A stretch of DNA of 64,000 nucleotides from Eukaryota sp. GEM-RC1 (Eukaryota), in assembly GCA_040285855.1 (NCBI GenBank), contig JAUFOQ010000016.1, positions 2,356,001-2,420,000 on the forward strand, read 5' to 3'. Below are positions 1 to 64,000 of this stretch, piece after piece. A program made the translations under genes and the position numbers. The first letter of the stretch is position 1, and every line of letters starts with the position of its first letter. The notes under the pieces were generated by a model, which had not been told where the DNA came from, searched no databases, and saw only the letters and a program-made list of their open reading frames with translations.

Positions 1-225
1 ATACGATGAATGGGCTTGGTATCAAATTTCTCATGGGATACACACAGAAGAAGTACAAATCTGTCTGTTTAAATGATTGGATGTCATTCCTGAATTGAAT
101 CTACTCTTGTTCTTAGTTTTGTATTTCATTTGCAATTTACAAAGAACCTCAACTTTGTTTCAGTTATAAGGAGTAATGTGAAAGTGTGTGTCACATATTG
201 ATATTTTTTACCAATATATTGTACC

Positions 226-357
226 AGGTGACACTGGGTGGAACGGGTGAGTCCAGGTGACACTGGGTGACGGCGGGTGAGCAAAAGTCTGGGTGACCCC
301 AGGTGAAATTTGGAAAAGTTGGGTGAGGTGAGGTCACCGGGTGAAACGGGAACCCTA
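226..357. mobile_element. Right end of a hAT-like DNA transposon/MITE (left end not identified in the window)
   Basis: Clustered GGGTGA / CCAGGTGACACTGGGTG subterminal repeats ending in GGAACCCTA, the reverse complement of a TAGGG-type hAT terminus like other elements in this window. Confidence 0.5.
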
Positions 358-400
358 ATATATGGGCATACAAAAAACATACTAGTACATTATAGCAGAT

Positions 401-1358
401 TTATTGGAACACGTCTCCAACAAAAGAAGTTCTGTTAACCTCCAAATCAGGAAACAATCTCTGTAGTCGATGTGTTAATACATTTTCAAAGATTGCTTCA
501 GTATTCCAATGCCCTGCATCAATGATAGTTAATCCAGCATCAACTGCAGCTTGAACTGAATGATACGACACGTCACCAGTTATGAAGACGTCCACAGAAG
601 TATCCAATTGTGAAAGAACTGAACTTCCAGATCCAGTAACAATGGCAACTTTCTGAACCGTCTTGTTCAAGTCTTGAGATGTTCTTACTGGTCCAATGTG
701 TTTACCAGCTAGATGCTCCTGGAAGCCTTGCTCTAGTTTAACAAGTAGATCGGACAGTGAAGAGGCGGAAGGAAGTGACCCTATTCTGCCCATTCCATGA
801 GAAAGCTCAACTGGGGCAAAGCTTGGATTTCTAAGTAAAGAATCGGTAGGATCATAAAACAGGACAAAGGATCGCCTTGAGTCACGAGAAGTGGTTAAGC
901 AACGGCCCATGTCAACGTCAGTGAGTACATTTGTATCAATTGAACCATAGACAGGTTTCACAGCTGTCTTGGATGGTACAATGGGAGCCAAATTACAAAG
1001 ACCCAAAAGTAAAACCGAGGAAATCATTGAGGCCACCAACAGCCGAATCAGCTGGAGTATGTATAGAAATTAAGTTGATGTCATGTTTGATGAGCCGTAT
1101 AACACGATTTGAGACAGGTTTGACTGGTGTTATACTTGCAAGTGGTTGAAAGATGAGTGGATGATGAGTAATGAGCACATTTAAGCCTCCATCGATGCAT
1201 TCATCTATGACATCGTCACGACAATCAAGTGAAACAAGAACCTTTTTGATTGTAGCATTGGGATCGCCAACTTGAAGTGGGTGTTTGACATCCCAATCTT
1301 CACGCAATTCAAATGGGAAGAGAGTATCAAGGGTTTGACAAAGTTCGGAAATTAGCAT
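401..1358 (-). CDS. NIF3: NIF3-like (GTP cyclohydrolase 1 type 2/YbgI) protein, split by one frameshift near 1012
   Basis: Motifs EDWD...LQVGD, LITHHPLIF, IHTPADSAVGGLND, VAIVTGSG, DVFITGDVSYH and IDAGHWNTE across ORFs 993-1394 and 401-1039. Removing one T from GGTTTTAC joins the two ORFs. Confidence 0.88.
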
Positions 1359-2032
1359 TGATCGCTTGTTCTCCGTTTGGCTTTGAACACACACAGTTTA
1401 GGTGCATGGCCATGACTCTCTCACTCATGGTCTTAGAGCAGATCTAAAGCAAATAGTCCTAAAAGCTCTCAGTAATATTTTTTTAGGAATTATATTGAGA
1501 GTTCAGTAACTAATAGTAGTAGTCGAGGCCTTGAGACTCAAGGCAATGACACGAGAAATTTATAATAAAGTTAACTTCATCCAGACTTCAATATCAATTG
1601 GTTTGAACATCCTTTTCACGACATTTTGAAATCACATAAAACAGATACATCACTCTAATATAGCTCTTTATCGTATGATTGAGAACTCCAGTCGAAAACA
1701 TTCATTGATGACCCTGATTACACACAACATTCAGTAAAGACAAAAAGACAAGATAACTCGAGAATTGCATATAAACAACTTTGTCAGAAAAAAAGACTGG
1801 AAGAGCAACGAGTAGTATAATTACAATGTAGAAAAGTATTATTCCAAATCCATTCAAATCCTTGTCTTCTGACCACACAATACATACTGACAAAATCACT
1901 GACAAATTTTCTTGTTTTCAACCTGATGGGCCCCTACACATGAGAGAGGTATAAAGATAAACGTAGTTATAGCGCTGTGGGATGAACAGGTTTGGATACA
2001 GCCAAACCAATATCTTAGTGATTTATCTTAGT

Positions 2033-2104
2033 ATTATTTGTTTGTTTTTACAATTTCATAGTTTTGTAGGAAGGTTACTGTATCTTATTGGGTGCCGAAT
2101 AAAG
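2033..2104. repeat. Short dispersed element, copy 1 (second copy at 3504-3567)
   Basis: Shares ATTATTTGTTTGTTTTT..CATAGTTTTGTAGGAAGGTTAC..TATTGGGT.CCGAATAAA with 3504-3567. Confidence 0.75.
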
Positions 2105-2154
2105 TTTATCAAACAAATTCGTCCGATATTTTTCCAGTTCCATTAATCACCTCA

Positions 2155-3017
2155 ATGCCAACTATTGCCGTAATTGACTTTACAAATAGATTCATCAAAC
2201 TACGATCTGATAGTCAACGCTCACGTCGCCCTTCTTCACTCGGCAATAGAGATACAATTTCACAACAACTCTTGAACAGTCATGATGAAGTAGCCATTAG
2301 CACAGAAGTGACTCCAGCTTGGGTCGAATCACAAAAGGAGGTAGAAGCAGAACTTGGACAGCTTGCTTCCCTCATGTCCACACTTCAAACCGAACAATCT
2401 AAAGACTTAACTTCTTCATTTGGCAACGATAGAAAGATAAGGAATCGTATTGACGCTCTGACCACTCGTATCACTAGTTCTTTCCAACAACTTGAAAGAA
2501 AGATACGTCGCATAAGTCAAGCCCCCGCTAATTCCTCACAGGATGTCTCTATAATACGAGATAATGTTGCTAAAGATCTTGCAAAGAAACTTTCCGACCT
2601 CTCTCTTTCCTTTAGACAACAACAAAAATCCTATCTCAATACTCTAAAGTCTTTTTGACGACGAGGCCGAGATTGGAATGACCATCGACGAGGGCTTCAA
2701 TGAATCCCAGCAAGCTCAGTCATCAGTATTTCAAGAGATTGTGGATGAACACAGTGAGGAGATTGCCAAGATTAATGAAGCCTTGGTTGGCATCTCAACA
2801 ATGTTTAAAGACATGGCCACTCTAATCGTTGACCAGGGGTCTTTGGTAGACCAAATAGATTTTAATCTTGACTTGGCTGAAAGAGATGTTGAGTCGGCTG
2901 TTGGTCATTTGGAGAATGCTGCAGAGAGACAGCGGAAGAAGAAGATGAATTATTGTATATTGCTTCCAGGTAATTGTGGTGTTTACTTTGATTATTGTCT
3001 ATTTTAATAGGAATTAG
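2155..3017 (+). CDS. STX16: Syntaxin-16/Tlg2-like Qa-SNARE, with frameshifts near 2655 and 2967
   Basis: N-peptide DFTNRFIKLR, PAWV motif, helical Habc region (LSxSFRQQQKSYL) and SNARE motif (MFKDMATLIVDQGSLVDQIDFN). The C-terminal TM helix (VIVVFTLIIVYF) appears after a +1 correction. Confidence 0.85.
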
Positions 3018-3360
3018 ATTCTTTAATGAATTCTTTAAAGTTTTGTGAGTTTTTCAAATAGGAAATTTCTAATGAAGTGATTTATTGTTTTCTCAATCCA
3101 TTGTACATGTAGATCAATTACTATTTTTTGATCAAATTATGTAAACAGTTACATTGTACATATCGTAATGGCCATTTTTTAAGTATCTATGGTCTAGAAT
3201 ACACAACAATTACAGTATACCTATCACTTACACCTGTAAAGAAACCTTGCAGGGATTGGAAACACATCGACATAGTATGAAGTTGATGCTATCGACATTA
3301 CCACTCAAATGTAACAGCATACCATAATGTTTTATGCTAGTGTTTTTCTCCGCACACAAA

Positions 3361-4194
3361 TCCGTTTTTTTCTCGTCGAGGCGACTTACATGGTCTTTTT
3401 ATAAATTCTGATCAAATTATCCTTGATGGTTCTTGTGGCCCTCTAATTTACCTGATGATCTTGAATGTAAATGTGGTAAATTAGTTACTTTTTATCACCT
3501 TTTATTATTTGTTTGTTTTTCATAGTTTTGTAGGAAGGTTACAGTATTGGGTACCGAATAAAAGATTACCTTTTCAGTTGCAATCGTTTCATTACTTGTA
3601 GCACTCGTATTCATGATGTTATCAGAGGTCAAATTCATGTGATGTGTAAATCCTACAAAATCGAATCTTTCGTTGAGCCACTAATTAGATCACTTGAAAA
3701 CAATAATTTAAAATATAGTGATTCAGATAAGACTTTTGGTAACAGAACAGCTGATGTCATCGTTCCATCAGTCAATGATGAACTAATGATTGTTGATGTG
3801 ATTACTGTGGATGTTTGCAAAAAAAGTGCATTTAAGGATGCTAAAAATGAAGTGTCTCCACTTGATTTTTCACAACACTACAAGAGCAACAAATATGATG
3901 AACCATTAACTGCTCTCAAACATATTAGACATGTCGAGTACAAATTATGTCCCTTTGCAATTTCAATTTATGGTCGACTTGGTAGAGATGATCTTTGTTT
4001 TCTATCTGATTTTGAGAAAGTTGTCAAAAAAAATGAACAAGAAATTTTATTTTAAGTTTTGGTTGACTTATAATGATTACAACATTTCCTATTATGATTT
4101 CAAAAGCTGTAATAAGTCTCAGTATTTTTATGGAGAAAATGCTGATGTGAGTTTTAATGGCAATGAATGTTGCCTTAATGATATTGAGTTCTAA
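3361..4194 (+). mobile_element. Decayed 3' fragments of RLE-type non-LTR retrotransposons (zinc knuckle + restriction-like endonuclease)
   Basis: Reads WPSNLPDDLECKCGKLVTFYHLFSC...IHD...VEP...RTADV...VDVIT...PFAISIYG once the 3504-3567 insert is removed. 3370-3430 matches the RRGDLHG region of the copy at 24 kb. Confidence 0.75.
3504..3567. mobile_element. 64-bp insertion with 7-bp target-site duplication ACCTTTT
   Basis: ACCTTTT at 3497-3503 and 3568-3574. Excision restores the host reading frame (YHLFSC). Confidence 0.7.
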
Positions 4195-4897
4195 TTTTTA
4201 TGCATAACTTAATGTTTCTGTTCCATAGAAAAATCTGTATTTCACTTTATAAAGTTTAATATAAACACCTTTTACCTTCCCCTTTCACCTGTTGCGGTAT
4301 CACATGATTGCATGACAAAAATCCCGAGGCAAAAATATCCGCAGATCATCTTATATATTGCAAGATCCCCTGGAATGTAAAGCTGCATATCCCCGAACTT
4401 TGGAAAATGATCTCTTTTGTCTTTGCAATTACAACAAGTAACATTGATGCCACTTGTTACAGAAAAAGATGGTCATAAACCAGAAAAACAAGGGATTTAT
4501 AACCATTGTAAAGATTTTGGTTACCATGGAGACGAGAACACCATCAAATCCATCATTTGCCATCGTCCTTATATCCAACTTGTTCCAACAATTGAATAAT
4601 GACTCGGAGTTTGAACAAATGATCTATTTCTGTATTGTAGTCTTAGTTGTAGATTAATCTTTCTTCATAAAGGGACCAACTTTGTTGTAAGATCTGTTCC
4701 CACCCAACAATAATTCTTTCTGCTTATTTATCATCACACTCAATTCACTTATAGGAACAAACAATGCTACCTGCATCCAAATTTCAAAATTTTAAAATAT
4801 TTCACATTTTCTTTCTACAATGTCACCATTCCAGTACGTCAATTTATTATCTCTGTAGAGTACTGCAAGTATTGCAATAAGTTTATTGTAACGGGCA

Positions 4898-6435
4898 TAG
4901 AGCTGTCAAACGGTTCGGCTCAAGCCGTAAACCGAACGACTTGAGCCAAACCATATCGAAATTTGGTTCGGCTTACTCAAATGGCTCAAGCCAAAGCCGA
5001 ACCAGTTTGGATTTCTCCAAGCCAAACCATTCGGCTCAAGCCGCGGCTTGAACTTACTTCGAACAAATGAACAAGTTGACCAGGTTCATTACATACATCG
5101 ATTCACAAGACGTACAAACAAATACAAAAAGGATTAGAAAAACCGTTAGCACACTCTGTTAGTGAATAGTGACGTGGCAGTAGTTCTTCTTCCTTGTATA
5201 GATCAATAAACAAGCTTTTCTTCATTCCATTGGTGAAAGCACCAACAACTCATAATTGTGATCATTACTGATAAAATTCGTTCATATCTTCAGAATCTTC
5301 CTTATATTAATAACTCTTTTCCACAGTGAAGGAACGTCATTTCAGTGACCATAAACTGAATCTTTCAATTTACAATTACTCAAAAACTTCTTATGTACAA
5401 TACTACCAAATTACTTTCAGGCTCGCAGTACATTACAGTTCCCATGATGACTGGTTTCTGGAACAAATGCACATCAAAGATACTCACCCCTTCTGCGTCA
5501 TCACCTGAATGGCTGAAAAATGCTTGTAACGTTACATGTCTTTTGGTTAACAAGTATCATCCTTTTGTATTTTTGTGTATGATATGACAACTTTCATATC
5601 AATGTTCCTTGATCCACGTTTTGCTTGGATGAATATGGTAGCTGCTATGAGAACTGAATCATACTTTCCGACATTTAAAGCAATGTACCATTTAAAGAAA
5701 GAAGAGCATCTAAACGCTGGGTCTAACGTACAGAACATCAGCATTGACGATGACGGTGCTGTTGATAACGATGTCATTGTTGTTGAAGACGAGGGTAATG
5801 TTGATGCTCTCTTTGACGACGATGATTCCGATGAGGAAGTGTTTTTAGAATCTCTTCAAAGTCATGAGGTTATGGAGGAAGTAGATGAATTGGAAAGGTG
5901 CAAGAGTCTATATCCAATCGAAAATAAATCATGTCCGCTTATGTGGTGGAAACTGCACAATAAGGAGTATCCTACTTTGGCAGGGATGGCTAGAGATTTC
6001 CTTATCATTCCTGCTACTTCAATTCCATGCGAAAGGGTTTTTTCTGTTGCTCACATCAAGAGCAAAAAGAGATCATCACTTGCAGACGAATCTCGAACTT
6101 CGTTAATGCTCCTAAAGGATTGGCTCAATTACGGCTATGAATTAGTTGATTGTAGTGATGACGAAAACGATGAATATGCTGATTCTTTAGATTCATAAGA
6201 CCTAAATGTGCTCATCAACCTTTGTACTATAAGAACAGTAGTTTTTGATGAGTTTCTACAATAAAAACAACTATTCAAATTGATTTTTTTATTCGAACCG
6301 AAAAAATATCGGTTTGGCTCGGCTTCAAGTCGACTTGTCACTTTGGTTCGGCTTACTCAATTGGTTCAAGCCAAAGCCGAACCAGTTTGGAATTGTACAA
6401 GCCAAACCATTCGGCTCAAGCCGTTGACAGCTCTA
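4898..6435 (+). mobile_element. Internally deleted hAT DNA transposon
   Basis: TIR TAGAGCTGTCAA...TTGACAGCTCTA; 8-bp TSD AACGGGCA (4890-4897 and 6436-6443); GGCTCAAGCC/AAACCG subterminal repeats. ORF 5575-6198 carries the hAT dimerisation domain (WWKLHNKEYPTLAGMARDFLIIPATSIPCERVFS). Confidence 0.95.
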
Positions 6436-6588
6436 AACGGGCAACAATATCAATATGTTTATTGCAATATTGAAAACGTACAATATATATTGCAATATAT
6501 TTTTCGGTACACCTGCGTTAACAAATAGTGTCGAATAATCAAAATTTAATTTAATTTTATAAGAAAAAACAAATTACGACTGAAACAC

Positions 6589-8299
6589 TCAATTCTTGGA
6601 CACTGTTTGTTTCTTTGGTCGGGAACTTTCCAAAGTTACACGTAAGATTTTTTTTAGCCACAAACAATGCTTCAACTTCAAATAACTATTTAAACTATCA
6701 GTTTCCTGACCAGCCTGTTTAATGTTACGATCCATCCAACGAGGTATAAGTATCTTGGATTCATCATTAAACATGGTACCTTGAATAGTCTTTCGGGGCT
6801 GCATAGGTATTTCAAATAAGTTGCGGTAATAATCAGAGAATCCAAAATAGACACCAAGATACTGAACCAGTACGATAATTTGGCTCATTCTTTTGGCAAT
6901 AATATAGTCCTTGAGAATATCAAGATGTGCAGCTGAATTTCGACAATTTCGAAGAATATCGATGATTCGGATTCGTTTCCAATAAACTTTTCCGTAAAGC
7001 GTGTCACTGGCTCTTAATTCAAGATCAGTCCGAATTTTTTGTTTCTCCTTGAATGTGAGAGATTTCTTGTTCCGTAATTTGTCAATAATAACAAAAATGT
7101 CTTGCCGTTTTAACTTCTCAAGCAAACATATAACGTGACCTGTTGCACTTGATTGGGCATTTTCCAAAAAAAACTTCTTCTGTCCTTTGATTTTTATTGG
7201 AGATTCGGCGGATTAATACATAGTAATCTTCTAGTACTTCGCAGGTAAAGGTTTCATCTCTTAATTTTTTCACAAGGAGAAGACCATTCTGTTGAATTTG
7301 CAGCTTCTTACTGTCGTCAATTGTGACCCATTTTGTGACAATAAAAGCAGAGAATCCTTGTTGAAGAGCAACAATCCAAGTAGATGCCACAGATGCACAA
7401 AGGTTACTAACCTTTTCATTGACGAAAGACCTAGTATCGTCAGACGTTGATTCTCGTTCATATGACTTTAAAGTGGTCTGATTCAAAAGACTATACAACT
7501 GATTCTCCATTTTCTGATAATTTTTAGTAGCAAAATAGTTGAATTGCAATCGCAAATTGACTCCATTGCTAGTGGCAGTTGGAAAGGAATCAGCCGTGAT
7601 ACTATTAGGAACATCGTTATCTAACAGACCACCAATCATTCGAATTGGAAAACCATAACAGAAAATTCATAGCTAGCCAACACAGGAATGAACTGCTTTT
7701 TACCGTCGGGATTGGTGATAACATGTCGAAGAGGGAATCTGGAACGAAGAAAATGGTAAAGATAAGAGTTAGAGTCAACTGGAGCATCAAAACAACGAAT
7801 GTAAGAAACAGGATGCCAATGCAACTGATCTTCGTTACTGTTTGAAGGACTGTTAAAGTAAATAGTAAAAAAGACGGTGGATGTTCTTGTGGATGTTCTT
7901 GTCTGGGAAAACGCGTTTGGAAACGTGGGAAACGTCGTCGATTGTGTATTCGGTGGACGGGAGGGAAATGAATGCCGGGTGGTTCAGAATCAAATACTTG
8001 ATGTCATCAGTAGAAGCCTGATCTGGTATGTTTGGACAGCTTAAAACCAACAGCTCCATTAATTGATCAGATGTGGAAACAAGAAGATGCATCTCCCCAG
8101 CGATATAACAGAATATCACCACAACACAAGCGAGTGGTGGAGATGAGGAATGCTGAATTGACGTTGAAGACTGTGATGGACGCTGAATTGACGTTGAAGA
8201 TTGTGAGGAATCCTGGATTGACGTTGAAGATTGATGTGAGGGCGTCTTGCTACTGTCGTCATACTGATATATGTCCGTACCTGTTTCGAGATGTATCAA
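6589..8299 (-). CDS. Unknown protein in four frameshifted ORFs; possible Nudix-like N-terminal region and C-terminal HEPN-like RxxxxH motif; start uncertain
   Basis: Consecutive minus-strand ORFs 7853-8299, 7636-7824, 7118-7639 and 6589-7167. Three 30-bp SSQSSTSIQ-type repeats. LRNCRNSAAHLDIL near the C-terminus. Confidence 0.5.
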
Positions 8300-8934
8300 A
8301 ATCCCACATCATTTGGCATCACGCTACAATTGTATACCAACCTCCTTCCAAAGGTTCTGTTGTATCAGAAGCTACAGTTCATTGTCATCATTGTGTCCAC
8401 CAGTTCGTCACTGGAACTAATCGATTGAAACAATACTTTGTACCGGAGACGACGTAATGTTTTCTTGTTCAAAACTGTGTTCAGAACTCGTTGAATGTCT
8501 TTAAGCTGAGTTGAGAGCTCGAAAAACGCACATCCTCTTCTCATTGACCAATCTCATTCAACAACTGTTACTGTTGATCACATACTCTATACAGAAGTGT
8601 TTCAACTTTCAGGACAAACAGTGGACGTTGGTGTCTTAATAAATGGTCTTTAAATCATATTTCATTCAGTATATTATAAAATATTTACCGTTTATGGTTT
8701 TGTATCGACTTACATTGTTCGTAAGTGTGGGTAAAACAGACTTTTGATCCACAGTTGTGGTTGAATCCCACTAGCTTCACAGATTTTAAACCAATTCACA
8801 TTGTGATATGAAAAGAATGTTCATTGAATTGTATACAATACAACTTTGCAGTTGTCCAACGAAAGAGGTACTGCAAAACACTGTTATTGTATATAGAGTC
8901 TTATTCAGAAAAATTTTTGAAACAAACTCTCAAA

Positions 8935-9039
8935 GTCAAAATGCGCAAGATCACAAGACTCAAAATGCGTAAAATGCGTAAAGGCGCCAAATGCGCGCAT
9001 TTGACACATTTGGCGCATTTCTGAAAATTTATAACACTG
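8935..9039. mobile_element. Orphan hAT-like right end
   Basis: AAATGCG subterminal repeats ending in TATAACACTG (reverse complement of a CAGTGTT hAT terminus). Confidence 0.5.
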
Positions 9040-9059
9040 GTTATTCCATAACCGAATTT

Positions 9060-10086
9060 TCAAATGCCATGCGCCGATGGACTATGGGTCATGGCTTTCG
9101 GACGCATGGCGCATTGGTAATGTTTTCAATATCCAAACAAGTTACATGTAGTACGTACACATAGCATACTCAAACTTTATGGGTAATTGTTTTAACAACT
9201 TGGAATCAACTTTAATCAAGAAGAAGTGAATGCGGTTGTGGATTCTTACCAATTCTGAAATGAATAAATATAAATTTTATCGAATATCATTGGTAAATTA
9301 AAAAATAGACGCAATTATTCAGGACTTTGATTCAATTTAGACAGAATTTGATCAGGTAACATGTCACATTTCTGACATAAACGATCGCCTAACATATCAA
9401 ATTTGGCAGCCAGCATTTCCCATGGTCTTTGATAGCGTGGAGGTTCCGCTGCTTCGAGAAGATTGTAGTAGATATTACGTAAATGAACATATCGATATGT
9501 CACAGTATGTATTATTCGTTTTTAATTGCAAATTTGTTCTCATACAATTCATTTCACAATCAATTTGAATCGAGTTCTGATTTTGATGTTTCTCTTACTC
9601 CTATTACATGGAGGAAATTACATTGTACAGCAGCCTGTGTAGTCAAGAAGCTGACCATTAAGTTAATCTCACAAGTATGTTCAGCAGGAGCATGTGAAAG
9701 GGTTTGGAGTTCCTATTCTTTTATTCACTCAAACAGAAGGAACAGGCTCACAACCAAAAGAGCTAGGAAGTTAGTGTTTGTGCACTTTAATTCCAAGTTG
9801 CAAGAACAAGCTGGTCTTATGAAATAAAGATGGACAGAACACAGCGTGGACAGCGATTCTGACTATTGAGAAATTGTCAGAATAGCTCTTTATATAGGTT
9901 TAATAAATAACATTCTTTAAGTATACGTATCATAGAACTACTGTACATGCTCATGTAGTACAGTGTCATTGTTGGAATAACAACACGTGTTAACACGCCA
10001 TAACAACACGGCCATAATCAGAAAATGCCATGCGCCAATGGACGCATGGCACATATGGCAGTTATGGTCGTCATGGTACAACACTG
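9060..10086 (+). mobile_element. Decayed hAT element with transposase C-terminal remnant
   Basis: ORF 9483-9827 contains SQVCSAGACERVWSSYSFIHSNRRNRL (hAT dimerisation domain). GCCATGCGCC/GACGCATGGC motifs occur at both ends; right terminus TACAACACTG. Confidence 0.75.
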
Positions 10087-10333
10087 GTATTGTTTGCCAT
10101 ATAATATATGGCAAATATAGTATAAACAGTTTTGAGTCAAAACTTTTGACTGTATTTGTGTTTATCTTACTGTTCCATAAAATATCCAGGGTATTGCTTG
10201 ATGTCGCTACTACTACGCTGGTTTATCTAATTAGTCTCATCAGCAATTTAGTCTCAGTGAGACTAATTTTAAAATTGACCTTTGAATTTTGTCAGTGAGA
10301 CTATAATCCAAATAAACTCTGTGTATATTTCTA

Positions 10334-12515
10334 GAGACTGACTAAATTGACAACTTACCACACAACATTGTCTAAAAACTAGGGCTGTCAATTTCTCCCA
10401 TTTCTCCCAACTCCCACCCAACTCCCATCTCCCATGACCCTTGGGAGTGGGAGTGGGAGCTTCCGTTGGGAGGTGGGAACTCCCAAAATCTCCCATCTCC
10501 CATTTACAGACACAACTCTAACTTCAATTTAAAACAGAAACAAGCTAGCTAGACAAATACAGTTATAATTTTTCTAGAATATTAATAGGACTAGGTGTAT
10601 TACATTTTTACTGTCTTTGTTTTGTTTTATTTATTTTCGTTTTATAAAGAGCGTGGTTGTTTATCTGTAAATTTCAACCAATGTCATCGCTTGATTTATC
10701 TGAAGATCCTGAAAACTCTGGTCTGTTTAAACATCCTGATTTTATTGAATTTGTTTCCTCTCTTTCAGTTTCCAAAATTCCAAAAAGAACCACGATAAGA
10801 AATGATATGTTGAATGTTTATGAGTCATTTAAAGGATACTTGATAGATAAATTCAAAAATGTGTGTAATTCTTCTAAAGTATCTATTAGGATTGATAGAT
10901 GGACATCGAATACAAACAAGCATTTTAATGGGGTAACAGTTCACTGTATTGAAGACTGGAATTTAAACATTTACAATGTACGTCCACGGTTTTAAGCACC
11001 TGAAAGAAAACCACACTGCCATCAACATTGCCGATGCTGTGGAAGAAATTATTACTGAATTTGGTTTAAAATACAAAATGTGTTGTGTTTCAACAGGTAT
11101 TCACGACTATCCGCATACATTGTATGCTAAGAACTTTATGACAACACAAGCCTCATCAGTTCCAAGTGAACAGTTATTTTCTCAGGCAGGGTGTGTTGTT
11201 ACGAAGTTACGAGCTTCCTTGAGTAGTGATTCTATTGAAGTAGTCCTTTGTTTGAAATCATGGTTCAAAGGTCGGGAGATGAGAGAGTTGTTCATGAATC
11301 AGAGATAGAGTTAGTGATTGTTATGTTTATAAAGTAAAGTGTCATTGTACTAGAAGATACAAAAATGGGAGTTGGGTGGGAGTTGGGAGAATTTGTTGGG
11401 AGTGGGAGTGGGAGTGGGAGTCTCACCTATGACAAGTGGGAGGTGGGAGTGGTAGTGGGAGAACACGTGTTGGGAGTGGGAGAAACTCCCATCTCCCATT
11501 TACAGCCCTACTAAAAACACAATATAGTAACACGACAATTCTCAGTGATGTGATGCTGCTGTTCTGCTGACGTGATCGCTTATACCACAGTATGAGATCT
11601 CATTCCAAAACATCCTCTCCTCTCATACGTACGAGTCTTTACTGCCTATGAGTGACAACATCAATACTCTTACCACCATATCTCCTCCATATTCCTTCGA
11701 AGAAGAACGAGGAACTCCTGGATACCCTGCGTCAATCTAATGCAGCTACTTCAAGATCATATATGTCGATCTTTGGTTGGAGTTGTGAGCAGATTTGCTC
11801 TCCGTCATTTACTTAGGACTATGGAAGTTGTACAAGAAATGAACTATGAAGATACTGATACTGTATTAGACCAAAAGCTGTATGCTTTAGGCTTACCCAC
11901 AAGTTTAGTTGTAAAGATCCACGTTGAAGGTGGAACCAATCTAGCAGAGGACGAGGTACATCCTCAATGGCAGATAAATGGAGAAGAATCTCAGAACATA
12001 CTTAACCAAGTTCATCCTGAAGAGATACAAGAAGATGGTGTTGAAATGCAAGAAGAACTGAGTAGATTCCGGGAACTGTGAAACGCAATTCACAATCTTA
12101 CTGAGTTGCAGCAAGAAGTGTTGTTGCCTAAACTCGAGATGGTTTTGCGAGAAGTACAATCAATTCCACAAGTAGCTGACAGGGAAGAACTTCGTTAAAC
12201 CAGTGGGATCCAGAGGAAGTTTAGCTCTCAATTCGAAGTCGTCGAAAATGAGAACCTAAACACCAGAAAATGTAGTTAGAGATCACAACAAAAGAACTTG
12301 TCCTAGAAGAAACGCAGAGCCTGCCCAAAGTGTAGCTAGAGTAGAAACCTAAGATGTATTGTACTGGAAGGTAATAAACTATTTTTGATTGAGTATCATG
12401 TAGCAATCACATGATTGAGAGGTAAGAAAGAATTGTAGCACGACAAAAAATTCTCGTGCACTATATTGTGTTTTTAGCCAAAGTTGTGTGGTAAGTTGTC
12501 AATTTAGTCAGTCTC
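10334..12515 (+). mobile_element. Mutator-like (MULE) element, non-autonomous
   Basis: About 60-bp TIR starting GAGACTGACTAAATTGACAACTTACCACACAAC; TSD TATTTCTA (10326-10333 and 12516-12523). ORF 11740-12081 (LVGVVSRFAL...LGLP) resembles a MULE transposase C-terminal region. Confidence 0.8.
10380..11510 (+). mobile_element. Internally deleted hAT transposon inserted in the MULE left TIR
   Basis: TIR TAGGGCTGT...ACAGCCCTA; 8-bp TSD CTAAAAAC; GGGAGT/ACTCCC subterminal repeats. ORFs contain IDRWTS..HFNGVTVH, HTAINIADAV and QASSVPSEQLFSQAG. Confidence 0.95.
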
Positions 12516-13219
12516 TATTTCTATTATTTTTTGTTTTTCCCATGACCTGGCTTTGAGGACTAAGCTCATGTCTCTTCATGAACGATCGTTGCAGCGTTTG
12601 GTTTCGTTTAAGCACGCTTCCCTCGACCTCACAACCCTACTGTTAGTATTTCCGACGAAGATAATTGGGATTCTGATGATATTACGGAGTCGATAAGCTG
12701 AAGTTAGACGTGGACTCTCTTTGAGCAATTAAACATCACTCAAAGGTGCCTTGTTTTTGAAGAACATAATGCAAAATATTCTGAGTGTTTTTATTGGACT
12801 AATAGTATCAATGATCAATAGTGTTTCGTAACAAATAGGAATAAGCAATGGTAAAGTAGTCTTGAAATTAGTCTCACCAGATAAATTAGTCTCAGTGAGA
12901 CTAATTCTATAATTGATGATGAAAACTTTCCTTGCAAATTAGTCTCAGTGAGACTAATTAGACAAACCAGTGTAGTATTTGATATGAAGATTCCTTCCCA
13001 CAAATTTTCCGTTAGCAATTGATACAATTGACTTTTACGTAAGACATTGTTTTTCAAAAATGTTAGATCGATTCACAACCTAAAATGAAGGTTTTATTAT
13101 ACAATGAACAAAAATCACAGACTAAAAACGTAGTAATTACAGAAACCGAATACAGGTATTGAAAAAATACCGTACCGACAACATCAAAAACAAGCAAAAA
13201 AACGAGGAACTGAATATCA

Positions 13220-15217
13220 TCACCGAGTTCGATAAATATTTATAAGAGATGACGATCCTTCAAGACTCAACGTATTTGCTGACAAAAGTTTAGTCAATTT
13301 AGCAGATATATCTCGAGAAAATCGTTGTGACTTGACCATCCCAGTGATCAAAGAACCCAAACCATTGGAATTTAAATATTCCAACACTTTCTTAGCATTA
13401 CCTCGAACGACTGGCGAAGCATCACCAAGAAAGTTTCCACATAGATTAATGATTTTCTCATAAAAAGCATTATTAAGTGTGGACGAATTGTTTTGCTTAA
13501 CAAGAATCAACAGCGCAGCAACAGCCTCACCTCGAATAAGAGCGTTTAAATTAGCAAAATGAGGACCCAAACAGTTCAAAGCCTTGGTACAAGAAACCAC
13601 TTCAATAACTGATATCAGTGTATCATTAGCAGCTTCACTAATAAACCCATTACTCTCGCCAATTCTTTTTAAACAAAATAGACAAAAGCGGAGCTAGATC
13701 ACTGTCAATGTTACGGCCTAGAATCAAACAAACAGGTTTGAGAGTAACTAGAGCATTCTTAGCTACTTGAGATCTTAGATTGCCTGCTTGAGTGACCAAC
13801 CCAGTCAGACTTTCCTTTAATAGAAGGTAATCACACTGAGGGTCAGCAGCATAGTTCTGAATGATCTTGATAGAGTTTGCTACTCTCTCCCAATCTTCCG
13901 AGGAGTATAAGTCTTGGATGGCTGACCTCACGCTAGCGAAATAGCCAGTGACTGAGAGAGAAGGAGAGGCACAGCTGTTGTAGGAGCGATGCATTGATTG
14001 TCTGGATATTGTGGATTTAACCCCGGGATCAGAGACGGGAGAGACAGGAGCGGATACGGGGACAGAGTTAGCAGAAGGAGAAGGCCAGGTTGTTGAGTAT
14101 AAGAGAGATCGTCTGTCCTCTGAGGATTGAAGTAGACCAGCAGACATTGCTTTTCGTCTCACTTTGTTGTGCTGAGGGGTTGTCTTGGCAGATACAGTTC
14201 CACGTAGACGTTTGAGCATCGCCAGACTACTGGAGACACGTTCTTTAGGAAAAGCGTTGTTACCATCGATAGTTAGTGGAGGAACAGGAGAGATTGAGGT
14301 AGGACGAGCTGGGAGAGATTGATGTTGGGTTTGAGAAAGACTTGAGGGGGGAACGGGTGAAGGATTGACTCTGCTACGAACAGCGTCAGTAACGATGCTG
14401 CGTGTTTTGGGTTTCTTAGGAAGCACTGGGGGTGGTATTGAGGAGATTGCAGTAGCGGCTACAACACGAATACTTTGCTCTGGAAGCACAGGTAGACCGT
14501 CTTCACCAAGGAAAGGACGCTGGGTGTAGCCCAAGCGATCGTCTAGCGTGCGTAGGAACTCTTCCGATACATTTAATGACTTTAAATGAGAGATTAGAAC
14601 AGCTTCTGTCATTAGATCGCCTAAAACAACAATGCACTCAATCAAGACCGTCATGATCTTAGCATCATTATATACCATTGGAAGAAGTTCAGTGCATATT
14701 GTAGAGACAACTGACTCAGCATCGAGCCCTGGTGAACGCAACAAACAACATCGAATAATACAGAAAAACATGATTCAAGGAAACGTTTTGTTAAGGGAAA
14801 GTCTTGTTCTTTGTCGACTTGTAACAGAAGCGGCAGAACGGTACGAGCAGACAAAATATCAATAATTATATATAGACATTTGATAGCGTTGTGTCGAACA
14901 ACAAGCTTGGTTTCAGACATGCTTGATTTTACCAGTGTCATTATGAAGGGCAGTTCAGACATTACATCTAGTGTGATAAGTTTAGTAATATAGATGAGTG
15001 CTTTGAGACCATGCAGTCGAATACGGACATTTGGATCTCGAAGAATAACAGACACTGACTCTAGACAGTCACGTAGATTATGAATTATATACAAAGCATT
15101 GCGGGAAGACTTGACGAACTTGCAGAATGTTTCCGCCACCTCAGCTCGTTTTTTTGAGTCTGTAGAACTGAAATCAAATTGTATTTCGAGAGGAACCCCT
15201 GAGGGCGAGGAGATCAT
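13220..15217 (-). CDS. TOG/HEAT-repeat microtubule regulator (CLASP/TOGARAM-crescerin-like), frameshifts near 14770 and 13668
   Basis: Two HEAT-rich domains separated by an S/P-rich linker. SEDWE...NLRSQVAKNAL...KRIGESNGFISEAAN (after correction) is typical of CLASP_N/TOG domains. Confidence 0.8.
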
Positions 15218-15287
15218 GCAGGAAAGCGCCGCAAGATGGCAAGTAAGGGTGGATTTGTCTAATGAATCGACAATTGTTGTTTCTTCA

Positions 15288-18200
15288 ATGTATGTAAGAC
15301 TTTTCCCATCCATCATTGAGATTCTGGCGTTCTCAGGACCTTCAGGAATCTCCCTGAATCGTCTGTACCAACAGCTACTTTTTAAACATTCATCTCTAAA
15401 AGATGATGATTTTGTATATATCTTCAACTCTTTAATCAACCATGTCCAATACAAAACAGATCTATGGATAAAACCTCAATCTCTCATGGATCCAGCTATT
15501 CCCTTAATTTCCATACATCCTCTTACTTTCCAAATCTCCTCTCAACCATCTTCTGTAAGACTTGGAGTCACTAACAATGTCTTCTCTTCATACATTGGCA
15601 TTCCCTCTTCAACCTTCTCTACTTACTCTGACCAACGTACTGCTGTCCTCGCTGCCATCGCAGTTGGAGGCCAGAAAGGGGTTATCCAAAGTGATCTACC
15701 TAGGCTCTGCAACCTTGAACATCAAGGATCAAAGGAGGCTAATAAAACTGTTTTCTTTCACGTGAAATGTCTGCTTGAGGATGATTTGATTATTAGAATC
15801 CCAGTGAGTACTACGGTGGGAAAGTCAACCATTGCTACCAATAGGCTTATTTTGAAGCATTTTGCTTTGTCCAGTAAGGTGAAGGCTTCAAATGAGGCAA
15901 GTGATGACGTGATTTCTGAGAGAATTCGACCGAGGGTTAATTCAGCTCAAGCCATGTCTACGTACTTGTCATTTCTTTTCATTGTGAAGATGAGATCATT
16001 GATTTAGGATCAGAGGGTAAGTTTATACGTTTGAATTATGTTAAAGACGAACTTGCTAAACGTGGAATTGCAAGAAACCCGTTTTTGGAAACTACCAGAG
16101 CCTTAATCGAAGATGAGCTCATAGAGAAAGTCGTGATTGACTACGACGGAGAGCGCATCGTTGCTGCTCGATTGATTGAACCTGACAAGGCACGTGCCCT
16201 GATCCTTTCTAGCAATCACTCACATGATGACGACCCTGATGACAACCCCACCTCCCAATCATTCCTTCTCTATCAATCACTTCCTTTATCCTTCCTATGT
16301 CAGCCCTACAACACAATCAAACCTTTTGCTCTATCCAACGTTCCACTAGATCTCCAAGTCATTCATATGGTTAACAATACTGCACATGAAGGTGGTTTGA
16401 CTGGTTGTTCTGGTGTTTATCTCTCTAAAGTGCTAACGTGCTATCCTAAGTTGATTACTGCATTAGGGAAAGAATTGTCTGATAAAAAGGTGGTTAAGAA
16501 GATGAATGTACAATCTGGAAAGACCCAACAGCAGTTTTTTGGTGCAAGCTCATCATCACAAAAATTTAAAAATTCGTGTGATTTTCAAAAATGTTATTCT
16601 CATATTTCTGATGATAATGAGACTGGTGACGTTGAGGAGGGATTTGATGTAGATGAAGTTAAGAGTATCACCAGAGAGAATTCAAAATTTTCAAAATTTC
16701 GAACAATTCAATCAATTCAACGTGAAAATCGATTACTTGAAATCATTAGACAATCAATGGCGATTTCATCACTTTGTCTTCATCGAGAACTTCAGAAATG
16801 GCATGATTCCCGAACAGAAATCATTCAAAAAATTGATAGGAAGACAGTTGCTACTCTTATAGAACATCTTTCAGCAAAGAAAGAAATTTTAATTGTGGAA
16901 GATAATTCAATTGAACCTATGGAGATCATCGTTGATTCTCAATGGTTCCAAACTCTATCGTCATCAGATCAGAATTCCATTGACCAAACCTCAGTGTTTA
17001 AGTCTGCAATAGATCAACATGCGGTGTTTATGAAAAGTTGTCGTGCCCATGTTTCAGCTACTGAAGGTACTAAACGTAAATTCTTTAAATTATCTAAAGC
17101 GCCAGAAGATTCACAATCAGGCACAGCTTACGAGGAATCGTTGTTTCTTCATGGTAAATGGTGCCGGATTAAGTATTTTCATTTACTTTTGGTGTCTCAA
17201 TTATTGGTACATCGCCAATCCAACATGTATTTCCCAAGTAAACTATCAGAAGTGATGACTGTACGTGATTATATGACGCTTTTTGAGCTTCCCAGTCAGT
17301 TTCCTTCATTGATTGATATTGATTCTGATTACGGCATCAACATCATCAGCAAACCAATTAATGAATTACCAAACGACCTCCAAGCATTACTCGCAACTAA
17401 TTTCTATTCTAAAATTTCCAAATTGAACAATTTTTTGATTAAGTTAAAACTCATTCACTATGATAGTGAAAACAATTGCTTTAAGTTGTCTCTCAGCCTT
17501 TCCTGTTTAACTCTTTTGACCTAGATCACGTTACTGATGAGAGCTTTATTGACTTTGTTTATAGAGATTTCGAACTCTCTCCCGATACTTCTAATTCCAT
17601 GGTAAATACTTCCAAGGAATTCTGGCGTCATTTGGAATGTGTTGTGAAGTTCTTGTCCCTCAATTCATTTAAACAATCCGATGTCACGTCAATTTCATCG
17701 TTATTGACCCTCAATCAATGGGACAATAATCACGACAATCCGGATCAAATCTCACTAAGACCAGAAGACGTCTCTGATTACTCATTTAATTCAATTCTTC
17801 ACATTTCCACTAATCTTCAATCACCTCTCCTTCCTATTTTAAATTCTTTAATAATTTTTAAAAGTACCAATCTAGGAAAACAGTATAGCAAAAATACTGG
17901 AAGGACTAAACTATTAAAAGTCGGTCAACGTCAAGGTTCAAAAGTATCGTTATCAGCTCAAAATCTCATCAAAACGACTTCTTCTTTTGATGACGATTCT
18001 CTTCCAATGGTGAGTTCTTCTAATGTTCGTCTTTTTTCCAGGCTCATTCATCCTTAGATTATTTGCTTGCATTCTATGTGTCAATCCATCGTATGCCTGT
18101 TTCATTTGCTCTACCTATTGGCTCAATCAGATGGAAACTGATACAACGAGTAATCCATGACGAGGTGACACGTCAACAGATTGAAGTCCCTTTGGAAGAC

Positions 18201-19549
18201 TTACCTGGAGGGATTTCTGTTACATTGCTTAAGATTAGATGGCAACAATTAATAGAATCTGATCTAAAATGGGGACAGTATCTAGCATATCATTCTTTTT
18301 CCATTTAATTCCAATCATTCATGTACAGTCGACCTTCACAATCAATCATGAATCATTGATTTCCGTGATTGATGAACTGCCTAATCTTGTTGACGAGATC
18401 CTTCCCTGCTCTACCTCAAGTTACTATGACTTTATTGGTTCCCTAATCTCGTTAGGATCTCTCAAGGTTTGCCCGCCTTTTTCCTTATCACGTGACAAGA
18501 ACAATCATTTTTCTGATCCTCTGATTGGTCCCTATTCTGAGATTTTGGCCTTAAAGTTCTTACCTAATAGTTATCCGGATTTGAAATACTTTTTACATTT
18601 GATTTCTGTTTTGTTTTCGTATATTTCTCTCAAAGCTGCGAATTCCTTTATTGCGAAAGAAATCTACTACTGTGATGACGTGGATGAGGTTGCTGATTTT
18701 GAATCTTACTTTGCCAATGTTTCTGATCGAAATTTAAATTTGGCTGTCGAATATCTACATGAATATTCAATATTTCCTAGTAAATCCACTTCTTTTGTCG
18801 GATCTTCTCTTTCACCAGTCTTCATTAAAGGTTCTGTTGGGTGGGGTTTAGCTCGAGAATGTTTTAATTTTGTTGACAATTTTCCACATGAATTAGAATT
18901 TGCTCTTTCGAGTCTAGCAAATCCTTTAATTCTTTGCACGACGATCTTCTTGTCTGCGTTTAATTTGGCTAAGGTTTCCATTAACAAAACTGATCGCTCC
19001 AATCCATCTCACAAGGATTTAAAATTTTTCAATGGTTTCGAGTGTACCGTGTTTAACACTGCTGATCAGACTTCAGAGGTTTCACTATTTTCTTCTCTTG
19101 CTTCTTCCCACATTGATCCCTTACTGCATAACCAAACCTATGAACCCTCGGATTTCCATCATCCGTTAATCTTGACTTCAGGAGACTTCTCGGAATCATT
19201 GTATGAATGTTTGCTCTACTTCATTTACGAACAAATATTTACTTCTGGTGCAATGTCTCTCCGTTTATTGCTTGAGTTTACGAGGTTTATTCCACCTAGC
19301 GCGGTTGCTTTTGTATTATACACTTTAGTTGAAAGTAAGCGAATTTCCATTCTACGATACTTTGGCGCTCAATGTGGATTGTTTAGTGACTTTGATTGTG
19401 TTCCTATTGCTGTTAGAGTAGAGTCTTTAAAGTGTGTTGAGGAATTATTTAGTGAGATGAATGTTGTTGATGCAGATAATGTCTTAATTGAATTGATTGG
19501 TCTCAAATCGAAGAATTCGACTGTTGATGAATTTGATTGGTGGTCGTGA
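15288..19549 (+). CDS. GTF3C1: TFIIIC B-box-binding subunit (GTF3C1/Tfc3-like), split by about four frameshifts
   Basis: N-terminal IEILAFSGPSGISL; B-block_TFIIIC-like VLAAIAVGGQKGVIQSDL...VFFHVKCL...TNRLILKHF; KIDRKTV winged-helix motif. Five tandem plus-strand ORFs. Confidence 0.75.
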
Positions 19550-20014
19550 GTTTCAAATATTTTGTTCTTTAAATTTATCCGTCTTTATTCTCGTCCCAGC
19601 TTTCTCAGGTATCTTTTTACTGAAATATTTGTCAAATTTTCGTTTTAGCCTTGTTCACATTTAAATTTGTACAGTTTTTCTTGAACAAGTCTTAGTAGTC
19701 TCATTTGTTATCAGTTTCATTACCATTAGATGACGTTTACATCACCATGATTGATGGACTTGTTGATTGAATATGACCAAGTGGTATCCATTTATCATGT
19801 TTTTGTTTGTTCTCTGTAGAAGTCTTTCTAAGTCAGAGTTCTCGATGTCTGCATGCCATTCCTGTTTTTCAGTATAGTCATGATGCCATGTGATATCGAC
19901 CAAGTACTATTAGTCTTCATTACAGCACAATTATATTTCGTGCCTGCTACTTATATACATGTTGTTTACAATAATTTACTTCATTTATACATTTTATACT
20001 TCAAAGCATGCTTT

Positions 20015-20466
20015 TGATTGCATTTGAAAAGCTGGATTTCGAAATTGTTTTAGTGATGCTAAAATTAAGAATAGAATTTTTGCGGGATATTTATATTATA
20101 TAATTCAACTTGTTTGCTCACTCAACAACCAATACCTTTTGGTTTGCGTTTGTCTAATCAGGCTTACCATTTTCATGAATTCATTTATCCAACTTTATAC
20201 AAATCATTTTCTTTTTTGTTTTTGTATAGAAAATGATTGCTGAAAAATTCTTTGGTGCCTTTTCAAAGCTGTGCCGTGACCATAGGAAAAATTTTAATCA
20301 GTCTATTTGGCGCAATCGCATTGTTTTTTCCTTATATAGAAGTTTTCCAAAGTATTTGAATCGTATTCTGGACAAATTGTATTGTGGTAGTTCAAGAGTA
20401 GATGTGGATCATTTAATATCTTTTAAGTACAAAAATACTAGTTGTTTGTATTTCGTTAATTTATAA
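20015..20466 (+). mobile_element. Decayed RLE retrotransposon fragment
   Basis: Nucleotide similarity to 24115-24270; the C-terminal FNQSIWRNRIVFSLYRS motif is shared with other copies. Confidence 0.65.
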
Positions 20467-20956
20467 CAGAAAATTTATATTCTTTAGAAAATGATTTAGA
20501 TAAAAAAATGATTAACATTAAAAGAACAATGAATTTTTAAAAAAATGATTAATATTTTTAATTTTAAATGAAATATCGTAGGTGTCCCAATTCAAGCAAC
20601 TTTATATCTGATACAGGCAAAACACATTTTCTTGCTTGTATTGGGACTTTTTTCCGTAATGTCAGATATAGATTTTACATTGTATCACAGTTTGAAAGTG
20701 TTCATTGCAAGACATTGATAGACCACATGCTTTATTAACAATATTGGATTTGATCATCAAAATAGACAATATTTGTCTGTAGAGGACCTATGATCATGTT
20801 GACCAGAACTTGGTTTCCTCCAGAATGTCGTAGATTTGTCTTTTATTCCTTTGATTTTTATCATAGTTAAGTAAAAGAAACTTTCATTGAGTTCTACGGA
20901 CCAATTACTCAACAATCAGTAGGCATCCAACTTGACCAAGTAATTACACCACAAAT

Positions 20957-21470
20957 ATGCGATTAAGTTTAGGTTTGTGTTCCTCTGAATTGCTGGACAA
21001 TTCTGAATGTGTTTGTAGTCATCGTCGCATTGCAACTTTTAGACATGTAATTAATTGCCCCAAATTTATTCAATTTCGTTCAGTTCTTCATAATGCAGTC
21101 AAAGACGTTACATTTGAAATGTTTAAAGCTCATGATTTCATGCCAAAGTTAACCTTTATTTAGTAAGTTGGGTCTTGATTTAATTGATAATTCTAGTCGA
21201 GGCGACTTTCATGGTCCTTTATTGATTCTAGTCCAATTAACCTTGATAATTTGTTACAACAGTAGATTCATGTGCTCTAACTTATGTTGACGGCTTAAAT
21301 TCCAAAGGTTTGCACCATCCGGAAAACGAAAATTGATATGTATTCCAAAGGTGTTGCTAAACTCCATCACAATTTCTATTTGCTCCATTTGCTATTTCTA
21401 TTTTAGCTAGGATTTGTGCACTGGCTTCTCAGTTTTTAACCGATTTTGGATCTATCTACTAGTATGTGTA
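20957..21470 (+). mobile_element. RLE retrotransposon 3' fragment
   Basis: MRLSLGL...CVCSHRRIATFRHVINCPKFIQFRSVLHN, nearly identical to 24282-24810. Confidence 0.85.
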
Positions 21471-22040
21471 AGTCTACTTAATTTTGTTTTGTACTTTTGT
21501 CCCCTTCATCTACAAACAATTGCTTTAAAAATGCCATTCATCTACAATTTCAAACACAGAATATCATGAATACTAATAATGGAGACCAATTCCAGGTGTT
21601 ATCTGTTGAAAATCAAACGGAGAGCTTGCGTATTATATGTTGGTAATCGCCAATTGATTGGAGCCTTGATGAAGACGATCATTGGTGAGGCTGTGATTAA
21701 ATTTGTGTATTTGAAGTGTATTAATAATGGAGATACTAATTCCTCCACATCATCTCTCATTCATGTCTCAATTCCAGTTCAGAATCGACTCAACATTCCA
21801 AAACCTGGTTTTAAAGAGTCTATTTTTGTATCGTAATGTTTTATTGTTGATAGAAAATGAGACAACGACACATTTCAAGTTAATCCATCAAGAATTTGAT
21901 CCATGAACAGCACACTTTGTCAAGCTCAAACATACAACCCGACATCATCAGTGTTACTTCTGTTGAGACCAGGTTACGAAATACAAATCAAAAAGTACAA
22001 ATGATAGACATGTATAAACGATTAACATCTTGAACAAAAT

Positions 22041-22618
22041 CTACAATAAGAAATACTTCCCATGTTTGTTTCCACCGTCATAATGTTGACAAATGATCGC
22101 AGCAGGTTTAATGAAAACACTCTTGTCATGGAAGTATCGTGATTCAAAGTCAAACACTTGAGTAATTTCAATCGAGCCATCGTCATCAACTTCTCCAATA
22201 GCAACAGGGATATTGTTAGATAAGTAGAAGAAAACTTGGCCTTGTTCCGGATGAGGTTGTACCCAAACTTGGACGTGGAATTGCTTGTACCGAGTAGTTC
22301 CGTTGAACTTCAGCGCTGTGGTATAAAGGTCAGAAAAGACGAAGAACATGTCGTTCGACTCAGCACAGACAGTGACTGCACCGATATCAACTACTGTTTG
22401 TATAAGGCCATCTTGGACTCCAAGCTTGTAAATGTAGGATACACTATCAACCTCTTTGATGGAGGCGTCAATACGAGCTCTGCCAAATCTGTCCATTCGT
22501 TGTCAACTATGAAGCTCATGAGACCTTCGTCAGTATCTAGTGTGAACGAAAAACTGTCCGGGAGCTGAAACGCATGTACGAACAGGACAAGAGAGAAACA
22601 GAGGAACAGAACTTTCAT
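22041..22618 (-). CDS. Secreted protein of unknown function (one frameshift near 22497)
   Basis: Signal peptide MKVLFLCFSLVLFVHA. Adding one A joins ORF 22391-22618 to ORF 22041-22496. Confidence 0.65.
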
Positions 22619-22769
22619 TGGTAATTGATTGTGTCATCAACAAAAATGTGTATATCGACTCATCCTCCTTTCTCCAACTGTACAGTTTCAATGATGGTCC
22701 TCCCAATGTGTCATGACGGAGACTTTAGAATCCAAGTTTGAACAATAGTCTATTTTGACCAAAATTTTG

Positions 22770-23380
22770 TTTGGTTTCTGCTGAATTGTTCAACAACTCG
22801 GAATGTGTATGTAGTCATCGTGGCAATGCAACTTTGAGACATGTAATTAATTGTCTCAAATGTGTTAAGCTCATGGATTTCATGCCAAAGTCGAACCCTT
22901 GTTTAGTTAGTTGGGTCTTGATTTAATTTCAAATTCTCGTCGATGTCACTTACATGTCCTTTTATTCATCCGGTCAAATTATACTTGATGTTACGACATT
23001 AGATCTATGTGCTCTAACTTATGTTGACGTCGTAAATTCCAAAGGTTTGCACCTCCTGGAAAACGTAAAATTGATTTGTATACCAATGATGCTAAACTCA
23101 ATCAAAATTAATATTCAAAATTTGTATTTGTTCCATTTGATGGTGAAATGACTTCTCAGTTTTTACACATTTTTGGCTCTATGTGTAAGTCTCAGAATAA
23201 GTGATTTAACTTATCAATTTGGCATAACCGTTGGATTTTTTCTTTGCCCTGTTAGATGCATAAGTTTTTTAAATCTATAACAAGTTGTATAAGAACTGTG
23301 GTATTGTTGACCAGGAATTTTCTGTGTCTAGTGCTTCATTGCTGTTATTATAATATGTATTTCAATACCCTTCATCGATT
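22770..23380 (+). mobile_element. RLE retrotransposon 3' fragment, decayed
   Basis: Colinear with 24295-25010, with deletions. Confidence 0.8.
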
Positions 23381-23957
23381 AACTTTTTATCAAAATTTTA
23401 CATTATAAAACTGATGTTTGAAATAACATTAAAATAACACCCGTCGCTATCAAATCTTACAACGGCTTTATCATCATAAAGTTGGTCTAGTTTGACACAG
23501 CTCCACTTAACAGCTTGATCTTTATTTTGGTCTTAGTACTTTCTTTCATCTGTTGATAAATACTAAAAAGCAGTATTCAATCTGTGTAGCTCCAATTACC
23601 CCTTTATGTAGAAACACAATTGTTGTAGCTTGTTGTTTTATTGGTTAAAAACAATTCGCTGTACATTCTACATAGGAAAAAACAATATATATTTTTTGAA
23701 AAAAAACCATCATCTCAATATGACCAGCCTGTCAGACGGTGAAGGACAACGAGAAGAAGAGTAAGGTGTACCTCTGACAAAGCCGCTACTTCCATACCAA
23801 ACATTGGGAAGAGCGTTTCAGCAAATGGTAAGTTTCTGATTGAGCAAACACATGGTGTTAAGGATTAAAGTGTTGGATTAATTCCCGCCGATATACAATA
23901 AAAAGGCGCAAATGTATTGTCCTCTAGAGAATCCGACAATCGATATTCGGTCTTTAA

Positions 23958-25010
23958 ATGATTACATTGAAACAAAATATGAGTTATATCGCAGTAATTG
24001 ACGATTTGGATTTGGATATTTGGACTAGCTGTTTTCCTTCTCATTTACCCAGTATTCCTGAAAAATCTCCCTTGTCTCTCCCTTTATGCGTGGTCAAACT
24101 TCAGAATAAGCTTTTGAAGGCATTTGAAAACCTGGATTTTGAAAATCGTTTTAGTATTACTAAAATTAATAATCCCGTTTTTGCTGCTTTCTTAAATGAT
24201 ATTAAGAATTCAACTTGTTTGATCACTCAACAACCACGTCCTTTTGGTTTGCATTTGTCTGATGAAGCTTGGAAATTAAATATGCGATTGCGTTTAGGTT
24301 TGTTTCCTGCTGAATTGCTCGACAATTCTGAATGCGTTTGTAGTCATCGTCGCAGTGCAACTTTTAGACATGTAATTAATTGCCCCAAATTTATTCAATT
24401 TCGCTCAGTTCTTCATAATGCTGTAAGAGATGTTACATTTGAAATGTTTAAGGCTCATGGATTTCATGCCAAAGTTGAACCTTTATTTAGTAAGTTGGGT
24501 CTTGATTTAATTAATAATTCTCGTCGAGGTGACTTACATGGTCCTTTTGTTGATTCTAGTCAAATTATCCTTGATGTTACAACAGTAGATTCATGTGCTC
24601 AAACTTATGTTAATGGCTTTAATTCAAAAGGTTTTAATCACCTAGAAACAGCTGAAAAACGAAAAATTGATTTGTATTCCAAAGATGTTCCTAAACTCAA
24701 TCAAAATTTATATTCAAAATTTGTATTTGTTCCATTTGCTATTTCTATTTTCGGTAGTATTGGTGAAATGGCTTCCAAGTTTTTAACTGATTTTGGATCT
24801 ATGTGTAAGTCTCAGAATAAGAGATTTAATTTATCAATTTGGCATAATCGTTTGATTTTTTTTTGTTCCGTTCGGTGCCTAAGTTCTTTAAATCAATTTT
24901 CACAAAGTTGTATAAAGACTGTGGTACTGTTGACCAGGAATTTTCGGTGTCTAGTGTTTCATAGCTTTTATTTTATTATGATATGTATTTTTGTACCCTC
25001 CATCAATAAA
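23958..25010 (+). mobile_element. Longest copy of a 5'-truncated RLE-type (CRE/R2-group-like) non-LTR retrotransposon; no RT domain
   Basis: CxC-x7-HxxxC knuckle, RSVLHN, KVEP, RRGDL, LDVT, AEKRK and FVPFAISIFG are hallmark C-terminal RLE motifs. Confidence 0.85.
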
Positions 25011-25850
25011 CTGTTCTTTAAATATGAGTTAGAATTTGAATTTGTAAAAACAAGAACACAAGCTAACATCAAAGAATATATCGAAACCACATCACATCAA
25101 CATGAACCAAAAGCAATTGTAAAAGTTTTTAGATGAAAAGAAAAACTAGTATTCTTACTGGGATAAGTTTGAATGAGAGCTTCACGTATGATTTTGATTT
25201 CCTTAAACCCTCATCTCCTCTTTATTTACCATGTTTGAGATCAATTAAATGTAATTATAAAGCTGTGGATAGTGCTGGTTGTGTTGTATTATTTGACAAC
25301 ATTTAGTATGTTAATGTATGTAACACAGGTTGATGACAAAACTAGTGACCAAACACCACCAAAGTCACATGAATAGTCTAGATCACTGTAAGAAACAATT
25401 TCCCTAATGTAGAACGATGTTCAGTAGTGGTAAATCCACTCTGTAGCGCAGAGTCAGAAGCTCTCCTTATGGCAACTACTAGTACATGTTGTTGGTGGAT
25501 AACGAGTAGTCACTCAGTATTAGTACAAGATCTCTACAAGAGGTCTAACCATCATGGTCCCTTTTCTTCCAAATACGTCAGTTCTGTCATTGGAAGTAGA
25601 TCACCGTACATTTAGAGTATGCAGACAATTGTGAAGGAGGATTGTCGTGTAATTCAAACTCAAGTACAGTATCCATATAGAAGATTGGACATTGATGTGT
25701 CCGTTATAAAGAAGTGACTCTGTTCAAAGCAAGACAATTGGAAAGAACCTAAGCAGCGAATAAGATATTACAGTACATCATGGGGAAAAACAAGATGGAA
25801 TGGTCCAAGAGGAAAGAACTGGTGCTGTAAGACTAAATGGCTCATGTTGC

Positions 25851-25962
25851 AAAAAGGGGTTGAGTCTTCGCTCTAATACACCAATCCTTTGCGGAGGTGT
25901 TGCTAATCTTCTCTGTTTAGTTTCCATTTTAGTGGAGCCGAGGGACAAGCCCAAGGCAAACC
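25851..25962 (-). ncRNA. U6: U6 spliceosomal snRNA (divergent; 5' end approximate)
   Basis: Minus strand: 5' hairpin GCCTTGGGCTTGTCCCTCGGC, then ACTAAAATGGAAACTAAACAGAGAAGATTAGCA (ACAGAGA box and AGC triad), ISL ACACC-TCC-GCAAA-GGA-TT-GGTGT with a U bulge, ending in a TTTTT Pol III terminator. Confidence 0.92.
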
Positions 25963-26449
25963 TATAGCAGCAATGAGAGGAAATTCTGAACCGGTGATAT
26001 TCTCATTTCTGCGTGCGAAACCTCTCAATCAACAAACACTCTCTGTACGTGAATGTAGGCCACCTTGAATCTGTTTGTAATGCTCAAACTCCAACCAGTT
26101 ATCTACATTCCTTCGTTTTGGTCATAAAGGTCTTCCATCCTTTTCGGTAATGTTAAACCGAAATGCTGAACTGTTGTTCCCTACAGTTTCATTAGTAGTT
26201 GAAGTCTGTTTTAAGAAAATCATGAATGACATTGAACACTAAAATGCTAAAGCTATGGTTGAATAATTGGTTAAGCTGTATCAGATCAAATTGAATCTAA
26301 TCAAAATTGAAGTAGGGTCCGAATGGTTGCAATATCCACACAAAGTATTTAGAAATACGGGGTTTTTAACGCTTATTGCTAAAACTTTTTGTGACTAATG
26401 TCATCGTCATGTAAAATTTGATATTTCAGTCAGATATAAGTTACACTGA

Positions 26450-27100
26450 ACAACCTAAACCCTTTGGCTTACACTTGAAGAATTATGTATGGATGTAGAA
26501 AGTGCTTCTTCGACTTTGATTACTTCGATGTGGTTTGCTTAATAATTCAATATGTGTTTACGACAACAGTTCTACAGACACTCTTCGACATGTTGTAAAT
26601 TGAAACCAATTTGTAGAATGAAATGATCTGTTCTATAGAGCGTGATGTCACTTATGAAATGTTCAAATATTACAATTGTGGTTATGAAATTTAACCGCTT
26701 CTGAAACAGTATAGTGATAACAGCGTTCTTCTTTCTCGTTGTGGTGATCAAATTGATCCTATCTTTGATTAGTTGTACAGTTTAAACGTTTGTAAAAGTC
26801 TACAAGGACTGTATTTTGAATGATTCTAATGATTTATGTCGAAGAGGCTGAACATCGTAAGCGCTCTAATTATACTGATTATTTGATGAAAATTAATGAA
26901 AGTTAGTATTCTGAATTTTCGTTTGTTCCATTTGCAATTTCAATTTTGTTTATATTTTTTAGTGATTTCCAATCTGTTTTATCGTTCAAATGGAAAGGTT
27001 GTTTATGGTTCTGTATGGATTTATCGTATTGTGTTTGCGCTTTACAGCAGTATTCCGAACTATTTAAGTGACGTGCTCAAAATAGCAGATACTGTAGCAA
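26450..27100 (+). mobile_element. Decayed RLE retrotransposon fragment (second subfamily)
   Basis: Colinear with 46020-46500 (minus) and 45527-45853; many stop codons. Confidence 0.75.
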
Positions 27101-27125
27101 CTTAATTTTATATAATTGAAATATT

Positions 27126-28593
27126 CTACAGACAAAATCGGGTCTTCTTCAATGGTGGTTGATTTTTCATGTTTTGATGAATGGGTTCTCGAATAACAGA
27201 TACTTTCATTCTATCACCCACTGTAGGAACTTGACTCTCGGTTTCATCGATCTGAACAAGTCCAGAGTTTGTAGTATAAGTAGGTTCTGGTATTGGCTCT
27301 TGATCAACTGCAATTGGAGGAGATTTGTCAAATTCCATACACTTTTCTTGACTTTCAAAACTAATTCCCAGCAATTTAGCATCATCTACAGAAACAGGGA
27401 AAATCTGTTCAGCAAAAGCATACTTTTGGTAATTCCATGGCCGTTAGTTTTCAAGTATCCAATTTGCACCAATTCATCCAACACCTTTCTGATTTCTGGA
27501 CTCGAAGCCTTTATATGTGTTTTAATTTGACCAATTTTAACACATCGTGAGGACAGCACGTGATTTCGAATAATTTGAAACAAATCTTCCTCTTCTTCTG
27601 ATGGTAGAACCGATTCAACTTCTTTGTTTTCAACGTGTTCTGGCTCTTGAGTAACAGCTTCTGGCTCCTGAGTAACTTCTTCAGGTTCTTCCTGAGATGA
27701 AATCTGTTCATTTGGTAATTCTTCTGGTTCTTTCTGGGACTTGTATGTAACTTCTGGTGATGTGTCTTCTGTAGTTTCAGACAACTGGTCCATTGGTTTT
27801 CCATTGTGAATCAATGATACTTCTTCACCTTCCTCATTTTGAGCTTTGAAACTTTCCAATCGGTCAATGTTATCAATGGCAGTTTTGATCTTGAGACCTA
27901 ATGAATGGTAAGGAGTAGTAACTGAGCCTATCTCTAATTTAAGAGGTTTGCTGACGTAATTGAAGGCTTCATCAAAGGTGGCACTTCTGAAGAACACTGG
28001 TTCATAATCAGCTGGAGTGACGTCATCAAAGTAGAAGAGTTTCATGACAATAAAGCGTTCATTTGGGATAGGTGTTAATGTTTGGGCCAAAGTTATCAAG
28101 GTACGCAACATTGTTGTTGTGCTTTTTCTTACGGCTTCTCGGTCGACAGGCAGTGACTTTGAATCATTGGAACCATTGGTTTGTTGGGTAACCCCTAAAC
28201 GAACATTATTTCCATCATAGGCTATGCGAAATGTGTAAGATTCTATTAGAGTAGATTCTTGTTTAGGATCAAGGTATATTCCAAAGACGATTTCCCTCAG
28301 CTAGAGTTAATAAATCTTCATGGAAGACATACGTATTTCTTTTGAAGGGCTTCGAACACTCCCAGTTCAAGCCAAGAGACAATGGTTTTGGCTTCAGGAC
28401 TTGATGATAGTAAACTTTTGATTGTCAGTCCAGCAAGTGGACGATCTTCAAAACAATCTTCAGGGAACAGGTTTCTTAAGTAGCAAACGCTTGAAATAGC
28501 AGTTCTCATCAAGTTTCGAACAAGAGTGAGACTTTGTGCAGCAGTGACAGTCTCTGAAGACGTGGATGAACGAACAGCTTGTGCAGTAGGCAT
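27126..28593 (-). CDS. HOP1: Meiotic HORMA-domain protein HOP1/ASY1/HORMAD; one intron plus a frame break near 27420
   Basis: AISSVCYLRNLFPEDCF, WLELGVFEALQKKY|LREIVFGIY...ESYTFRIAY, MKLFYFDDVTPADYEP; winged-helix-like segment; C-terminal KVSVIREPIHQ closure-motif-like peptide. Confidence 0.93.
28301..28332 (-). other. 32-nt spliceosomal intron in HOP1
   Basis: GTATGT...TTATTAACTCTAG; removal restores KKYLREIVFGIY. Confidence 0.93.
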
Positions 28594-28846
28594 TCTAAGA
28601 AGGGGTTAAATTATGCAGGCAAAAATTAGTTCTTCCTTTTCTGCAATCTCCACCTAACTTATCACTCTGACGTTACGAAAATCTGCGTTGATAGATGTGG
28701 TTCATGTTATGTAGGTTTCTGTTGATTGAAACAGTGAGATATGAAATATTGACACACTCATATACAGAAGTTTTATCCATACAAATAGAATACAAAACCA
28801 ACAGAACTACACCCACACAAAAATTCACTATCAAAACAACCTAAAG

Positions 28847-30296
28847 CTACCTAGAAATCTCACTAAAACACGTCATCATTTCTAGTTCTTCAAATTCTTC
28901 ATCATCCAGTTCAATCACGTATTCCCTCTCTTCCTTTTCCTTCACTATCCCATCAAGTAAGGATCTATAGGGAGAAATTGAACCAGAATCCAACTGAAGA
29001 GTTAATGTGTCTTTGGTGAGGTCTTTCGGTGGACTATTAATACGATGATGTTGCAGAATATCCTCAACATCAAAATATTGAATTTTGGCCTTTTCTTTTT
29101 TGGAATTCGACTCATTTACAGTGTCAGTCGTAACACTTGATCCATTTCTTTGCTTTACTCGAGCTTTCCCCAGGTTGTACAGCCTAGAACTGGTAGAATC
29201 TGCTCTTTTCGCAAGCTCCTTTGCCTTAACTTTATCACTTGCTGCTTTCGTTTTGTCTTTCTCTTGAACTGAGCTATCCAATTGATCCACCTTCTTCTTT
29301 GTCAGCCTATCAATCACTGATTGATTCTTGGACTTGATCTGCACCATTCGTGCTGATTTAGCTGTGATTTTCGGTTTGAACATTGATTCTTGTTCTTGCT
29401 CAGCCATACTCCGCTTCTTTTCCTCCAATGCTTTCGTTTTACTCTTCCCCCACTCTAGTCTAGCTTCATTTCCTCTGGTTAAGTGCTTTGCCATTCGACT
29501 AAGTTTAGGACCACGGATTTCCTTCTGTTCTTCTTCTTCATCTTTTTGTTTTTGGGCTAGATATTTCTCTCTCTTTTCTTTTTAACATTTGTGCTGAAGA
29601 ACGTTCAATTAAGGAAGTTCTTTTTTGAGCTAGTTTTTCAGAAATCTTGTTAATTCGGGGAGAACTCGAATAAATCTGTTTTTTCCTCTCTTCTGCTTCT
29701 CTTTTTAAATTTTCAATCTTTTCTTTTCTCTCAGCTTCTGCTTGCTTCATCCGTATAAGCACCTGCCCAAACTCCTCCTTTGACACCTTCTTCGAAACTT
29801 GTGAGGGAGTAGACTCAGGATCTGGCAGTGATTCAGGAGATCCTTTGAGAGAACAAGAACGTTTGGAGGTACATGTATGGGAATTCAAACGATGTACGTG
29901 AGTTCGAGGGGGAGAAGAAGAAGGAGAAGGTGAAGAGGAACCCAGGAGAGGTTTTGCCACGTAGACAGTCTGGCTAGAAGGTGGTGGTTCAGAGTGGATG
30001 TATGGGAAGTTTGAGAGATGGTGAATAGATGGCGAATCGTCTGAGAGTTGTTCAGGAGAAACTGATGATGATTCATGAATCTGAGAACCCGGCGGAGAGT
30101 TGTTGGACTCAGGAATTTCATTAAAGTCTGAAAGTACAGTGGCTATTTCGGATGTTAATGAGTCTAGAAGGGCGTCAGGATTATAGTAAGAAGGAGAGTA
30201 AGAAGGGGAAGTATTCTCTATCATTCTGCCAGTCACAGATTTAGCGTTATCAAACGCAAGTTTGGAGATCTGACTCGAAAAGCAACCAGAGGGCAT
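28847..30296 (-). CDS. S/P-rich, coiled-coil protein with xPKI-type repeats (possible cytoskeletal protein); frameshift near 29575
   Basis: ORFs 29538-30344 and 28847-29494. Repeated SPRINKISEKLA / GPKLSRMAKHL / FKPKITAKSARM motifs following charged helices. Confidence 0.6.
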
Positions 30297-30743
30297 TTTT
30301 GGTAGATAGAAATTTGAGATTCGAAGTGAAGATTTGGTCTGCATGTACTAAAATTTGAACCGTGTTCCAGCATTATACAAGCAATATATAATACAACAGT
30401 ATAGCTAGAGGTTCTAGGAAGACAACCACACAACAGACCTAGACATGTACGGAAAACACAACAATTTTATTAAAACAAATACTTACACATATCAAGGACT
30501 AGTCTAATTGTACTCCACTTTTGCAAATTGACAACTCTGTCGAATCGCTAGTACCAATTACGAAATCCACAAAATCAGAATATCTAGAAAATGAGTTGTG
30601 GTACTCGACCGGGAGCGTTTTTGTGAAGTCCATCAACGACGCATTTCGTAGCACTGCTGTACTTTGTTACAAAACGGAATCATGTTATAAATACGAAAAG
30701 GAACATATAATAAAATGATCAAATGTGTTATTTCTCATCTTGG

Positions 30744-30879
30744 TAACCTCTTCTGCAAATTAATGGCTCGAAAAAACGAGGTTTCGCTGAAATTGGGCGA
30801 CGAAAAATTCTGGCGAAATGGTGAGATGTGGGTGAAAAAACGCCACTTCTTTCAGGCCAATATTTTGCGGAAGAAGTTA
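30744..30879. mobile_element. Small MITE
   Basis: Imperfect TIR TAACCTCTTCTGCAAATTAATGGC ... GCCAATATTTTGCGGAAGAAGTTA. Confidence 0.55.
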
Positions 30880-31047
30880 TGTACTGTATAGACATTGCAG
30901 AATTGTAGAAGTCTGATTATATTAGGGTAATGTTGTAGTTCGCTTTTTTCGAAGATGTGATCCTCTTAGCCAGTGTAGTTGCATTGGCTGTAGCTACTTC
31001 GGTCTATGTATATCAAAAACAACAACAATTATTTATATGGAAATAAA

Positions 31048-31485
31048 TCAGACTTGTGAGGTATCTATCCAAAAGACAAATGCATCGTTGACACGTCCCC
31101 ATTTACACTCAGTTGAGTGTTCTTGGAAGGAAATGGTACATTGCAGGTCTACAAACTTGCCATGTTCATCAGTGTGAAAATCGATCTTTACACTTTCTTT
31201 TGGAGGTCCAGCAAAGTACCGTGTTTGCCAGAGCAGAGACAACTTTCCACATGACTTGATGACGAACTTGGACTCTACGCCATGAGAAATAGTGCGTGGT
31301 TCAGACCACCATTCGACTAAGGTTAATGAGGACGTTTAGAGTTTCATACCTGTACCATCGATGTCGAACCAACGATAATGTAAAGCGTACCAAGAATTCA
31401 TGTTTTTAACAACAAGGGTATGCCAAGGAAGATCACTAGCAGCGGCGTAGACACACACAAGGAGGAACAGAGCAGCGATACGCAT
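31048..31485 (-). CDS. Small secreted beta-rich protein, two exons
   Basis: Signal peptide MRIAALFLLVCVYAAA. Intron removal gives DGTVEWWSEPR..., in frame with ORF 31048-31242. Confidence 0.75.
31317..31349 (-). other. 33-nt spliceosomal intron
   Basis: GTATGA...CATTAACCTTAG; contains an in-frame stop and its removal joins two ORFs. Confidence 0.88.
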
Positions 31486-32248
31486 CACGAAAGAAGAGAA
31501 AACTTGATTTTGCCTGTGCTGATTTGACTTGCTTTCTATATTGCCCACACAACCAGACTTGTAAAATACGTTCTGTATCGGTTCTTACATGCACTGATGG
31601 TACCAATACAAGCAGCCCCTACAGTGTTTTCGAATATGACATGATCCCATATCCATAATCTCATTCCATAAGGATGGAACGTCAAATTCAATTATGGATA
31701 TCCGTCCCTTAATGGGGCCTTATGTGGAGGTCCAGAATTTCTACATTTCAAGAAACAAACTGTGATGAAACAGCGGTGATTAATATGTGTAAACATTGTA
31801 TTGCACGGTTTTGTGTTCTGTAAAACTTAAGAGTATCTTGTGTGACAATAACTGGTAGTTGCGATATTAGTTGATGAAGAAATTCCGAGCATATCTCACT
31901 GTTTGCATACATTGACTGTATTTATCAAATATAACAGACATTAAAGTTCAACACATGTTTGCGTACTATCAATTCTGGTGATGGGGAAATAGCTTCTAAG
32001 TTTTGAATTGTTTCATAGATTAAATTTTGATGTTTAATTAATGTATTCAGTAACACCAGTAATTCACAAGATTAATTTAAAGTGGAAAACACCATCCCAC
32101 AGACCTCTCAGACAGTATATTTAACTGTACTTTTTAACACGATTTGAAACAATCTAGAAACAGTAATTAAATGGAAACATTGATTGTTTTTATCAAAAGA
32201 AGAAGACAACACTAAATATATACAACAAAGGAGTGTTTACAAGCACAA

Positions 32249-33795
32249 TCAACACTTAATCCGACCATTAGAAATTCGATTGATGTGGTCCGTAGTATCA
32301 CTATCGATCTTATTAGCGTATAGAACAATCTTAGAAATTGAAGAATTGACTTTCAACACATCAGCTAGTGCTATAGCACCTTCAGTACCAACAGCATTTG
32401 ATTGTAGGTTAAGATCGGTAAGTGAAGAGTTTTCCTTTAACGCTTCAGCAAATGCTATAGCACCTTCAGGACCAATAGAGTTTGACCATAAATTAAGTTC
32501 AGTAAGGGAAGAATTTTCCTTTAACGCTTCAGCAAAAGCTAAACCTCCATCAACACCGATACAGTTATCCTCTAGAAGAATTCTAGTAACAGTGGAATTA
32601 ACTTTCAATGCGTCAGCCAAAGCAATGGCACCTTCATCATCGATAGCGTTAAATCGTAAATTAATGACAGACACTGTAGAATTCACTTTTAATGCTTCAG
32701 CCAAGGCTACAGCACCTTCAATGTCAATAGCGGTTCGCTGTAAGTCAAGATGAGTAATGGACGAATTCACTTTCAGAGCCTGGGCAAATGCTATGGTCTG
32801 ACATCTTCGAAAGAATTTTCTCGGAAATTAACTGCAGTTATTGTAGAATTCACTTTGAACGCATCAGCAAACAGAACAGCACCTTCGCTATCAATATAAG
32901 TGTCCGTTAAATCAATGCTAGTAATCGAGTCATTCACTTTCAAAGCGTCAGATAACTCCTGATGAAGAGAGGGATCAACACAAGCATCTAAATGTTTAAG
33001 ATGCTTAAAGAAACAAGGAGATGATTTGTTCAAGAATTCCAAATCTTCGAGACGTTCTAATCTCACACGTAACCTTGAAATAATGAGGGCGTGAACACGG
33101 AAATGTTCAACTTCAAAGGAATCGTAAACGAACAAGGAAACATATCGAACTGTTGCTCCAAAAGAGAAGCAATGGAAAGCAGACGGGAAAGTTGGTGAGA
33201 AACTGCAGGAAATGTGTTTATCTCGAAAAATGTCTTTAATGCTAATTGAGAACAATTAAAGAAGTGCTGACTAACATAACCAACTTTGTTGAGGAATGTA
33301 GGAAGTTTGCTCATTGTGTGACGTAGAAGACGTCTGCGAATATCAATAGACTTTATTTCAAGAGAAGATTTGGCGAGACGTCCGAGTAAATGATGATGTA
33401 TCAACACTACAAGAGTAGGCTGCAATCTGATAGAAGTGGTAGTTGGTTCAGTGTGACTAACGTTGTAATCCCCAATAGAAGAACCGTTTTGCATTGGGAA
33501 AAAGTACATTGTATCACTTTCTTCTCTCTTGCGATAGTGGTCGATTTCAATCATGATTTTCAAACTAGATACTTGGAGACTTCTCTGACTGAGTATGGAC
33601 CATTTGAAGATAAACACCTTGTGATCGAGTTCTGGAATTGGATTGTTGTTAACTCAACTAAATGTAGACAAGGTTTTACCAGTGTAGAATCAAGGCCAGA
33701 TGACACAGATACACTGTAGTAGCTTTCAATACATGATATGACTATATGTAGAAACTGTAGTACTCTTTTCAAAGAAAGACAAATACTCCTGCCAT
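32249..33795 (-). CDS. RNI-like (NLRC3-type) 28-aa leucine-rich-repeat protein; several frameshifts, possibly a pseudogene
   Basis: Repeats of GAxALAEALKxNSxxTxLxLxxNxI in ORFs 32249-32770 and 32791-33255. The upstream N-terminal part is broken. Confidence 0.8.
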
Positions 33796-33869
33796 AAGCA
33801 TATCAAACGAGTGATAGCACGGTGTTTTTGCAAAAAAAGCGGTGGATTGGCGTGTTGTTTTTGCAAAAA

Positions 33870-34440
33870 TGATTGCATTCTGCAATACATTATTGCAATA
33901 ATGTATTGGAAGGTAAGTACCTTATAGCAATAATGTATTGCACAGTATGAAGTATTGTAATTATTTATTGCATAATTGTATCTATCTTAAAGCAAATAAA
34001 CTAACATGTCAATTCAATAACATTACAAATTTTTCCTTTAATAAAACTGAGTTTAAAAACTCCAAAGGAACAAAATGACTAATTTGTAAGAAAAATCAAA
34101 ATCAATAGAAGACAGTCTTATGCTAACTTGAACTGTCAACAAAGACAATCTTTTGTCCATTCACCATTGACAGGAATAGCTCAGCTTCAAGTCTTTCATG
34201 ACTAAGAGCCATTCGTGATAATCATTTTGTTATTTTAACACGACTGAACAACCTTTCAACAACATTAGAAGTAACAGGGACCCACTTTACGTCGATTTTA
34301 GTTGTCTGCTCGTATTTTTGTACTTTCACAACTATTGATTGTTATATTTTCAGTATTGGAATAACACATTGTAGAAACATTGTGTATTGTAATAATGTAT
34401 TGCAGAATCTTCGTGTATTGTAATAGTGTATTGTGAATCA
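33870..34440. mobile_element. Decayed MITE with ATTGCAATA/TGTATTG subterminal repeats
   Basis: TCTGCAATACATTATT near the left end is mirrored by AATAATGTATTGCAGA near the right end. Confidence 0.5.
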
Positions 34441-34564
34441 GTTTTTAGTTGCAATATATCTTTGAAAATCCCTTCTGATGACTTGAACTGTCTTTTCAGA
34501 TAGAATTTGTGATCACACAACTTTTTGCCTGCTACTTGTTTATCAAACCTCCTTTTTGGCTGTG

Positions 34565-35239
34565 ATGCCGTCAATACACTCAGATACTGATCCATTTGAT
34601 CGTAGTTCTGTGATTCATTTCCCTGATACTGATGTCTTCCCTAAAGTTGGTTCCTCTCATTCGCAGTCATCCACTTCCACAGACGATGTCAGTGATTCAT
34701 TTACATTGGGTGTTTTGTCAACACCACCGCACAAATCATCGAATAATCTAGTAACAAGTTGGGTTGATGGACAGAATATGTTCTCTCCTGAAACCAAGCT
34801 TCCCACTCCTCCAAAAACCCACTTCCTTCCCACTTCATCATCCAACCCAGCCACTGTCAAATCCAGCCAGTCCGATCCACTCACGACGACTCTGGCTACA
34901 CAGACACCCCTATCTATATCCCCTTCATACGATCTTCTCCTCAATCCCTCCATGGTGTCTGTTGGCGATTTAACTGAAGGATCTAGAGTCTTCAACACAA
35001 ACTTCAACACTTCCTCCACCAGACGGTCCCTAGTCTTCTCTCCTTCCAAGTCCCGTTATTCCCCTGGTTCCAGAGGATCAATCAAAAGTGATTGGTCTCC
35101 TAGGACTAGCTCTCCGATAATGAATCCTTTTGTCATGCGTATAGATTCTGAATCCAGTGGACTGGAGACTGAATGGTTATGTATGTCTAAGATAATCACC
35201 AAGTTATCGGCATCTCCAAAGACTTTTTCTTATGATTGA
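34565..35239 (+). CDS. Ser/Pro/Thr-rich disordered protein, unknown function (3' end possibly disrupted)
   Basis: About 225-codon ORF with coding-like composition. Confidence 0.5.
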   Translation: MPSIHSDTDPFDRSSVIHFPDTDVFPKVGSSHSQSSTSTDDVSDSFTLGVLSTPPHKSSNNLVTSWVDGQNMFSPETKLPTPPKTHFLPTSSSNPATVKSSQSDPLTTTLATQTPLSISPSYDLLLNPSMVSVGDLTEGSRVFNTNFNTSSTRRSLVFSPSKSRYSPGSRGSIKSDWSPRTSSPIMNPFVMRIDSESSGLETEWLCMSKIITKLSASPKTFSYD

Positions 35240-35304
35240 AGTGTAGACGTCATGGGCAGATGACCCTGTGGCTGACTCTACTCTTGGTCTCGGAAAATCA
35301 CCGC

Positions 35305-36190
35305 CACAACTCTTGGTAAACGTGGTCTGAAACATGTAATGCTCAGCTCTACACGTTACACTGATGACGTGATGAAGTTCCGGGAGAAGGACTTCATTCA
35401 CATCCTTCAAGACAAGGAGATCCAGGAGAGTTCACCACTTATCGAATGATGGGATGTCGTGTGAAGGATTAAGTACAATACAATCAAGAATTGGTGTTTT
35501 ATTAGTGAAAAAACACACAAACTACTGAGCGTATAATGGGTGAAAGTAGTTGAGAAGTAGGAGAGATTCTATGGTTTCAAGGTCTACATGCGTAGATTGT
35601 TTTGAAATTATAGGTTTGTCCCTGACTGTATTCAATCCTTGTAGTTTTATAATGAATTGTAATCGTGGTACTGTATCCATTTACTGTATTTGAATGCAAT
35701 ATTTTTCTAAGTGATCTTAATATCTCAGGAAAATTCTGTTTCCTGTCATGTGTTCTCACGTTATCTCAATAATTTCAATACGTACAGCTATTCTTTTTCA
35801 AACAGCTGATTTCTATGTATGTATTAGTACTGTATCGAAATCAATAGGTGTAGTATGTTTAGTACAGTCATGTTCCTGTAATTTCAACTCTATCGAACCT
35901 TGAAACTACATAATTCTTGAATTTATAGGATCTCTCATTCTTCTCAACTACTTTCACCCATTATACGCTCTATAGTCTCGATTTAACCTAATAAAACACC
36001 AAAATAACTCTGGAATATATAACTTCATTGTTCAAATTGACAGCGCATGATTCGATAAGTGTTCAACTCTGAGGGATCTCGTCGTTTTGATGGATGTCAA
36101 TGATGTCCTTCACAGTGGACTTCATCACGTCATCAACGTAACATGTAGAACTGTGTTAAGCATGTTGAGGACCACGTATAGTGAGAGTTG
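35305..36190. repeat. Diverged inverted duplication (about 35305-35583 vs 35897-36190)
   Basis: 31-bp perfect inverted match at 35527-35557 / 35940-35970. Flanking decayed paralogous peptides DVNEVLLPELHHVISVTCR (minus) and DVNDVLHSGLHHVINVTCR (plus). Confidence 0.8.
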
Positions 36191-36405
36191 CACAGTTAGT
36201 CACCTACAAAACTACCACATCAACGTAGAAGACGTTGGTGTTGTATAGTAATGTAGTTTGGGATGTAAGTGAGTGGAAGAAAACCACAGAGAATTTGTAC
36301 ATGGTCGCCACGAGGAAAGAATCCTGAGACGCTGAGTTTAACCAGAACTGTTGATTGTGTAATGCAAAATGAACGTAAGAGTGAACTATTAAGAAGAGTG
36401 ACGCA

Positions 36406-36645
36406 ATGTACATGGAAGAACCTCTACCTGATAATGATAGTACTTGGGGTCAAGGACGCGTGGTTCCTGACGAGTCAAGCTTTGTCTATTATGATGACGT
36501 TCTGGTACCAATTGGAGCACCAGTGAGCCCTGAGAAGAAGAAGCATTTGGTATTGAATTATGATGAGTTCATTGTTTATGATACAGATCAAGTGCTGTTG
36601 AGATATGTTGTTAGAGTTAAGTTTGATAAAAGAAAGAGGCGGTAG
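36406..36645 (+). pseudogene. PARP catalytic-domain C-terminal fragment
   Basis: TWGQGRVVPD...VLVPIG...LNYDEFIVYDTDQVLLRYVVRVKF matches the PARP1/2 C-terminus, including the catalytic E. The rest of the domain is not recognisable upstream. Confidence 0.8.
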
Positions 36646-36959
36646 ATGCATCAAGATGTACTGTACTGTAGTTTTAATTCATGATTATTTATTTGTATGT
36701 TAAATTATAGTATGTAACCCTTTGTTGATTTAAATTCCAGTATGTAGGTTGTCTAAGTTACAGTCAATGTGCGCAAAATCTTTGGCACATACGGTACGGA
36801 TCAGTACGTACCGATTTATTGTATCCGTACCGATATCATTTGATTTTATAAAAAACATATTTATGAATGATCAAAATGGATTTACAAATACTGTACTATT
36901 TTTTGAGTGGAGGTTTCTTTCACTTGTCAAACGAAGAAGTACTAACGGAAGTACAAACG

Positions 36960-37250
36960 TATCATCAAACAAACTAGTTGTTTCTAAAAGGGAAACTATT
37001 CCATAAGACAAACACAAACAATATAATTGATCCCTTACTGAATGATGAACCTTTCTTCTAAGAGAGAATACACTGTTACAATTCAATAAATGTGTAAGTG
37101 TTACAGATTGCCAACATTGGCATTTCAAATTATGTGGAAGGTTATCATGCCAAATATGTGACCGTAAACTCATGTTTAATGACCAAGAGTTATCATCAAG
37201 AAAAAGACCATAAACTTGAGGGATTCGAGTAATATTAGAGTTAAACTCTG
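36960..37250 (-). mobile_element. RLE retrotransposon fragment (zinc-knuckle region)
   Basis: PQVYGLFLDDNSWSLNMSLR...KCQC...LTHLLNC...VHHSVRDQL. Confidence 0.75.
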
Positions 37251-37411
37251 CTAGTTGATAATCAACAATTTCCCCCCACAATAACACTTCACGTAGCATT
37301 TGGTGGATATCATTTATGAAGAAGATGTACGTGAGAGTTGCAGAAAGTAGTGAGCTATTTGAGGAAAGAAGGATCATGAAGATTTGTTCTGCATGAGCCA
37401 GTCATGTCAAC

Positions 37412-39728
37412 TTGCAGCTCCTTCCAGTTTTGATATCACATGTGATCATCAAGTTTGTCCATGTGCGTTCCTTTTCATTCCAGTGTTTATCGTTTCCTCT
37501 GTCACATTCTGCGACTGGTTTCTCCAATAATCCTTTCCTTCGTTATTTCCGCGATCTTGAGTTGACAACAGGACTGCAATTCTTTACCTCTCAACATCTT
37601 CACTTTCTTGTAGTACAACAGGGACATAGTTCCGCCAGCAATACTGCAGTTGGTATGTAGTTTTGAACCTCGATCTAACATTAGTTCTAAACATTGGTCT
37701 CAACGATGTTCTTGTGGAAAAGCTCTCCGAAGCCACTGATCCTGTTTTCGCCTTTCACTGCTACCATGTCTTCCTTCAGACCTTTTCTTCTGTAGTATTC
37801 GGCGTTAGTCCTCAGGTTCTGTCCACTATTCTTGAAGACATTGGATTTCCAGAAGCCATGAGCCAGAAACTGGACCTTCCCAAAATGAAAAAGTTGATCA
37901 ATAACTACCACCAACGTCTTCAATCCTTGGGTCACGTGATTCCTCAAGATCCATGGGAACAGCTGTCACTTGTTGTCCAGAAACTCTCTGAACGATCTCC
38001 AACTCAATCTCTTCTTCTCAAAGTACAAGTCCTTCTTATCAGTGATTTACGTGGACCAGCTATCACCATTGATCCTTCAAGTAAATCCTTTGTTACTTGT
38101 GAACACGACTTTGGTCAAAATCCTGCTGTCCGTCAATTGAATCTCAATTACAGTGATGTTTCTCATGATTTGGATAAGTTTGTCATTGGATTGAATCATC
38201 TCACAAAGGTTGGCGCTAATTCCGATTCAAGCTCTAAGTTGGCTCAGTTACGAGCTTCACGTCTATCAAATTCTCCATTGAACTCTAGTAGAAACCGACC
38301 CAAAGTCAAACCTAGATCTAATAGATCGTCTCCTTCTAAGTCTCCTAAAGAAATCAAACGTGATCACACGATTCCTTCAATTGAACCTAAAGATCCCGAA
38401 GGCCATCACCCTTTTCTTAACGACTTCCTTCTCAATTCCTCCCTCCAATGCTCAACTTCCACCTCATCTGCTACTCCAAAGACTGGTACACTTAGTGCTT
38501 ACTGTCGACTTAAACCCACTAATGCTGAGACTGTTTATATAGACACACCAACTGATAACTCTGTCTCTATTTGTATTTCTAAGAGTTCTGCTCAAGGAAC
38601 TCCGGTTAATGGTCCTAAGTGGCTATTCCCTTTTTCTTCAATTCTTACTAAAGAAAACATACAAGTTTATGAGGAAGTTGCAGCTCCTGCTGTTGGAGAC
38701 CTTTTCAACAACGTTTCTTCTACCTTATTTACCTATGGTGGAGTAGCTAGTGGTAAGACTTATACTTTCTTTGGTTCTCCCACGTGTATTTCACAAGAGA
38801 CTATTGGTCTGATACCTTTGTCACTTCATTCTATCTTTAATCGTCTTGTTGTCGACCAGGAAGTATTGATCTCTTTTTAGGATTAAAAGATGATGCGGTT
38901 TATGACCTTATGCAAACGTCATCCGATGAACATGGCAAGAAGTCACCTACATTACTGAATTCTGCTGTTATTTCCAGTGTTTGTAACAACGCCAAGATCA
39001 CGACAATTCCAGGACTTTCCCAGAATAAAGTGTCAACCTTACGTGAAGCTCTGGAATTACTTTCTAATGGAAGTGATTTAAGGCAGTGGGAACGATCAAA
39101 GTCCAATCTAGAATCAACAAGATCTCATTTTGTTCTTTCAATTCAGTTGATCTCGAAAACTCAAGAAACTAATAGTAAATTATGTTTTGTTGATCTAGCA
39201 GCTCCAATTCAGAATGCCGATCTACCAGACAAACAGAGTCCACTGTTCAAAGAATGTACCAAGCTTAACAAATCTCTCTTCTTTTTAGAAGGTGTGTTGT
39301 CTGCTGTAACTAGTGGTAAGCCACACGTTCCTTATAGAAACTGTTTGTTAACTTCCGTTCTTCGATTTAACATGTCTTATTCCCCTAAATTAATCATGAT
39401 TGCTTGTCTTTCTCTTGATCCTGATGATGCATCTGAATCTCTTGCCACGTGTTTGTTTTTCCGTAGAATAGGGGTCTTCAAGCGGCTTAGTCAACAAGAA
39501 GCTAAGTTGAAGAAGGAAAAGCTTTTACATGATAGTCCCTTTGTAACTCCCAGTGGCTCCCTCTCTCCTCCCATGGCTGAACATCACGTGGATGTGATTG
39601 AACATTCTGAAGAGAAAGAGGATTCTGAGAAGTCTGAAGAAGAAGAAGTTGTCTTTGAGAAATCTCTTTCTTCTGAAATCAAGAAAGACTCGACTTCGCT
39701 AGTGATTCCACTAGTGAGGAATCTGTAG
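37412..39728 (+). CDS. Divergent kinesin with N-terminal PPDK-like domain (start uncertain; intron 37653-37684; frameshift near 38878); probably continuous with the downstream TM/BspA ORF
   Basis: P-loop TYGGVASGKTYT, GLIPLSL, SFLGLKDDAVYDL (after correction), switch I NLESTRSH, switch II FVDLAAP, LNKSL, HVPYRNCLLT. N-terminal VLNIGLND...FLQTFSSVVFGV...IPQDPWEQL resembles pyruvate phosphate dikinase. Confidence 0.88.
37653..37684 (+). other. 32-nt spliceosomal intron
   Basis: GTATGT...GATCTAACATTAG; removal gives in-frame NTAVVLNIGLND. Confidence 0.88.
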
Positions 39729-42700
39729 TGGAATCGGATATTAATACTGATATTGTTATTGAAACTGTTATAGCTTCTCCTATTGAAGTCACTAACCAAT
39801 CATCTGACTCTGATCTACGTGTTGATGACGTGATGTCATATTCAAAGGTTGATAGTACAGAAATGAAAGATGTAGTGTTAGAGTTTAAAGAAGATCCTGA
39901 ACCTAGATCACCGTGTATTACTAAAGTAAAGAACAACTGGAGTTTGATTGGGATCAAAAGTAGTATTATTATTGGTTTATTTTGCTTTATTATTGGTTTC
40001 TTAACTTTACTACTATTCTTTTTCTTACGTTCATCCACTCCTCCAACTTTTCTTGTATCAGGACTGATTACCAGTGATTCAGTTCCTCTTCCAGGTGTTA
40101 TTGTCTTTGGTGAAGGTATTAATGGCGTTTACAGTGACGATGATGGTTTGTTTCTGTTTGAATTGAAAAATGGAGAATATGGGCTAAATTTCCAATTATG
40201 TGGATATGATCCAAAGTCGGTCATGGTTACAGTGTCTAACAGTGACAAGTTTATTGATGTTTCTCTTTTGTTAAATACTTTCATTGTTACAGGTGTCGTC
40301 ACTGGTCATTCAGTTCCTCTTTCAGGTGTTCGTGTCTCTGGTGATGACCTTGATGACGTTTACAGTGATGATGATGGTCTTTTTGAGATAGAGCCTCTTA
40401 CAAATGGCGAGTATGAGCTCAGTTTCGAATTATCTGGCTATGATCCAAAGTCAGTCATTGTGACGGTGTCTGACAGTGACAAGTTTGTTGATGTTTCTCT
40501 TTTGTTAAATACTTTCAATGTTACAGGTGTCGTCACTGGTGATTCAGTTCCTCTTTCAGGTGTTCGTGTCTCTGGTGATGACCTTGATGACGTTTACAGT
40601 GACGATGATGGTCTTTTTGAGATAGAGCCTCTTACAAATGGCGAGTATGAGCTCAATTTCGAATTATCTGGCTATGATCCAAAGTCGGTCATTGTGACGG
40701 TGTCTGACAGTGACAAGTTTGTTGATGTTTCTCTTTTGTTAAATACTTTCAATGTTACAGGTGTCGTTACTGGTGATTCAGTTCCTCTTTCAGGTGTTCG
40801 TGTCTCTGGTGATGACCTTAATGACGTTTACAGTGACGATGATGGTCTTTTTGAGATAGAGCCTCTTACAAATGGTGAGTATGAGCTCAATTTCGAATTA
40901 TCTGGCTATGATCCAAAGTCTGTCATTGTGACGGTGTCTGACAGTGACAAGTTTGTTGACGTTTTTCTTTCCCTCACACCTACTTTCAATGTTTCAGGAG
41001 TAGTTACTAGTGATGCAGTTCCTCTTTCAGGTGTTATTGTCTCATGTGATTATTTTGATGACGTTCACAGTGATGACGATGGTCTTTTTAAACTTCAGCC
41101 ACTTGTCAATGGTGAATACGTCATCGATTTCTTTTGGAAGGTTATGGTTCAAAATCAATCAGTGTTGAAGTATCTGATAGTAACCAGTACATTGAAGTTT
41201 CCCTTGAACTCTTGCTGACCTTGGAACTCACTGTCTATGACGACGTCACTTCAGATCCAATTCCCAATCCTCGTGCTACACTCGTCAATCAAAATTTGAT
41301 TGTTGATGGAAATGAACATGGCTACATAGAACTTGTTGATTTGATTGCTGGTGATTATGATCTATTCATAACGCATTCGAATTACTATAATCGAGCTATT
41401 ACTGTCCAATTGAATAGTTCTGAGTCTAAGTCAGTTTCAATGACTCGTCATGGTTATACCATTGTTGATAACATTATAACCGATTACGATGCTTTTTTTT
41501 GGTACAAACGTCATCATTCCTTCCAGTATTAATGGTGTGATGATCACTACAATTGGTGTTTCAGCTTTTCAAGATAAGGGTTTAACTTCTGTTGTTATTC
41601 CAGACAGTGTTCAAAGAATAGATGGAAGTGCATTCAAAGATAATATCTTAGTAATTGTTACTCTTGGAAGTGGCTTGACAATTATTGGTGCATCTGCTTT
41701 TGAGAACAATGAACTTGTGGAAGTAATAATTCCTGATAGTGTCACAAATATTGGTAGCGCTGCTTTCGGAAATAATACTTTAGACACTGTCATTCTTGGT
41801 CAGTCTGTTGAAACTATTAGCGGTTCAGCATTTTATGATAATCGGCTAACATCTGTAGTTATTCCAAACACGGTCACTACTTTAGGAGCATCGGCTTTCA
41901 GGAAGAATCAATTACAAAAAGTTGAACTTAGCAATTCGTTAACAACTATTTTCAGTTATACGTTTGAAGAAAATCTTTTAACTTCTTTAGTGATTTCAGA
42001 TTCTGTAACATTTATACAGAGTAATGCCTTCCAAAATAACAAGTTAGTTAATGTTACTTTTGGAACTGGATTAACAAATATCGCAAATAATGCTTTTGAG
42101 AACAATGAACTTGTTGAAGTAGTGATTCCTGATAGTGTAACCACTATTGGTAACTCTGCTTTCAGACAAAATAATTTACAAATTCTGGTTCTTGGTCAAT
42201 CTATAGCAAAAATTGGTAATAATGCTTTCCAGACCAATTCTATATCTAGTCTTGTCCTTCCAAATAGTGTAACTGATGTTGGCAACTTTGCTTTCAGGCA
42301 CAATGACTTGGCATTTGTTTCTCTTCCTGATTCTCTCACCACTATTGGTAGCTCCGCATTTCGTGATAATGACCTCACGGAACTGCTTATACCTTCTTCT
42401 GTTACTTCTATGGGGAGCCATGCGTTCCGAACCAATCAACTGACTTCTGTTGAACTTGGTAGTTCTCTGACAGAAATTTCAGCATCGACATTTTCTGGAA
42501 ATCATTTAACTTCAGTAGTTATTCCTGATTCTGTAACATCAATCGGTACTTCTGCATTTTGGAGCAATATGTTAGTTGATATTACTTTTGGTGCTGGATT
42601 AACAACTATCGCTAATAATGCTTTTGAAATGAATCGCTTTGTAGAAATTACAATTCCTAGCGGTATTTCAACTCTTTCAGCTGTTGTACTTCGACTCAAC

Positions 42701-42976
42701 TATTTGGTTAATGTAACATTTTCCTCGGGTCTGGAACATATACAGACTCGATCGCTACAAGATAACAACATTGAATCTCTAGTATTTCCTTCTAGCTTGA
42801 AATCGATTGAGAGCGATGCCTTAAACCTTAATCCATTGCTAATGATAGAAATTGACTCAGGAGTAGACGTTCATGAGGATGCTATTCCTGGTAATTTTGC
42901 TTCACTTTATCAGCAGAATCAGGGTGGTGTCTACTCGAGAGCCACCACCGATGATTCATGGGTTCAAAGCACGTAA
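39677..42976 (+). CDS. Type II membrane region: TM helix, 5-6 carboxypeptidase-regulatory-like beta-sandwich repeats and BspA (LRR_5/TpLRR) repeats; frameshifts near 41133 and 41495
   Basis: TM IIIGLFCFIIGFLTLLLFFFL (about 39965-40027); repeats VTGVVTGDSVPLSGVRV...DDDGLFEI...GEYELNFELSGY; about 20 repeats of LTSVVIPDSVTTIGxxAFxxN. Confidence 0.88.
40261..40962 (+). repeat. Three near-identical 234-bp (78-aa) coding tandem repeats, with diverged flanking units
   Basis: TTCTCTTTTGTTAAATACTTTC recurs at 40261, 40495 and 40729. Confidence 0.95.
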
Positions 42977-43259
42977 CTTTTTTACACTCTGTATTTTACT
43001 TCAATTCTTGAGTCAATTTTAAATAAACGATATAACTTAACAACATGTTCCAATCTTATCAAACAAATCAACTCCTTTTCCTGACTCAATCAAACTGTTA
43101 TGATTGAAGAATAATTATTAAGCTTATAAACGAAGTTGTTTGGATAGTCTTTAATTGTATTTACTAGATGCTATTTGTTTCTTGCGGTGTCATTGTTTCC
43201 AGAACATGTGCAATGTTGACTTCATTTTTTTGTTCCTTATCAATTTGTTGAGTGAACAG

Positions 43260-43688
43260 ATCATCGGAACTCGGGTCAGATCGGGTCTCAGGTCAGGTCA
43301 AGATACCTCAGATTCGGTCTTGTCTGCTCAATGTATGTGCTCTAGTTGAAAATCATGATGGATTGACAGCACAGATCTATTGTTATGTATCAATATGTTC
43401 TGCACTAGCTAAATATTCTTGGATGTGTGGATTATACAATCTTCCAGTGGTGAGAATGACACGGTTTACAAGTTTACGATGCTCAAGCTCTTGTCTGTCT
43501 CAATACATGGTTAAAATTTGGTTTTGAATTAAAAGATTTATTAAGCATTTGGTCTACTATTTTTGTGTTCATTATAACACACAACTGAACGGCGACTATA
43601 AAACACAACAGTTCTCCCATCGGGGTCAGGTCCAGATAGGATCAAGACTTTGACCTGACCTGTGACCTGATATCTTTTGACAGCCTTA
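43260..43688. mobile_element. Decayed hAT-type MITE
   Basis: GGTCAG/CTGACC subterminal repeats at both ends; right terminus TTGACAGCCTTA resembles the TAGGGCTGTCAA TIR family. Confidence 0.55.
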
Positions 43689-43789
43689 ATGTACTGGTAG
43701 TACAATCTAGCAGTTACTATTAGACATCCTAATACGTCCAGTTCACATTATCGAAAATTTCAAAGATATAGTTTCAACTTGGCTTATCA

Positions 43790-44060
43790 ACATTCGTTTG
43801 AGGTTGGGTTTATGGCCTGTTGGTCTCCTGCAAAAGTCTACTTGTGTGTGTGGTTCTTGTTTGACCGCTTTCCATCAACTGTCATAAGTTTATTCATTTA
43901 AGATCAATTATTCACAACAGTTTACGTGACCAATGTTTAGAATTGTTCAAGAGCAATGGTTTTCATGGGAAAATCGAACCAGTTTTAAATACTTTGTCTG
44001 ACTCAATGATGAGAGATAAGAGCAGAGGTGTTTTGATTGGTCCTTGGTATGACGGTAAAT
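43790..44060 (+). mobile_element. RLE retrotransposon fragment
   Basis: IRLRLGLWP...CVCG...FKSNGFHGKIEP...SRGVLIGP. Confidence 0.7.
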
Positions 44061-44471
44061 CGAGATATCAAAACATTATTCACGATTTTTATGAGAGAAT
44101 CACCAGTGTTAGTCCCCCACGAGGTCATATCGTGCAGTCTTCGAACTGTTTCAAATGCAAAACATCTTCTACGCAAGTTGTTTGGATTTGGAAGAGCAAG
44201 GTGTTAGCACCTGATGTTTCATCTAGAAGCTCATTCCTTATAGAAAGTCTTAAACCTGAATGCTACTGCACCGTAATGAGTTCAGGTTAGTCATAAACGT
44301 CAGGTTCTTCTTGGATTCTAACTACCATCTGCAATCCCCGAACAAACAAGAAACTTGGTTCACGAATTCTGTGAGAAAGTGAATAAAAACCAATCACTGA
44401 GATGATTTAACCAAAATTGAAAACGGAACGGCATTCTACATGCTGGAGGGAAATCTGTTTTCCCTGCCCAT

Positions 44472-45320
44472 ATGGATCTACTTTGTCACTATTTTTCGTC
44501 AGAGTTCTCTCACACAGTCACCAGAGTGTTTCCTACAAACACGGGGGTACTAGTTGTTGAAGCTAATCTTCGTCAAGGACATACACCAGATCCTTTCGAA
44601 ATACTGGAGTTTGCCTACTCCCATTCTATTTCACACCTATTACCTCCAAGAATATTATACCTAAACGATGCCTCTGAGCTACAACCCCAGTCCATTCCTT
44701 ACTCAATTGTGCCCAAATTCCGAAGCGTTAGAAGAACCACAACTCCAGATGTTGTCAACTCTCTGTTCAGATCTTCCTTCTACTGTGATAATGATGTAGA
44801 ACGTCTGGTCATTACTCTACTTTCCAAATACTTGGGAAAATCCACCCTGGTTGCAGCTTGTCATAATGTGAACTCACCATCACACCAAACTGTGACTTTT
44901 CCCAATACAACTTGCCTTGAAACTCTTCTGAGTCAGCCACCAGTTACATCTCCTATTAGTTCCTTCGAGCAATCTCCTGATGTAATTGTCTCAGTGAAAT
45001 TAAAGCCAAGTAATTCCATTGGTTTGACTGGGATATCAAAAGTAAACTGTCCTTTAGGTATCTACCTACAACAATTGGGTAGTTTGCTTCACGTCATGGC
45101 AGAAGTCGATGAAGAAAGGATTTCCATTGAAGAAGGCATTCAGATAGTTGACAAGTTCATTGCCTTTTTACTTGAGGAGCTGAATCTGTTTGAACATAGG
45201 AAGACCAGTGCTCCTATTGTTCCATGGGGACAAGTAGTGCAAAACGTTGAGTTCAATAATGAATTTGAATTGATTGGAATGGATGGAGATGATGAGGACG
45301 ATCTCAATGTTCAGTATTAG
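44472..45320 (+). CDS. Hypothetical protein (282 aa)
   Basis: Intact ATG-to-stop ORF followed by a T-rich 3' region; no recognised motif. Confidence 0.65.
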   Translation: MDLLCHYFSSEFSHTVTRVFPTNTGVLVVEANLRQGHTPDPFEILEFAYSHSISHLLPPRILYLNDASELQPQSIPYSIVPKFRSVRRTTTPDVVNSLFRSSFYCDNDVERLVITLLSKYLGKSTLVAACHNVNSPSHQTVTFPNTTCLETLLSQPPVTSPISSFEQSPDVIVSVKLKPSNSIGLTGISKVNCPLGIYLQQLGSLLHVMAEVDEERISIEEGIQIVDKFIAFLLEELNLFEHRKTSAPIVPWGQVVQNVEFNNEFELIGMDGDDEDDLNVQY

Positions 45321-45526
45321 TGTTTTTTTTATTGAAAGTAAATGTGTTGACCTTATTTTGGGTTTCCAAATTTAAGTGTTTGTTTTGGCAAGTCTTGTTG
45401 TTTCTTAGTTTTTCTTAGTTTTTTATCACATACAATTTGTCAGTTCCAATTTTCCTCAATACTGTAATGTCAGAAACTTATCAATTGAAACAGGCGTTTG
45501 TGCCAACTTACTACCAATAATAGTCA

Positions 45527-46505
45527 TCGAATAGTCATCTGGAAAAGGCTGAACAGCGAAAGTGTTCCAATTATGCGGATGCTTTGAAGAAGCATAATGA
45601 AAATCTAAATTCTAAGTTTTCATTTGTTCCATTTGCAATTTCAATTTTTGGTCCAGCCGGTTTAAAGTTTTTCACTGATTTTAGTCTTTTATGTCGTTCT
45701 AATGGCAAGGTGTTTAATAGTGCTGTATGGATTAATGGAATTATGTTTGTTCTTTATAGAAGCATTCTCAAGTATTTAAGTTCCATTTATTCGCAGTTGT
45801 ATAGGGATAGTTCTCGTTTTGATGTGGAGAATTTTACTTCTTTCATTTTCTGAATTTTAACAGATCGTACTGCAAGAGTAAATTTGCTTTTTCGATTGTT
45901 AAGTCGATGTATAGATATGTTGATTCCATTTTGTCAAAGTTGTTTGGTAATTAGGTAGTTCGTTTGATAATTTGTTTTAATAGTCTTTATTTATTTCTTG
46001 TTTTCTTGTCACTTCGCCTTTCAGCCTTTTCCAGATGACTATTCGAATCATTCAATATGGAGTCTTGGTAGACTTTTGCAGACGGGTCAACTATAGTAAA
46101 ATCAACCACAACTTGAGATGAATCCAGGAAAGGATCAATTAAGTCACCACGCCGAGAATCAAACACGTTATTGTCACTATAATGTTTCAGAAGAGGTTCA
46201 ATTTTACAACTATAATTGTAGGATTTGCACATATCATAAGTAACGTCACGAACAGCGTTATGTAGAACAGATCGAAATTGCAAAAATTTCTTGCAACTAA
46301 CAGCATGACGAAATGTGGCTGTAGATCGGTTATCGCAAACACAAATTGAATTATTTAGCAAACCACTAGGGAATAAACCTAATCGAAGACGCATATTTTG
46401 CTTCCAAGCATCATTGTTCAAATGTAAACCAAAAGGTCTAGGTTGTTGAGTGATGAAGCAAGAACATTGTTGAATGTCACATAAAAAAGCTGCAAAGACG
46501 GGATT
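45527..46505. mobile_element. Rearranged RLE retrotransposon copy (5' part on minus 46020-46505, 3' part on plus 45527-45853)
   Basis: Minus part: CVC...HAVSC...RRGDL...HLEKAE. The plus part begins at the same HLEKAE and continues FVPFAISIFG. Confidence 0.85.
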
Positions 46506-46635
46506 ATGTTTTCTTGTTGTGTGTTTTTTCCCGCACATAAATCTAGATCCGTTTTTTCTGAATTAGTATGTTTTAATGTATTGTTGCAAATAAACTCTTT
46601 TCTTTCGGAAAATTTTCTTGAGAATGTTCTTGTGA

Positions 46636-48627
46636 ATGACAACAACTACTCAGAATCATGCTGTCGTTGCATCACAAGCTTTTTTGTGTCTATCATCCAT
46701 CCATCGTTCCTTTGACGTTCAATCTTTTCTAAAAAACTTAGAAACTCTTCTGGTAGATACTGATCCATGCGTCCTCCTACAAGCACTGAACTCTCTCTAC
46801 TTTGCTGTACTTTCAAAGAAACTTTCTACAGACTACTGTAGAAGCCTCTCCTCCACCATCCTCTCTCATTTAGACCATTCAAACCTTCTCATCTCCAACC
46901 TCACTTGTCTCATACTCAGCCACATCATCGACTACGATCTCATAGTCTCTATTCGGACCAACCTGATACTAGCGATCAATTCCTTTCCATCCCTAACTGA
47001 TGGGCTTTCACATCTACTTTTCACCATTGGTAAGATCTCTAAAACTGTTCTGAATACAGTTAGTATCTCTGATGAAGCACTTCCTTTGTTGTGTTTTTCT
47101 AAACTGAAACAAAATCCTCTTTGTTTGGACACCGTTAAGCTCTTGTCAGTTTCAATCAACAATGATGCGTTTGATTCTATATCAGGGGAATTAATCAAAA
47201 TGATTATTGACCTGTTTACACGTGATAGGCTCACGTCATCCGCTTTGATTCGGTATTACCTCGGATTGTTATGGAATTGTATCTTGACTAAGTCAGAATT
47301 GGTACCGTTACTGTACTCGAAAACATTTTTACTGAAAATTTTAAATTTGCATACATTTTCTAACAAGAACTCGGTGTTTTCTCTAATCAACATTGTAATT
47401 ATCGTATACTCCTACATAGACACGGGTTTCTTCGATGATACGGTTACTTGTGCTATTTTGACCAGGTTATTTGAGCTCTTTCAATCTGTTGACGTGACAA
47501 TTATTGGCAATTCAATGAATACATGGAAAGATATTGGCGTTCTTTTTAATTTGTTGGTTAAAAATTTAATTGACTTCAACATTTTAAATGAGATTTGGTT
47601 CGTTGAAGGTATTGCCTCTTGCTATCAACGTTTATCAGAATTTAATTCTCATTTATTGTCAAATAACAATTCCAAAATTTTAAATTGTGATTCTAATTAT
47701 CGTCAAATGATTATTACTTGGTTTTCGGTTCCATTGTTGTTCTCAAAATCAAATTTAGCGTCATTTTTCTCAAATAGCCCAGTATTGAGCTTTATTTTGA
47801 ACTTTTTGACTTCTGTTGAATTCTTTACTGATTTAGAATCCATAGTCTTTTCTATACTATCCCGTTATTCCCGACTGTCTGACGAACACTTTCCTTTTGT
47901 ACTCCAATCGGTTTGCAAACTTCTTCAATCAAATCCTATTGATTCACTGGAGTATGTTTTAGTGTTTCTTGTTAATTTTTCTCACAATGTTGTCTTTATC
48001 AAAGAAATATTACGATTTAATAATGGGAATGAAGATCCAGTTTTGTTAAACATTTTGAACCAACAATTGTCTGTTGCGAAATCGAAAACTTCCAGAAATT
48101 TAATTTTGAATCTTTTCGAAAATTTGTTTTATCACGTTTCTTATGCAGAAGTGAACATGGATATAATATCTCTTTTAAACACAATAATTGAAGTGTTGTC
48201 TAAACAAGTCAATGAATCGACTGTCTCGTTAATTCTGGGAGTTTTTATTAACATATCATATGTTAATTTCGATTGCTTGTTGCCGTTTTTAGAAACAGGT
48301 GAGCTTTTTGTTGATTTGCTGTCCCAGAAAAATCATGATATTGTCGACAAAACTCTACAGTTGATCTTGATCTCTATTTCCAACGATGATCTTTGTCGAC
48401 AATTCTCTGAAAATATTCATTTGTTCAATATTCTGAAAAAACATTTTACTGTAAACCCTTTAGTTGTTTCTAAAATAGTACTAACACTTTCCCAAGAAGT
48501 TGCAATCAGTTCCCCATCACTTTCCTTAAGAACCAGTGTCGTTGATTGCTTGGAAACGTTACTAAAAATAGATAACAAAGAGGTTCGACAACGATCGCTA
48601 GAACGCATTGTTGATCTATCTACTTGA
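46636..48627 (+). CDS. Leu-rich alpha-solenoid (ARM/HEAT-like) protein, 663 aa
   Basis: Long intact ORF with amphipathic L/I-rich helices and ARM-like motifs (FLVNFSH, VFINIS). Confidence 0.7.
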   Translation: MTTTTQNHAVVASQAFLCLSSIHRSFDVQSFLKNLETLLVDTDPCVLLQALNSLYFAVLSKKLSTDYCRSLSSTILSHLDHSNLLISNLTCLILSHIIDYDLIVSIRTNLILAINSFPSLTDGLSHLLFTIGKISKTVLNTVSISDEALPLLCFSKLKQNPLCLDTVKLLSVSINNDAFDSISGELIKMIIDLFTRDRLTSSALIRYYLGLLWNCILTKSELVPLLYSKTFLLKILNLHTFSNKNSVFSLINIVIIVYSYIDTGFFDDTVTCAILTRLFELFQSVDVTIIGNSMNTWKDIGVLFNLLVKNLIDFNILNEIWFVEGIASCYQRLSEFNSHLLSNNNSKILNCDSNYRQMIITWFSVPLLFSKSNLASFFSNSPVLSFILNFLTSVEFFTDLESIVFSILSRYSRLSDEHFPFVLQSVCKLLQSNPIDSLEYVLVFLVNFSHNVVFIKEILRFNNGNEDPVLLNILNQQLSVAKSKTSRNLILNLFENLFYHVSYAEVNMDIISLLNTIIEVLSKQVNESTVSLILGVFINISYVNFDCLLPFLETGELFVDLLSQKNHDIVDKTLQLILISISNDDLCRQFSENIHLFNILKKHFTVNPLVVSKIVLTLSQEVAISSPSLSLRTSVVDCLETLLKIDNKEVRQRSLERIVDLST

Positions 48628-49606
48628 ATTGACTTATTCCTTATTAGAATTTATCCACTTCTGTGTTTACTTGATACAGTACTTGTACAGCTGATGAACC
48701 TGATTTTATTTAAATCAATTACTGGCAGTGATGGTATTTCAGCCGTGATCACGTTACCAGATTTGATGATTTTAGTTATCTTTCTTCGGCTCAAGGAAAT
48801 GTCCTGTCGGATCCTCCAATTCTTCAAGATACCACAAATTTTATGTAAATTAATTATTTTGGTACATGTAATTAGAAGACTTTAGATAAATTGCTTAAAT
48901 GCTGGCAAATAGTTAACTCGATCCACATACAATTGTTATATGAACAACGGATCTCCACCAGAACATGATTTGTCAAATTCTTCAGTTTTGTCCTTTCAGA
49001 AATTGTCACAAGTTGGAAGTGTTTTTTTCTGGAAATTTCTCCTCATGGTCAGCAGACTTACGAGTCGTAGGGATCATGTTATTACTAATAGTGAAAGAAA
49101 CCGTCATACCCAGACCAGAAGAAACCGTCACAGTTGGTTTTAGTGAAAAACTAAACATTAAGAACAACTCATTCAAAGTCAGACAGCTTGAGAATCTCCA
49201 ACTGTCTGACATTGAATTACTTGTTCAGGGCCTGGAAAAATTGAATTGTCAATGCAATTATTGAAGAACATATGTATGAAACAGTGATTGATACAGTGTT
49301 CAAACATTGCAACATTTGCCAACTAAAATTTGCGAATTAGGCTTTTTTTACTCAAAACCACATACTGTAACGTAATACCAATGTGCAACTGGTGTAGATA
49401 GTCGTTTCAACATGTCCTTCATGAACTAAAAAAATATACCAATATAGGATGTTTAATATATTCTATGTTGTACTGCTAGTAGTAGTGACCGTGGAAACAT
49501 TGGATCATGATCATTATCAAACATTGCAACACCGTTTGGACCGATATATAACATTGCAACATTGATTGGTGCAATTTGAGACATTGGAATTGGTAGTGGT
49601 AAATAG

Positions 49607-50570
49607 TAAACCTTGGAATCGGATTTTTTATATCAAATCCGATCCGATCCGAATCTGACTGATCGAAATCTGAATCCGATCCGGATCCTGGTGTTCAATA
49701 TCCGAATCCGATCCGAAAAATCCGATCGGATTGACCTTTTTTATCTAATACATTTGTTGAGCATTGATTCTGTTTTAGTTTTTGCAGTAAGATTACTGTT
49801 TTAGTTCCATAAAGAAATGACGTACTTTGAACTTCGTTTTTGTAAAAGGAAGGATAACAAAATTCTATTAAGATGTATTAAACAATAATTGTAATCATAG
49901 GAGAAAATTCCATCATCAGCCATAAATCCAAGTTTTGTTCATGAATTGAGTAAAACCTATACTTGAACTGTGTCATATTTGAGAGATGTTCTTTTTCGGA
50001 CTTAATTTACCCAACACGGGAAAAGAGTCTTTCACAATGGTACTGATGATGCCTGTATGGAACAATAATAAAAGAAGATTCGAGCAAGTGTGGTATAAGT
50101 GCTTTCATTTCTCTTCCATCAAATTAATGGACTTCGATGTTGCTGGCGGCAGAATCCGAGAGGACGTCTACACCGGAATAGTAGGACATTTGAGACAGAC
50201 GTAGTTACCGAATTTACTTAGGGAGGAGCCATGTTCAACAGTCATATTTTCAAATCAATCGTTTTCAACAACGTATAATATTAGTACAGAAACGGGGTTT
50301 ACGATCAATACAGTGAAATTCAGTAACTACTTTTGTAAAAATACTAACTAAATGATACCAACTAATGTATCCATATCAGTATTAGTAAAGTAATCAAATG
50401 TATTTTGGGTCCACAACAATATCAAAATCATAAAAATCCGATCCCATATTTCGGATCTGGTAGGATAAATCCGATCCGAATCCGAATCCGAGCAAAACCA
50501 AGAAAATCGCCCCGATCCGAGAAATCCGATCAGATTATCCGATCCGAAGTTGATCCGATTCCAAGGTCTA
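49607..50570. mobile_element. Non-autonomous hAT element
   Basis: TIR TAAACCTTGGAATCGGAT...ATCCGATTCCAAGGTCTA; TSD GTAAATAG/GTAAATAC (7 of 8 match); ATCCG subterminal arrays. Sits inside an older AACATTGCAAC-repeat relic. Confidence 0.88.
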
Positions 50571-51129
50571 GTAAATACCATTCATTGACATTGGCAATCA
50601 GTTCAATCTATCCAGGTCCTGGTTTGAGATCATGCAGTCCTAATTATAATGCTAAGTTGGTAATAAAAACGAATCTTGTTTATCACTACAAATAGACAGT
50701 GATATAATATCAACAAAGTAGACACCAATACATCTACATTATCTCATAGTCATGTCTCAATCCAGATGATTAATTTGATGGATGTAAAACACACTCGCCG
50801 AAGTCGATTTTTAGGCTGTGACAAACACACAACTATACATAAATAGAGACTGTTAAAACAAGGTATATAACGAACTATTCAATTCCGGCAAATATTGACC
50901 ACTAAACACCTTGGCCTTTAAAGAAATAAAGTAGCTGAACATTGACTTTAAAAAGTCGTCACTTTGATAGGCTAATGTGAACTGCCCTGGAATGAACAGA
51001 TACTTCATTTGCAATCGTTAGTAATACCGATTCATGACACAGTCTGTAATGAAAATTAGTCTCAATTCTTGAAATAATATATAAGTAAAATAACGGCAAC
51101 GACAACGACAACATGAGTAGATAAAGAGT

Positions 51130-51440
51130 TCCATCGAACCGCTGAATTTCCAACAGTTCTAACAGATTGACCAAAAACAAAAGTTTCTATACTATTACGT
51201 GCGAAAGCAAAATTACCAACAGTGGTAACTTCATCAGGATTTACGACTTCAATAAGTTCATTATGCTCAAAAGCATTGTCACCGAGAATTATTAACTCAT
51301 CTCCAAGTGTAACACTTACCAAGATATTATCTTTTTAGGCACTTTCATCTATTCTTTGAACAGTGTCTGGAATAACAACAGAAGTTAAACCCTTTTCTTG
51401 AAAAGCTGAAGCACCAATTATAGTGATCACGACACCATTT
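51130..51440 (-). pseudogene. Truncated paralog of the BspA LRR region
   Basis: GVVITIIGASAFQEKGLTSVVIPDTVQRID..., colinear with about 41533-41830; in-frame stop; truncated at both ends. Confidence 0.85.
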
Positions 51441-51506
51441 GACGGTCCTATCAATGAATTAATGAATTTCTATAAATCTTCAAGAATAAACAGAACTAGT
51501 TCCACT

Positions 51507-52203
51507 CAGGAATGTAAAATAAATAAATATATTGTACAATAACAATAAATATATTTATTGTTATCTTATTGTGGACATCTCTCTCAACAATACATTTATC
51601 TTCAAAACTCAACAATACACGATATATTTCAATAAGATAAGATACTTCAAGAATGTTCTTTTTCTTGTTGTAACCTCATTTTTTCTTGATGTCAATCTAG
51701 AATAAAGTAGGATTATGTTGAAGCATCTGAACTCCAAGGTAACAGAGAACCATTGGCTTGAAAAAATGATTGAACAAACGTAACAGCAACGAACTAATCA
51801 AGATCGACAGTATATAGATTTAAGTTGGATACCTGCAACAAGAAATGAAGATGGGATGCTTTTCAGTCTAGCTCAGAAGGACTTCAGGAAACACTAAACT
51901 AAATCTGAACTCAAAAGCGTTAGGAAAACAACTTTTCTTGTTGTACAATGTTGATCTGTGGGATCAAACTTCTATTGGAAAAATTTAATAAAGTATCTCA
52001 CACCTCAATCCAACCAGACTACAATTGATGAATGTGATCAAATTCTTGCTCTTAGTGATTTGTTACTGTCGTTATTGAAGATATATTTATTGTTTTGACT
52101 CAAGATAACCAATAAATGACATAAGATATCAATCCAGACAATATATTGATTGTTGAATGTCAGAAAAACAATAAGATAACAATAAGATATTTTTACATTG
52201 CTG
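51507..52203. mobile_element. hAT-type MITE
   Basis: TIR CAGGAATGTAAAA...TTTTACATTGCTG; 8-bp TSD GTTCCACT on both sides; CAATAAGATA subterminal repeats. Confidence 0.88.
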
Positions 52204-52323
52204 GTTCCACTATTTGCAAGGTGATGTTCCTTAGTCCAACTCTACTAATTTTTCGGAAAATCTATTTCTGCGATTGGATTCTTCTACATGTAAAGATGTA
52301 CAAGTGTTGTAAGTTTGAACCAT

Positions 52324-52615
52324 AGCTGTCCATGACATTGTGACATCATGACAAATTAGCAACTTCTGTCATGACAAACGTAACATCGTTCAACAAGATA
52401 GTATTTTTGATATAAAATTAATAGTCAAAGTTGATAATCAACACATACAATATGAGTAAATAGCCAATTGTTTTGGACTATGACTGTAATTTATGGTCTC
52501 TGTATTTTGTTAAACCTATCCCTAAGTCTATTTTCCAACTATGGGTGTAATTATGTAATGCTTGTCATGACACCGTTACGTAATGACAATGGGTTTGTTG
52601 GTATCATGGACAGCT
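52324..52615. mobile_element. MITE
   Basis: TIR AGCTGTCCATGA...TCATGGACAGCT with CATGAC repeats; no clear TSD. Confidence 0.65.
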
Positions 52616-52650
52616 TTTGTTAATTTCTTTAACAAACATAAATTCCATCA

Positions 52651-55194
52651 ATGAATGCTCTCCCTGTATTACCAGACACTCTTCCACATCGTCCTCAGAC
52701 GACATCTCCCATTAACGTTGGTAGCGTTACTCTAAATCAAGGTTCTCAGATTCTTCGTCACGGCTTCCAATCTCATTCTATCATGGAACCTTCAATGTCT
52801 GTTCACTATATCAGAGTCTATCTCCATTATCTTCTTGGTATAGACATTTTAGGAAAAGACACTCGTTCGATCAAACACATTGCTACCTACTTCTGCCTTC
52901 CTCTCTTCTTCTACGGTCTACACAGAATCCCTCAACAATTCGTACCTCTGTTCTCCTCCGTCATCATCTCCACGTTTAGCGTCACCTTCTTCTCCACTCT
53001 TCTCTTCCTCGTTAGATCTTACTCCTCCATGTTTAATCCCTACTTTCCATCCTCCTTTGGGGACATCTCCTTCAGATTCTTTGGTTTCTCCTTCATTTGT
53101 TTACTTGTTCCCCAACTCCTTACCTTTACTCGATCTGTTACTTTCTTTGTCATGTCTATGTTAGTTTTCACTAATTGTCTGTATACCCTTTTGATCTATC
53201 CTCCACCGTCTGTTGCAAATGCTCTCGAGTTACCACAAAATTTTAAATTTCTGACAACTTTTTCAAAACAGCTCTATTACACTGCTATAAGTATGGCTGC
53301 TTACATTAAGTTCTCTTCAGCTTTTATTATCTTTGTTTGCTTCTTTGTTCTTGATTTGTTAATGATGATACCATCTTTTCCTAGTTTGATGTTCTTTATT
53401 TTTAAATTTGTGAATAATTTAATTGGTCTGCCCAACATTAAAGGATGGTTCACAGTTATTTCTTTGCTTTTCTTCAGTATTCCCTTTACTTTATCCCTTG
53501 TATTTAACTCAACCTCCCAGTTCGAACTTTTTCTTCTTTTCTAGTTTCATGTTTCTTTTCAGTTTGTTGAATTTCCTTTTCTCTCTCGGACAGGTGAAGT
53601 CCAGAGTGAAAAGTCTTTGTATTCACTTCCTTTTACTTGTTCTTTCTACTGGTTCTTATTTCTTCAGTGATTGGTATGGTCTAACACTTGAATCTCAAAA
53701 ATATTTAACTAATTTAATTTTTCCCATTCTACTAATTCCCCTAATTGTTTTCCTCACTTCTCTCTTCGTCAAACTCTCCCCAGTCTTCACTAAGTTTTCC
53801 ATTATCATTGTTCTTTCTCTTCTAACCCCTTCTTTCTTACGTGGTCACTTTCTCCTCCCACTTCTACTTCTTCGTTTATTCAATCTATCCTTAACTTCCC
53901 CTTTTCAATCTTCCTTGATTCTCGCTATTATTCTGCCTCTTTCTATTGTATTAGATCAGGACTTTTACTTGATTGTCTTTCTTTCAAGTGTTGTCATACA
54001 TGAGCTGTATTTTATCTTACCCTTTCTACGACTGTTCGTGGGTTTGTTTTGGTCTATCAGATCAAAAGTGATTGCAATCATAATATCCTTGATTTTGTTA
54101 CCATTGTCTTTTGTTTCTTGTCTTTTAGCTTCACTGACTCTCACGGGAGTTGTTCCTTTGTTTGGACTTCCTATTCTGATCCCTGCTCCATTCATCAATC
54201 ACAAACCATCAATCAAAAATGATTGTAATAATTTAGAAGGTGTTGTTTATGCTGAATCCCTCCCTTTTATTACTACTGAATTATCTAACATCATTACCAA
54301 ATCACGGTATTCCTCTTCTGTTCCTTTTAGTCATTATCTACTTCAAGATCCTGAGTCTGGATTACTATTGTTCTACTCTTATGGTAACTCTTCACTTCTA
54401 TCTCACTCGTTGTCCTCGGTGGCTGGACTTGAACTCCAGCAGGTAACCTCTTGTCATGCTGTTGAAGCAGCATCATTGAATGATTCTGTAAAGAAGGAGC
54501 GAAGTATAGGCAATCAACTAAACTCATTTCAGTTCTTGAATCAGTTTGAGTCAAAGTTCCTGTCCTTCCAGAAAATGTCTCTCACTGGGATCTTAGATAG
54601 ACTCTCTTTTATTCAAGGATATAAGAAGTGTTTCCACGTGTTTCTAGACTATTTTGGTCTCTCTGATCGTTTTCTCTCTGAATCATTGGACCAAATATCC
54701 TCAGTATCAGAAGTTATTGACTGTTTAAGGGATGCTACCTCTGACGTGGCGGTGTGTCACTCTTTTGTTTTCTTCATTGTGTAATTTGTCTCGTTTATGG
54801 TGAGGATATAACTATCCCTTCTAATAAAGTTTTGCAGGAACTGGAGGCTGAATGGTCTCTTGCTTATGATTCTTCCAGTTTAACAACGCAGATACCCTTT
54901 CTTAAGAGCAATAGTGTAAGAAAGATTCTGTTTCTTGATATAGATGATGATGAGAGAGACAAACTACCTCAGGCTGTTGTCTATGAGTTCACAACAACTC
55001 AGTTCAATGTGTTTAGTTATTCGTCCTTTGTTTATAGATCGATCCATAATTGGCAGACTCTTGATTGTCTCTTCTTTGGGAATGAAGATGAGGAGAGATT
55101 TGCTGTACAGTCACATCCAATGTTACTGACTAATATGGTGGTCCAGAGTGCTCACCCTCCAATAGGGTTCGCACCTCTTACTCACTGTACTTAG
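52651..55194 (+). CDS. PCNX4: Pecanex-like protein 4 (multi-pass membrane protein), two frameshifts
   Basis: Many TM helices, then GLELQQVTSCHAVEA, SLTGILD and C-terminal NEDEERFAVQSHPMLLTNMVVQSAHPPIGF, matching the PCNX4-type C-terminus. Confidence 0.82.
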
Positions 55195-56415
55195 ATGATG
55201 ATATCTGTTGCCGGCAGCTTGCTCGTTCTACTAGCGCTGTCATTTGCACTTCCTCATCATGTTCCTTCTGAATTCTCTTCCTATGAAGTCTTAGAAGAAA
55301 AGAATAACTGTCACACATTGCGACTTCTCTTACACAACGTTGAGGTCACTGTTTCCCCCAGTCACAAAACAACAATAACATATCATTCACCTGACTCTTC
55401 CATTGATCTCAGTGCCAGTGCTCTAGAGAATGCCGCACATTCATGCTGCCGTCTAAGAAATCTGTCTGTGGCACCGATCTCCTTAGTTCACAAGTCCACC
55501 GCTTTCCACACGAGTGATACTGATATTGAGACTCTGTATATGGTTCCACATAACCACCCGATGAACATCTTTCATCTCTTCCTTGATTTTCTGTTACCAT
55601 TTCAATACACTGCAATGCGTGATGGTCTCTCCAATAAACCCCATGTACTTTTCCTCAACTGTCCATCACATGATGGTCTTAGGAAGCAGTTCAGGTCATT
55701 GATCGATCCTTTTGTTAATAAGCTTGACGTTCCATGGCTGTTTCCCAAACGATACATGGTTCGGAATTTGTATATTGGATTAAACACTCTTCCAAAAAAG
55801 TGTCGAGGGCCAAATTCCTTCAGTAAACAGCATTGTCCACATCTTTTCAATACAGTCACTTCCAAAATATTGCAACATCTCAATGTAAAACCACACCCTG
55901 ATCCCAAGTTCATAGTCACTCTAATAGACCGTTATCCTGACAATCGCAAGATCATTGGAGCTTCAGATCCTAAGTGGGTTAGGGCAGTGCAAAAGTCATT
56001 GTCGTTGATACCATCTGTTCATTTTAGAGTTGTTAACAATAATCAATTATCGCTCCAACAACAGATACGTGTTGCAGCTGAATCTGATGTTCTCGTTGCT
56101 GTTCATGGAGCCGCGCTGTATACTGAAATGTTTCTACCTAACAACTCTGCTGTGGTGGTGATTTATCCTCCGTGCTGCTTGAATTTTGTGTACAACTCGA
56201 TGGCAAAGGTGTTGGGTCTTCAACAGTATAACTACACTGTGTCAGATTCTAGGATAGTTCCACTAAGTGCTGATGCCAAAACGTTGTTACGTATTAAGTC
56301 CCCTTGTCCCCAATACAAGTGTAATTCAGCTGCTCGCAATGTTGACTTGAACCTCAAGCCAGAAGAGTTCGTGGACATGGTACTGCCAGCGATCATGTCC
56401 TTGAAAGATGGTTAG
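55195..56415 (+). CDS. Glycosyltransferase family 61 (DUF563/EOGT-like)
   Basis: N-terminal signal/anchor; NIFHLFLDFLLP; QQIRVAAESDVLVAVHGAAL...MFLP. Confidence 0.88.
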   Translation: MMISVAGSLLVLLALSFALPHHVPSEFSSYEVLEEKNNCHTLRLLLHNVEVTVSPSHKTTITYHSPDSSIDLSASALENAAHSCCRLRNLSVAPISLVHKSTAFHTSDTDIETLYMVPHNHPMNIFHLFLDFLLPFQYTAMRDGLSNKPHVLFLNCPSHDGLRKQFRSLIDPFVNKLDVPWLFPKRYMVRNLYIGLNTLPKKCRGPNSFSKQHCPHLFNTVTSKILQHLNVKPHPDPKFIVTLIDRYPDNRKIIGASDPKWVRAVQKSLSLIPSVHFRVVNNNQLSLQQQIRVAAESDVLVAVHGAALYTEMFLPNNSAVVVIYPPCCLNFVYNSMAKVLGLQQYNYTVSDSRIVPLSADAKTLLRIKSPCPQYKCNSAARNVDLNLKPEEFVDMVLPAIMSLKDG

Positions 56416-57085
56416 TTTGGTTTGTATTGTACTTTTGATAAACAATTTAATCAGTATTTAAGTTCATTCAATTTCTTACATTTTCTGAATAACACTGTTG
56501 TTTCATAAAACTTGTTTGTATTAATTTATTGTTGCAAATTAAGTTGTTCAGATCAAAGAATGAGTGTCAATCAATAGGACGCTTCTTGGAGCAAATTCCT
56601 TCCATTTACGGCTGTAAGGACAAAGAGAGTCCAAAGGGGATGCACAAACACATCGGCTTTGGACGTACAGTGTTTGTTCAATCAGAATTTAATGTATAAA
56701 CCATCACTTAAAAATTACACGTGTAGCCGCTGAAGAGTGATCCCCCAATATGTTAGTACAATATGTGTAGACCTATACTCATACATACTACAGCAGCTCT
56801 TTTATCTACTGTCTAGTATTTTGGTGAAAATCATCAATATGCAACAACTATTAGAATGGTATCGTACACCAATCAAATATTGGAAAACGTATCTCAAATT
56901 TATCAAAAGTTACTTGGGTGTAATTCCACTTGATTCTGCGATCGTTGATGATTCTAAATCCCAAGATAAACGAACTATTTTGAATTGTCATGTACTAATG
57001 GTTGGTTTTAATCGATTTGTTTTTGTAATTACTTGTATGTTTTTGAAGAAGAAAAACATCCTGTCCAGATTTTTTTTACAATGAT

Positions 57086-58372
57086 CTAAATCTTACAAGT
57101 ATAAAACTCTAACAAATGAGCATATCTATAACTACACAAATGTCGAACAACAACATTGTGATCGATCTTAACCTGTCCCAAACCAACAGTATTCATCTTC
57201 ACATACTGAGCCATCATTTCAGAATCCACCGTCAACTTCTTCCAAATCCTGTAACTAGACGCAGCTGACATGTCCTTCTCCTTATAAGCATCTCTAGCAC
57301 TGTACTCCAACTTCCACTCAGCTACTTCGGACTCATTGGCTGCAGATACATTCAGATAGTATTGCTCAAAATCCAATATTGTTCCAGTTGTTCTATTAAA
57401 CCTGTACAATCTGACCCCGGGATTACTACCACCATAGAAACTATTCTCAGAATAAGTAAGTGATGGAGAAATAAACATTACACTTCCTGGACCATTCTCC
57501 TTCTCATTCCACAACAACCTCATTGCATCTGAGTGTTCATGACCAGCAAACAAAGCCTTGACACGACCACTATCAACTCCTGGTTGAAGAGATTTTAAGA
57601 GACGATGGTTAAACTGTGGCCACATGTTTGGAATAGCTCCATGTTCTCCAATACCAGTACTTTCCATTATACCTACAGGAACATGAGAAATGACGAGGAC
57701 ATTACGGTCCTCAGCAATGATGTTATTCATTTGATTTTCTATCCACTGGAATTGTCCCTCTGGATCTTTGGATATCAATGATTCAATGTTGCAAGTAAAG
57801 TAGAGGTTAGTATTGAGAACAAGGAGGGATAAGGAAGGTGTGAGATCGACTCTATAGTAACCACCGTGGAGATAGTCCTCGACGTATTTTTGGGGAATGT
57901 AGTGTTTCCAGGCTTCTAAAGAATCCTTGTAGATGTAGCGATTAAGAGGGGAGAATTGAAATGCAGGCAAAATGTCATGATTTCCCAGAACTGGAACAAA
58001 ACGGGAATTGGGGAATGCGTTGTGAACCAGATCTGTAAAGGACTGTATAAAGGGCTTAATGTTTGCTTTTTTGAAAACAGACTCTTTCAGGGTTTCAGAT
58101 TGAGGAATCAGATCACCGAGAAAGGAGACAAAGTCAGGATTGGGTTCAATGGAAGCCATGAAATCTAGAGCGGAATCCAGAAGTGGTTTAGGAGCACAGC
58201 ATTGTAAATGACCGAACTTCCCAGCAGAGCCATGTCCCTTGGTACATGCGGTATTGGGATTTGATCCTTGACGATAATGCTGTGAATAATGAACATCATT
58301 GAGTGTCCAGAAAGATCCAACATCAGACAACGCAAGTGTTGAAATAAGGAACACACTTAAGATCAATATCAT
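57086..58372 (-). CDS. Acid sphingomyelinase-like phosphodiesterase (SMPDL3-like metallophosphoesterase)
   Basis: Signal peptide; DVH, GD, GNHD, SHVP and GHEH metal-binding motifs; NPGVRLY and WKLEYS. Confidence 0.92.
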   Translation of the reverse strand: MILILSVFLISTLALSDVGSFWTLNDVHYSQHYRQGSNPNTACTKGHGSAGKFGHLQCCAPKPLLDSALDFMASIEPNPDFVSFLGDLIPQSETLKESVFKKANIKPFIQSFTDLVHNAFPNSRFVPVLGNHDILPAFQFSPLNRYIYKDSLEAWKHYIPQKYVEDYLHGGYYRVDLTPSLSLLVLNTNLYFTCNIESLISKDPEGQFQWIENQMNNIIAEDRNVLVISHVPVGIMESTGIGEHGAIPNMWPQFNHRLLKSLQPGVDSGRVKALFAGHEHSDAMRLLWNEKENGPGSVMFISPSLTYSENSFYGGSNPGVRLYRFNRTTGTILDFEQYYLNVSAANESEVAEWKLEYSARDAYKEKDMSAASSYRIWKKLTVDSEMMAQYVKMNTVGLGQVKIDHNVVVRHLCSYRYAHLLEFYTCKI

Positions 58373-59042
58373 TGTTGGTTAGTGCTACAAAATGTGCATA
58401 ATAGAAGCTTTGTCTGGATGGACATCAAATGTAACTGTTGACAACTGAGACGATTAACATTCCGCCAACCTCCAGGAAAGTGAAAACACTCTTAAGCCGC
58501 ACAAAACAGGTGGTCATCGCCATGTTGGGCCCATGTACCGTTATTTTGGATCTACACTCCTATTCGAGATGAACAGAAATTTTAATCTGTAATCCTCTTA
58601 CTAGTCCTGTAGGTAGTCCATTATTTTCTTCAGTTTAATTGATTCTAGGAATATTCATATCGGTGAATTGGCGTGTTACATTGATTGTGGAAATCAAGAT
58701 CAAATTTTTGAATGACCCATTTACGTGTAGATGCACCAATTCAAGACACTGTTTGTTTGGTTATGTCTAGTTTCATGGAATTATTAATAATCTTTTAAAC
58801 TACTACTAGTAGTAGAAGCATTTCCAATTTCCTGTTAAACATCAGAAAATGAATTGCTTCACTCAATTTACATCTCAACTTCCTTGACTCACCCTTGTTG
58901 CATCAGCTATACAATGCAGCAACCTTTCAGTCCATCTTACCAACTTTTGGTATATGAGAACGTCTATCGTTTTTTGCGATATCCTTGTTAAAGAGAGTAT
59001 CAACATACCAACTTATTGCTTCCACTACATTCTAGATACAGA

Positions 59043-60388
59043 ATGAAACTGGTTCTTAGTACATCTGCATCGGTTCTCGGTGCATTTATATGGATCTATA
59101 ACTATAGACGCAGTCGACATCGCTTACTTCGTAAACAATCTCTTCATAACGCTCTTGCCACCTTCAACCAAGATCCACTATTCCCTCCATTCTCTGATCA
59201 ACATGTTATATGTCAACCCATCACCGTTTCATCAATAACACCTTCAAAACTTCACTCTCTCCACTCCAGTCTTCTTAACTTCTCCAGTCTAAACTTCTTT
59301 AACCTTGCAACCAACAAATCTGTCCTCAGCACGTGTGCTTCCACCATTACCAAGTACGGTGTGGGATCTTGTGGACCACGTGGTTTCTATGGTACCATGG
59401 ACTGCCACTTAGATCTAGAAACTGATATAGCTGCTCTATACAATACTTCAGATGCTGTCGTCTATCCCCTATCTCATGCAACTACTTCCTCTGTTCTTCC
59501 CTGCTTTGCTTCTCGAGGTGATCTCATTGTTCTGGATCAGTACTCTAACGAAGGATTAAGGACAGGGTCAATATTATCACGTGCGGATATGATCTATTTC
59601 AATCACAATGACGTGATTGATTTGGAAAAAGTTTTCAAAGAACAAGAACAACTTGTAGATAATGAAAGTTCGAAAAGAAGAAGAAAAAGTTGCTCAATCG
59701 AAGGAAATGGCTTGTTGTGGAATCTCTGTACTCGTCAACTGGTAATTTTTTAAATATTTCACAAATTCTGTCGTTGTCCAAACGTTACCACTATCGTGTT
59801 CTTCTGGATGAATCTCTCACTGTTGGTCTTTTTGGTCCCAAAGGAAAAGGTTTTCTTTTTCAACAAGGGTATTCTTTGGATGACGTTGACTTGTTTGTTG
59901 GATCTTTAGAGACTTGCATGTCCTCTTTAGGTGGTTTCTGTATATCTAAACACCAGCAAGCTTTGGACCACCAACGATTAGCTGCATTAGGTTATGTCTT
60001 TAGTGCATCAGTGCCTCCGTACTTAGCTTCAGCTGCCAGTACCTCTTTAAAGATAGTTCAAAGTGACGAGAAACTGAGGACTGAGCTGGGAAAGAAGTCT
60101 GAGTATCTTTCTGAGTTGTTCGGAGAGGTAGTTGGAGGGTGTGGTCACGTGGGGATTGGTGGGGCAGGTAAAAGTCCAGTGAAAGTTGTTTTTGGTAAGG
60201 ATTTAGATGATGAAGAGGAGTTTCTGAACAAGTTACGTGTTTTCTTGTTGGATAATGGTGTTTTTACCAGTATTGTACTGCGTCCACGTGTTTGTTTGCC
60301 TGTGTATGTAACAATTGAGCATAGTTATTCTGATTTAGAAACATTGTCTAGACTTCTGTTTCAAGGAGTTAGGCAGGTTTTCGTGTAG
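59043..60388 (+). CDS. SPTLC1: Serine palmitoyltransferase subunit LCB1/SPTLC1, frameshift near 59687
   Basis: N-terminal TM; KYGVGSCGPRGFYGTMDCH; GSLETCMSSLGGFC lacks the PLP lysine, as in LCB1; GYVFSASVPP. Confidence 0.92.
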
Positions 60389-62025
60389 TTCTAGAGTGAC
60401 TTTAATAATGTAATAAATATATTGGATGTGCCCCTATTGGTGATATATTTTGAACAACATTCTATCTGAATCAATTTCTTAAAGAAGTATATTTGCTTGA
60501 AGTTCAAATATTGAGCTGCTGATGAGCAATAATAATCCATCCATTCCCTTTTGAGGACAATCTTCTTTGAAGTACCAGAGTATCAGGAATCCGAATTTAT
60601 TGTATTGTATTGGACTTTTGCAAATTCCAACAATAGATAATTGTATTGATCATCAACAATCAGAAAATATTGTGAACAGTATACAGTGTATCAAATATCA
60701 ATAGTGACACTAGAAAAATTTCGTTAAACAACAATTAATAATATGATACAGTCGATTTTGTAATAGTCACAGTAGTGATAATGGTGACATTTCATGGATC
60801 TACAATATATTATTTGCAATTCACCCACCGTCCATCTAGTAGTAAATCTGATGATCAACGAAAATCCTTAGAGTATTTCTTAATTCTATTTCTTAGTTCG
60901 TTATCCAACAGATTGACAGTATCAGATTTTTGAACTTATGACCTACCATACTGAAAAATTCTTGCATTAATTGGGTGAGGTGTTTGTCTTACGATCATCC
61001 ATTTAGAAGCAGTGCGGTTGTATTGTTTGTTTTTAGACAGAAAGTGTTGAAGAATAACCCGAATTTGACACTAACTATCAGAGTAAACAAGCAAAAGAAT
61101 GCTGGGCGAAATAAACGAACTCATATGTCTCAATAACAAACTCTTCTAAAATTGAGTACAAAAAGTGGAACACTCAAACCAATAACTATATTTTTTTATG
61201 GAAAAGATGATATCTGTTTAAATCTTACAATGCATCGGCATGTTCAAACTAGTTGTAATACATTGAGTCGGTCATAAATACAGTACTGGTACATATAGCG
61301 CGCGTACAGTATGCCTAACATCGCCTCGATACAAAACATTTGAGTTCCATCGTTTGAACCACAATGCATGTGTTCTACAGTTGTTAATCAACTCTAAACG
61401 CAGATCAGAACCCCCCTTGAACTGAACTGAACCGAATGAAATGACACATGATGATTAATATATAAAAAAATATTAGCAACTCATTCATTTGAATAGACGT
61501 TCCTATTTCTTGTTACATCAGTTATTCACTTCAAAACAGATTGTCAATCAACCTATATTAATTTTAGTATGTTTCGCCAATATAATATAATATAATATAT
61601 ATATAATATATATATAGTTAGGGTTATGTATAGGTTTTGAAATGTGTTCATGTGTTGCTTTAAAACTCAGATTTTGCTGTTTTTCTCTAACAGTTTTTTG
61701 GCCGAATTGATGTGTATATACGAAGTGACAACTCACTATGTGATGATTTGATTGATGTCTCCGCTTTTGATGAAAAAAGTGCAAATGGATTGTTCGGTAT
61801 TCACAATTGTTAGTGTCTTAATACGGTTGTTCTCTGTAAACGGATGATTATCTCTATTGACGGTTTCTTAACGCGAAATTGATGGTTCGCATGTAGAGCA
61901 GACGATTTTGAGGAGAAAATCAAATTTTCCATCCTCAATATTGGTTCTGTACCCGGACCTAAACCCCGGGTGGTTTTCTCACACTTATTGAACAACAGAA
62001 TCACTTTTTCACTTTCACAATTTCA

Positions 62026-63459
62026 ATGTCTGTTTGTGAAGGTTGTGAACAAGGTAAATCTGAATGCTTTTGTCTAGATTGTCAGCTTTCATTCTGCAAT
62101 GACTGCATGGCGTTACATGATAAAATCCCAAGAAACCTGGAAACATCGTCGCGGATCTCCCTCCTCTATTCCTGAATGCCCCGATCCCAAACACAAAGGC
62201 AAAAGCCTCGAATACTTTTGTCTAACATGTGTCAAAGTAATCTGCGTTGATTGCGTGTTTGTCCCTATTTAACTTCTTCTTATCATAGTGTGTTGGGGGA
62301 TGTTCTCGCCATCATCAATCTATCATCAAGACCACTGAAATGGTCCAACGTGTCCGATCAAATCTGTCCAAGTTTGACGAGGAAGTTTCCGCAAGACTCC
62401 AAACTAAAGAGTCAAAGGCCCGTAAGGAGGTACTTATTGCGTCCATTGAGTCTTCGATCGTTTATCTTGAAGATTGTCTCTCCTCTACTCTGTCTGCTTC
62501 TGGTTCGTACAATGAAAGAGCCTTAAACAGAGTGCTTGAATCCTCCTTCTCTCCCCCTTGAACAACTGAACAAAACAAAACTTGAAAATATGTTAAAAGA
62601 GACTTTTGATTATTTAAGTGAGCTTGCAGACATTTTGAACACTAACTTTTCCTTTGTTGACTCCTTGATTCAACAAACTGATATCACCGCTGAAACAATT
62701 AATGTCCCTAATGTTTCTAATTCACCTAATTTTAGCTTATCCTATGCCCAGACTGTGGTAGACACTTGCGAGAAGGCAACTGTTGATTCTTTACAGAAGC
62801 AAGTTTCAGATCTTACGTTGGAAAAGCAAGAACTTCAAAAAGAAAAGGAAGAACTTCTACTCAAAACTAAATCTACTGCTACTCTTGCCAACGATATCCT
62901 CGCTACCCTCTCTACTGATGAACCTAGTGAGCCTACAACTAGTGAAGCTGTTAAAGAAAAGGAGTTGTCAATCATTCCTTATGGTGCTAGATTTACATCA
63001 ATCAATATGGGCTCTAATGTTACTCTTTCTGAAGGTGACTCTGTTGTTACAATGAATGGCTCTGGGCATACTAACTCCTTTGTTCCTGTTCACTATAATT
63101 CTAACAATGGGAATTGCACTATTGTTTTTACTCGATTGGATGGTAATGGAGATAACCATGTTGCCTATGGATGGTTTAGGACATCAGACATTACATCTGG
63201 CAATACTATGGGGAGTAATTATTGTTGTCATTATGCGGGATCTGTTTATAACAATGGTAGTAGTCAGGGAAGTTGTGGATCTCCATCTAATCCCGGTGAT
63301 TCAGTAATTGTTTCTATTTACAACAATACTGTCTATATCAAGTGTTCAAACAACTCCACAGTGCGCAGTTTTTCTGTGCCAAATGAATCCAGTATCGGAT
63401 ATCGTTATCATTTTGGAGTTGTGCTTTATGCCAATAATTCACAAGTTCATGTGAAATAG
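62026..63459 (+). CDS. B-box zinc-finger + coiled-coil + SPRY-like protein (RING-less TRIM-like); several frameshifts
   Basis: CEGC...FCLDC...FCNDC..H (B-box 1), CPDPKH...YFCLTC..ICVDC (B-box 2), a coiled coil, and a C-terminal beta domain (NVTLSEGDSVVT...AYGW...GDSVIV). Confidence 0.78.
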
Positions 63460-64000
63460 TCTCTTAGCTTAATTTCAGTTTCATTTCAGTTTTGCAGACG
63501 CAATATATAAACCAGTCAAATGAGTCTTATTCATAGAACTTTGTTCATGACATTAGTCCAGAATTCAATACAGTCTATATGTTCAGAATAAATCCGAATG
63601 TACAGTTTGATGCACTGTATTGTTGTTCTATGTGGTACTTTCAGTTAGTATAAAATGCATTAAGTAAAACTGACTTTTAATATGAATACAGTGACACTTG
63701 TTTACTAATTGACTGTTATCGCCTCTCCTTTTTCTATCTCACTCATTGTTGTAGATACAAAATCCCCAATTTCTTAACAGGCGTTCTGTTTCTGCTGGGT
63801 AAATCAGAATTCCGCGCATTTTACACTGGTATCACTTCTACAAATTTAATTATCGCTCAACGATTTCCAATCAAATGGAATGAAGACCTTTGGTTATCTG
63901 TGTGAAACTTCCAGCTTATGACTACTAGTACTGTAGTATTGTAGTAGCTGGAGTAACAACAACGTGTCATTGTAAGTTTTATTGAAGGCTATTAGTTGCA

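Follow-up and report, generated by a model that had tools for sequence, protein, structure and literature searches.

The locus described here raises the question of whether a kinesin and a surface adhesin are encoded as one protein and, if so, whether the kinesin head would walk. It lies on the plus strand of a 64,000-nt stretch of the Eukaryota sp. GEM-RC1 assembly (contig JAUFOQ010000016.1; hereafter, the window, to which all coordinates refer). In the list of open reading frames (ORFs), the C-terminal half of the kinesin occupies 38841–39728, the frame encoding a transmembrane (TM) helix and repeats is open from 39677 to 41218, and further downstream ORFs are found at 41116–41532 and 41480–42976. 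The kinesin ORF and the TM/repeat frame overlap by 52 nt; these boundaries are as given in the preliminary description of the locus.

In the free-living metamonad Skoliomonas GEM-RC, two annotated proteins, P0001 and P0277, are in frame through the junction between the kinesin and TM parts. P0001 (1,694 aa) carries the kinesin, TM helix, CarboxypepD repeats and BspA leucine-rich repeats (LRRs) on one chain, so that the combination of Kinesin, CarboxypepD_reg and LRR_5 domains on one protein, for which a search in relatives had been suggested, does occur. Around the junction (P0001 residues 701–744), 41 of 44 residues are identical between the window and P0001. Both proteins come from the GEM-RC assembly, which the available part of the genome report describes as Illumina-corrected, with RNA-seq-trained gene models (PMC11316075); the models are automatic. 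The first 28 aa of P0001 match a repeat-like stretch of the window (11429–11512), five of nine relatives look truncated, and the P0128 and P0131 models stop without a TM helix. Among the sequences searched, only GEM-RC and the window yielded the BspA form of the fusion. As judged from these alignments, the window gene is a kinesin-TM-adhesin fusion. Our literature searches found no description of a kinesin receptor that spans the membrane or of a family of kinesin-glycan synthases.

The preliminary description held that one missing base splits the kinesin from the TM/repeat frame, which agrees with the uninterrupted reading of P0001 and P0277. The base is missing from 39696–39701, at approximately 39699 (context TCG|CTAGT), inside an acidic, Ser-rich linker of 162 aa by composition. 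It is not missing from GAAATC at 39675–39680, the site originally proposed approximately 20 nt away, because the EIKKD encoded there is conserved in the homologues. An intron that rescues the junction was also ruled out, since splice signals are absent across 39400–39960. The same interval contains no AT-rich spacer, as had been noted.

A frameshift-aware alignment to P0001 is colinear from 37492 to ~42960 and reveals four one-base breaks in the window copy (~38873, ~39699, ~41133 and ~41497) and one apparent intron. Three of the four breaks lie in T runs, and the junction break is outside any homopolymer. When all breaks are bridged, the gene, whose stop codon is at 42974–42976, contains no in-frame stop. 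Further, NIF3 and an aminotransferase gene in the same window are split by the same kind of slip. The four slips are likely assembly errors. We infer a 32-nt spliceosomal intron at 37653–37684 (GTATGT...CTAAC ATTAG), the removal of which mends the frame relative to P0001 and P0278. Probable exon 1 (37404–37652) is delimited by homology to P0001, from 37490, and to P0278, and its 3' part encodes the beginning of a pyruvate phosphate dikinase (PPDK) relic. The start codon is uncertain, because ATG 37404 joins the reading frame only if the T run near 37427–37430 conceals another one-base slip. A full protein of approximately 1,850 aa is supported by the alignment, close to the 1,800 aa estimated initially.

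The motor domain spans 38488–39473 and is interrupted by the slip at ~38873, which falls in a T run. Pfam Kinesin (PF00225) matched its two halves (E = 1.8e-12 and 2.5e-33), and the kinesin fold is intact in the predicted model (pLDDT 78.6), which places the head in the kinesin superfamily. In a quick tree of 68 rows, with other families sparsely sampled, the motor was sister to the Skoliomonas kinesin-9 P0135 (SH-aLRT 95); the branch separating the head family from kinesin-9 was long (1.26) and the window motor's own branch was short (0.016). KIF9 domains occurred in 13 of 20 tested neighbors of the head, and KIF9 accounted for two of its top three PDB matches. By sequence, kinesin-9 appears to be the motor family nearest to the head. 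A domain search of the window ORFs and P0001 did not detect the C-terminal KIF9 domain PF23735.

The head keeps the P-loop (GGVASGKT, 38737–38760) and the switch I Arg (NLESTRSH). In contrast to the canonical DLAGSE, switch II (39192–39209) reads DLAAPI, with Ala at the G234 position and Ile at the E236 position. DLAA was present in the window and in all nine relatives but in none of 262 other kinesins with readable switch II, 260 of which have DLAG. The E236 position varies in the family, with Glu kept in the TZLM3-RCL form and Asp in the TZLM1-RC forms. A metagenome scan with the family alignment recovered 79 loci, all ordinary kinesins (best-segment identity 21–41%); the sole DLAA match, L073, was rejected because the frame breaks there and the site looks like an intron edge. 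Alignment to kinesin-9 showed that the neck linker and dimerizing coiled coil are missing and that loop 11 is reshaped. The helix-4, loop-12 and helix-6 sequences are conserved, and NxSLFFLE, PYRNC and CLFFxR are unchanged across nine family rows; we take these invariant segments to be the microtubule-facing interface.

The available parts of two studies report that G234A perturbs the ATPase and makes microtubule unbinding very slow (PMC9998657), and that E236A almost abolishes hydrolysis (PMC12005725); each mutation was tested singly in kinesin-1, not jointly in a kinesin-9 background. Given DLAAPI and the loss of the neck linker and coiled coil, the head is probably a static microtubule clamp and not a feeding or gliding motor. 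The preliminary description envisaged direct coupling of an extracellular ligand to microtubules for feeding or gliding. The single chain that this needs is upheld, but pulling along microtubules is weakened, since switch II lacks the equivalents of G234 and E236 and the neck linker and coiled coil are lost; a static anchor or tether fits the sequence better than a pulling motor.

A single TM helix at 39965–40027 is predicted to be a type II signal anchor and is helical in the P0278 AlphaFold model. Four Lys/Arg residues precede the helix and one follows it, which supports the N-in topology proposed earlier; N-glycosylation sequons (10 inside vs 7 outside) were of no help. Pfam, the P0001 alignment and repeat analysis define a stalk of six CarboxypepD_reg-like beta-sandwich units at 40046–41450, containing the slip at ~41133, with a repeat period of 234 nt (78 aa), 4.3 copies and 90% matches. 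One extra T at ~41497 directly precedes a BspA/TpLRR solenoid of approximately 20 repeats with a C-terminal cap (41498–42976). This assignment holds on sequence (LRR_5, E = 1.4e-104; 345 bits vs a cut-off of 27.7) and on fold, as Foldseek matched the P0278 model to gut-bacterial BspA-type surface proteins, PcpA and TpLRR; the model is of low confidence except in the LRRs (mean pLDDT 56.8). The likely targets of this outer domain are bacteria or surfaces.

Upstream of the motor, 37538–37983 encodes a relic, predicted to be cytoplasmic, of the N-terminal helical part of PPDK. It was detected by tblastn with the PPDK P0006 (E = 3.6e-11), by TIGR01828 on P0001 (E = 8e-19; 67 bits vs a whole-protein cut-off of 843) and by Foldseek of the P0278 model against PPDK (rmsd 2.6 Å over 106 columns). 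Only residues ~60–210 of 865 match, so this is not a complete PPDK with nucleotide-binding, central His and PEP domains. The kinesin cassette (38197–39812; basic linker, motor and acidic linker) corresponds to residues 2–542 of P0002 and is missing from P0278, a kinesin-less BspA membrane relative whose N-terminus corresponds to the part of the window gene that precedes the kinesin. Each of the three Skoliomonas genomes also encodes the same kinesin head joined to a TM region, H-type lectins and a predicted processive GT2 domain. PF13641 scored 15.5–33.4 bits on these sister proteins (P0002, P0010, P0011 and P0130), with one of four above the cut-off of 27, and none of the four received an NCBIfam name for this domain, which bears DDD, GED and QRVKS motifs. 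The domain search found no GT2 domain in the window gene. We infer that, in the GEM-RC lineage, a gene of the PPDK-relic/TM/BspA type acquired, within its cytoplasmic tail, the kinesin cassette of an older gene for a kinesin-lectin-GT2 synthase. Both parents survive, so this origin can be traced.

Read literally, the window sequence contains two genes, one for a soluble kinesin that stops at TAG 39728 and one for a BspA membrane protein initiated at ATG 39833, and both the kinesin-less P0278 and the kinesin-only models P0128 and P0131 exist. This reading is hardly credible, however, because two homologues read through the well-conserved break, Met 39833 is replaced by Ile in both, no spacer or poly(A) signal was found in the sequence ahead of 39833, and the N-terminus of P0278 maps upstream of the kinesin. 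It is unlikely, too, that gene shuffling produced a young, non-functional or decaying chimera, with the window copy a pseudogene. Four breaks within 5.5 kb, the restriction of the BspA form to GEM-RC and the window, the truncation of several paralogues and the repetitive 48% of the genome given in the available part of the genome report (PMC11316075) would suit decay. In contrast, P0001 is unbroken over ~1,660 aa, at least four copies exist, the bridged window copy has no in-frame stop and a short motor branch, and nearby housekeeping genes show slips of the same kind.

The same fused protein might instead retain a slow motor, with many single heads transporting bound bacteria on the microtubules of the cytopharynx. 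The fold, P-loop and switch I Arg are retained, the switch II Glu survives in one family member, and prey is described as entering along the cytopharynx, the route of uptake, in the available part of the account of Skoliomonas (PMC11603281). We regard this as improbable, because the window clade lacks the G234 and E236 equivalents, neck linker and coiled coil, and the 162-aa flexible linker would soak up a power stroke. The long branch from kinesin-9 and the reshaped loop 11 could also mean that the head has lost microtubule binding and acts as a protein-binding or sorting scaffold, but the invariant segments are presumably the microtubule-facing ones, and we consider this very unlikely.

Among known systems, the fungal myosin-17 chitin synthases (Mcs1/CsmA) likewise have a cytoskeletal motor head at the N-terminus of an integral membrane protein. 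The Mcs1 head tethers without motility, according to the available part of the report (PMC3252574), and the Skoliomonas sister proteins likewise carry a predicted processive GT2. The window protein differs in having a kinesin for microtubules rather than a myosin for actin, with no myosin motor domain, and an adhesin ectodomain with one TM helix and no enzyme. Kinesin-9 (KIF9/KIF6, Chlamydomonas KLP1) is apparently the nearest motor family, but the window head lacks the neck coiled coil and KIF9 tail domain, has a degenerate switch II and is membrane-inserted. Engineered rigor kinesin-1 (G234A, StableMARK) and E236A are changed at the same switch II positions, and every Skoliomonas family member has Ala at the G234 position; the putative rigor form in Skoliomonas is natural, fixed in three species, monomeric and on a kinesin-9 head. 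BspA/TpLRR surface proteins of bacteria and parasitic protists share the LRR_5 solenoid on a beta-sandwich stalk, and bacterial CarboxypepD + LRR_5 clusters exist as leads only (scores 0.84–0.87), whereas the window protein is type II with a large cytoplasmic motor head. BspA-type proteins of Trichomonas and Entamoeba are candidate surface proteins. Plant class I formins combine an ectodomain, a TM helix and a cytoskeleton-binding domain in one chain, but are actin nucleators of type I topology without homology to the window protein. Confirmation of TM helices in Plasmodium kinesin-X3 was not found in the papers searched.

We therefore favor, with somewhat more confidence than doubt, one slip-broken gene for a predicted membrane protein with a single pass: its inner kinesin head would grip microtubules but not walk, and its outer BspA domain would bind bacteria or surfaces. 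Having lost two catalytic residues, the head would likely fasten the cell surface to microtubules. It would act like the G234A rigor mutant and remain on microtubules, keeping the membrane-embedded adhesin over a microtubule root, whether in the posterior spike, the groove lip or the cytopharynx wall; alternatively, it might tether an adhesin vesicle at the root ahead of delivery. The result would be a load-bearing patch holding prey or substrate, with force supplied by other motors or flagella. In the available part of the account of Skoliomonas, attaching and filtering were not seen and spike adhesion is reported for TZLM3-RCL only (PMC11603281); we did not find the BspA form in that strain. 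More tentatively, skoliomonads may possess a family of integral-membrane rigor kinesins, in which a naturally G234A-locked kinesin-9 head pins two kinds of membrane machine to microtubules: a lectin-GT2 synthase that builds a coat or cyst wall along microtubule roots and, as the product of one cassette insertion, a receptor that ties captured bacteria to the cytopharynx cytoskeleton without adaptors.

Kinesins normally contact membranes via adaptors. If our reading is true, a microtubule counterpart of the fungal myosin-chitin synthases, independently reached, would be provided by a receptor that carries a kinesin head of its own, together with its sister, the kinesin-glycan synthase. Further, the mutation that laboratories use to make rigor kinesin seems to be fixed in this family, which would thus offer a natural test of the uses of a locked head. 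These proteins would be concrete candidates, in a culturable organism, for prey holding on the microtubule-supported gullet of a groove-feeding flagellate and for the building of its unusual double-walled cyst.

The gene at 37412..42976 (+ strand) occupies six overlapping + strand frames in series in the ORF listing (37397-37660, 37630-38880, 38841-39728, 39677-41218, 41116-41532 and 41480-42976), in which Pfam recognized a kinesin motor in two halves, CarboxypepD_reg repeats and LRR_5. When the first kinesin ORF was searched against longer proteins, nine of the 7,987 candidates scored gave a match. The strongest of them (E = 2.5e-150) was P0001 (GEMRC1_001524, 1,694 aa) of Eukaryota sp. GEM-RC1 (Skoliomonas), which carries Kinesin, CarboxypepD and LRR_5 on a single chain, the combination put forward in the preliminary description. 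In a frameshift-aware alignment, P0001 was colinear with the window across 5.5 kb, requiring just four one-base breaks and one intron, and 41 of 44 positions were identical at the disputed kinesin/TM junction. Further, a second paralogue, P0277 (GEMRC1_001845; 92% identity to the window motor), crosses this junction in frame into the TM helix and repeats. Because P0001 is a single, colinear chain and P0277 also reads through, we consider the kinesin-TM-BspA fusion to be real, judging from sequence comparison.

P0001 possesses one strongly hydrophobic helix (Kyte-Doolittle 3.2). Lys/Arg residues number four before and one after this helix in the window gene, and the same bias was found in six relatives (3/0, 4/0, 4/1, 7/0, 5/0 and 4/0). 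These counts predict type II topology, which places the kinesin on the inner side and the stalk and LRRs either on the outer side or within a lumen, in line with the N-in topology proposed earlier. TM-like segments were present in seven of nine family relatives versus 4 of the 266 other kinesins retrieved.

The same head was detected in P0002 (GEM-RC1), P0010 and P0130 (TZLM1-RC) and P0011 (TZLM3-RCL), where it is followed by a TM helix, two H-type lectin domains, further TM helices and a GT2 domain bearing the motifs DDD, GED and QRVKS; this architecture occurs in all three Skoliomonas genomes. The GT2 domain was placed by Atlas in processive GT2 and chitin-synthase-like clusters (0.96-0.97). 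TM parity suggests that the head and GT2 are cytosolic and the lectins external. GalNAc, which H-type lectins bind, is also the cyst-wall sugar of Giardia. These proteins parallel myosin-chitin synthase with a kinesin in place of the myosin, and they are candidate cyst-wall or coat synthases.

A motor-region search among long proteins gave 322 matches; among the 120 listed, four Skoliomonas proteins (E <= 2.7e-78) were separated by a gap from the next match (2.6e-28). Four further family members came from a profile-free scan covering 1.84 billion representatives. A quick ML tree was built from 68 motor domains, namely 10 family rows, the Skoliomonas kinesin-9 P0135 and 57 others (the 25 best and every sixth). 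It recovered the family as a single clade (SH-aLRT 100) with a long branch, sister to a Skoliomonas kinesin-9 (SH-aLRT 95), although the exact sister is uncertain because of that branch. Further, 13 of 20 tested neighbours contained a KIF9 domain, and KIF9 accounted for two of the best three PDB matches of the head.

BspA-type heads were nested within lectin-GT2 heads in the tree. P0278 (GEMRC1_004725), a relative for which three isoforms are annotated, lacks the kinesin but shares its N-terminus, TM helix, repeats and LRRs with the window gene. It aligns to residues 32-256 of the window read-through and then from 789 onwards, while residues 257-796 match P0002 residues 2-542. These alignments would be explained most simply if the kinesin cassette of a GT2-type gene had been inserted once within the cytoplasmic tail encoded by a P0278-type gene; a P0278 that lost its motor would take more steps and is a less likely alternative. 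The common N-terminus (window 37538-37983) is a pyruvate phosphate dikinase relic that is incapable of being an enzyme, an N-terminal piece put to new use as the cytoplasmic part of a BspA surface protein of type II. An orphan BspA LRR fragment at 51062-51469 (- strand), 54% identical to P0001 1255-1362, looks like a leftover of this adhesin family. By eye, the ORFs at 3534-4055, 5551-6198, 23958-25136, 43865-44290 and 45524-46562 resemble retroelement and hAT-type transposase remnants.

The family sequences are already public as 'hypothetical proteins', and the main text of the Skoliomonas genome paper (PMC11316075) mentions neither kinesin nor BspA. Membrane proteins with a fused motor head are already known in kind. 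The accessible text of a survey of 1,624 kinesins (PMC2867816) contains no LRR_5 or CarboxypepD kinesin; it lists single uncharacterised models such as KISc-Gly_t and KISc-MFS_1 (Phytophthora), KISc-ATG27 (Paramecium) and KISc-CUB-CUB-EGF. P0105, a metagenomic ORF unrelated to the family (cluster of seven, members up to 5,733 aa), has a long repeat ectodomain, at least five TM-like helices and ankyrin repeats; its kinesin is C-terminal, with switch II still reading DLAGSE, and the ORF is possibly an independent receptor-kinesin fusion. Given these survey models and P0105, membrane-fused kinesins may recur in databases. The Mallomonas kinesin P0241 (EukProt) has a C-terminal hydrophobic tail resembling a tail anchor. 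In the accessible literature on Skoliomonas, transmembrane kinesin and kinesin-chitin synthase, we found no description of a kinesin receptor or kinesin-glycan synthase, nor of a conserved three-species kinesin family with a fixed rigor-type change.

The 52-nt frame overlap at 39677-39728 is as noted previously. Two separate genes are a reading we find scarcely credible. P0001 and P0277 both have Ile in place of Met 39833, the separate downstream start that had been proposed. No splice signals were found at 39400-39960, a stretch whose GC content (0.33-0.38) exceeds that of two of the flanking intergenic windows (0.22), in line with the reported lack of an AT-rich spacer. A one-base break does exist at the junction, but alignment to P0001 places it at about 39699 rather than at GAAATC (39675-39680). 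The breaks could also mark a decaying chimera or pseudogene, which we regard as unlikely. Three of the four lie in T runs, and the bridged frame of about 1,850 aa (roughly 1,800 had been estimated) has zero internal stops. NIF3 (401-1397), a TFIIIC subunit (15084-17524), an aminotransferase (58992-60388) and a PARP gene (36051-36645) are likewise split across frames, NIF3 and the aminotransferase by the same type of slip, a sign that the window sequence carries many indels left uncorrected. The GEM-RC assembly, from which P0001 and P0277 come, is described as Illumina-corrected, and its gene models come from RNA-seq-trained AUGUSTUS with PASA validation (PMC11316075). These models are automatic and imperfect: those of P0011, P0277 and the family relatives P0128, P0129 and P0131 appear truncated, and residues 1-28 of P0001, matching a TGGGAG-rich repeat-like stretch (window 11360-11520, 89%), are probably a mobile-element end called as an exon.

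The head itself allows several readings. The AlphaFold model of P0128 has a complete kinesin fold (mean pLDDT 78.6; Foldseek E 1e-25 against kinesin structures), and the head retains its P-loop and switch I Arg. NxSLFFLE, PYRNC and CLFFxR, segments that we take to be microtubule-facing, are invariant across nine rows (truncated P0131 omitted), and a non-binding scaffold seems very improbable. Past helix 6, a 162-aa linker (37 Asp/Glu, 35 Ser/Thr) takes the place of the kinesin-9 neck and coiled coil. Switch II reads DLAA in all nine relatives and the window, but in none of the 262 other kinesins whose motif could be read, DLAG being present in 260; in the window clade, Ile replaces Glu two positions further on. 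We assume that DLAGSE corresponds to kinesin-1 residues 231-236, with which the higher scores of G234A entries over wild-type kinesin-1 for the window query are consistent. G234 is part of the switch II loop, and the G234A mutant releases ADP without microtubules (bioRxiv 2024.09.19.613825), perturbs the ATPase and makes unbinding very slow (PMC9998657); with E236A, hydrolysis is nearly lost and the head stays trapped on the microtubule (PMC12005725). A slow active motor, to which the retained nucleotide-binding elements might point, is improbable in our judgement.

We moderately favour a microtubule-anchored adhesin. Its locked head would keep the protein, or a carrier vesicle, on a microtubule root, the six-unit stalk would raise about 20 BspA repeats above the membrane, and the LRRs would bind bacteria or substrate. 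The best analogy is with Mcs1, in which a myosin-17 head acts as a vesicle tether without motility (PMC3252574). According to the accessible text of PMC11603281, skoliomonads ingest bacteria via a long, structurally reinforced cytopharynx, one isolate adheres via a spike and one makes double-walled cysts. The cytopharynx, spike and double-walled cyst are plausible candidate sites for the adhesin and the synthase.
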